64,000 nt of DNA. Source: Flaccisagitta enflata (taxonomy: Eukaryota). The notes beneath the pieces were generated by a model. It had not been told where the DNA came from. It did not search any database and saw only the letters and a list, made by a program, of their open reading frames with translations. How positions within the stretch are numbered: position 1 is the stretch's first letter; each line of letters starts with the position of its first letter. Both the position numbers and the translations under genes were made by a program. Shown here piece by piece: positions 1 to 64,000 of the stretch. Location of the stretch: NCBI GenBank assembly GCA_965153355.1, contig OZ231126.1:5704001-5768000 (forward strand). The letters are read 5' to 3'.

Positions 1-187
1 AATAATAAATACGCGAACTTAATTGGATAGATGATAAATAGCGGGCTATACGAGTATTGCATTTTTTGCTCACGCATAATGTTAATGTTCATAAAAAGTC
101 AAATTTAAATCAAGAAAATTTTAGAATTATCGCTCTAAATACCTAACCTATTTGTAACATCAATGACGATGATTGACACATGAGTAT

Positions 188-2187
188 TAGGACAGGGGTT
201 CTGACACAGATTTTGGCAGATCCTTCTTGTTAACGGCACTTTGGCTCAAAATCAATGTAGTATTAATGTTCTGCCTTCAAAAGTCGCATTGGGTATCAGG
301 AAATTGTGACCGCCACCCCCCCACCCCCCCTCAGAAGGTGGTGACCTCTAAAGATTAAGCAATTCGCCTTCTTTTGCTAATAAATTCTAAATGGATCATT
401 CAAAAAGCCTGGTGATGGTCTCATTTGAAAGGTATTTACGTGGAGAACATGAAAGATTACTGATATGAAAGAGGGGTCCCAAGGGGGGCCCTTAAGGGGC
501 CCCTAAAGTGATTGAAGGGGCCCTCAAAGCATCCAATACATGAAAATGTGCAATGATTCGTTAAAAAAACTAGGTAATGGTGTCATTTAAAACGATTCTA
601 CCCATAGAATATGAAAAATTACTGATATGGAAGAGGGGGCTCCAAAGGGGCCCCTAAAGAACCCCAAAGAGGTAAAAGGGGCCCTTGAAGGATCTATAAC
701 CATGAAAATGTAGATTGGACTCTTTGATAAATCTAATTGTGGTGTTTTTGGAAGGTATCTATGTGGAGAACATGAAATGTTATTGACATGGATGATGGGG
801 TCCCCAGGTGGCTGCTTAGCGCCCCCAAAGGGATTGAAGAGGACCCCAAAGGATCTAAAGTCTTGAAAATTCAAAATGAATTGTTCAAAAAATCTGGAAG
901 TGGTCTCATTTAGAAGGTATTTACATAAAAAACTTAAAATGTTACTGATATGGAAAATTTGGTTTCCAAGGGGCCCCTAAGGAGCCGCTAAGGAGTAAAA
1001 GAGGGCCCCAATGAATCCAAAATCATGAAAATCTTTAATTGTTTTAGTTTTCTCCAAAAAGCCAAACCGAAATAAACAGATAGGTATACAGATAGACAGA
1101 CACACAAAAAGACAGACACACAAAAAGACAGACAGACATTTGTGTCAAGATTTTTGCTTAATCTTGACACATAGGAGTTGACATCCATAACTGATTGCCC
1201 AGCTAAACTCAACTGAACTCCACACTCTGCACTCCCTTGGTTTATCCGCCCATTTGTCTATCTTTTTGTCCGTCCCTCTGTCTGTATACCTATCTGTTTG
1301 TTTATTTTGGTCTGTCTTTTAGAGAAGACTATGACAATTCAAGATTTTCATGATTTTGGATTCATTGGGGTCCTCTTTTACTCCTTAGCGGCTCCTTAGG
1401 GGCCCCCTGGGAACCAAATTTTCCATATCAGTTATGTTTTATGTTTATATGTAAATACCTCCTAAATAAGACCACTACCAGATTTTTTGAACAATTCATT
1501 TTAAATTTTCAAGGCTTTAGATCCTTAAGGGTCCTCTTCATTCCCTTTGGGGGCCCTAAGCGGCCACCTAGGGACCCCATCATCCATGTCAATAACATTT
1601 CATATTCTCCATGTAGATACCTTCCAAAAACACGACAATCAGATTTATCAAAGAGTCCAATCTACATTTTCATGGTTATAGATCCTTCTAGGGCCCCTTT
1701 AACCTCTTTGGGGTTCTTTAGGGGCCCCTTTGGCGCCCCCTCTTCCACATCAGTAATTTTCATATTCTATGGGTAGAAACGTTTTAAATGACACCATTAC
1801 CTAGTTTTTTTAACAAATCATTGCACATTTTCATGTATTGGATGCTTTGGGGGCCCCTTCAATCACTTTAGGGGCCCCTTAAGGGCCCCCCCTTGGGACC
1901 CCTCTTTCATATCAGTAATCTTTCATGTTCTCCACGTAAATACCTTTCAAATGAGACCATCACCAGGCTTTTTGAATGATCCATTTAGAATTTATTAGCA
2001 AAAGAAGGCGAATTGCTTAATCTTTAGAGGTCACCACCTTCTGAGGGGGGGGTGGGGGGTGGCGGTCACAATTTCCTGATACCCAATGCGACTTTTGAAG
2101 GCAGAACATTAATACTACATTGATTTTGAGCCAAAGTGCCGTTAACAAGAAGGATCTGCCAAAATCTGTGTCAGAACCCCTGTCCTA
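188..2187. mobile_element. 2.0-kb non-autonomous foldback element, hAT-like
   Basis: Starts TAGGACAGGGGTTCTGACACAG and ends CTGTGTCAGAACCCCTGTCCTA. The arms of about 0.9 kb are near-perfect inverted copies. An 8-bp TSD, ATGAGTAT, lies at 180-187 and 2188-2195. No transposase ORF. Confidence 0.9.
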
Positions 2188-2975
2188 ATGAGTATGGACT
2201 GAAATTGGGACGGACAATCGATTTTGAATTGCAATATTTTGGTGTATAAAACGAATTTGTGGGGACAAAATTTAAAACCAAAAATCCTATATCAAGTAAA
2301 AGGCTTCCATGAGAAATGGAATGTAAAGAAAAAAGGTGATAAGGACGCTTATGGTAGCGACGACAAATAAAAATAAGGCACGACGCATGATAGAAAATTC
2401 ACAGAAAAGATAGAAATTCAAAGAAATAAAAGGAAATATGGAACCCCAAGTTGAAACGAATGTGCAGTTCTACTGTCCGCCATCCAGGCTTCATCACTTC
2501 ATCAGCATTTGGACAATAAGTACGAGAGTAACGACGCGATGTAGCACATTTTCGCGAACAATTAGGGGTAAAATAGTCATGGTTGACTGCCGTATTCCAC
2601 TTGAGATGAGATCGATCAGGGCTACATGCAATAAAGACAACCGTGTGGAAAATGTGAAAAACCTTTATTCTACGTCCATAGAAACAAGCTCCTGAATTTG
2701 AGGCATGTGTGGTGATGATCAGGGTTCCGCCCAGTAGTCCTTCGGTACTTAGGTCAAGGGACCAACATATTACACCCACTATAGGCGAATTTCCGTTATT
2801 GCCCACATAGAATTGACATGAAGAGACCAAGTTTTTAGATCCATTTTTAGGCGAATTTCCGCTAGTTTTGCTTCCGTTATAGCGGGATTTAACTGTACTT
2901 CATCCCAGTTGTCCTACTAACCCACTAAAACTAACAGTCACTAGTCCTATTTACCAATAGTTCTACCATCCACTA

Positions 2976-3245
2976 TACAGTCTACGGACATTACGGTATC
3001 TGTAAATATGTCAGCAGTTTGGCATATCTAGACAATGAAATCTCTCATTCTGGTACATTTCAACAGATTGAGATCTCTCATTCTACTGTGATAAATCTTG
3101 TAGAATGAAAAATCTCAATGCATTATAATGTGCCAGAATGAGATATCTCAATGCGTTGAAACTTGTCAGAATGAAAGATCTCAAGGCGTTCAAATATACC
3201 AAACTGCTGATTTATCTACAAATACCGTTTTGTCCACTGACTGCA
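2976..3245. mobile_element. Degenerate MITE with inverted ends
   Basis: CAGTCTACGGACA...ACGGTATCTGTAAATATGTCAGCAGTTTGG is mirrored by CCAAACTGCTGATTTATCTACAAATACCGT...TGTCCACTGACTG. Internal AGAATGA/ATCTCA subrepeats. Confidence 0.6.
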
Positions 3246-3372
3246 TAGTCAAGGTTCATTTAAGTAATTGTTTATTTATAACGATTTGAAGCATTGATTA
3301 CTAACCCAATTTTACCTCAATGATAACCATGCTGGAGAGAACTAATTAAAGCTTTTTATTTTCATCCTCCCC

Positions 3373-5243
3373 TCAATAAATCATTACGTCGTGCATGTTC
3401 ACTTCCGCGTTGTAATCTTTCTTCCCGCAGCAGCAGCAGCAGAATTTCATCTCCGCCGCATCGTTGCCCTCGGCGGCGCCGCCGCAGACTCCTCCGGCTG
3501 CCGCGGCCACGGCCACCAGCGCCAGCAGCTGCGCGGCGGCGGCGGCGGGAAGCAGCCAAAAAGACCATTGCAAAAAAGTGACGTCTTTTGAGATCCAGAA
3601 TTTATCGCGTTCGACTTGTGTGAGAATGTCCTGGGATAGCCAAGCCGCGAAGACGGCCAAGTACAAAGCGATCAAAATGATCGTCAAGAGTAAAGAGACC
3701 ACGTTGACGAAACATAACCCGATGGGACCTGGTAACGAGAGAAAAGGGGGAGGAGGGTGGACAATTGGGGGGGGGGTGATTAGGGAGCGAGGGAAATGGA
3801 CACGCGCGTTTCATCCATTAGAGTCAAACGTCTACTTACTCATAGGAGAATTCTCAGAACACTCGTTGCTTAAGTGAAGCTTATATTGTCTTAATCTTAG
3901 CCAGATTCAATTTTTTTTCAAGATTATTTTTTTTTCTTGATTGAAAACTAGAAAAGTCTGTCACTCCCTAGGCTGAGAAGAGAAAAAAATACTCTACTAG
4001 AATCCTTACTGGATAACTCATTCAGACAAATATTTTGACTAACCAAAGCAGGAAAAGAAATTAATCAAAGGTAAATAAAACAATGAAAGAGCGAGGTTCA
4101 TTATTTCAGATGAGTTACTAGCAGATTTGTGATTGAGGAAAGTCGTTATAAGAACGAACGTGGTTATGAATGCATGTCAAGGAAGAAACTGTCTGAGGGT
4201 AGAAGACTGTTGGCATGTGCGGCTTGTTTTTAAGTCCACTAGACGCAAATCAATAAATCCGCAACTGCTTACCTTGCGCCGTTCTGAAGGGTTTTGTGAG
4301 GAGATTGAGCAGGCACAAAGCCGTGGAGGAGATGTTGAGAATGACGACGACGATGGCGAGAATCAAAATCACCACCCAAAATCCAAACGGAAACAAAGAC
4401 TCGTCCCGGATGTAACTGAACACGCTGATCGCAGACTCGCGACCTTTGGTACCGAAACCAGAATCGAACACTTTCGTACCCTGGGTTTAGATAAAGGATG
4501 TAATTGACAGAAGTCAAAAAGCTAAAGCTATAAAATGTAACAGCACAAAATGACCATTCTTGCCAAAACAAGAATCGAAAACTTTGATGCGAGATTTAAG
4601 AGGGGGAAGGTGAGGGGAGACATGGGAGCAGCGCTGGGCCGGGGGAAAAGGAGACAGGGTGGGTTATAAAGATTCATGAGCGGAGAAGATATGCAGGCGT
4701 GGAGAAAATCCCGAGAGTGGTAGCGTGGTTTCAAACTGTTCAACTCAAGACATTGGTAGCAAAGAGAATTATGAAATTGAAAAAGAAGACCATTGGCTAA
4801 TCTTGTCCAATTCCATACCAGCAGACAAGGTCAACATACCAACACAATCTTCTTTTAGTCGCGTGCACGCGACTACACCCCAGTTTGTCCGTCTGTCTGT
4901 CCGTCACACTTTTACTTCTTACATCAATTTTATTTTTTTAAGTCATTTAGGGTATACTAAGTCATTCTGACTTATTTTAAGTCATTCTAAGTTAATCTGT
5001 AAGTCTCGCACGCGACTTGTAAGTGTTGGCCTCGTTTTTACTGATACGAATTCTCACCCGAAACAAGCCGAAATGAACGAAGCCTTTTCCTTTGTCGGCC
5101 GGGGGGCTGTGTTGAGTTGAGTTTTTGAAGGGTTCACTTTGGATCCAATAATTGGTGGCCAACGAAATGCAAATAAGCAAGAAGCTGGCCAAGCTTAGTA
5201 AAAGAGCCACTACAAAATAGCACCGTCTCCGACCTTCAACCAT
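3373..5243 (-). CDS. CLRN: Clarin-family four-transmembrane protein, about 249 aa
   Basis: Exons 5243-5058, 4480-4273 and 3728-3373, with GT-AG introns in consistent phase (750 nt). Motifs: TM1-LATNYW, HFGLFRG, NLLTKPFRTAQGPIGL, WSFWL, C-terminal DVMIY. Minus-strand AATAAA at 3355-3360. Confidence 0.85.
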
Positions 5244-5793
5244 TGTCTTTTTTTTCTTTCTTTTTACGTGCGCCGCGCCAACGCACGCCAACGCACGTCA
5301 ATATGAGGCGGAGTCCGTTAGTTGGTCGGTCGGTAATGCATTCGTTCAAAGATCTTTTTGGCTTTTTGGCTCGTTTTTTCTTTTTGGCTGCCTAATTTAT
5401 CAACCGGTAAAAGGGGTAAATTCAGCCATCATCAAGTTTAAACGAGTCGGTATTTTAAAATCAAATCTAGCCATAATTTTTAGTTTGTTTTTTTTTCAAT
5501 TGTTTGAGTTGCAAAGCAGTTATAAGTCAACTCTGTTGACCAGGCGGAGACAGAAAAACAGTCTCAAGCATCATGCTTATCAATTATCACCCTATAAAAG
5601 AAAACCGTAAGTAGAAAAAATAATAATATACCATATTTTTGCAAAAGGTAACGTCAAGAGGAATCAGTTAACAACAACAAGGAGGGCTACGGGGGGTCAA
5701 ACGAAACGTTACGGGATACAACTCGCTGGAAAAAAAAAATTTGAAAAAAAAATGTTTGAAAAAATGACATGAACAACAAGATATAGCGATGGA

Positions 5794-6130
5794 GTGCCGG
5801 AATCAGCTAAAACTGGCTTTCCCCCCGCCATCATCTGTTTTCTTTGCTTAAATGCTGTCAAACGAGCCGTCGCGCGATTTTCAAATCGATCGGGAACCAT
5901 CGTTAGGGTGACCATGAAGTTTCCATAAATATCTATAGCAGAGGAAAAATTTGTATAATAAAGATATTGGTTCCAATGCTAATTCAATACAAACTTCAAC
6001 CACTCCCTAACGATGGTTCCCAATCGAATTGAAGGTGAAGGTCGCGCGACGGCTCGTTAGAAAGGAATTTAGCAAAAGAAAACAATGAAGGGGGGGGGGG
6101 GGGAAGCCAGTTTCGCCCGTCTTTGGCACC
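5794..6130. mobile_element. Inverted-repeat (MITE-like) element
   Basis: AACGAGCCGTCGCGCGA...GGGAACCATCGTTAGGG at about 5861-5908 is mirrored by CCCTAACGATGGTTCCC...TCGCGCGACGGCTCGTT at about 6005-6058. Confidence 0.55.
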
Positions 6131-6646
6131 CTGACACACGTAGTATCCATGCATGCGACGTTCTAAAGGGCTCAATCAGTTATCTTTTACTACCATACAA
6201 CAACAAACGCAATCCAATGTGGACAGATCTGCTCGAGAGTTAGCCAACAAAAACCTTCTAGCAAGGTAAGCATTGTGTAAAATACTGTTAGCTCCTTCCA
6301 AAAGCTAAAAAAAAACGAAACAAGGTTATTAGACCTAAGTCGCGTGCGTCGGCACTTTCAAAAAAAGTCAGGCAGACAGACAGACAAACTTTTTTTTTTC
6401 AAAAAGACATTTGAAACAGCTGTTTACTACTCCAAGCTTCTTCTCCACTACTTAAAACGCGATAAAAAGCTTTTAGAACAACTTTGTGACGGACCGACGG
6501 ACCGACCGACAGACGGACGTACCGACGGACCGAAAAGTGGCTTTTAGAGTTGCATAGCACGCGACTAAAAAGTAAACGAGATACCGATGGATCGCTGAAC
6601 GGACGGACCGACAAACGGACAAAGTGGGATGTAGAGTCGCGTAACA

Positions 6647-7189
6647 CTTGGGTGCTACACATAGCAAAAGTTGGTTACTTCTTTTCACCCTTTTTACCTA
6701 ATATAGAGTGGCCAAATTTATGACCCTTACTATTTTTATTTCATCAAAAATCGTTTATCTTCCATTTTTTTGAAAATTGTTTATCTTCCGTTTTTTTGAA
6801 AATTGTTTTTGAGAACCTAATTTGCACAATGCAGTGGGATAAAACAATGTGCTGACATTTTTTGAATTAACTTTTTCAAATTTTTACTCTGCGTAGAATT
6901 GTAAATCTGCCTTTTCATAAGCTCTTTCATAGCTTATATTTTTATATCTTAGTTTATTTTTACACATATCATGATTTTTTGAAACAAATAGTTGTCCTTT
7001 TTGTAACAAGACTACACAGGATTTTACTGAATTCAGGGAAATTTGTGAAAATTTTAAGGCCAAAACAAAAACGGAAGATGAAGGAATTTAAAAAAAAATA
7101 AAATAGTCATCTTTATGATTTTTGCTTCTTCACATTACCCAATTAGGTTAAAGGGATACTCCCAACTTTTGCTATGTGAAGCACCCAAG
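6647..7189. mobile_element. MITE inserted into the terminal hairpin of a HINE-like repeat
   Basis: TIRs CTTGGGTGCTACACATAGCAAAAGTTGG and CCAACTTTTGCTATGTGAAGCACCCAAG. Target duplication CGTAACA at 6640-6646 and 7190-7196. Confidence 0.8.
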
Positions 7190-7389
7190 CGTAACACGCT
7201 TCTAAAATCTTTCAGTAGACGCGTATCCTGTCAAGCGCTTGGCTGTATCCAAGTTTCCAAAATACAGCATAAAAGAAAAAGTCTAAATAAGCGCATTTAA
7301 GGGAAAAAATTTCTAAGACGATACAGATCTTTTGTTAGCACTCAGAACTTTACTCCCGAACTGATTGTCCATTTGAATCCATTCATAAC

Positions 7390-7420
<31 letters not shown>

Positions 7421-8539
7421 TAAAAAGGGTAACTAAAAGAGGCCGTGCTTTCGGCGATGATAGGGAAAAAAAAAGAAATAATCGTATATCGGAATAATGT
7501 TTTTGTACATATACACAGAAGTTTGAAATCAAGTATCAAAATAAAATGACGATCACGTTATTGGTGGTAGAAATAAAAACAATCTATGTGTAAATCATAT
7601 CAGGAAACGAAAAATGACGATTTTGACTTGATTGTTCGGAGCGTTTGTATCATATTCCGGGTATATGCTATATATGTAGAAAATACTGAATTCACACTAA
7701 AGTTTCTCTTTCAACAAATTCAATTCAAGGGCTAAAATATTACTAGTGAGTAAAATTTTTTCAATCGACGTAAAAACTGTTAAAGACTCTAAGCTAATGA
7801 CAAAGAAGCGATTGTGTGAACCAGGCTAATGAGGCAAGAAACAGAAAAAAGGATAACAGTGTCGGAGCCGGAGGGCAACAGACTGTGGCTCAGTGGCCAA
7901 GTACTCGGCTACACAAGTCTGCGCAGTGGCGAAGCACTTTGCCGCGTAATCTGCTGCACAGTAATCTGTGTGCGGAGGCGCCGATTGTCCGAATAATTAA
8001 CAGTAAAACAAAAAAACGGATCTTTTTTCCGATGATTATGAAAATTAAATTAACAAGAGACAGACGGAAAAGACCGACGGCGCGCTAAGTCAAATGATAG
8101 TAAGGATGTTTATTTATTTGTACTAGTATCTTATTATCAATACACTAGAAATTGACAGTCTGGGAGCTAATTGCTGTCTATCATCGGACCGAGCGATTTA
8201 TTCAAGGAATCTTTTATAGTAGGATGCTCTCGGTTTTCTTTCCTGAAATATTCAAAAATACTTATGTTAAAAATCCACAAAAAATCCCCGAAAAACGAAC
8301 GTCGATCAGTAAAAAAAATAAGTCAACGGAACAGACAAATGGAATGAACAGATAAGATATAAAAAGTCACGCCACTTTTGACTATCAATTGCGAAACGTA
8401 ACAAAACATAGTGGGCAACATGCGATGTAACAAAGAAAAGATTACCAAACTCGAGGGCCGAGGCTTAGGCGTAATCGTTGCATTGTATCAAGGTCGGGCT
8501 GGAATAAAATCCGTATGGCACCGGGAAGTTGTACTGCTT

Positions 8540-8682
8540 AGGGCGTGTTTCTAGTGAAGATGAAAAACGCGTTTATTCCCATTGAATGCGTTTACAGCGT
8601 GAACACATATGAATTTCTATCGTTCCACCAGAGAGTGAGCAAACGTTAAAAACGCGATCGTTTCTGACTAGAAACACCCCCT
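8540..8682. mobile_element. Small MITE
   Basis: TIRs AGGGCGTGTTTCTAGT and ACTAGAAACACCCCCT. Confidence 0.55.
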
Positions 8683-8997
8683 GATTATAACCAGTACGAC
8701 GAATACCTCAAAGAAATGAGGAGACAAATCACAGTTATGAAAATTTCCGGCTTAATCAATAATCAACTTCGTTCGAGAAATGGGATCTTTGACGGAAGGA
8801 ATCGGTTTGGAAACAGGGCAGGTTGAAACGTAATGAGAGTTGGACGTTACGACAATATCGTCATGCTAAATAACGAACATAAAGAGCTTACTGCTTATCA
8901 CCTTTATCAGCATGCATATAAGTTCAGCACCAATGTAAACAAGACTATCAGCGCATGCACTCGTAAAGGTACCGGGAGAGAAACATACACGAAGAGA

Positions 8998-8998
8998 G

Positions 8999-9088
<90 letters not shown>

Positions 9089-9117
9089 TGAAAGAAACAA
9101 AGCCGTTACTGAAAGTA

Positions 9118-9197
<80 letters not shown>
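8998..9197. repeat. (AAAG)n microsatellite in two blocks
   Basis: Seen directly in the sequence. Confidence 0.95.
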
Positions 9198-9434
9198 CAA
9201 TCAAGCCAAGAGAGAAATGCAGCAAATGAAACAGGCAAATCACATTTGTTACATTTGTTACTGAGACCTCTCAGGCCTTGGGATTGTCCGCATGCTCCGA
9301 AGCTTTGAATCTCAGGCCATGGGATTGGGAATGAGTCCCGCGACCTGGAATCTCAGGCCATTGAATTGTCGATGCGCCCCGAGCCCTGGAATCTCAAGCC
9401 ATGGAATCGTCGATGAGCCCCGAGACCTAGAATC

Positions 9435-15485
<6,051 letters not shown>

Positions 15486-16024
15486 TCTCGCATCTCAGAT
15501 CTGTAAAAGAGTGCAGAAGAGAAACTCCATGATGAAATTGCTAATGACGAGGAAAGAGAAAGGGAAATCTCCAATAAGTTATGAATCAGAATGAACCCTC
15601 CCCAACATACCGAATTGGCAGGAGAGTGCAAGAAGCGCGTTCTTAAATGATCCCCCTTTTGCGAAGCTCATTCATCTCTAAAAGAAAGTCGAAACGAAGA
15701 GATAAGGCAATTAAAAAAACAAAACAAATAACAATGATGCAATTTATCGACGATGAAGACAGTATCAGCGCTTACAATCAGGAAGATAAAATCGACCACC
15801 CAACTAGACATTCTAAAAGTGGTACACCTAAAAAGATAGGTATTATGGATGGACGGAGTGTTTCTGTGGATATTCAGGATGAAACTTTTTCATCTTGTCA
15901 AATAACATATATATTTTGTTTGAATAGTCTAGGCTCTAGGGCAATTAGAAAGAGATGAAGCGGAATCGTGTTCGTTGTCAAGCTACTTGGCCCTAATGCG
16001 CCGAAACCTAACTGTCAACGAAAT

Positions 16025-19000
16025 TTAATTATTATCGACGACAATATGGTTGAGCAGTTGTTGAATGGTGTCCGCGGTTACTGCCTGTCCTTGCTCAAAC
16101 TGGACTTGTAATGTTTGCCCCGTTGGATTTTGAATAATGGCCAAGTTATCGTCGTTCAGAGAGACTCGAAGTTGATTTCCGTCCAAAGGATTCACTAAAC
16201 CGGAGGTGGCAGCGTCGGTAACGTCGGCGGCGCCAGTAACATCGGCGGCGTCGGTAACGTCGGCGGCGCCTGTGACGTTAGCACCATGAGCGGCGTCATT
16301 AACGCAAGCACTTTGAACGGCGCCTTGAGCGATGTAATGCGCGGCGTCATCGACATTAACATCATGACCGGCCCCGTTAGAGTCTGCGGCGGTTCCATCA
16401 CCGGAAATGGCGAAGTCGACGGTAGAGTCGAAGACGAACAAGCTCTTTGACGCACGCGGCGGAAGGATCTGCGAAGTTCCAACGGCGGAGGATGCCAAAC
16501 GCTGCTGGTGTTGTAACTGCTTTTGCTGCAGTGGATCGCCAACATCGCATCGAGGATCGCCGAAGCGAGTATCTTCGTCGACGAAAGAGCCTCCGTGCGA
16601 TGCGGACGTCGCTTGAATCAGATTGTCGAGAATTGACACGTTTTTGTTGAGAAGTTGTTGGAATGTCTCGTTGGTGTTCTGTCTTGGAAGTGTTTGGTCA
16701 ACAGAGTTGGCGAAGGGGTGACCAACACTTGCAGATTCATTTATCAATTGGCGACCAAAAACCGCATCCTCGACGGGATTATCATCCAAAGAAGCAAGTG
16801 GGAGCCAGTTTGATCCTACAATATCGTTGGGAACAGGGCATTGGCCGTTTAGAGAGCGACTCGATATTTTCCCAGTGGTAGTTGTTGAGTTTGAAAGTGA
16901 AGACAAGCCTGCAGTCAAATGGCCAAATGCTGGAAGCAATGAGTTATCAATAGGATGCAAAGCGCCGATATCGATAACCGGGTTGCCCGAGGCGACGGAG
17001 GTACGAGCACTAACAGAGAGACTGGTGGTGGTTGTGGAGGTGGGTGACGGGACAGCAAAAGTTGTGGGAATGGCGGTAGTTGACGGGGGAAGCAGCCCAT
17101 TGGTCGTGCCGATGGTTTCTTTGTGGATATCATCGGGTATTGGGACGCTTGTCATCGTATCTTTAATTCCAGTACAAGTATGTTCATCGACATCATCAGA
17201 CGCAGCCGTCGGCAGCTGCAACGAGTTCAATGTGAATACCGGAAGTTTATCCGCGTCGATTGAGAATGTAAAACCCTTAACCCTGTAATCATCAGTCCCA
17301 CCGCAGCCGTTATCACCATCGCCGTCCTTATCGCCATAGATAGTCCGAGCATCGTCATCGTCATCGCCGTCTCCGTCATGAACTTTATCGCCGCTTTCAT
17401 CCACTTTATTCTCTTCAGTCCCGCGAGTTCTGCTTACGAGGCCCAAAGAATTGGCAAGTTGATTATTTTTGAAGGCAAAGAGTCGAGGGCTCAGATCATT
17501 AGCATCTGATGGAGTCGCTTTTGATACAGGATTAGAGCGCACTTCCTCCATATTGACGCTTCTGTCGTCGTTCTCGCAGGGGACAGGATGGAGCATCGAT
17601 TGGCAGACAGCCGCCACCTGCCAAAAGCATCATAAAAGTTAATCACTCAAAGGCTAAACCAAAACAGAGATCAGAGACGATAAATCCACATACGTGAAAG
17701 CTAACCACTCACCACTTCTCACCTGCTCGTGGAGGCGTTCAAATTGGACCAGGAAGGCTTCTGCTGATATGGATTTGTCCTGAGCTGAGCGATTTCTGAC
17801 GTTGATTTTTGACTCGTAATCGTTCTTGCCTTTCAATGGCTGACCTTTGTTCTTGACATTTCCCGCTTTCAGCAATAAGAAATCGAAAGGAGATAAAATT
17901 CGGAGGACGTCATCCAAAATGACCTCCAGAAATTCCTGAAAGATTCATTTTTTCAATCAAATTCAGCGAGTCAAGATTGCAAAATTTACTCTACTCTTCA
18001 ATGCATAGGGACGTGTGAGATGCCGTTGGGGCATTTCATCATTGAAAAATAGATCATTGACCCATCCCTAAATTGAAACCTACTGACTTAATGAAACTCC
18101 TAAAGCCATACTTGGTCGGTGCATTTTGAGGCTGCGTGTCTAACGAGATTCTTCCTGAGATTTGAAGCTCGAACTTCTTCCAACCTACGCCGTTTTTCTT
18201 CTTCCGTTACTCCTGAATCATTTCTATTGTCTGTCGTTTTTGAATCGTGGGAAGCGACGGAAACTCTGGCGGGTCTTATAGCAACGGCTTCGTCGGCAGA
18301 CGCGGTAGAATTCCTCGCCACAGCGGCGTCGGTCTTCTCAGCAGCAACGGCGCTCTTTTCAACAGCAGCGGCGATCTTTATTTCAGCAGCAGTAGCGGCG
18401 CTCTTTCCAGCAGCATCGGCGTCGCCGCCCTTCCCCTCGATCGAGACCCGGCGCAAATTGTGACTCGGATATCGCTCCAGATGCCGCCGAAGCAATTTAG
18501 CGCTAACGTAGGCTTTGATGCAGTCTAGATGCGGACAAACGTGACTTCGGGCTTTTAACGTGGAATAATAAGGGCCGGCGTGATTCTCCGATTCGTCATC
18601 AGCGCCGACTGAATCCAATTCAGGGTCGAAAGGGACGGCACCGTCGATGTCTGCAGAACGAGGGGAATAATGAAGATGAAAGAAACAATGATGATATACT
18701 ACTGGATACTCAACATGATAGAATGATGCATAGTAGAAGATACATCCATCACGCCAGTGACGCCACAGGACCAGACTTCCCGACCGTGTGAAGATCTCTA
18801 GGATCGTTTCCACGATTGAAGAGCCTTTTCAGTCTAAGTCATTAGAGTAATTACAGTCGTTGTACCTAAATTCTTCGGTCAATTACGAATTGGAATGATT
18901 CGGTGGACTCGGGATTAGATTGATCGACTCGGGATTGGGACTCATTTCTCACCTAGTTCCGTCGCGTTTCCCGTCGTTACTTTGACCGAAGGCTTCACCA

Positions 19001-20054
19001 CTCTTCCTCGTCTGTTAGACCAATAAGAGAACAATAAAAGAACAATTAGGCTTCACTACTCTTGCTCGTCTGTCAACAATTAACAATCAATGACCAAAGA
19101 ACAATTTAAGGACAAAACGCTGTAAATCTGATTGAGACAGACAACGAATTGTTATGACACGAATTTGTAAAACTATGAACCGTGAACGCGTCCCCATTCT
19201 TACTCAGCTCTTAGTTGTACTTGCTCTGTACCTTTCTTACCTCGTGATCAATTTTGGCGTTTTCTGCGGCGTATCGTCGTCGTCATCATTTTGATCATTA
19301 TCTTGATCATTACGAGTTTGCGGCGCTTTTCTCTTTTCGCCGATGAGTGAAGTTGCCGCGGTTGGGGGATTGAGCATCGTGTTGGTAATTCTACCACCAC
19401 CTTGAGAGCCGCCGCCGACGACGACACCACCACCGACCTTACTACCACCACCACCACCACCGCTAACAACACCACCACCACCGGCATCCCCTCCGACGAC
19501 ACCACCGATGTCGACGACGGAATGTACCAGCCTTGTCGGCTTCGCATTGGAGGTGGTCAGTTTCTTCGGCAATCTGTAGTCATTAAGAACTCGCTTGTTT
19601 TGACTGACCAGTCTTCGAACGGCCGAATTGAGTTGCTTCGTTTTCGTCGCCGTCGTTGAGTTCAAATCCGTCGGCGAACTCAAAACTGTTTTTTGAATAA
19701 ATCAAATCAAACATATGAAAATGTTTGGAAAAATATGAAGAAGCCAACAACAACCAGTTGACAACTGACAAGTTTTCACCGCAAATGGAACAGACGAAGA
19801 ATCAAATCATGTTTTAAGGCCTATATGTTATACTTAAATCATGTTCTCATGAACCCATCGTCAATATTAGCAGTAGCAGTAGCAGTAAGAAATGGAAAAT
19901 CACCGTTCAATTGAGTCCCGTCTTGAGCGGCCGTGAATCCAAGTTGTTGCGGCAGTAGCCTCAATCCCTGCGAATCGCTGAATGCCAGGATCAAGTTCGA
20001 TCCAGTCAGCAAACTGAGATCCCCTGAGATGATCTGCGAATTTGGAAATTCCAT
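16025..20054 (-). CDS. ZNF839: ZNF839-like protein (single C2H2-like finger plus DUF4764-like region), about 999 aa
   Basis: Exons 20054-19904, 19685-19241, 19011-18953, 18650-18112, 17935-17723 and 17617-16025 (3000 nt, in phase); start context gccATGG. Motifs follow the ZNF839 order: TRRGRVVKP, CPHLDCIKAYVSAKLLRRHLERYPSH, KCTDQEFLEVIL...SPFDFLLLK, FERLHEQVAAVCQ. Confidence 0.75.
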
Positions 20055-20787
20055 GGCTGACGATCACGGAGGGCCGAGCCTGACGCGCGTTGATGAATGG
20101 AGTTTTACATCCTAGCAGTGGCAGCTCTTTTTGAGGCCTTAGATCAATGACTGGAGGAACGGATAACATCTACTAGATATTGACGAGATGCTCTAAAAAT
20201 ATAAAGAAAAGGTTCTTTTAATAAGGCAGGTCCGAGACAAAATATGAAGAGCCAAAAAAACGTTGAGAACAATTCATAAATAAATGTTGACATGTAAGTT
20301 AACTACGGCCTGCTATGTAGATAAAATACGTTATGGAGAGTCAAATACTGGATATGAAACGCGCTTTACAAAACGATCATTTTTATAGAAAATTTTAACA
20401 AAGAATGAACGGTAATTCTGGTAAAACAATTCTGAATAACTCAGAATTCATGTATTCTTTCCATTTTCAAAGAGTTAAATGGTATCAAGCACGATTGTGA
20501 AGATAAGGCACGTCGGAAGGGAAAATGCGAAATGTATGGACGGAAATAAGTAGGTCACCAACGAAATCTCAACTCAAGTTTCATCACTCTTATGTAATAG
20601 ATCGATGTGGAATTGTGAAATTGTGGACGGAGGAACTCGAGTCGCGATGTAGGATGAGGCCGAATGGTGAAGGCATGGCCGTGGCGCGTTGTTTCTTAGT
20701 AATACAAATGGGGGGGACTTGTCTTTTTCACCGTCGATAGCGAATCAAGCTGACGTCGCATCGTTTAGGTTATTGTTGCCGCTGATG

Positions 20788-23700
20788 TCAAAGACCTTCC
20801 AAATCCTCTTGTAAAAGCGACGCCCGCTGGTTCAAACTTTGAACCTGGAGGAAAGGAGGACGAAGAAAGCTTCATCATTAACAATTACGTCACAACCCTA
20901 ATAACAACGTCACTACATCAAATCAACACTAACGATATGGCGTCATAACCAACAAATTAACTCATTCATCGACACTATCTGCGTCATCACAAGATCCTCA
21001 ATGTCACCCCTAACGGACATAGCATCATCAATGACATAAAATCTCGTGAATGTCATAAGATCAACAACGTCGTTGTCTCTGAATGTTCCTGCCACAAAAA
21101 ACCCTCGATCAACGTTTTGAACAAAATGAACTTCCAAGTTTCTTTAAGGTGTCGATTTTGTTCGGTTTTGATGGACTGACCGTGTGGCTTACTTGGATCT
21201 TGAGGGATGCGATTGTGTCTTCGAGTTGAGTCTTGAGGTCTGCCGGCAACATTGTGGACAATTTCTCTTCGTGTTCTAACCGAAGTTGAGTCATTCGATC
21301 TTCAAAGTCTAACTCTTGATGCTCCAAACGACGCTCGAGACTACCCAGCTTGCCCTAAGGGAGGGGATAGATGGGAGGAGGAAGAGGAAAGAAAGCGTCA
21401 GGAGAAAGGACAAGGGAAGAGGAGGAAGAGGAAAGAGAGGGGTGGGGGAAAGGGCAAGGGAAGAGGAAAGAGAGGGGCGGGGGAAAGGGCAGGAGAAGAG
21501 GAGGAAAAGAAGAGTAATGGGCGGGGGAAAGGGCAAGGGAAAGGGCAAGGGAAAGAGAGGGGCGTGGAAGAAGGGCATGGGAAGAGGAGGAAGAGGAAAG
21601 AGGGGCGGGGTAAAGGGCAAGGGAAGAGGAGGAAGAGGAAAGAGGGGCAGTGGTGGAGGAAGAAGAGTGAAAGCGGCAGGGGAAGAGGAGGAAGAGGAGA
21701 GAAAGCGACAGGGAGGAGGAAGAGGAGAGAAAGCGGCAGGGAAGAGAGAGAGAACATAACCGGAGGGAAACAGGGGAATGAATAGGAAGAGTTGAGAGTA
21801 CAGGAATGAGTATTATGATTTGAGTTTGGACCCCGATTTGATGAAGGTGTTCGCGACTTAATGTAAGTACAAAGTAGTTAGCATGGAAATGTATTGGTAA
21901 TGGATCGATGTCAAGGTGAGGATGGTCGGATTGGAATGGATGGAAATGTTATGTTAGGTAAACAGGCAGCATTGCCTTCATTTTTCTAACGACTCTGATC
22001 TTACTTTAAGTATCTCGACGTGTTGCTGTTGGTTGAGAACTTCTGTGAGCCCGTTTCTTCTTTCAAACTCAACGTCGGTTTTGTGACGTTCCAATTCCTC
22101 TTCCAGACGAATTCGATGAGCCTCGTCTTAAGACAATGGAAACGAAAAAAAAAATATTTGATAGAAATTCTTTTTGGTGCTTTGATGAAATAGAGAATAA
22201 AGATCCTATACCTTGCTTAAACTTTAGGTGCCTCCACACGCTAAATTAGCGATCCGTTTGTAGTCCAAAAGCCTCAACCGATTTGTGACAGTGCAACGTA
22301 ATGAACAGGCGCTTAAAACAAGCGCTTACCACAGCTGACCAATAACCAACCCCGCAAAACTTCGTCAATCTCCAGGATTTCCCAGGTTAATAGTCTTCTT
22401 CTTCTTGTTACCTTTGTTGTCCATTTCCGCGTTGAGTCGGTTGACTTGAGCGACGATTTCTTTGTTTTTGTTGATTTCTTCTTCCATTCTCCTTCGATAT
22501 TCATCCTCGATCTTCTTCAATTTGACTCCGGCGTTGGTCAACGTCGACTCCATCTCCTCCGCGTGAGAGCGAGCCAGAGACAATCTACAAAGCGAAAGAG
22601 AAAACAAAAGTCACTATCAACCTCATATGCATATTGCAGTGAGATGGGGTTAGGGATAGGAGGATTAAAGCATCCAGGGATACTTCCCCGTCGCCAGGCA
22701 AAAAAAGATTCGTTAAAGCGAAGTGATCTTAATTGGTCACTTCCATTGCATTCAGTAACGTTTCTCTGTGTTATATGATCATACAGACCAATTTAGGTAT
22801 GCTAAGCCTCTACTGTTCCATTTGTTCTATATTACTTTTAAAAAATCGGGAATAGCTGAACGTTTGCAACTCTATCTCCGCTTTAAGTCTCTAATCTCTA
22901 ATTTAAAGCGTCCCCTAAGAGATCTGCTCTCTACCGTTAAGGGACGTGTAAAATAATAACCCGATCAGATGGAAAAGCAATGGTTCTTTCCATTTACATA
23001 ATCAAAAGCATCCCCTAAAGGATCTACTTTTTACCGCAAGGGGACACATAAAAAAATTAGCCGATCAGATGATAGTCGCAAAAGCGTTAGATGGTCGGCG
23101 GTACCCGTGCCCTGCCTAAGTAGGTTATGGTTAAATTAAGGGGGGAGCAGGGCAGCGGCCCCGAAGGGGTCGATGACCTTTGCTTTCACACGTATTGGGG
23201 ATTTTCTCCTTCTCCTTCTCCTCCTCCTCCGTCCCTCCCTCCTCAATCCCAGTCTTGAGGCCAAAATCCCAGCCTCAAGGCCCAAATCCTAGACTCAATG
23301 CCCAAATCCTAGCCTGGAGGCTGAGATATGGGCCTCAAGGCCGGGATATGGGCCTCAAGGCCGGGATCTGGGCCTCTTGGCTGAGATTTTGACGTTGAGG
23401 CTGAGATTTGGGCCTCATTACTGAAATCTGGGCCTCCAGGCTAGGATTTGGGCTTTGAGGCTGGGATTTCAGCCTCGAGACTGGGATTTGGGCCTCGAGA
23501 CTGGAATTTGGGCCTCCAGACTGGGATGGGGGGGGGGACGTAGAAGAAGGAGAAGGAGAAAATCCCCCATACGTGTGAAAGCATAGGTCCTCGACCCCTT
23601 CGGGGCCGCTGCCCAAAAAAGCAGTAGCGCGTGGGATCGCAAAAGAAACAGCATAGATAATTTCAAATTAAATCGCTCAAATTGACTAACAGACAACAGA

Positions 23701-26700
23701 ACTAAGAGGGGATAGGGAATCGGCCAATCAGCCGGAAAAGGGAGGGGAAGAGATATACGTTAGGTGAAGGTTGCCAAATTGCACTCCCAGTAAAGTTAGT
23801 GATATCAGCTCAGATCTTAAACTGCTTAAAGTAATCTTAATACAGGGAATACCGCGCCAACCGGGACAAAAGAAAACAACATATTTTCTCTTCTGAAAAT
23901 GACAAATTTGATTTGAAAACAGATTCTAGTAGATCTTTTAAACCGATTTTATTTCATTAAGAAAAACCATAACTGAATAGTACACTGAAAGCACACAAAA
24001 AGATGGAAAAAAGCCAAAATTTGACAAATTTCTTGTAATTTTTTCAAAAAATGCGCTAAGTACTTCAATCGTACACTTCTTTTGTTAACTATTGCAACAA
24101 AGATTGGATTAAAAAACTTGGATTTGTCTTAAATTGAATGGGGAATCAATATAGTATTATGAAAAAGCTTGGGTTTCTTTCGTTGAAATTTTTCACTCAA
24201 TTGAAGAAAAAAATCAAAAATCCAACTATTTCATCAAGAAACTCGGTTAAATTTTCAAAAATTATTAAAAATAGGCAATTGGAATGGTAGAGTATGAAAC
24301 TACATCGAATCATCTATCATTCAAGACCAATCCCAGCATAGTAGCTCGATTTGTCTAGATTTGGCAAGAGTATGAAGAAATGTTGTTAAAACATAACAAT
24401 CACAAATTTTTGCAATTTCAGATTTCATGATTTACATAAGAAGTGATACTAAGGCCAAAGTATTGGTCGACAAAGTTTATAGATAACAAAATCGGTTCTA
24501 AAGCTCTCTCTGGAACTGTTGTCAGAATTGATCCACCATTTTTAGATGCAGAGATATGTCGTTTTCTTTCGTCCCGGTAGGCGGGGTATTCCCTGTATAA
24601 CGGAGACGGAAAAGTATTTTCAATAAGTTTTTTTTTCGACAGAAGCTAATGAACTTACCTTTGCTGTTCCAGTTGTGATTTGTGCTTCCTTTCCGCCTCT
24701 TCGAGGGATCGTTTGAGGTCACGTTCCGTCTTCTCGGCTTCTTCGCCAACTTTGGCCAATTGGCGTCGGTTTTCGTCGTGAATCTCGATGATTTGTTGGC
24801 GTAATTCCTTCACCTGATCGTCAGTCATCAGCCAGAAAGAGGAACAATTAAGTGAATTATGGTGGAAACAATTCGAATTAACATCACAGCATATTTAATG
24901 ATATCTGTTTTAAGTGCGGCATAAGAGAGAAATTGTAAGCCGGGACTCGGAATTAGGACTGGGCATGGAAGGACTGGAGATTGGGACACTTGAATTACAC
25001 TTTTTTTATAAGGACCAGTAGATTTTTTCTGAGGGCGGGATATCCTTAAATCTTCACAAATTTTAGGCTGAAATATTCTTAACGTGTCCTTAATTTTTTT
25101 CTATGATTTTCTTATAATTATGTTATACTCATTGAAATAATGGAAGTACAGTATGAGTAAATACAAGTTAATGATAACAATCACTGTTTTATATTTGTTT
25201 ATAATAGGAAAATGTAAATTTAACTTTAAGAAATTTCCATTCTGCGTAGATAAGGTTATTTTCTCAAAGATTTTGCATAATGACCATTTAAATCATCAAA
25301 TATACAAACTTATTTACAAATTTGAAGCTGGGCTTTGTCCTTAAAATGTCCTTAATTTCTAGCAAAATTTCAGCCTCATGTCCTTATGAAGTTTGTCCTT
25401 ACTCAAAAAAAAGAGTGTAGGGACGCTTGACCTGGCGAAAAACAGCTCTCTTCAGATTCATCTTCACGACTTACAACATATGTAAGGGGTTATAAATATC
25501 ATTATAAGATTTAATGCATTGGTGTATGAGACTTGAGATTGTGAAATCAGTGATTGGAACGTGAGACAAGGGGGGAATTGAAAGGATAGAACTTGGGGAT
25601 TTATAAATAGATTTTGTCCTTGTACTTGAACTCGAACTTTGGATTTTGTGGGTCCTATGGCTAAGGATCGAACCTGTTGGTCAAGTTCTGCGATGGCGGC
25701 ATCATCGATTTCTTTCTTAGCCACGTGATCGTCCACCAATCTCTCTATTTCTCCAAAATGTAAACTCCTATCAGAAAATGGGAGAACGCAGATATTCTTG
25801 AGGATGATTAAGGATGGCAACAAAGGGACAACAAAAGATAAGCGAAAATCATCATGCGTAATTCTCACTTGAGTTGATCCATTTCGTCATCTTTGGATTT
25901 GAGCAAAACTTCTTTTTCCATCGCGGCATCTTTGGTAAGCGTCAGTTTTTGTGTCTCCACCTCGCTCCTCAAACGCTCAATCTGATTTTAAAGGCGGCAA
26001 CAAGTTACCCGGGGGTTAAAATAACATCTCTGATGGATGGGCAGTCGCTGGGCACTGGGCAGGGGCGTACAACCCAATCCCCCCCACATCCACATACAAT
26101 CATTTATTCAGCACCTGAAATACGCGTTTTCATACTTTAAATTCCCCCTCGGGCATCAAAAATGGACGGACCAACGTGACGGACGGACGGACGAAAGCTT
26201 TAAGAGTTTCGAGTCTGCGACTAAAAATCGTCAGCAAACACACATCAGCTATGAATCATGACTGCAACGACAACAATAACCATGACGCAATGACAAAGTA
26301 ATGACACAGAACTGATAATATTATTAACGCGATATAAAGGTCATGGCAGCGGTAAGAGAGCCTCTAACAATAACATTGACACATGTACATGAAAACAACC
26401 GTCCCACACAAGGTAAAACATCTCATCTTATCGAACTGACATTCATCAGTTACCTCTCTCTCGGCGCATTTTTTCTCCTCTTCCATTTGTCTTTTCATCT
26501 CCTTGGATTGCTTCTCCCTCAGCACTCTCGATGTTTCCAAGTCCGCCTCGACGGCCTTCATTTGCTGTTGCATTTCCTTGAAGTTTTTCGCCGCCGTCGC
26601 TTCCATTTGACTCTGAATGTCGGTAAAATTTGATAATAATTTTTTTTGCTCTTTTGTTTATCGTAGTGGGGCAAGGGGACTGCAATAGAACAAGGCCGGA

Positions 26701-29378
26701 TACACGGCCATCAGTTGCGGACGGGTGGGCAGGGGCGGAAATAAGCGATTTCCCACTTTTCAACTCGAGCGTGACGGACCGACCAACCGACCAACGGACG
26801 GACGGACAAAGCCTCTTATAGAGTTGCGTGTCCGCAACTAAAAACTTGACGCTGCTGCAAAATACATAATCGTAATTACCTACATCACCAAACCTAATCC
26901 TAAATGACATCAAAGTTAAACACAAACCAACCCCAACACTAAGACAAACCAACCCCCCTCCCTCCCTCCCCCCCCCCCCCGAGTTCTCCGGACCCAAAAA
27001 AAAACATAGGTCTAAATACCAAAACTCCAACAAAACCTGAAATTCTCTCAACGCGTTCTCGGAAGAGCAAGTTTGCAGCTCTAATTCCGACTTGAGCCTT
27101 TCGCATTCTTTGCGTTTACTTTTCAGATTTTCTTCCAAACGCGCGTTCTTTGTCTGTAATTCGCTCTCCTGTCAAGGGGTTTTGAAAACGAAAAGGGATT
27201 GACATGAAAGTCACGAGAAGCAATGCGGACCGAGCTATTGTGTTTCAACAGAGACAAAGAAGCAGTCAGGTACAAGTTGACAACGAAAAAAATATAAAGC
27301 CTTAAGATTGCAAAACAAAGATATCGCGCTTTCCCAATTCTTCTTCAACCCCCCCCTTTTCTCGTCGAGGATGTACCTGTTGCGCGGCTTTTCTTTCCAT
27401 TTGTTTGGCTTCGGCTTCGACTGTGGCGATGTTGGCTGCGAGTTTGTCTATGGCTTCTTTGTGTTCTTGGGCTTCAACATCACCACGTTGCCTCTCACGC
27501 TTCAAATTCTCAACGTCTTCTTCGCTGCGGCGCAATTTCTCCGTCGTCGAGGACAACTCCTGACGAAGCAGTTCAACGGCGGCCCGATGACTCGCTGAGG
27601 ACTGTTGAAGACTCGTCTGTCATAGAGAAAATTGGAGAATGTTTCATGTGATAGAGAAAGGTCACTTTACTATGGTGTAATTGCGCGGCATCAACAACAA
27701 TGTACTGCACAGAAAAAGCAAGTTCGTCAATTTTTAACGCCATAATAACATGAAAGTATGCCTCCCCCAAAATTTTATTGGAATGATAGAAACTGCAAGT
27801 CCCTTGTTCCAAGTAGTAAGCGGACACACAACCGTTTCAAGTTATGAAAATTATCGTTGGAAAACGACGTATTTCCGCTCTAAAATGAGTTTGATATACA
27901 TAGCTTCACTGTTATGTACTCGGTTATGAGCAGTTTATATGTAAACATAGGCAGATATATGATTAAACACACATGAGACGATCAGGAAATGATGAAAAAG
28001 CGATGAAAAACACAAAACGCAATCGTTAGAAAATGCAAAAAAACTCTTAACTTTGAACCTACAGGCGAGGGTCTAGAATTTTTTCCGTCGGCGAGCTTCA
28101 TACATATATGATAGAGGAGACTTTAATCTGCCAGAGACTGTTTTCAAAAAATATTTTCTCCGATGCGCACACTTTCTACCAATCGCGTCTTTTCATGGCC
28201 TGTTAGTATAAAAACCTCTGAGTGGTTTGAAAGCTTCAGGAGGAAGTTTGCGGAAACAAACGAGGATTTTAACCCGAGTTCTGTTTAATTAACGCTGTCT
28301 GTGATACCTTAAAAACAACCGCGATTGGCATTTTTTTGAACATATATCTTTAAAAATGCCTAATGAAGCCTATTTAAGTAATATTCTCCCCAAAAGTGAC
28401 CCTGAATTTTTAAGCATCCCCTTACTATTCCAAGAGAGTCGTTTTTAGGTGCGACAAAGCACTTCTATAAATGGCTGTGTCCGTCGGTCGGTCGGTCGGT
28501 TGGTTGGTAACGCATTTGTTCGAAGATCCACACGTCGCACCTTAATGGCCTACTTAGCCCTGTTCCTTGGAATATGGACAAATGAGCCTATTGCTGTATT
28601 CCTCCAACTCAATCTCTGCGAACCTTCTTAATTCCCCGACATGTTCTGGAGCGATCTCACTCTCTCTGATCCCCCGCCCCAACCTCCGGGCCCCTATTCA
28701 CAGTTTCCAAGACAACACGGCATTTGATCAACAGATTTGCCCAGAGCCTGCTCTTCCCCAACTTCCGGCCTCACCTCGAATTCTTTCTTTTGCGCTTCTT
28801 GGTTTCTGTCCATTTCGTTGTTCTTTTCTTCGGCCTGCCTTAATTTGGCCGCCAAGTCGTCGCTTCTCGCTTCCATCATCGCCATCTCTTGGATCATTCG
28901 TTGACGACTAGAGGCGCTGATCTCAGCATCTTCGGTTAGCGTCGCAATCCTAAGAGAAAGTTTGTTTGTTGACCATTAATGGCGCTGATCTCAGCATCTT
29001 CGGTTAGCGTCGCAATCCTAAGAGAAAGTTTGTTTGTTGACCATTAAAGGCGCTGATCTCAGCATCTTCGGTTAGCGTCGCAATCCTAAGAGAAAGAGTT
29101 TATTTGTTGACCATTAGAGGCGCTGATCTCAGCATAATTGTCAGCAACGCAATCCTAAGAGAAAGAGTTAATATCTCTTGGATCATTCATTGACGACCAG
29201 AGGCGCTGATCTCAGCATCTTCGGTCAGCGTCGCATTTCTGTGATAGAAAGAGAAAGAAAGCGGGAAAGAATGAAAGGAAGGAAGAAGGACAGAAAGAAA
29301 GAAAGAAGGCAAGAAAGAAGGCAAGAAAGAAGGCAAGAAAGAAGGCAAGAAAGAAGGCAAGAAAGAAGGCAAGAAAGC

Positions 29379-29448
<70 letters not shown>

Positions 29449-32400
29449 AAAAGACAGAAAGAAAGAGAGAAGGGCAAAGCAACGGAAGGCGAAATGATGG
29501 AAACGTTCAGAAAGCGAAAAAAAAAGTTGTGCATTCTGGGCCACAAAGTTACAATTGTTTATTAGCTGACGCCTTAACAGCTCATTGGCGCCGTTGAAGG
29601 AAGTAGCTCACAAAAGATCTTCGTGAAATCAGTTTTTCTGTCCCCAATCGCGTCCGCAAAGATGAACAAGTCCAGGGCTAACGTATCGGCGGTCGATGCA
29701 AAACCATCGGCAGTAACGAAACCATCGGCAATAGCAACGGGGAAGCCTTCATCGACGCATCCTTTGAACGCGATGAAAAAGACGACTTCGACGGGATTAA
29801 AGACGACCACGACTTACGATCCCAACTCACTCACCGATGATTCTTTCAGCACTTACTCCGAGGTCTCAAGTCATAGTTCTTATACACTTTTTTTTATAGG
29901 AACGTAATTTTTTTTTGAAGGCTTTATTTTCTTATTTTGGAGGTCAAATAAAGCCTTTAATGTTCTTAGAGCGTTCTTAATTAAAAATACTATATAAACT
30001 ATAAGGAACTTTATAATATACTATTATTTGATTATATTAGATATATTTCTATTGAATACTATTAAAACAAATGCTACACATTAATGTCTGGGGATATTTT
30101 CTTAGTATTCATATCAAAAATTATAAAATTTTTATTATAATCATACTAAAATATTAGTGTTTTGTTAATGTTATTTTAAGCAAAATTTTTTTTCTCAAGA
30201 TTTAAAGCCTTTGTATATTCTTAAGATGTTCTTGATTTTTGGGCCTTTGAAGCGTTGATGTTCTTATAAACTAGGTTCTCATGAAAGAAAAGTGTACATG
30301 AATACATTGAAAATAAGACAAGCCCAGGAAGGCCAAGGATGTACACTTACACGCGTAATACAACGAAGATTTCAAAAACTGTAAAAAAAGTTACCACCTC
30401 TACCCACAGCTTATGACAAAACTTCCACAGGATCATATGGGGTATCATTCTGTAGCTTGTCACAGTATAATTTACGCCACGGAGGCGATTTTTTAATGTC
30501 GCTCCCATTCTACCCCAAACATTGGCGGCGGACACCCCCATTGGCGGCGGTAAAACAAGGCCGGATACACGGTAATCCAGTCGCGGATGGTTGGGCAGGA
30601 GCAGTAATGCAAAAACCGCTCGGAATTCAAAAATGTGACGGACGGACCGACATACCGACCTACCGAACGACACGGCAAGGTGTAGAGTCGCGTGTCCGCG
30701 ACTAAAAATCCGCCTTTTGGAGAGAATATCTCTTGAAGACTTGAACGGAGGCGAAATTTAAAATTCGCCTCGGTGGCGTAAATTCTATTGAGATAAGCTA
30801 TTGAATAAAACGGTTAATACCATACACGACCATGTGGCTACGGCGACATGAGCTGCAGCGGGGGGGCTAAACCTTTTCCGTAATCTTCACGTTGTATTCA
30901 ACGTGCGTGTGTATTTATGAACATGTATTGATAAATGAAATGTATAATTGAATAAAATGATAAATGATCAGATTGTAGCAGCTTTTTCAGTAAAAAAAGC
31001 CTCAGATTTTAGGCGATGAATATTTGCATGACCAACAGGCCGACCGACCAACAGATACAGTCTCATATAGAGAAGGCGAGGACGAGGATCTAAAACGTCA
31101 GTTTCAAATGACGAATTAGTTTGAATTGACGATATAGATTATTCCAACCAAACAGAGATAGCTTACAAAAGAAATTGCTCTGAGATATCAAGCCACCAAA
31201 CATGAGCCAAGGCCCCAGGGATATTAATAAGATCAGTGCAGATATGGACAAATTGTATAAAACATAGTGTGTTGTAAATTCCACTCATATTCAGTAATTG
31301 CAATGACCTTCCCACTCCCAGAGTCGTACAGAGGCAATGAAAATACAACGAGAGGAGCAGCCAAAATCTCTAGCAACCCCCCCCCCCCTGCAGCTTAAAT
31401 AATCAATATTACATAAATTTTTAAAATAACAGCTGATAGTTTGTCCTAATAAAATTCCCGCAATCAGAGCAATTTTTGCATTTGAACCTAGTTTTCAAGA
31501 AACAGCGGTTCTAAGGGTCAAAATCAACCATTTTTGCAAATATTGAATTTTACCTTTTTATGACTATTATTTTAGATATTAAAAGGAAGTTAAAAAAATC
31601 GCCTTGATGGCGGAAATTTTTATGACTATTATTTTAGGTATTAAAAGGAAATTAAAAAATCGCCTTGATGGCGGAAATTAAATTGTGGTATACTATCAAC
31701 TGCCACTTCACTTACCCCTGTTACATATATAATAATAGCAGCCCAAAGGCGGTAAGTGGTCAGCGGTACCCGTGCCCTGCTTGAGTAGTATGTGATTTGC
31801 TGAGAGGGAGCAGGGCAGCGGGCCCCGGGACGAAGTCTCAGAACACACAACTGGCCGTCCGCCCGTCCGTCCATCTCTGTCCCCCCTGCCCCATCCTCTG
31901 TCTCCTTCAGAGCTATTTTGACCCCAACCTGCAATCAAATCCAGCAATATGGCCCAAATCTTAAAAATGAGTCAAGATATAGCTCAATTCAAGCAAAATG
32001 GCCCAAATCTGGTCATAATCTAGGTATTGGAGGCCAAAATGATGGACCTCAGGCCAGAATTAGGGTTTTCTGGCAAGATTTACGCCATTTTGCTTGGATT
32101 TGGGTCATTTTGCTTAAATTTGGGCCATATTGCTTGGATTTGGGCTATTTGGCAGAATTAGGGTCAGAATAGGCCCCAAAGGAGACGAAGCCCTGAGGAT
32201 GGGGCAGGGGGGGACGGACGGACGGACGTACGGACGGACGGACGGACAGATTCCCCCTGTGTTCTACAGGACTTCGTCCCCTTCGGGGCCGCTGCCCAAA
32301 AGCTGCAGGGGGGGGGTTGCTAGAAATTTTGCGGCTCCTCGCATTGTATTTTCATTGCAACTGTACTCCTCTGCGGGCTGAATGGCTTCTCCTTCCTGTA

Positions 32401-34644
32401 AGCCATCGCAGGCAACAAAGGGGGCAGGATCACCGTTCGCATTCATTCATATCGATGGTTTTCTCATTCCCAGAGTCGTACTCCCTCTGCAGGCCAGATG
32501 GCATCTCCTTCCCTTATGCAATCGCGGCCACGCAGGCGACAGAGGGCGCGGGATCGCAATTCATATTCGATTATTCATTCATGTTGAATTTATCAATGGT
32601 TTCCTCTTTTCTAGAGTCGTTCTCCCTCTGCGGGCCGAATGGCTTCTCCTTCCCATATGCCATCGCGGGTGACAGAGGGCGCGGGATCGCTGTTCAGCGG
32701 CAGTCAAAACTCCAACTCGGCAGAATACTACTTCCCTTCGTCCGATCTTTACTACACAAGCGAAACCGAACTCAGCGTCAGGAAGAAAGTCAAAAGGAAC
32801 AAAATATGCTTGAAGTGAGAAAACAAGGCCAAGAAGGCCAACGATGCGTCCTCTTTAAATGTTTTTATGAATTAATGTTTTTCATGAATGAACGTTTTTT
32901 ATGAATGAATGTTTTTTATGAATGAATATTATTTATGAATGAATATCATTTATGAATGAATAAATTATGTAATGTATGCTACTTTTACTGGGTTAAAAAC
33001 TCATTCCTGTTGTAAAAATGCATGATTTTGATGTTTTTAATGAATGCGTTACCAACCAACCAACAGACAGACCAACCGACGGACACAGCCTATCATAGAG
33101 ATGCGAGGACGCATCTAAAAAGGAAAATGGCAAGGGGAAGAAAGAAGCAAACCAACAAAGAGAAAAGAAAGGAAGGAAGAGAAAGGAAGGAAGAGAAAGG
33201 AAAAGAAAAGAAACAGGAGAAGAAAGAGAAACAAAGAGAGAACTTTAGAAACAATGAAAGAAGGAACAGATAAGAAGAAGGAAACGAAAGAGAAAACAAG
33301 GCCAAGTAGGCCAATAAGGTGCGACGTGTGGATCGTCGAAAGAATGCGTTACCCGACAGACCAACAGACCGACCAACCAACGGACACAGCCAGTTATAGA
33401 GGTGCTTTGTCGCACCTAAAAAGACAAATTGAAACAAAGAAAGAAAGGAAAGCAAGAAGAAGAGATGATAAGAATGGAATAGCGATAGATGAAAAAGAAA
33501 ATGTTTATGGAATGATGTGGTGATGCCTATTTAGTGTGATGTGATTCTTCCTCCCCCTCCTCCCCCCACCTTTCCACCTCCTTCATTGACAGAGTGGCAT
33601 GGTTCTTCTTGTTGGTCGTTTCCTGGTTCGCCGGAGTTGTGGTCGAGGCCGAACTTAAACTAATTAACACTCTACAAGGACTCAAAAGATATCTCGATCC
33701 TCAACCAGGAGAAATTGGAAAAGAATCCTAGAAGCGCATCGACAGTATGACGCTCCTTTTAGACAGAATTTATCTTAATCCTTGACCGGACTTAGTTGAA
33801 TCCTTGTCGTGCAGTGACTTAATGAAATTCTCTATACATACATACGGGATGTTTATTTTTAATCACCTACAAAAGAAAGTAAATACTGGACCTTCTTATA
33901 AAGGGAAAAGCCTGGTTTGAAACCTCACAAACGAGGATAAAGGATTTAGGACTTTTGGGGCAATCCACATCAATAAATACATTTGAACTGTCAGCCAAAT
34001 AAACGCGTGACATTCCAAACCTCCCTCTAACCGATGTTCAGAAGGAGTTGGGATGAAAGTGGAGGAGTTGGCCCCCTATTCCGTCTTGCACCCCCCCCCC
34101 TCTCTCATTCTCCTTCCAGGGGTGTATATTATTGAGTCGCTTTTGATTTTTTTCCCCCCCCTGCCTTTGATTTTCTTCCCCGCGACGCGTCGCGTCGCGT
34201 TTTTATATCCATGATTTTCTTCCCCATATAGCAATAAAACTATGTATTTAAGGTTTAAATAGTGTTAAATTGTGTTTTACTAATTGAGTTTTATGATTTG
34301 GTACTGCCAAAAGTTATATTTTCCCCAAATTTCCTCTTTTTCTCTTTTTTCCCCCTTTGAGTTCCTTCCCCATCTCCAGACCCTTTGATTTTTCCCCCCC
34401 CCCCCGGTGGGGGGGGGAAACTCAAGAATATACAGGCCTGTCTCCTTCCCTACCTATTTTCTAAGTCCTTGACGATGCAGGCTGTGTTGTCCGCTTCCTT
34501 GGCGTAGTCGGCCTCCATCGTGGTCAGCCTTTCGTTCGTTTCACTCAGCAGCTCTTCCATATTCTTCGTGTTTTGCTGACGAAATTAAGTTACAATATCG
34601 TCGCGGATGGATGGGCATGGGGTGTACACTGTACAGTCCCCACC

Positions 34645-34680
<36 letters not shown>

Positions 34681-34693
34681 ACACACAATGCTC

Positions 34694-34731
<38 letters not shown>

Positions 34732-36465
34732 GCACACTGCCCTCTGTCACACAAACACACACGCACGCACACTGCTCACACACGCACACACACGTACACA
34801 CACACACGCACACACTGCCCTCTTTCGCACAGACACACATGTACACACAGACACACACACACCCACAGAGAAACACACCCACAGAGACACACACGCACAG
34901 AGACACACACGCACAGAGACACACACGCACAGAGACACACACGCACAGAGACACACACGCACAGAGACACACACGCACAGAGACACACACGCACAGAGAC
35001 ACACACGCACGCACAGAGATACACACGCACAGAGAAACACACACACGCACAGAGACACAGAGAGACGTTTTGGAGCTTGCCGCTGACTATCACCTTTTGC
35101 AACTCGAACTTTTCTTGTTCAAAAGCAGCGACGATGTCGTGAATTTTCCGCTCATAATCGTTGGCTTGAGTCTGAGAATGATGTAGTCCAAAATAAGAGA
35201 AAGGAGATAAGAAAAGAAGATTTGGGAAAAAGGCAGTTCAAAATCATTTTGTCGAATTACAAGGGACCAACAAAATACTTTGTTAAATAGACAATAAAAG
35301 GAATTCTTTGAAGGGACTTAAATTTCATTTTTTTGTTTGTTCCATTTATATGTTTCTTGTTACTTGTTACATGCGTATTCGTTAGAACATGATTTGACTG
35401 TACTGCTCGTGCTATGATAGGCCCGTTATTGCAGTTTACACTCCAATCCGGCATCTCAGTTGTGAACAGAATGCAGAAATCATTTCGAGAGCGAATGAGA
35501 TTTGGGGGGCAGACTGAGTGGCCAAGGCAGAGTATGGTTATTTTCAGTGTTTTTTGTTATCTATTCTTTCTTTCAGGCCTGTATATTGTTCCGTATTTCC
35601 CCCCCCCCCCGGTGGGGGGGGGAAAATAATCAAAGGGTTTGGAGAAAGGGAAGAAAAAGGAGGGAGGAAAAAAGGGAAAAAAGAGAAAACTTGGGGAAAA
35701 TATAACTTTTGGCAGTAAAAAATCATAAAACATGATAAGTTAAACACCATTTAACATTATTTAAACCTTAAACATCTAGTTTTAGTGGTTTATGGGGAAG
35801 AAAAACATTGATTTGGTAACGCGACGCGATGCGTCGCGGGGAAGAAAATCAAAGGCAGGGGGGGGAAAATAATCAAAGGTTATGGAATTATATACACCCC
35901 TGCTTTCTTTTTCTTTCTTTCTCTATCTTTCTTTCTCTATCTTTCTTTCTCTATCTTTCTTTCTCTATCTTTCTTTCTCTATCTTTCTTTCTCTATCTTT
36001 CTTTCTCTATCTTTCTTTCTCTATCTTTCTTTCTCTATCTTTCTTTCTCTATCTTTCTTTCTCTCTCTTTCTTTCTCTCTCTTTCTTTCTCTCTCTTTCT
36101 TTCTCTCTCTTTCTTTCTTTCTCTTTCTCTCTCTTTCTTTCTCTATCTTTCTTTCTCTATCTTTCTTTCTCTATCTTTCTTTCTCTATCTTTCTTTCTCT
36201 ATCTTTCTTTCTCTATCTTTCTTTCTCTATCTTTCTTTCTCTATCTTTCTTTCACTATCTTTCTTTCACTATCTTCCTTTCACTATCTTCCTTTCACTAT
36301 CTTCCTTTCGCTATCTTCCTTTCACTATCTTCCTTTCACTTTCTTCCTTTCACTTTCTTCCTTTCACTTTCTTCCTTTCACTTTCTTCCTTTCACTTTCT
36401 TCCTTTCACTTTCTTCCTTTCACTTTCTTCCTTTCACTTTCTTCCTTTCACTTTCTTCCTTTCTC

Positions 36466-36521
<56 letters not shown>

Positions 36522-38828
36522 TTTTCCCTTTATTTCTTTCATCATCATTTGTTTCTTTGTTTTTTTCATTCTTTGTTTCTTTCATTCTTTGTTTCTTTCA
36601 TTCTTTGTCTCTTTTGTTTCTTTCATTCTTTGTTTCTTTCATTCTTTGTCTCTTTCATTCTTTGTCTCTTTCATTCTTTCATTCTTTGTTACCTTCATTC
36701 TTTGTTTCTTTCACTCTTTCTTCCAATCTTTCATAGTTTCTTTCATTCTTTCTTTTTTTTCATTCTGTCTTTCTGCCATTCTGTCTTTCTGCCATTCTGT
36801 CTTTCTGCCATTCTGTCTTTCTGCCATTCTGTCTTTCTGCCATTCTGTCTTTCTGCCATTTTCTCTTTCTGCCATTTTCTCTTTCTGCCATTCTGTCTTT
36901 CTGCCACTCTGTCTTTCCTACTTTCTTTCTCATACCTGGTTCTGTCTTTCCTACTTTCTTTCTCATACCTGGTTAGTATCCTCTACCAGCTTCCTGAGTT
37001 CGTTGAGTTGTTGTTCTTTTGTTTCCCTGAGAGTTGCGCTCTCTCTCGCCAAATTGTTGAGTTTCTTCTCCGTCGCCCGCGCTCGATCCTCGTGCTCGCG
37101 GATTTTCGTCCTGGAGAAAACAAGGCCGGATACACGGCCACCAGTTGCGAACGGGTGGGCAGGGGCGGAAATGCGCGTTTTCCCACTTTTCAACTCGAGC
37201 GTGACGGACGGACCGACGGACGGACGGACCGACGGACAAAGCCTCTTATAGAGTTGCGTGTCCGCAACTAAAAAGAGACATTCGAGTGCTTATGAATGGT
37301 CCCCCAAAAAGACCCAGAGGCTCGTTCATTTATTCGTTCGCGTACTCGTCTGTTCGTTCATTCATTCATACATTCGTTCGTTCGTTCACGCCTCCTGCCA
37401 TTCAACCTGTATTGCACGCGCATTTCTTCGATTTCTTGATTTTTGCGTTGGAGGATGTTTTGGACATCGTCGTCGTGTCTTTGTTGCAGTTTGAGCTTCT
37501 CCTCTTGGAACTTGGCCTCGACCACTTGGACCTTCATCTCGACGCCCTTTTCCAGGTTCCGCTTGAAGGCGTTCTCGCGATTCTCCAACGTCGATGACGA
37601 CAGCGGAAGACGAGAATGTCTGAAATTAATGAAAATATGATTTGACGAGATGGTTGAGAACCATAGAAGGGAAGAAGAATAAGAAGATATGGAAGAAGAT
37701 GAGGGGTGGAGGGATGAAGTGTCATATCGTATGAAGAAGACAAGAAGACAAGAAGAAAGAAGAAGAAGAAGAAGAAGAAGAAAGAAGAAGAAGAAGAAGA
37801 AGAAGAAGAAGAAGAAGAAGAAGAAGAAGAAGAAGAAGAAGAAGAAGAAGAAGAAGAAGAATGACAAGAAAAAGAAGAATGACTAGAAGAAGAAGAAGAA
37901 GAAGAATGACAAGAAAAAGAAGAATGACTAGAAGAAGAAGAAGAAGAAGAAGAAGTAGAAGAACAGAAGAAAGACAAAAAGAAGTGGAACAGAAGAAAGA
38001 CAAGAAGAAATGGAACAGAAGAAAGACAAAAAAAAAGTAGAAGAACAAAAGAAAGAAAAGATGAACAGAAAAATGGCAAGAAGAAGAACAAAAGAAAGAC
38101 AAGAAGCAGAAAAACAGAAGAAAGACAAGAAGCAGAAAAACAGAAGAAAGACCAATAAGGCCAATAAGGTGCGCCATGTGGATCGTCGGACGAATGCATT
38201 ACAGACCAACCGACCGACCGACGGACACAGCCAGTTGTAGAGGTGCGTTGGCGCACCTAAAAATGACAAGAAGAAGAACAGAAGAAAGACAAGAAGCAGA
38301 AAAGCAGAAGAAAGACAAGAAGAAGAAGACGACAAGAAGAAAAGAAGGACAAAAAGAAGTAGAGGAACAAAAGAAAGAAAAGAAGAATAGAAAAATGGCA
38401 AGAAGAAGAACAAAAGAAAGACAAGAAGCAGAAAAACAGAAGAAAGACAAGAAGCAGAAAAACAGACGAAAGACAAGAAGAAGAAGACGAAGAAAGACAA
38501 GAACAAGTGACGCGGGGTCACAATATCGTTGCGGACGGGTGGGCAGGAGCATCCAACCCCAATCCACATCACAAGTCCCCCACTCACATGCACAAAAAGC
38601 ATCTAAAACACTCATATCCTCACTTTTCAACTCGTGTCCACGGACCAACCAACGGACGGATGGACGGACGGACGGACAAAGCCTCTTATAGAGTTGCGTG
38701 TCCGCAACTAAAAAGAAGACAAGAAATAGAAGAACAGAAGAAAGAAGAAGAAGAAGAAGAACAGAAGAAAGAAGAAGAAGAAGAACAGAAGGAAGAAAAG
38801 AAGAATAACAGAAGAAAGACACCAAGAA

Positions 38829-38863
<35 letters not shown>

Positions 38864-41800
38864 AGAAGAAGGAGAAGAAGGAAGAGGCACAAAAATACGA
38901 GGAAAAGGAATTAGATTTAGAACTAGTAGAAGGTGAAGAAAGATGGACTTTTTGCCCCACTTCTAGCAATAGTTAATTTTACCTTGGGTCTTCTGGTCCA
39001 GTGTCAGTTTCAGAAGATAATTCACCGGTGATGGCTCTGCTTTCCCACCAACGCGTTGAAGGAGAAGAATCCAACTTCTTGTTAGACGTCTTTGTTGACT
39101 GAAAAAAATCGCATGGCAAGAAAATGAAAGTTCAAGACATTGAATAATAAGAAGAAACCGAAAAGAACAAGGAGATGGAGAAGAAAAAAGAAATAGGCAA
39201 GAAGAGAAAAACAAGTAAAAGAAGCAAAAGAAGAAGAAAAACAATGACAACAACTGAACAACAAAAATCTGAACAGTATCTGGGTCCGCGACGGAAGGGG
39301 GTTAAAGATCACCAATTTTGTAAGATCGCTATGACTAAAAGATTGCTAACCCTGTAAGTTCGCCAAAACTTTCATTTAGAGCCGCCATACAAAGTTTCAT
39401 GCAAATCCGTTGAAAAATGACAAAGTTATGCACGTTTTTCACTTTTAGGCTAGTAGGGTGGTTGGGTGGTAGGCTGGTTTAGATAAATAGTGTGCGTATG
39501 TTGAGTTCTTCCATTTAGAGACTCCATACTAAGTTTCAACCAATTTGGTTGAAAAATGTCCAATTCATGTAAGTTTTTACTTTTAGGCCGGTAAGCTGGT
39601 TGGGTGGTAGGTTGGTTTGGCCGGTTAGCATGCTCAAACATAAATAAATCACATACATGTATTGAGTCCTTCCATTTAGAGACTCCATACCAAATTTCAA
39701 CCAAATTGGTTGAAAAACGCCAAAGATGTGCACATTTATCACTTTTTGGTTGGTAGGTTTGGTGGGGGTTTGACAGGATAAATGCGATATGTTGAGTTCT
39801 TCCATTTAGAGACCCCATACCAAGTTTCAACAAATAAGTTGAAAATGACAAAGTTAAGCAAGTTTTTCACTTTCCGGTTGGGTTGGTTGGGTGGTAGGTT
39901 TGGCGGTTAGCATGCTCAAATGCATATAAATCATATACATATGTTGAGGCCTTCCATCTAGAGACTCCATACCAAATTTCAGCCAAATCGGTTGAAAAAT
40001 GCCAAAGTTATGCACGTTTTTCACTTTTAGGCCGGTAGGCTGGTTGGGTGGTAGGCTGGTTTAACAGGATAAATAGTTTGCATATGCTGAGTCCTTCCAT
40101 TTAGAGTCTCCATACCAAGTTTCAACCAAATCAGTTGAAAAATGACAAAGTTACGCAAGTTTTTCACTTTTAGGCCGGTTGGCTGGTTGGGTGGTAGGTC
40201 GGTTTGGCCGGTTAGCATGCTCAAATGCATATAAATCATATACATATGTTGAGGCCTTCCATTTAGAGACTCCATACCAAATTTCAGCCAAATCGGTTGA
40301 AAAATGCCAAAGTTATGCATGTTTTTCACTTTTAGGCCGGTAGGCTGGTTGGGCTGGTTGGGTTGGTCGGATCACAAAAATCGGATAGGATGTAAAGCGC
40401 CTTACCCTAGTACAACTTCCCACCAAATATGAACCAAATCGGTCAAAGCATAAAAAAGTTATCCATTTTTTAAAATCCGGGACGACAACGACGACGACGA
40501 CGACGACGACACCCACCCGCCTTGAATTATAGTCCGCGTCGGAATGATATTCCGTCGCGGACAAAAAGAAGAAGTAGAGTAAGAAGAAGACATTCAAAGA
40601 AGACCAAGGGAGATACACTGGTGGAAGGGAACAGAAACAGTGACGTGGAACACAGATTTAGAAAGAGGCCGAAAACAACTGGAGCCAATCAGGTTAAACG
40701 TGTAGTATAGCTAGTCGACTTACTATATCTGTTGTGTGATCGTTGGAGATCTTGGATGTATCTTGTTGATGGTCACTAGAAAGTTGTGACGACACCGCGT
40801 CCGCACCGCCAAATCCCAGCCTGTTCAATATCAACGCCAAATACAATAGTCGTCAATGTCAACACTAAATACAATAGTCTTCCATGTCATCGCCAAACAT
40901 ATTAGTCGTCAATTTCAACACCAATTGCAAAAGTCTTCAATGTCATCGCCAAATGCAATAGTCCTCAATGTCAACGCCAAATTCAAAAGCTATCAATGTC
41001 AACGCCAAATACATTAGCGTTCAATGTCAAAGCCTTATACAATAGTCTTTAATGTCAACGCCAAATACATCAGTCTTCATTAATCAATAAAATGTGGGTC
41101 CATTTGAAGTTTCAGCGACGCAGATGAGATGAGAGTCTTAAATGCGGTCTGACCTAATATTCACCAATTGGACTCTCACCTCGACAGTTTCGCCTGAACG
41201 CCATTCAATCGCATTCCGTCGTCGTCGTCATCGTCGTCATCGTCGTTAAGTTCCGCGCGTCGGCCACCAGATTTCGTCGTCGTCGTCGTCGTCGTCGTCT
41301 TCTTCGATGTGTATGCGTCCCTCGTCGGGTGAGTTCCACTGTCGTCTTTGTTAGGTTTAAAAGCGTCTTTGGCGAGATGCGGCAAATATCCTTTGATGGG
41401 ATCGAGGTCGTTAAAAGGGCCTTCCAGTCGGCCGACAGTTTTCAACATGTGGAGCATTAATTGGGCGTAATCGTTGCGATTTCGACGACCTTGAATTGGA
41501 ATGACATCAAAGCGGGATCACGACTTGAGATCAAACGCATGTAATCAATAACTCGGCCGCGCTTACATGTAATTACAACGAACTCGTAGGGCGCGTGTAC
41601 CTTCGAACAATTAAGTAAATCGGTCTAATCATCATTAAATGAGCTGCAAGTTGCGTAATGTTTGCAAACCATTCCCCTAACCATCCACACGCCACCTGAC
41701 CTCTGCTACCCTCTCATCCCCTACCCACCAACACGCCGCACCACCTCACCTCCGCTTCCCTCCCAGCTCATCCGCAGTGCCCATCCAGCACCTGACGTCT

Positions 41801-42074
41801 TTCTCCCCTGTCCACCTGACCTCTGCTTCCCTCTCATCCCCTGCATCCCCTGTCCACCCCCACGCCTCACCACCTAACCTCTCCTTCCCATCCCCCCCAG
41901 CTCACCCGCGATGCCGGAAAACGAGTTATCGCAGAGTTTTTTGATCCAAACTGCGCATTTTTGTCTTTCGGTTTTGTGAGGTAATTTAAGTACATGAGGT
42001 TTCATAGACGCCAACAAAGAATCGAATTCCGAATCCAGCTTTCGACCAATTTCTTCCATTCGACGATCACCCAT
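20788..42074 (-). CDS. CEP112: Centrosomal protein CEP112 (DUF4485 N-terminus plus long coiled coil), about 942 aa
   Basis: 19 exons: 42074-41906, 41489-41180, 40820-40724, 39098-38983, 37619-37407, 37110-36969, 35171-35094, 34575-34454, 28949-28775, 27616-27377, 27168-27037, 26612-26454, 25981-25869, 25767-25674, 24813-24659, 22584-22412, 22126-22005, 21354-21193 and 20844-20788 (2829 nt). Motifs: LDSEFDSLLASMKPHVLKLPHKTERQKCAVWIKKLC, RRNRNDYAQLMLHML..LEGPF, EAKFQEEKLKLQQRHDDDVQNILQRKN, MLPADLKTQLEDTIASLKIQV..LNQRASLLQEDL. Confidence 0.92.
23090..23620. mobile_element. HINE-like interspersed repeat, GGGCAGCGGCCCCGAAGGGG family
   Basis: Inverted GGGCAGCGGCCCCGAAGGGGTCGA / TCGACCCCTTCGGGGCCGCTGCCC with internal tandem units of about 21 bp. 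A related copy lies at about 31755-32300. Confidence 0.65.
23843..24595. mobile_element. Tc1/mariner-type MITE
   Basis: TA|CAGGGAATACCGCGCCAACCGGGAC...GTCCCGGTAGGCGGGGTATTCCCTG|TA, with a TA TSD. Confidence 0.8.
24997..25419. mobile_element. TACACTTTTT-ended MITE (TA TSD)
   Basis: TACACTTTTTTTATAAGGAC...GTCCTTACTCAAAAAAAAGAGTGTA. A related copy lies at about 29883-30296. Confidence 0.6.
26689..26844 (+). mobile_element. Helentron-associated HINE/DINE-1-like short element (representative copy)
   Basis: ACAAGGCCGGATACACGG...(GACG/GACC)n...TAGAGTTGCGTGTCCGCAACTAAAA, inserted in A/T runs with no TSD. A near-identical copy lies at 37119-37274. Confidence 0.75.
28912..29240 (-). repeat. Tandem copies of the CEP112 exon 9 acceptor and exon start
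   Basis: AG acceptors at 28950, 29018, 29086, 29155 and 29239, each followed by an ATTGCGACGCTAACCGAAGATGCTGAGATCAGCGCC-like sequence. Confidence 0.9.
29662..33731 (+). CDS. Nested antisense gene: Ser/Thr-rich protein with one near-C-terminal TM segment, 179 aa, unknown family
   Basis: Exons 29662-29862 (GAG|gt), 32615-32814 (ttttctag|...AA|gtgaga) and 33593-33731 (pyrimidine tract-gacag|...TAG). Phases 0 and 2 join into 540 nt with no stop. The product ends RKKVKRNKICLKVAWFFLLVVSWFAGVVVEAELKLINTLQGLKRYLDPQPGEIGKES*. AATAAA at about 33972. Confidence 0.7.
31755..32300. mobile_element. HINE-like repeat, GGGCAGCGG...CCGCTGCCC family
   Basis: Shares CGGTACCCGTGCCCTGC and the inverted GGGCAGCGG/CCGCTGCCC ends with 23090-23620; contains a (GACG)n tract. 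Confidence 0.6.
34117..34440. mobile_element. hAT-like MITE, copy A
   Basis: CAGGGGTGTATA...TATACAGGCCTG, with 8-bp TSD TCTCCTTC at 34109-34116 and 34441-34448. Confidence 0.85.
34648..35065. repeat. (CA)n / (CACACACGCACAGAGA)n compound repeat
   Basis: Seen directly in the sequence. Confidence 0.9.
35574..35902. mobile_element. hAT-like MITE, copy B, inverted relative to copy A
   Basis: CAGGCCTGTATA...TATACACCCCTG, with 8-bp TSD CTTTCTTT at 35566-35573 and 35903-35910. Confidence 0.85.
35903..36960. repeat. Pyrimidine-rich 14-18 bp minisatellite series
   Basis: Successive blocks of (CTTTCTTTCTCTAT)n, (CTTCCTTTCACTTT)n and (TTCTGCCATTCTGTCT)n. Confidence 0.9.
39330..40568. repeat. Tandem internal repeats of a long element ending in the hairpin GTCCGCGTCGGAATGATATTCCGTCGCGGAC
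   Basis: Recurrent CCATTTAGAGACTCCATACCAAATTTCA units spaced about 140-160 bp apart. The same terminal hairpin recurs at about 61300-61349. Confidence 0.7.
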
Positions 42075-43660
42075 CCTCGTCTGTTGTTGCTGTTGTTTCT
42101 GTTATTGTTGTTGTTATTGCTGCAGAGATTATGTTGTTTTGCCGTTGTATGGGTTTGTTTTTTGATGAATTGACACTAAGCGCGGGAGATGGCACGACAG
42201 AAGGATCGCTGACAGAATGATGCGGGTTGAATTGAAGTTGAGTGACGATGATGGCTAAATTGACGGAAGAAATATGAAGGAATCGTCGTTTACTGGGCGC
42301 AAAAGCGCGGCACATACTCTTTGTGGCTTCATTGACCATACAATCGTTAGAAGTTTGTCTGCTTCGGTGGAACTCATTGTTTTTCCTCCTTTTTTTGCTA
42401 AGTAATTGAATCCTAATGCAGTAATAAAGTAATAATTTTATGATAAGAACCATAAAAATTCATATCTCATTTATGAACTACGTAGAGGTGTAAGATATAC
42501 ACGCACAAATATACCTTGCAAAATCATTTTGTTTTCATGACGTGGTTATATTCTATATTAATTCAAGAGCAATTATAAAATCAAAAAATGTTCTTAAAGA
42601 ACAAGTCGTATACAATCGGAACCATATAATACGAACTATTGAAAAAATAAACAACTTGGATTATATAACAAAACGTAAATCCATAACAATAATTCGCCCA
42701 CGAATAAAAAAACCTGGCATCAACCGCCTTCAAAAACGCTACAAACTAGATTTTTGTTGGTGTTAATCGTCTCATGACTAAAAAAGTGCATCGATGATAA
42801 GAATAATCACCTATTCTCAAACCACGAAGAGAGACAATCGTAGACCATCCAGCAGCCCTGAGATAACTCTCACTGCTCGCAGTTATCAAACCAGGCAGTA
42901 AAACTAATTCTATTATCATTTCAGAGTACCATAAACTATAATAAAGCACCATTCACTATAACACTATGATACAATCGTCATTCAGTCAATATCAACACCC
43001 ATTGGTCGGTGGTTCGCATCGATGGGTAGAAAGCCCAATTGGCCTATATGGCAAGGCACAAGTCGCTTGTTAAAATCTTACCCGCAAATTGTTTGTAAAC
43101 AAGCATGGAAAACCAAACCAAAAATCTGCCCAAAAGTCTTGGTATCTCAATCCCAAGGCGAACAAAATGCGATAAAAAACCCAGCTTCAGACTTAACCTA
43201 TATAACCATTGCATACTGATTGCATAGTTATATAACCATTGCATGGTGTCCCTTCCTATAGAAAGCTCCAGTGAGACGGAAAAACAATCTAGTGAAGACT
43301 GCCGTAAAAAATGACGAATGTGAGTAAAATAATCTACGGGGAAAAGTGATTCTCAATCATGAGTCTACTTGCCAATCAGATCGGCGAGGCATTTCAGGGG
43401 GATTTTATACAGGAACATGAATTAAGAAGACGGGAGGCACGATCAATATTAGTGATGTTTTACTTATTGATTCGTTAACAATTTCCACCGTCATTTTCAT
43501 CATTTCATATTATTCATCTATCTCTCATTAGGCCATCCAATAATTATGTCCATGCGTAAATGTTGACTACGTTGACATTTCTCAATTGTCCTTGTACATA
43601 CAACCAAGGTTGGAAACGACGTTCTTTGAATTGCTGCTCATTTCGAGATCGTTTTCGTCC

Positions 43661-46600
43661 TCAGTCTGCGTGGTCCTTGCCAGTGGCCACGGAAGCCGTA
43701 CCCACAGCCGTACCCACGGCCGGTGCTGTGGTCATGGAGTCTGAGGAAGCCGTTGAAGCGGTTTCTAAGCCAGCTAAAGCCGAGTACAACTCCTCCGCCA
43801 TGTCCTCTGTCAATACGTGACCTGATGAGCAAAAGGACAAGACTATACAAAATGGTCGCCCGCGTCTCGCCTCTGAGCAACATCTGAGTGAATAGGCGAC
43901 TGATTCAATGGAAGACTTAATGAACGACTGAATGGAAGATTGAATGAATGGAAGATTGAATGAACGACTGAATGAACGACTGAATGGAAGACTGAATGGA
44001 AGACTGAATGAAAGACTGAATGGATAGTTAGATACAGTTAAGCTTCACTAGAAGGCATTTGAAGGGACCGACTCATTCTATGCCTTCAAGGCGGGATGCC
44101 TTATTGCCGAGCATGACTTTCTTTATGGTTTACACTCATTTTTTTTCTCTCCTATAGACAGTATTTGTCAGATTGATCTAGCCATGCCATGTGGTAGTAA
44201 ACATTACATATTCAATTCTATACATACTTCTTAGAAACAAGAAGAGATGGAAGAGACAGACTAACAAACGATAATTGAAACCTGCAGACTAAAGCGAGCA
44301 GGCAACCATTTAATCACGAAAATTTTGCCTAAGTTAAAATCATTTCCACTGAAGCACGACGTCGTGCTTCAGTGGAATGAAGAATGACTATGCTTTTTAC
44401 AATTCGAGCTTCAGTGGAATTGGAAATAACTGATTTTGTCATTGTAGCAAAGATAATCTAAATAATTTTCATTTACTTTCATCTGAAGAAATCATCTCCT
44501 TTCTTTTTACCTTTTACTTTTTATCTTTACCTAAATAGACTTATTAGATAAAGAGAATATTGATATCAAAAGCAAAATATCTTTTACATTAACTAAGTTT
44601 TCATCACAATAAAAGATTAATGTTGGGAAAACTCATTTTCTTTCATAAAGATATACATTCATGTGACAGGCAAAAAATTTAGTCATGAAAACAAAACTTT
44701 TAAAAAAGAAAAAAAAATTAAGACATATTTTCTAAAGATAACAAATTATGACAAAAAGAAAAACCTATCTTTATTTGAATAAGAGAAACAAAAAGATTCT
44801 AATTGCACTGAAATGAGTTGTAGCGACCAATCAAAGAGAAACTGGATTGACTTTTTATTTCATTGCAATGTAAAAAGAGGTCAAGAGTCAATCCACTGAA
44901 GTACAAATTCCAATTCCACTGAAGCACGAAGTCGTGCTTCAGTGGAAAAGGGCCTTATTGGCCTCATTTCCAGCTCAAAGTTCGTGATTCAGTGACTAGC
45001 TCAAAGAGACGCTAAGTGACAGACAGTCAAACCAAGGGTAGATGGACGCAGCACAAGAGAAAAGCAGACAAGTAATGTTCTAAAATTAAGAATAAGAATT
45101 TTATCAATTTTCAGGATTTGTTTCTTACTTCTTACTTCAAATCGAGATTAGATACAGTGAATGATATTTGATGGTTGTGAGCGGCATTCTTTCTCCCGAT
45201 GTTGATGATTTCTGCACTTTCGTTTTCATCTTGATCGTCATCGTCATGGTGATGCATCGGGCTCGGTATGTCATCGAAACTCGAAAATCACCGACATCAT
45301 CATCACGATCATCGCTCTTGATAACCACAACCTTTCTTCATTTCCTTCTTCATTTTCTTTTTCATTTTCTCCTTCTTCTTCTTCTTCTTCTTCTTCTTCT
45401 TCTTCTTCTTCTTCTTCTTCTTCTTCTTCTTCTTCTTCTTCTTCTTCTCCTTCTTCTTCTTCTTCTTCTTCTTCTTCTTCTTCTTCTTCTTCTTCTTCTT
45501 CATCTATTTGCTCATCTTCTCCTTTTTCTTCTTCTTCTTCTTCCTCTTTTTCTTTTTCTTTTTCTTTTTCTTTTTCTTTTTCTTTTTCATTTTCTCCTTC
45601 TTCTTCTCCTTCTCCTTCTTCTTCTTCTCCTTCTTCTTCTTCTTCTTCTATTTGCTCATCTTCTCCTTTTTCTTTTTCTTTTTCTTTTTCTTTTTTTTTC
45701 TTCTTTTTCTTTTTCTTCTTCTTCTTTTTCTTTTTCTTTTTCTTCTTCTTTTCCTCTTTTTCTTCTTTTTCTTTTTCTTTTTCTTTTTCTTCTTCTTCTT
45801 CTTCTTCTTCTTCTTCTTCTTCTTCATGCCTTCTAGGCGAGCACAAAAAACCTTATCTCACACCTATTTTATGCCTTCGAGTGAAATTTGCCTTGTAGGC
45901 GGGTGCGCTATAGACGGGGTTCTTCAACAATAAAACTAAGGCAAAAAAGTTGGGACTTTTGAAATCATGCCATTTAGCGAGGGATGCCTTATTAGCGGGT
46001 GCGCTCTAGTGAAGCTCGACTGTACGTCACTAGATTGAAGGCTAATACGATTGACCCATTCTTACCATCTTCATCGCTGTCTTCGTCTCCAGTAGTGGTC
46101 TGGCATTCGTTATCGATGTGTTCCACTGCAACGTCTGATGTCGACGTTGCCGATTCTGATAAAGCGCGTTGACGGTTCAACTCTTCGGCGAATTGAATAT
46201 TGTATCGCTTGGAGAAGACTTCGATGTAGTAAGAAGCGCCGTTCCACGTGCCCCACGTGAAGATTAAAGCTGGAAAGAAGATACAGAGGAAATGGACAGA
46301 AATCAGATCACAAATAGATACAGTGGACTACTACCTTATTGGCACCTGATTTAACAGCATTTCGGATTTAGCAGCCAGGATACCTTGGTCCCAAATTTTT
46401 ATAGGCTTTTTTAATGTTAATTTTTCCTGATTTAACAACACCTGATTTTACAGCCAAATCTGATTTACAGGCGCTATTTTCTGGTCCCATTGAATAATTA
46501 TCCCCAATTCAAAGGCATCGATATAAGATTTCATCAAATTTATAGTAAATTTTTTTTCATCTTTCTATTCATAGATACATCATAGATACATCATAGATAC

Positions 46601-47973
46601 ATAAAAAAGTCAAAAAGGAAATGAGAATGAAAAAAATATGAAAGACAAAAATGAACAGTGAAATCCTAAAACTCAAAACTGGCATTGTGCACTTGTTTTT
46701 TTTCACATATTCATAGACTGATCCCTAGCCCTAACCTTACCCTACTCTTAACCCCAAAACCACTCCTCGCCCTAATCTCACGCCTAATACAACCCCTAAC
46801 CCTAAAACATTTCCTAGGACTCAACCAAATGAACATTTGTACAGAGAAATTTGAATAAAGATCAAGATGTATTGCTATTGTAGTATTCTTTATGTTGCTA
46901 AATAGCTTTGGTATCTTTTCTATGATAAAGATTCTTTTATATGTCAAAGTAAGCCTTACCGAGGTTATGGCTGTCAATCTGTTACTCAGTTTACCAGATG
47001 CATAAATGTTCAACCATTGCAATTCATTAAGCACATATGTTAGCATATTTAGCTTTGTTAGATATGATCTTTTTTTTGCAAAAAAAAATGGCAAAAAATT
47101 TGTAATTCGATTTAACAGCATTCAGATTTAACAGCCAAAATTACCTAGTCCCTTCAAGACCGTAATATCGGATTTCCACTGTATGAACATATCAAGATCG
47201 ATCGAAAGTTGGATTGATTGACAGATTGATGGTTCTAAGTATAGAATAATAGAAAGATCGACAGATAGAAAGATTCACAGAAAGAAGGTGATTGAAAAAG
47301 AGGACAAGGTCGATAAAAATACATGTACATATAATTATTGGAAAAAGATTGATACCACAACTCTGGATAAAGAGCAGCAGTTTATGGACAGACGGCAAGT
47401 ACAGACAGGTGAGAGGACCGGAAATTGAATAGAAACAAAGGTAGGATCAAAAGCCGGCAAAAGAAACAAGGCCAAGTGAAGGCCAATAAGTGCGCCTCGC
47501 TTGATTAAGATTTTGGGAATGAACATTTTATATGAATGAATGAATATATGAATGAATGAATGGATGAATGAATGAATGAATGAATGAATGATTGAATGAA
47601 TATGAATGTAGTGAGGCATGAAAGGTAATAGGAATGAAGAAATACGTCAGAATCAGCCATTTTGCGCAATTCAAACGTTTGCGTGACCGACCAACCAACC
47701 GACCAACCGACGGACATGACCTCTTATAGAAGTGCGAGGACGCACTTAAAAACCCACAAATATACTCACCTAAGTAGACGCAGCTGAGCGTGTAAGAGTA
47801 ATAAAGCATCGGGACGTGTAAGATAGTGATGACGGTGTAGGCGAGTTGGATCATGACGAACATGAGCTTGCACTTGAGCGTGGCCGGATCCAAGAACTCC
47901 CCTTCGCCCAAATAGCCCTTGGACCGCAGGTAATTGTGAATGGCCTTGTTCATGGAACTCTTACGGTCTTGAG
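43661..47973 (-). CDS. GPC1: Glycerophosphocholine acyltransferase GPC1/GPCAT-like (DUF2838), 3' exons only
   Basis: Exons 47973-47770, 46269-46066 and 43821-43661, joined by phase-1 introns. The translation KLMFVMIQLAYTVITILHVPMLYYSY...LIFTWGTWNGASYYIEVFSKRY matches the GPC1 C-terminal WNGASYYIxVF motif. The 5' exons were not found in the window, and the last exon is less certain. Confidence 0.75.
44344..44947. mobile_element. Element bounded by 34-bp palindromes
   Basis: TTCCACTGAAGCACGACGTCGTGCTTCAGTGGAA at 44344-44377 and a copy with one mismatch at 44914-44947; AT-rich interior. Confidence 0.6.
45332..45826. repeat. (CTT)n / (CTTTTT)n low-complexity tract
   Basis: Seen directly in the sequence. 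Confidence 0.92.
46321..47181. mobile_element. Tc1/pogo-type MITE with internal CCCTAA-like repeats
   Basis: TA|CAGTGG...CCACTG|TA, subterminal GATTTAACAGC motifs, and a degenerate CCCTAA tract at about 46722-46806. Confidence 0.6.
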
Positions 47974-48169
47974 CTAGATACGTAAACAACGCAGAGAGAG
48001 AAAGGAAGAGACAAGTTCAGATACATGTATTCAGGGTGGCAGAAACAGGGGCACGCGGGGCACGTCGTGCCTCGGACCAATAGATCAAAAGTCGGACTTA
48101 TAGATTTGAGGGAGAGAAAACAAGGGCGGATACACGGGCCAAGACGGTGCGCCGAGCGTTATTAATTCA

Positions 48170-48495
48170 TAGCTATCCCTAGCTCCATCAGACCCATCCC
48201 TAGCTCTATCAAACCATTCCTAGCTCTATCAGACCTATCCCGCCGGGCGTTATTAATCCATAGCTATCCCTAGTTCCATCAGACCATTCCTAGCTCTATC
48301 AGACCTATCCCGAGCTCTATATGGCCTTTCCCGAGTTCTATCAGACCTATCCCGAGCTCTATCAGACCCATCACCAGCTCTATCAGACCTATCTCCAGCT
48401 CCATCAGACCTATCCCCAGCTCTATCAGACCTATCCCAAGACCTATCCGACCTATCACCAGACCTATCCGACCAATCCCAAGCTCTATCAGACGT
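48170..48495. repeat. Minisatellite of about 20-22 bp (AGCTCTATCAGACCTATCCC) inside a HINE-like element at 48119-48604
   Basis: Tandem units lie between ACAAGGGCGGATACACGG and TAGAGGTGCTGTGGCGCATCTAAAA. Confidence 0.8.
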
Positions 48496-49337
48496 AACCT
48501 TAGCTGATTATAAATTATATTTTTAGCGATTTTTCATTCGAGCGTGACCGACGGATGGACGGACGGACAGAGCTTTTTATAGAGGTGCTGTGGCGCATCT
48601 AAAAATATAATGGTGAATGAAATGAATAAAATGAATGAATGAATGAATGAATGAATGAATGAATGAATGACGAGTAACATGATCTATGAAAAATATGAGT
48701 TCTGAAGTGACTTAACCGTAGAAAAATATAATGATGAATGAATGAATGAAATGAATGAATGAATGAATGAATGAATGAATGAATGAATGAATGAATGAAT
48801 GAATGAATGAATGATGAGTAACATGTTATATGAAAAAGATTAGTTCTGAGGTGACTCAACCGTAGAAAAATATGATGAATGAAATGAATGAATGAATGAA
48901 TGAATGAATGAATGAATGAATGAATGAATGAATGAATGAATAAATGAAGGAGTGAATGAATGACAAGTAACATGATCTATGAAAAAGATGAGTTTTGAAG
49001 TGACTTAAGTGTAGAAAAATATGATGAATGAATGAATGAATGAATGAATGAATGAATGAATTAATGAATTAATGACAGTCATGAGGCAATGGCTCTTGCG
49101 TTTTTTTCCGAATCATTTTCGATCACTTTCGCCTTTTTCAGAGATTTTCAACTCGAGCGTGACGTGACCAACCAACCAACCGACCGACCGACCAACAGAC
49201 AGAGCTTCTTATAGAGGTGCTATGGCGCACCTAAAAAAAGAGGTAGAGGAAAAAGAAAGAAAAAACAAAGAGAGAAAGGGAAAAAGAGAGAAAGGGAAAA
49301 AGAGAGAAAGGGAAAAAGAGAGAAAGGAGGAGAGAAA

Positions 49338-49393
<56 letters not shown>

Positions 49394-49999
49394 AAAATCT
49401 GAAGAGTAAAAATAATGTTTGTAAGTGCGCCAAAGCTGGAGCTGTGTCCGTTGGTCAGTCGGTTGATTGATTGGTCGGTTAATAGTCAGTAACGTAAATG
49501 TTTGATGAACCACACGGCGCACCTACTACCTAGGAAATAATTATAGAATCAACTTCAACCATAGATATCTTGACTTCTAAAAATGCTAAATAACTTTTTC
49601 AAAAAAAGCTTCAAAATTACAGTCCCCGACTGGGGACTGTAATTTTTGAAGCTTTCTCGTTGCGTAAACGCAACTCGATGAGATACACGACAAAACAGCA
49701 ATTTCAAAAAAAAAAAAAAAAAATATTCAGTATTGTTTTAATGATGACAAAACTTGATAATGATAACAATAGTGGATGATGATGATGATGACAACAATGA
49801 ATGATAATGACAACAAAAATCAAAGAAAAAAAAATATTCAAAAATTTTTGAAAAAAATTTCAAAAAAAAAAAATCAAAAAAATTTTCCATAAAAATTTTT
49901 CAAAAAATTTTTCAAAAAAATTTTTCAGAAAAATTTTTCATAAAAAAATTTTCAAAAAAATTTTCAAAATTTTTTTTTTAAATTTCTTTAAAAAATTTA

Positions 50000-50635
50000 G
50001 TGGATGAAGATGATGACAGTAGATGAAGATGATGACAGTAGATGAAGATGATGACAGTAGTTGAAGATGATGACAATAGTTGAAGATGATGACAGTAGTT
50101 GAAGATGATGACAGTAGCTGAAGATGACAATAGCTGAAGATGATGACAGTAGCTGAAGATGATGACAGTAGCTGAAGATGATGACAGTAGCTGAAGATGA
50201 TGACAGTAGTTGAAGATGAATCCTGAAATCCATGATGGCAAACTTAAAGAAAAAAATTAAAAAAAAAAAAGTTTCAAAAAAAAAAGTTTCAAAAAAAAAA
50301 AATTCAAAAAAAAAATCCAAAAAAATATTCAAAAAAAAAATTTTCAAAATTTTTTTTCAAAGTTGAAGATGATGACAGTAGTTGAAGATGATGACAGTAG
50401 TTGAAGATGATGACAGTAGTTGAAGATGATGACAGTAGTTGAAGATGATGACAGTAGTTGAAGATGATGACAGTAGTTGAAGATGATGACAGTAGTTGAA
50501 GATGATGACAGTAGTTGAAGATGATGACAGTAGTTGAAGATGATGACAGTAGTTGAAGATGATGACAGTAGCTGAAAATGATGACAGTAGCTGAAGATGA
50601 CAGTAGCTGGAGATGATGACAGTAGTTGAAGATGA
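50000..50635. repeat. 18-bp minisatellite (GAAGATGATGACAGTAGT) in two blocks
   Basis: Seen directly in the sequence. Confidence 0.9.
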
Positions 50636-50784
50636 ATCCTGTAATCCATGATGGCAAACTTAAAGAAAAAAAATGAATGAGCAAGTAAAAAAATTCATCA
50701 ACTCCAACCTTCTATATAAATCGCATAAGTCCTAGTAACATATTACTAGACAAATGAAGAAGTATATCATTATATCCTGGCAGC

Positions 50785-51600
50785 GAAATACAACCAGGAA
50801 AATACAACCAAGATAATACAACCAAGAAAATACAACCAGGGAAATACAACCAGAAAAATACAACCAAGAAAATACAACTAAGAAAATACAACCAAGAAAA
50901 TACAACCATTAGAATACAACCAAGAGAATACAACCAGGGAGATACAACCAAGATAATACAACCAAGATAATACAACCAAGAAAATACAACCAAGAAAATA
51001 CAACCAGGAAGATACAACTAGGGAAATACAACCAGAGAAATACAACCAGAGAAATACAACCAACATAATACAACCAAGATAATACAACCAAGATAATACA
51101 ACCAAGATAATACAACCAAGATAATACAACCAAGAAAATACAACCAAGAAAATACAACCAGGGAGATACAACCAGAGAAATATAACCAAAATAATACAAC
51201 CAAGAAAATACAACCAGAGAAATACAACCAGAGAAATACAACCAGAGAAATAAAACTAGAGAAATACAACTAGAGAAATACAACCAAAAAATACAACCAG
51301 AGAAATACAACCACGGTGATACAACCACATAAATTCAACCAAGAAGAAACAGCCAAAGATAAAGCCACGGAGATATAATCAGAAATACAACCACGGAGTT
51401 ATAACCAGAGAAATACACAGCCCTGATTTTAGAGCGGGCCCGCGGGCCCGAGGCCCGCATTTTTGCTGTCGGGCCCGCAAGTTTTTCCAACTGCGGGCCC
51501 GACGGGCCCGCTCATGTTTGGCTCATCACTTTTTATTAATGCTGAAGTGGTATATTGATTTTTTTTTGTTTCATCTATATTTCCTTCTCTTTTTTCTTTT

Positions 51601-51664
<64 letters not shown>

Positions 51665-54600
51665 ACTTTCTTTCTTCCTTTCTCACTTTCTTTCTCTTTC
51701 TTTTCTTTTCTATCTTTTTTTTTTGTTTCTTTCTTTATTTGTATGTTTCTTTCATTCTTTCCTCCTATTTCTCTTTTTTTTTTCTTTCTTTACTAGAAAC
51801 ATCAATTTTTTTTTGTTAGCAACCCTACAAGGGACGGACTCCTTTTGAACACAGGAGGACTTCCATACTTATTTGTCACTCCGTTTGTATGTTTATCCCC
51901 CTCCCTATCAGACCTCTTGGGCTTCAAATCAGGCCCATCAGGTCGGGTTTCGCAGAACACATTTACCCTTTGAGCAACTGTTTTTTTTTCTTTCTTTCTT
52001 TCTTTCCTTCCTTCATTTCTGTTTTCCTTTCTTTTTCTTTCTTTGTGTCTTTCTTTTCTTACTTCCTTTCTTTCTTTCCTCTGTTTTTTTATCTTTTTTC
52101 TCTTTTTTTTCCTTTCTTTCTATCTTTCTCTCTTTCTGTCTTTCTTTCTTTCTTTTGACAGTAAATTTGTCGGGCCCGCTGTTTTTCAGTCGGGCCCGCT
52201 AAATTTGATGGAAGCGTGCCCGACTGGCCCGCTCAGAAAAATCACTAAGATCAGGGCTGGAAATACAACCATGGAGATACAACCAGAGAAATACAACCAC
52301 GGAGATACAACCACAGAAATACAACCACGGAGATACAACCAGAGAAATACAACCAAAGATACAACCACAGAAATACAACCAGAGAAATACAACCAAAGAT
52401 ACAACCAGAGAAAGTAAAACAGAGAATGCTCAATACAACCAATGGTTGTTTTTTTTTTTAGAATTCCTGGTTGTGTCTCTCCTAGACTGGTTGTATTTCT
52501 TATTAACTCTGGTTGAATTCTCAAAGACTTTCTTTTTGTATTTCTTATTGACTCTCTGATTGTATTTTCCATCGACTCTTTAGTTGAATCTCTCATAGAC
52601 TTGTATTTCTCATAGACTGGTTGTATTTTTCTGAGACTCCCTGGCTGTATTTCTCATAGACTCTCTGGTTGTATTTCTCATAGACTCTCTGGTTGTATTT
52701 CTCATAGACTCTCTGGTTGTATTTCTCATAGACTCTCTGGTTGTATTTCTCATAGACTCTCTGGTTGTATTTCTCATAGACTCTCTGGTTGTATTTCTCA
52801 TAGACTCTCTAGTTGTATTTCTCATAGACTCTCTAGTTGTATTTCTCATAGACTCTCTGGTTGTATTCCGCCTAGACTCTCTGGTTGTATTCCGCCTAGA
52901 CTCGCTGGTTGTATTTCTCCTAGACTCGCTGGTTGTATTTCTCCTAGACTCGCTGGTTGTATTTCTCCTAGACTCGCTGGTTGTATTTCTTATAGACTCG
53001 CTGGTTGTATTTCTCCTAGACTCGCTGGTTGTATTTCTCCTAGACTCGCTGGTTGTATTTCTTATAGACTCGCTGGTTGTATTTCTCATAGACTCGCTGG
53101 TTGTATTTCTCATAGACTCGCTGGTTGTATTTCTCATAGACTCGCTGGTTGTATTTCTCATAGACTCGCTGGTTGTATTTCTCATAGACTCACTGGTTGT
53201 ATTTCTCATAGACTCTGGTTGTATCTCTCAAAGACTCTCTGGTTTTCTCTCTCATAGACTCTCTGGTTTTCTCTCTCATAGACTCTCTGGTTGTATCTCT
53301 CATAGACTCTCTGGTTGTATTTTTCATAGAAACTCTGGTTGTATCTCACAGCCACTTGTTTTAACTTATATCTCCCAGATATCATGGTTGTTTTTATTCT
53401 AGAAGCACTGCTTGTATTATGGAAAGAATAGACTCTCTGGTTGTATTTCTCATAGACTCTGGTTGTATTTCTCATTAACCCTGGTTGTATCTTTCTTTGA
53501 CTCTGTGGTTGTATTTCTTGTAGATTATCTGGTTGTATTTCTCATAGAATCTCCTATTACATTTCTTACCAACTGGTTGTATCTCTCATCGACTCTCTGA
53601 AATTATCTCTGGTCAACTCTCTGAATGTATCTCTCAAAGAAACTGGTTGTATCTCTCAGCCACTTTAGTTATATCTCTCAGATACTATGGTTGTTTTTCT
53701 CTTAGAAGCACTGGTTGTATTATGGAATGAAGCTCTGGTTGTTTTTCTCTTAGAAACACTGGTTGTATCATCTTTAATAGCTCTGGTTGTATTCTTCTTT
53801 AGAGTCCCTTTGAAGGCTGCTGGGCTGCTGCTGGTTGTATTTTCCTTAGGAACAAATTTTGATATGCTGCTGCTGCTGCTCTATTATAATATTAGGTAGG
53901 TATATAAGGATGGTTGGGGCTATAAGGCAGGGGTTTAAAGGGGGATTTACGCAGCAGCAGTCATACAGCGCAGCAATTTCATTAAGAAAACGAACCAACA
54001 AATGATTTTGTAGCAGCAGCCCCAGCAGAGCAGCACTAACACCAGAAAAATACAACCAGAAAAATACAACCAGAAAAATACAACCAGATAAATACAACCA
54101 GAAAAATACAACCAAACAACGTCAACCAAAGTCAACCAGAGAGATCTACAGAGAGATCTACAGAGAGTCAACCAGAGAATTTATACCAGAAAAATTTAAC
54201 CAGAGAAAGCAGAATATATCTCAACTTGATCATTACGGACAGACCAAAGAACCACAGAAAGTCAACCAGAGAATTTAAACCAGAAAAAATTAATCGAAGA
54301 AAGCGGAATACAGCCAATAGTTATATAAAAAAATACAACCAGAAAAATACAACCGCAAAAAGTCAACCAAAGTCAACCAGAGAAAATCAACCAGAGAAAA
54401 TCAACTAGAGAAAGTCAACCAGAGAAAGTCAACCAGAGAAAGTCAACCAGAGAAAGTAAACCAGAGAATGCTCAATACAACCAACGGTTGTTTTTTTTAA
54501 GAATTCCTGGTTGTGTTTTTCCTAGACTGGTTGTATTTCTTATTAACTCTGGTTGAATTCTCATAGACTTTCTTTTTGTATTTCTTATTTTCCATCGACT

Positions 54601-57310
54601 CTTTAGTTGAATCTCTCATAGACTAGTAGTATTTCTCATAGACTGGTTGTATTTCTCATAGACTCTCTGGTTGTATTTCTCATAGACTCCCTGGCTGTAT
54701 TTCTCATAAACTTGCTGGTTGTATTTCTCATAGACTCTCTGGTTGTATTTCCCATAGACTCTCTGGTTGTATTTCTCATAGACTCTCTGGTTGTATTTCT
54801 CATAGACTCTCTGGTTGTATTTCTCATAGACTCTCTGGTTGTATTTCTCATAGACTCCCTGGCTGTATTTCTCATAGACTTTCTGGTTGTATTTCTCATA
54901 GACTCTCTGGTTGTATTTCTCATAGACTCTCTGGTTGTATTTCTCATAGACTCTCTGGTTGTATTTCTCATAGACTCTCTGGTTGTATTTCTCATAGACT
55001 CTCTGGTTGTATTTCTCATAGACTCTCTGGTTGTGTTTCTCATTAACCCTGGTTGTATTTTCTTTTGACTCTGGTTATATTTCTTTTAGACTATCTGGTT
55101 GTATTTCTCATAGAATCTCTGGTTGCATTTCTTACCAACTGGTTGTATCTCTCGTCGACTCTCTTAATATATCTCTGGTCAACTCTCTGAATGTATCACT
55201 AAAAGAATCTCTGGTTGTATCTCTCAGCCACTCTTGTTATATCTCTAAGATACTATGGTTGTTTTTATCTTAGAAGCACTGGTTGTATTATGGAATGAAG
55301 CTCTGGTTGTTTTTCTCTTAGAAACACTGGTTGTATTATCTTTAATAGCTCTGGTTGTATTCTTCTTTAGAGTCCCTTTGAAGGCTGCTGGGCTGCTGCT
55401 GGTTGTATTTTCCTTAGGAACAAATTTTGATATGCTGCTGCTGCTGCTTTATTATAATATTAAGGTAGGTATATAAGGATGGTTGGGGCTATAAGGCAGG
55501 GGTTTAAAGGGGGATTTACGCAGCAGCAGTCATACAGGGCAGCAATTTCATTAAGAAAATGATCCAACAAATGATTTTGCAGCAGCAGCCCCAGCAGAGC
55601 AGCACTAACACCAGAAAAATACAACCAGAAAAATACAACCAGATAAATACAACCAGAAAAATACAACCAGACAATGTCAACCAAAGTCAACCAGAGAGAT
55701 CTACAGAGAGTCAACCAGAGAATTTATACCAGAAAAATTTAACCAGAGAAAGCAGAATACATCTCAACTTGATCATTACGGACAGACCAAAGAACCACAG
55801 AAAGTCAACCAGAGAATTTAAACCAGAAAAATTTAATCGAAGAAAGCGGAATACAACCAATAGTTGTATAAATAAATACAACCAGAAAAATACAACTGCA
55901 AAAAGTCAACCAAAGTCAACCAGAGAAAATCAACCAGAGAAAATCAGCAAGAGAAAGTCAACCAGAGAAAGTAAACCAGAAAATGCTCAATACAACCAAT
56001 GATTGTTTTTTTTTAGAATTCCTGGTTGTGTCTCTCCTAGACTAGTTGTATTTCTTATTACTCTGGTTGAATTCTCATAGACTTTCTTTTTGTATTTCTT
56101 ATTTTCCATTGACTCTTTAGTTGAATCTCTCATAGACTCGTAGTATTTCTCATAAACTGGTTGTATTTCTCATAGACTCTCTGGTTGTATTTCTCATAGA
56201 CTCCCTGGCTGTATTTCTCATAGACTTGCTGGTTGTATTTCTCTTAGACTTTCTGGTTGTATTTCTCATAGACTTTCTGGTTGTATTTCTCATAGACTCT
56301 CTGGTTGTATTTCTCATAGACTCTCTAGTTGTATTTCTCACAGACTCTCTGGTTGTATTTCTCATAGACTCTCCGGTTGTGTTTCTCATTAACCCTGGTT
56401 GTATTTTCCTTTGACTCTGGTTGTATTTTTTGTAGACTCTCTGGTTGTATCTCTCATAGACTCTCTGGTTGTATTTTTCATAGAAACTGGTTGTATTTCT
56501 TATAGACTCTCTGGTTGTATTTCTCATAGACTCTCTGGTTGTTTTTCTTATAGACTCTCTGGTTGTATTTCTCATTAACCCTGGTTGTATTTTCCTTTGA
56601 CTCTGGTTGTATTTCTTTTAGACTATGTGGTTGTATTTCTCATAGAATCTGTGGTTGCATTTCTTACCAACTGTTTGTATCTCTCGTTGACTCTCTTAAT
56701 ATATCTCTGGTCAACTCTCTGAATGTATCTCTCAAAGAAACTCTGGTTGTATCTCTCAGCCACTCTTGTTATATCTCTCAGATATTATGGTTGTTTTTAT
56801 CTTAGAAGCACTGGTTGTATTATGGAATGAAGCTCTGGTTGTTTTTCTCTCAGAAACACTGGTTGTATTATCTTTAATAGCTCTGGTTGTATTCTTCTTT
56901 AGAGTCCCTTTGAAGGCTGCTGGGCTGCTGCTGGTTGTATTTTCCTTAGGAGCAAATTTTGATATGCTGCTGCTGCTGCTTTATTATAATATTAAGGTAG
57001 GTATATAAGGATGGTTGGGGCTATAAGGCAGGGGTTTAAAGGGGGATTTACGCAGCAGCAGTCATACAGCGCAGCAATTTCATTAAGAAAATGAACTAAC
57101 AAATGATTTTGCAGCAGCAGCCCCAGCAGAGCAGCACTAACACCAGAAAAATACAACCAGAAAAATACAACCAGAAAAATACAACCAGAAAAATACAACC
57201 AGAATAATACAACCAGAAAAATGCAACCAAACAACGTAAAGCAAAGTCAACCAGAGAGATCCACAGAGGGTCTACCAGAGAATTTATACCAGAAAAATTT
57301 AACCAGAGAA
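50785..57310. repeat. Compound satellite: 15-bp (AAATACAACCAGAGA) and inverted 24-bp (TAGACTCTCTGGTTGTATTTCTCA) arrays in a higher-order unit of about 1.5-2 kb, repeated about 3 times
   Basis: The marker AAGGCTGCTGGGCTGCTG recurs at about 53813, 55381 and 56913; AATGCTCAATACAACC recurs at about 52425, 54467 and 55982. Confidence 0.88.
51418..52259. mobile_element. hAT-like MITE inserted in the 15-bp satellite
   Basis: TIR CAGCCCTGAT / ATCAGGGCTG; 8-bp TSD GAAATACA at 51410-51417 and 52260-52267; subterminal CGGGCCCG repeats. Confidence 0.85.
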
Positions 57311-59112
57311 AGCAGAATGCATCTCAACTTGATCATTACGGACAGACCAACGGACCAACAGACGGATAGATAGATGGACGGACAAAGCCTCGTGTCCGCA
57401 ACTAAAAAACTTGACTGTTTCTCATTGGATGAACATGATATATCAATAAACAATTTGTTCCATTTTTTGAGCTACTCTTATGAACTCGGTCAGTCTGTAT
57501 GTCATGACTAATGCTGTCAGGTTGTCTTTTTTGGTGCATTCTTGCAGATCTAAAACGCGTCATGTCTGTCCAGTCTTTGGTTGTTTGGTCTCATTTTGGA
57601 ATTTATGATTTTACATCTTTGATACTTTGAAGTGCTGTGATGTTGCTTGAAACTTTGATGGTGCGTATACTTTGAGTAAAAGTAGGCTGCCTAGGGCCAT
57701 TCTGCACTCAACTGTTTATGGCAGAAGGATTAGGTCAAAGCAGATATTGAGTAAAAATTTTGAGATGAGAATTTTGTATATGTGATTGCAGATTCACAAT
57801 CCTTGCAAAAGCTGCGTGAAGTAAACAAGCAACAGTAAGCGGCATGATCTACTGAAATAAACTTTTGTCATAAGAGAACAGGTTTTACTTCTCAATGGAA
57901 GATTTTAGTAAGAGACTCACACGACTAAAATCTCAGACAAATGGTTGATGTTTTATCTGTGAAAACTACCTTGAGCATAAGTCTTCGTTCACCTGGGCTA
58001 AAAACTCATTTTGCCATAAACTATGGACAAGTCAATTCACATTATGATTTAAATTGACTGACTGACTTCCTGCCATGGCAACTCCGGCCTCTATGGGTCA
58101 CTGTAATGATTTGTATGGCTTGAAAAGGTATTTTGTCAGACTTTGTCACTTGACATTATGTGCGATTTTATGTCAGTTCCTTTATTTGGAAACAAGGCCG
58201 GATACAAGGCTACCGAAGTCGCGTGCAGGTGGGCAGGGGCCATATTTGAGGTCACTAGACCATTTGGGCAGGAGCAGTGGGGTCAAAGAAATAAAATCAT
58301 AAAAAGAAGTAAAGTGGGACCAACCAACGGAGCGGGTTGTAGAGTCGCGTGCACGCGACTAAAAAGTTGAGATTCGAAGATTCGAAGACTTTTTGAGTTC
58401 CGCAAAGAAAAGTGTGGTTTTCCTTTTTTCTCATGAGGCGTTTGGGGAAATAGGTTAGTTTTGGGGGCCAAATGGGACTACACATGAAATTAATAGCTTA
58501 GAAAGAGCTAATTCTCCTCTTTCAGATGATGCCAAGCAGAATTCTGAGCGATTGATAGTTTTGGAGTTATGACTTTTTGAACCTTTTTTCATCTTTCCAC
58601 ATTTTTCGCATTTTCCCCGAAAATCAGTATTTTTCATTGATCCTTAGTTTGGGCTCTCTGTAGCATAAAAGATGAATCAAGATGTTATGCATATTGGCTC
58701 TTGACTTATGTGACGCTAGCTTTTTATCCTGCTTGCTCAAGGTTTTTGATGAACCTCTCTCTCTCATCAGCATTCACTCTTTTTCCTACGGCGATTAGCC
58801 GCCTTTATTGGTAGTTAGAAGTTATCCCTAATGTTTTCTACATCCAAAAATTCTTTAGGGGTAAAAGTCTTGGCAAATTATCATAGTAGCCCTTGGAACT
58901 TTTTTCAGCCATTTGCGTTTTTTCAGTCAATTTTGTCATGTCCAGACAAGCAAGTGTGTAGCGAGATAGTTGACATAGAAAAAAAATCATCAATTTATTT
59001 CCCAATTTACAAAAGTGACAATCTTTAAATTACTCTCATTTCCAAACGTTTTGAGCAACAAGGATGGGACCGGACTCAAATGAAAGATTTTTTGAAGCTG
59101 TTTCCAGCACTC

Positions 59113-60508
59113 GTCTCCGCAAATGTATCCGCAAATGTCTCCGCAAATGTCTCCGCAAATGTCTCTACAAAGGTCGCTACAAAGGTCGCTACAAAGGTCG
59201 CTACAAAGGTCGCTACAAAGGTCGCTACAAAGGTCGCTACAAAGGTCGCTACAAAGGTCGCTACAAAGGTCGCTACAAAGGTCTCTACAAATGTCTCTAC
59301 AAATGTCTCTACAAATGTCTCTACAAATGTCTCTACAAATGTCTCTACAAATGTCTCTACAAATGTCTCTACAAATGTCTCTACAAATGTCTCTACAAAT
59401 GTCTCTAAATGTCTCTACAAATGTCTCTACAAATGTCTCTACAAATGTCTCTCTAAATGTCTCTACAATGTCTTACAAATGTCTCTACAAATGTCTCTAC
59501 AAATGTCTCTACAAATGTCTCTACAAATGTCTCTACAAATGTCTCTACAAATGTCTCTACAAATGTCTCTACAAATGTCTCTACAAATGTCTCTACAAAT
59601 GTCTCTACAAATGTCTCTACAAATGTCTCTACAAATGTCTCTACAAATGTCTCTACAAATGTCTCTACAAAGTCTCTACAAATGTCTCTACAAATGTCTC
59701 TACAAATGTCTCTACAAATGTCTCTACAAATGTCTCTACAAATGTCTCTACAAATGTCTCTACAAATGTCTCTACAAATGTCTCTACAAATGTCTCTACA
59801 AATGTCTCTACAAATGTCTCTAATCTCTCAACAAATGTCTCTACAAATGTCTACAAATGTCTCTACAAATGTCTGTACCTCTACAAATGTCTCTACAAAT
59901 GTCTCTACAAATGTCTCTACAAGTGTCTCTACAAATGTCTCTACAAATGTCTCTACAAATGTCTCTACAAATGTCTCTACAAATGTCTCTACAAATGTCT
60001 CTACAAATGTCTCTACAAATGTCTCTACAAATGTCTCTACAAATGTCTCTACAAATGTCTCTACAAATGTCTCTACAAATGTCTCTACAAATGTCTCTAC
60101 AAATGTCTCTACAAATGTCTCTACAAATGTCTCTACAAATGTCTCTACAAATGTCTCTACAAATGTCTCTACAAATGTCTCTACAAATGTCTCTACAAAT
60201 GTCTCTACAAATGTCTCTACAAATGTCTCTACAAATGTCTCTACAAATGTCTCTACAAATGTCTCTACAAATGTCTCTACAAATGTCTCTACAAATGTCT
60301 CTACAAATGTCTCTACAAATGTCTCTACAAATGTCTCTACAAATGTCTCTACAAATGTCTCTACAAATGTCTCTACAAATGTCTCTACAAATGTCTCTAC
60401 AAATGTCTCTACAAATGTCTCTACAAATGTCTCCACAAATGTCTCCACAAATGTCTCCACAAATGTCTCCACAAATGTCTCTACAAATGTCTCTATAAAT
60501 GTCTACAA
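59113..60508. repeat. 12-bp satellite (CTACAAATGTCT)n
   Basis: Tandem array of about 1.4 kb with variant blocks at both ends. Confidence 0.97.
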
Positions 60509-60886
60509 AGCCAGGTAATTTGTGCAACATATCAATCTGTATCGGACTGACTGATCAATTATCTACCCTGAAGCCATACTTTTGGTTGCAACTTGGTTGA
60601 CTTTCCTTTATATATTCTGGTTGACTTCCATATCAGCTTGGAAATACTTTCTGGTTGACTTATTAGGATGACTTCTTTTATACCTACTTTGTGACTTTCA
60701 TATCAGCCAGGAGAAACTTTCGATTAACTTGTTTGGTTGACTCTCTTTATACATGTTGTTGATTTTTATATTAGCCAGGAAATATTTCGGGTTTACTCCA
60801 TGGCGACCATTCTGGTCTCGAAGTAAGAGAGTTCGCATCCTTTTGTCTTTTGTTTTTAGCAGTCAATCACTCAAAAGCGGGTAACA

Positions 60887-60990
60887 GGTTAGGGTTAGGG
60901 GCAGGGTTAGTGTTAGAGTTAGGGATAGGTCAGGGATAGTCTTAGGGATCAGGTTAGGGTTAGGGTTAGGGCTAGTGTTAGGGTTAGGGG
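60887..60990 (+). repeat. Degenerate interstitial (TTAGGG)n-like tract
   Basis: GGTTAGGGTTAGGG units mixed with variants. Confidence 0.7.
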
Positions 60991-62461
60991 TGTTTTAGAG
61001 CTTAATATCTACCCGCCGATTGATAGTTTGCTCTGACGGAATTTTCGGGAAACTCAAGTGCGATACTTCATCTACTAAATGATCAACATTCTTCCCTACA
61101 CTCTGGTTGACTTCGATATCAGCCAGGAAATACTCTCTAAAGTAGGGTTATTCATGTAAATAGGTGAAATCAAGACTTATGCTCTAGGTAGCAAGGGACA
61201 TGCAACTGATATGATAACTATTATTTGTTGAAGGAGGCATAGTGGCATGATTTTTAGCGGTTGAAAGCAAATCATCTCACGACGACGACGACACCCATCC
61301 GCCTTGAATTATAGTCCGCGTCGGAATGATATTCCGTTGCGGACAAAAATTAACAGTACTTAACCATTATCTCAAGCCCCACCTTGTTGCTATAGGGATC
61401 ATTGATATTTGGTGTTGCCCATGTGTAAAGAAGCGCGCCGCTGGGAGAGCCTAAAAAGGGGTATTACCCTGCACCTTTCAATGATTTTTCAAAAAGTTAA
61501 TCTTTTGAATTTTTTTTTTTGAAGCTTAAGCGGAAAGGCATAAACAATTTCTAACAAAAGGAACCACAAGACAACTACTCCCTTCCCCAACATTTCATCA
61601 GTTTTCAATGAATAAGCATATAGTTTACTTATAATTTAGCATCAGAGACTGTTATGATAAAAAAATAAAATCAAAAAGAAGCGGCGGCATTTGAATTCCT
61701 GTATGATTCAGTCATGTTTAACAGAAATGATCCCGCCTGTGATTTAAGTAGACCCATTTCATTCTTTCTGAGCTTCTCGATGTGTAAAAGGAAAATAAGG
61801 CATTTTCAAACAAATTTTTAGGAAATGTCAAGTCAATATTGTTGACATAACAGGTGATAGGGCATTCAAATATGGGCTTTGCTGAAATATTTGAAAGTCA
61901 AATCTTAGAGGATCCCTGGGGAAATCCCCTGGTATCCCTAGTTGAAACTAAATCATTTAATTTTCCAATGATGATTTTTGTGTGTATCACAGATATTCCA
62001 GACTTATTTCTTTTACTGGGGACATCAGGGCTGTTGCCTATTGCCTGTCCCCAATAAGTGTTGGCTGTCCCCAATTAGTGTCGCTTGTCCCCAATAAGCC
62101 TCACCCATCCCATTGTAATTCTCTGATTGATGTACTTTCTTTTTTTGCTTCATTCAAACAGAAGCATAAAAAAAAAAAATTTGACAGTTCTTAAGCCTTA
62201 GGTAAGCTTTTTTTCTCGCCCTTTTTCTTTTTATCTAGTCATAGTTTTCTTAAATAGTCATGATAATGCAATGTTTACAAAAAACAAATCAAGGCGCGGA
62301 ATGCCATGGAAATGAACGAATGAAACATTCAAATGGTAAAAAGTCATCAAGGGGGCAGCAGTGGGGGTTGGTGACAACAGGACGATGACAGAAGTTGGGA
62401 TGGAAGACAATTTGACCAAGGAGTAAAGAAATAATGTTAAGGCAGCATTTGATAAGGGGTA

Positions 62462-62874
62462 GACCTCCCAGAAAAACTCATTTTATGGGAAAATAGTCAT
62501 CCCTGCAGCTTTTCTCAAAGAAAATACACCAAAGAATAAGAATTCAGCAGAAAAATTTTTTTTGAAATTTGTTTATGGTGGAAGTGTTAGGCAAGCCCGG
62601 GCGATTTTGCATTTTCTTTAACAATACAATACACCATACAATTTTTCAAAGTATTGGGTCAATACAATACAATACCAATACAATACAATATCGTAAAGAA
62701 TTGTACCCAATACGTAACAATATTTCAATTCACTTAATAAAATTTTTTAGTTGAATCTTAAATAAATAGTTGAAGCTTTAACTCATTTTTTATATACTTG
62801 ATCAAAAAAGAATTTTTTAATATTTTTCAAAACTTTCATACATCAATATTTTCTTTCATATATTTTTTATCTTT

Positions 62875-62929
<55 letters not shown>

Positions 62930-63766
62930 CTTGAGTGAACTGACCCAGGATTAGATCTGAGAGAAAATCGATCCTTCCTCCTCCTCATCTTCATTTTCCT
63001 GACCTCATTCTCTTCTTTTTTACTTTTTTTCTGTATTTCCTTAAAAAATTGATCTCTCTTCATCCTCCTCATCTACCTAACCTTATCCTCTTCTTCTTCC
63101 TTACTTTTATTTTTCACCAGTTTGTTTGACCTTTCTAGGAATTCCACTATTTTCTTTTTAAAAAATTATATAATTGTATTGTATTGTAAAAATAACAATA
63201 CCTATAGTAAGTATTGGGTAAACCCAATACTTACAAGTATTGTAAATACAATACAATACCCAATACGAATCGCCCGGCCTTGGTGTTAGGTCAAAGGTGA
63301 TATAAGGTCAAAATTTCAAAATGAGAATTTTGCAAATCTGATTGCAGATTCATGATCCTTGCAAAAAACTGTCATAAGGAAGTGTTCTTCTTTTTGTGAT
63401 ATTCCTTCAGAAAGATTGTCAAAATTGAGGTCAAAGATCTAAATAAGGCCAGTTTTAAACAAAAGCGCAATTTTGACCCAATCTAGATCTTTGACCTTGA
63501 TTTTGACAATGTTCCTGAAGGAATATCAATAAAAGAAGAGCACTTTCTTTTGACAGTTTTTTGCAAGGATTATGAATCTGCATTCAGATTCATAAAATTC
63601 TCATTTTGAAATTCTGACCTTATATCACCTTTGGCCTAATACTTCTGCCATCAAAAAATTTCAAAAAAATTTTTTCCTGCTGAATTCTTATTCAGTGGTG
63701 TATGATCTTCAAAAAAAGCCGCAGGGATTAGTATTTTTTTACAAAATTAGTTATTCTGGGAGACTT
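62462..63766. mobile_element. Foldback MITE interrupted by a nested hAT-like MITE
   Basis: The left arm (CTCCCAGAA...GAATAAGAATTCAGCAG...) mirrors the right arm (...CTGCTGAATTCTTATTC...TTCTGGGAG); the centre is near 63460. Confidence 0.7.
62592..63282. mobile_element. hAT-like MITE
   Basis: TIR CAAGCCCGGGCGATT / AATCGCCCGGCCTTG; 8-bp TSD GTGTTAGG at 62584-62591 and 63283-63290; subterminal CAATAC repeats. Confidence 0.85.
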
Positions 63767-64000
63767 AATGAGGGGCATCATGGACAGCAGATGAAAATTC
63801 GAGGAACAACGGGACCAAAGCAGTAGTGAGAATAGAGGGGAAGATAGTAATTAGGTAACAAGGGAGAAAGAGGAGTATGACATTGCTTAGATAGCAGTAG
63901 GGGTACATAAGGAGAACAGGACATGGGTAGCAGGTGGGGTGGTGGAGGTTTAAGAGAAGGCAGCAGTTGTGAGGATCATTGAGTAGCGCATAGAGCACAG

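Follow-up and report, generated by a model that had tools for sequence, protein, structure and literature searches.

A probable plus-strand gene for a small membrane protein of the tail-anchored type within an intron of a CEP112-type host gene

We found that the window (the whole 64 kb stretch of DNA analysed) probably carries a real, lineage-restricted gene on its plus strand, which lies within an intron of a CEP112-type host gene and would encode a small membrane-bound adaptor of the tail-anchored type. The gene model joins three pieces, 29662-29862, 32615-32814 and 33593-33731, into 540 nt comprising 179 codons and a stop. All of its splices are GT-AG and in phase (phase 0 for intron 1, phase 2 for intron 2), and the splice-site letters are, in order, GAG/gtctca, ttttctag/AGT, GAA/gtgaga and ttgacag/AGT. 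The three pieces are present just as the original prediction described them, and an open-frame check confirmed that the gene is not visible as a single ORF. As for the hidden gene itself, exons 2 and 3 hold up, both being matched by relatives, but the first exon and the length of 179 aa are less secure, with a weak donor and rival readings to consider.

Exons 2 and 3 and their relatives

The frame of exon 3 (33593-33731, with the stop codon at 33729-33731) was searched alone, as 45 residues, against 1,835,955,588 protein representatives using phmmer, which returned four matches at E<=1e-3. P0002 and P0005, which are simple repeat proteins, were dropped as noise. Exon 3 matched P0003 (128 aa) at 63% identity with E 3.2e-5, and P0004 (183 aa) at 50% identity with E 5.1e-4, both for the whole library; by BLASTP, the match to P0003 has 70% identity over 33 aa (E 2e-15). 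Exon 2 (32615-32814; 66 codons and 2 nt) also aligns to the relatives by BLASTP: residues 29-65 match P0003 48-87 at 54% identity over 41 columns (E 9e-9), and residues 15-65 match P0008 27-78 at 43% identity over 54 columns (E 2e-5). These matches are collinear with those of exon 3 and stop exactly at the junction.

As a control, we shuffled the sequences, and for exon 2 and exon 3 each the observed score was reached by 0 of 2,000 shuffles, against both P0003 and P0007. When the relatives were compared with all 64 kb by tblastn, the two top matches were exon 3 and exon 2 (E 7e-11 and 3e-6 with P0003). Judged by sequence, exons 2 and 3 are more than chance, because they give consecutive matches in two proteins that were found with exon 3 alone. 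The BLASTP and tblastn alignments outline a conserved, putatively cytosolic core at 32699-32809.

The relatives form two clusters, of two and three members, on short contigs: P0003/P0006 (JGI/IMG) and P0004/P0007/P0008 (ENA assemblies), the latter referred to below as the P0004 group. The word "orphan", which had been applied to the protein, is too strong, because these two unnamed clusters exist. A search of a 5.8-billion-cluster collection with the exon 2 peptide gave 38 candidates among longer proteins, none of which scored, and no candidates of near length; therefore, the gene is neither annotated nor assembled there. P0003 found only itself in that collection, and a scan of metagenome contigs with alignment A3 produced 180 pattern matches, of which none was confirmed.

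The junction between exons 2 and 3 is supported by the continuity of P0003 and by an intron-like insert in the P0004 group. P0003 runs across the junction with no gap, reading CYR-LVL where the window has CLK-VAW. P0004, P0007 and P0008 have a 72-aa insert at this very point, starting with R-Y and ending with D-R, and its end TFTDR aligns with SFIDR, the in-frame end of the intron in the window. In the parts of P0004 and P0007 that were compared, the sole difference falls inside the insert. The insert looks like a read-through GT...YAG intron of phase 2, and the position of intron 2 (32815-33592, phase 2, 778 nt) appears, from the peptides alone, to be common to the window and the P0004 group. 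The acceptor of exon 2, ttcctcttttctag, is strong, and its donor, GAA/GTGAGA, agrees with consensus at 6 of 9 positions.

A polyA signal had also been proposed after the gene. There is an AATAAA at 33972-33977, 241 nt past the stop, and a second copy at 33998-34003, but the hexamer is no more frequent than expected by chance (89 copies in the window versus 86 expected). Rfam and tRNA scans of the window gave no matches, and neither did a bacterial promoter and terminator scan of 29000-29700, a type of scan that is not applicable to a eukaryote. Five marine metatranscriptome runs from two studies are listed for the stretch, with shares of 0.07-0.12, which are evidence for neither expression nor habitat; a single raw-read run from poly-A RNA also appears there, entered as "same study".

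The first exon and rival readings

Proposed exon 1 (29662-29862; ATG + 67 codons, S/T/K-rich) occupies a frame that is open for 109 codons from stop to stop, and the model starts at the first ATG of that frame. Between 20000 and 32600, 24 candidate in-phase first exons can be found (ATG...GT, phase 0, at least 40 codons), and the donor of proposed exon 1, GAG/GTCTCA, agrees with consensus at 4 of 9 positions; because of these two facts, the mere existence of an in-phase first exon is not above chance. Pairwise scores and shuffles revealed no similarity between proposed exon 1 and the P0004 group. One further "relative" of exon 1, L001, was the only one to come from at least 597 pattern matches, and was rejected: it is a 407-aa ORF for a bacterial-type protein with several membrane passes, and the match is a chance short patch covering residues 28-48 of the exon 1 query at 61% identity.

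Proposed intron 1 (29863-32614, phase 0) is filled with inverted and direct repeats. It contains an inserted element of about 1 kb at 31330-32362, with inverted ends (inverted repeat I2, arms 31319-31365 and 32327-32373, 83% complementary) and, by eye, GTAC on both flanks. This element splits a pseudo-exon, copy A, whose 5' part lies at 31289-31329 and whose 3' part lies together with copy B at 32366-32586 on the plus strand. Copies A and B are decayed tandem copies of the acceptor and the first ~82 nt of exon 2 (family D5, with three copies at 61-83% identity, and family D12; 80-83% by blastn; alignment A1). We set them aside as alternative exons; inspection by eye shows that copy B is interrupted by an in-frame stop and lacks a donor in the right phase. 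The duplicated head of exon 2 is without counterpart in P0003.

These observations leave room for a shorter gene, which is possible but in our judgement somewhat unlikely. Translation would then begin within exon 2, at one of two candidate start codons, Met 32639 or Met 32657, giving a protein of ~104 or ~98 aa; proposed exon 1 would be outside the gene or non-coding, and the strong acceptor at 32614 would be joined to a different 5' exon or receive a trans-spliced leader. In the tblastn alignments, Met 32657 is paired with Met1 of P0007 (equivalent to Met27 of P0008), and similarity to the P0004 group begins at this residue, with none earlier. The poor donor of proposed exon 1 and its being one among 24 candidates point the same way, as does its lack of similarity to P0007, where the observed score was reached by 1,321 of 2,000 shuffles. 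However, the starts of P0004, P0007 and P0008 are choices of a gene caller on short contigs and are no proof of the true start, and the frame of exon 2 is open from the acceptor on. P0003 also has 47 residues before the conserved core, and these are weakly similar to proposed exon 1: the N-terminus of P0003 gives a marginal match (BLASTP E 0.006; score reached by 67 of 2,000 shuffles), and with the first 47 aa of P0003 the score was reached by 24 of 2,000 shuffles. In addition, proposed exon 1 has a raised GC content (50%) and a CpG observed/expected ratio of 1.6, compared with 0.83 in the window.

Two other readings would deny the window a working gene altogether. Exons 2 and 3 could derive from a real gene of the family whose copy here is silent, either unexpressed or decaying, and it is true that no matching protein turned up in the collections searched and that both an inserted element and two degraded copies of the start of exon 2 sit in the intron upstream. 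We regard this as unlikely, given that the frames of both exons are unbroken, free of stops and frameshifts when compared with proteins at 43-70% identity, that the three splice sites around them are canonical with a good fit to consensus, and that exon 3 keeps 17 of the 17 invariant columns of alignment A3. The probability is close to negligible that there is no gene at all and that the open frames line up by chance or belong to a repeat element. Chains of in-phase ORFs are easy to build, as the candidate first exons illustrate, and repeats abound in the region, with local copies even of the exon 2 head; but exon 1, exon 3 and the UTR regions each occur once in the window, Pfam matched no protein family of repeat elements, and the matches of exons 2 and 3 to two foreign proteins keep the exon order and continue through the junction, at scores that shuffled sequences never reached.

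Protein layout and proposed topology

The preferred reading, a real gene for a membrane-bound adaptor, draws on the layout of the protein. Hydropathy of the 179-aa model reveals one uncharged hydrophobic stretch, aa 135-151 (33594-33644), with a mean Kyte-Doolittle value of 2.46, and no other such stretch. The residues before this predicted helix contain 37% Ser, Thr and Pro, the last 15 of them have a net charge of +7, and the helix is followed by a 28-aa C-terminal tail (33645-33728) with a net charge of -1. The predicted arrangement of a disordered S/T-rich head, a basic patch, one helix and a tail of about 28 aa was thus borne out, and it is kept in the relatives; the SP sites proposed for the head number two, at aa 70 and aa 78. 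By hydropathy, there is also no signal peptide, as had been claimed: the first 60 aa are free of hydrophobic segments (no 15-aa stretch exceeds a Kyte-Doolittle value of 0.22), and the same would be true of a protein starting at either Met in exon 2, because exon 2 is hydrophilic throughout. The basic patch had been described as NLS-like. The patch is there, but we do not prefer a classical NLS and set that reading aside; because the patch sits 4-11 residues before the helix, positive-inside flanking fits equally well.

The window and the P0003/P0004 family share a collinear core, consisting of an aromatic/acidic motif (YYFPSSDLYYTSE in the window), a basic patch (RKKVKRNK in the window), a juxtamembrane Cys, a 17-aa helix with invariant VSWFAGVV (S-x-x-x-G) in alignment A3, and a tail in which an amphipathic stretch and YL[DN]P are conserved. 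Identity to the relatives over the C-terminal half of exon 2 and exon 3 is 43-70%. All three lineages have a 17-aa helix and a tail of 22-28 aa with charge -1 (22 aa in both P0003 and P0007), and the window resembles the relatives in helix length and tail charge and may share its intron position with the P0004 group. In contrast, the N-terminal parts differ in length and sequence, with P0003 falling 51 aa short of the 179-aa model. AF2 models a helix at 87-123 as the sole structured element of P0003, and most residues before it have pLDDT <50. A complex prediction for two copies of P0003 residues 78-128 scored 0.03 against a mark of 0.32, a result that gives no answer on self-association.

From this layout we infer the location, topology, acylation and partner binding of the protein. 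With 28 residues between its end and the C-terminus, and with no N-terminal signal seen, the helix would still be in the ribosome at termination, and insertion would then be post-translational, of the tail-anchored type. Given the charges on the two sides of the helix (+7 before, -1 after), the disordered N-terminal part would face the cytosol and the tail the far side. A mitochondrial or peroxisomal destination is disfavoured by the non-basic tail, and the most likely site would be the ER together with the membranes that it supplies, the nuclear envelope among them. As an adaptor, the protein would recruit a partner through its conserved cytosolic motif, which the basic patch and the Cys (a possible acylation site) would keep at the membrane surface; the S-x-x-x-G face of the helix, together with the tail, would interact with a further protein in the membrane or the lumen.

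Host gene and comparison with known systems

On the minus strand, an open frame at 41179-41517 contains the second half of a DUF4485 domain (Pfam PF14846; E 3.6e-7, 30.5 bits against a cut-off of 24, profile positions 43-82 of 83). Translation of two more minus-strand open frames gives coiled-coil-like, putative host exons on either side of the nested gene, at 34779-35237 and, downstream of it on that strand, at 28697-28975; the latter frame had no family-level match, and Atlas matched the host ORF 27305-27619 to generic coiled-coil families only. In an excerpt of PMC11443074, CEP112 is described as DUF4485 plus coiled coils, and its variants are linked to acephalic spermatozoa. The domain and the coiled-coil layout fit a CEP112-type gene, in agreement with the host named in the original prediction.

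Antisense genes nested in the introns of larger hosts are common in animal genomes. The window resembles these cases in having a small gene on the opposite strand within a host intron, between putative coiled-coil exons at ~28.8 kb and ~34.9 kb, but nothing in it shows a regulatory link with the host. Coupled expression of the two genes and an inner-nuclear-membrane location of the protein, both raised in the original prediction, are speculation.

HMM and structure searches found no known family, which agrees with the original impression that none could be recognised. Pfam gave no matches to the three exon peptides (E<=1) or to P0003, P0004 and P0008 (E<=5), the PDB profile search gave none, Atlas gave no usable match, and a full-text literature search with three helix motifs had no match. 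As far as sequence can tell, the proteins are a small unnamed family, with no known family matching its core. Lineage-restricted small single-pass proteins are common, and the gene is otherwise ordinary, with nothing pointing to a new mechanism. If confirmed, it would add an unannotated conserved small membrane protein to the genome and define a small unnamed family with a clear architecture. It would also illustrate how one 45-residue exon can lead to a gene that no single ORF reveals and that the searched collections lack.

KASH proteins of the outer nuclear membrane have a cytosolic part that is large or disordered, a single helix and, beyond the membrane, a short tail whose 20-30 residues are conserved; a proline-rich extreme C-terminus defines them. 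The window protein is like them in its cytosolic part, single helix and short conserved tail. We do not count it as a member: Pfam gave no match for exon 3 (E<=1) or for P0003, P0004 and P0008 (E<=5), and the tails of the three lineages end differently, without that proline-rich terminus. By analogy, the protein might be a new short-tailed anchor of the nuclear envelope or ER, whose conserved far-side tail, with its amphipathic stretch and YL[DN]P, would dock a luminal partner in a KASH-SUN-like manner, whose cytosolic motif would engage a factor linked to the centrosome or cytoskeleton, and whose position in the host would reflect shared expression; we consider this very unlikely. If it were true, expression would be shared with a centrosomal host, for example in sperm head-tail coupling. 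In FFAT and phospho-FFAT motifs, core position 2 is aromatic and the tract around it is acidic or can be phosphorylated. An FFAT-like fit, judged by eye only, is seen in the window (L-Y-Y-T-S-E-T) and in the P0004 group (V-Y-Y-T-S-E-G), but P0003 has Ser at the aligned position (V-S-Y-T-G-S-T), and we rejected a phospho-FFAT adaptor as a family-wide reading.

Another likeness is to the tail-anchored class (SNAREs, cytochrome b5, the Bcl-2 family), which shares the single helix near the C-terminus and the putatively cytosolic N-terminal bulk. Members of the class enter the membrane post-translationally (by GET/TRC40, EMC or a similar route), with a cytosolic N-terminus. This class is topological rather than homologous, and Pfam and the PDB profile search found no sequence relation to any member. 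In an excerpt of PMC5025589, tail-anchored proteins are described as having a C-terminal TMD and no signal sequence, with the TMD still in the ribosome at termination; the helix lies within 30 residues of the end, and in most members within 10. The window protein has one TM helix, by hydropathy and by the single helix of the AF2 model of P0003, no N-terminal signal by hydropathy, and a distance of 28 residues from helix to C-terminus, at the long end of the range given in that excerpt. Its tail is thus longer than those of most members (<=10 in the same excerpt of PMC5025589) and, because it is conserved, may have a job of its own.

A proposed three-exon gene within an intron of its probable host

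Reading positions 29500-34000 of the window directly and listing all frames, we recovered the three plus-strand pieces that, according to the original prediction, join in phase while remaining hidden as a single open reading frame, and a scripted joining bore this out. The proposed exon 1 (29662-29862), exon 2 (32615-32814) and exon 3 (33593-33731) give 540 nt, or 179 codons and a stop, and no longer single ORF in any of the listed frames contains any of the pieces. The splice sites (slash at the boundary) are GAG/gtctca and ttttctag/AGT for intron 1, in phase 0, and GAA/gtgaga and ttgacag/AGT for intron 2, in phase 2. An AATAAA lies 3' of the model at 33972, with another candidate poly-A signal at 33998; the motif is found 89 times in the window versus 86 expected. 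Signals of this kind (AATAAA, an in-phase first exon, a donor) are weak by themselves.

On the minus strand, DUF4485 scores above its Pfam cut-off at 41179-41517, where an ORF corresponds to the second half of the domain, and translation gave coiled-coil-like frames that flank the nested gene on both sides (27305-27619 and 28697-28975; 34779-35237, 36966-37289 and 37361-37882). According to a figure legend in PMC11443074, CEP112 combines DUF4485 with coiled coils, so these features make a CEP112-type host a reasonable reading of the sequence. Elsewhere on this strand, a Cyclin_N match at 14410-14691 (E 4.9e-7; 30 bits, cut-off 23) lies downstream of a 534-aa open frame without a Pfam match (16028-17629); together they may represent a second gene next to the host, encoding a cyclin whose N-terminal exon is long. 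The minus-strand Claudin_2/Clarin-2-like match at 4995-5297 is weak (21.7 bits, below the cut-off of 29.1). Just past the nested gene is a 483-aa low-complexity open frame (35820-37268, plus strand).

The surrounding sequence is repetitive. The exon 2 acceptor and first ~82 nt form a tandem triplication made up of copies A and B (31289-32586) and exon 2. A ~1 kb element with inverted ends and GTAC at its flanks (31330-32362) interrupts copy A. Judged by eye, copy B contains a stop in frame and lacks an in-phase donor; we read both copies as duplicates that have decayed. Neither exon 1, exon 3 nor the flanks have further copies in the window. Arrays of (GACG)n type sit close to each end of the ~1 kb element. 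Immediately 5' of the proposed exon 1, a 68-84 nt unit occurs four times in tandem (29003-29256), and a long (AAAG)n/(AAGGCAAGAAAG)n microsatellite then extends to ~29500. A short dispersed repeat, probably of a SINE/MITE-like family, is found at 30637-30705, 31030-31095, 33050-33133 and 33351-33434, and consists of a tetranucleotide array (GACG/CCAA-type) that leads into a small stem-loop followed by a TAAAAA run. A repeat-derived peptide, …LYKRLCPSVR.SVG.SVTLELKSGK…, is common to the distant minus-strand frames 26449-27171 and 36966-37289.

Relatives of exons 2 and 3

We searched the 63-aa stop-to-stop frame holding exon 3 against 1.84 billion protein representatives and found four matches at E<=1e-3. 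Two of these (P0002 and P0005), being internally repeated proteins, were discarded as noise. The others, P0003 (128 aa) and P0004 (183 aa), match the frame with their C-termini at 63% and 50% identity, respectively. Although they were picked with exon 3 alone, both also match exon 2. With BLASTP, residues 29-65 of exon 2 align with P0003 48-87 at 54% identity (E 9e-9), residues 15-65 align with 27-78 of P0008, a further member of the P0004 group, at 43% identity (E 2e-5), and exon 3 aligns with P0003 93-125 at 70% identity (E 2e-15). Shuffling each peptide 2,000 times never produced a score as high as the observed one against P0003 or against P0007, another P0004-group member, and when the relatives were compared with the whole window by tblastn, exon 3 ranked first and exon 2 second. 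Because the relatives match both exons, which is the decisive evidence, and the controls agree, exons 2 and 3 are more than a chance resemblance.

The junction between these exons is itself reflected in the relatives. P0003 runs across it without a gap, residue by residue (C-Y-R-L-V-L for C-L-K-V-A-W in the window, where K is the codon split by intron 2). P0004, P0007 and P0008 carry 72 additional residues at exactly this point, beginning with R-Y and ending with D-R, as would be encoded by reading through a phase-2 GT...YAG intron of 216 nt. By tblastn, the end of the insert (T-F-T-D-R) aligns with the window's in-frame intron end (S-F-I-D-R), and in the parts of P0004 and P0007 that were compared, the sole difference falls inside the insert. 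From these peptides we infer that the intron is common to the window and the P0004 group.

No names are attached to the relatives. Pfam returned no match for the three exon peptides or for P0003, P0004 and P0008, a PDB profile search gave none, an Atlas search gave no usable match, and a full-text literature search with three helix motifs found no paper containing them. Judged by these comparisons, the nested gene is real, has so far gone unannotated and belongs to a small family without a name; it lies antisense within a host gene of CEP112 type.

Where the protein begins

The 5' end is less certain. The exon 1 ATG is the first in a 109-codon open frame and has A at -3, and the exon has 50% GC and a CpG observed/expected ratio of 1.6, versus 0.83 for the window. 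It shows a weak collinear likeness to the P0003 N-terminus (BLASTP E 0.006), a score reached by 67 of 2,000 shuffles against the whole of P0003 and by 24 of 2,000 against its first 47 residues. Against P0007 there was no similarity (1,321 of 2,000 shuffles at the observed score), and the window-wide tblastn E-value was 0.73. Its donor matches 4 of 9 consensus positions, versus 6 of 9 for exon 2, and positions 20000-32600 hold 24 in-phase candidates for a first exon (ATG to GT, phase 0, at least 40 codons). A metagenome scan with exon 1 yielded no relative; its sole match, at 802-870 of contig L001, was rejected as due to chance, being a short shared patch in a 407-aa multi-pass membrane ORF of bacterial type. 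The Met at 32657, within exon 2, aligns by tblastn with the first Met of P0007. We give about equal weight to the 179-aa model and to the alternative that translation starts in exon 2 or in a different 5' exon.

Protein layout and proposed mode of action

The model protein has a single uncharged hydrophobic stretch (aa 135-151), flanked on its N-terminal side by 15 residues with a net charge of +7 and on the other by a tail of 28 residues with a net charge of -1; hydropathy showed no hydrophobic N-terminus. Ser, Thr and Pro make up 37% of the part before the helix, with two SP sites. In an alignment of the exon 3 region with its relatives, all 17 invariant columns fall within the helix and tail, including V-S-W-F-A-G-V-V, a Glu after the helix and Y-L-x-P. 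Given this alignment, AF2 modelled P0003 at a mean pLDDT of 53, with helix 87-123 as the only structured element and most preceding residues below 50.

Because of the charge balance around the helix, the N-terminal part would lie in the cytosol. A non-basic tail argues against mitochondrial or peroxisomal targeting, and since the tail here is not basic, the ER and ER-derived membranes would be favoured. A docking site apposed to the membrane is suggested by the conserved cytosolic motif, which adjoins a basic patch and a conserved Cys, and the S-x-x-x-G of the helix and the conserved tail may point to contacts within or across the membrane. KASH membership was rejected because the protein did not pass the test for KASH proteins, and an FFAT-like motif because it is not kept across the P0003/P0004 family.

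The observation in the original prediction is confirmed, and its interpretation is partly supported. The defining property of tail-anchored proteins, according to PMC5025589, is a helix still inside the ribosome at termination. With 22-28 residues between the end of the helix and the C-terminus, and no signal sequence seen, the helix should remain in the ribosome when translation stops. On that definition, the predicted topology of the protein is that of the tail-anchored class, at its long-tail end.
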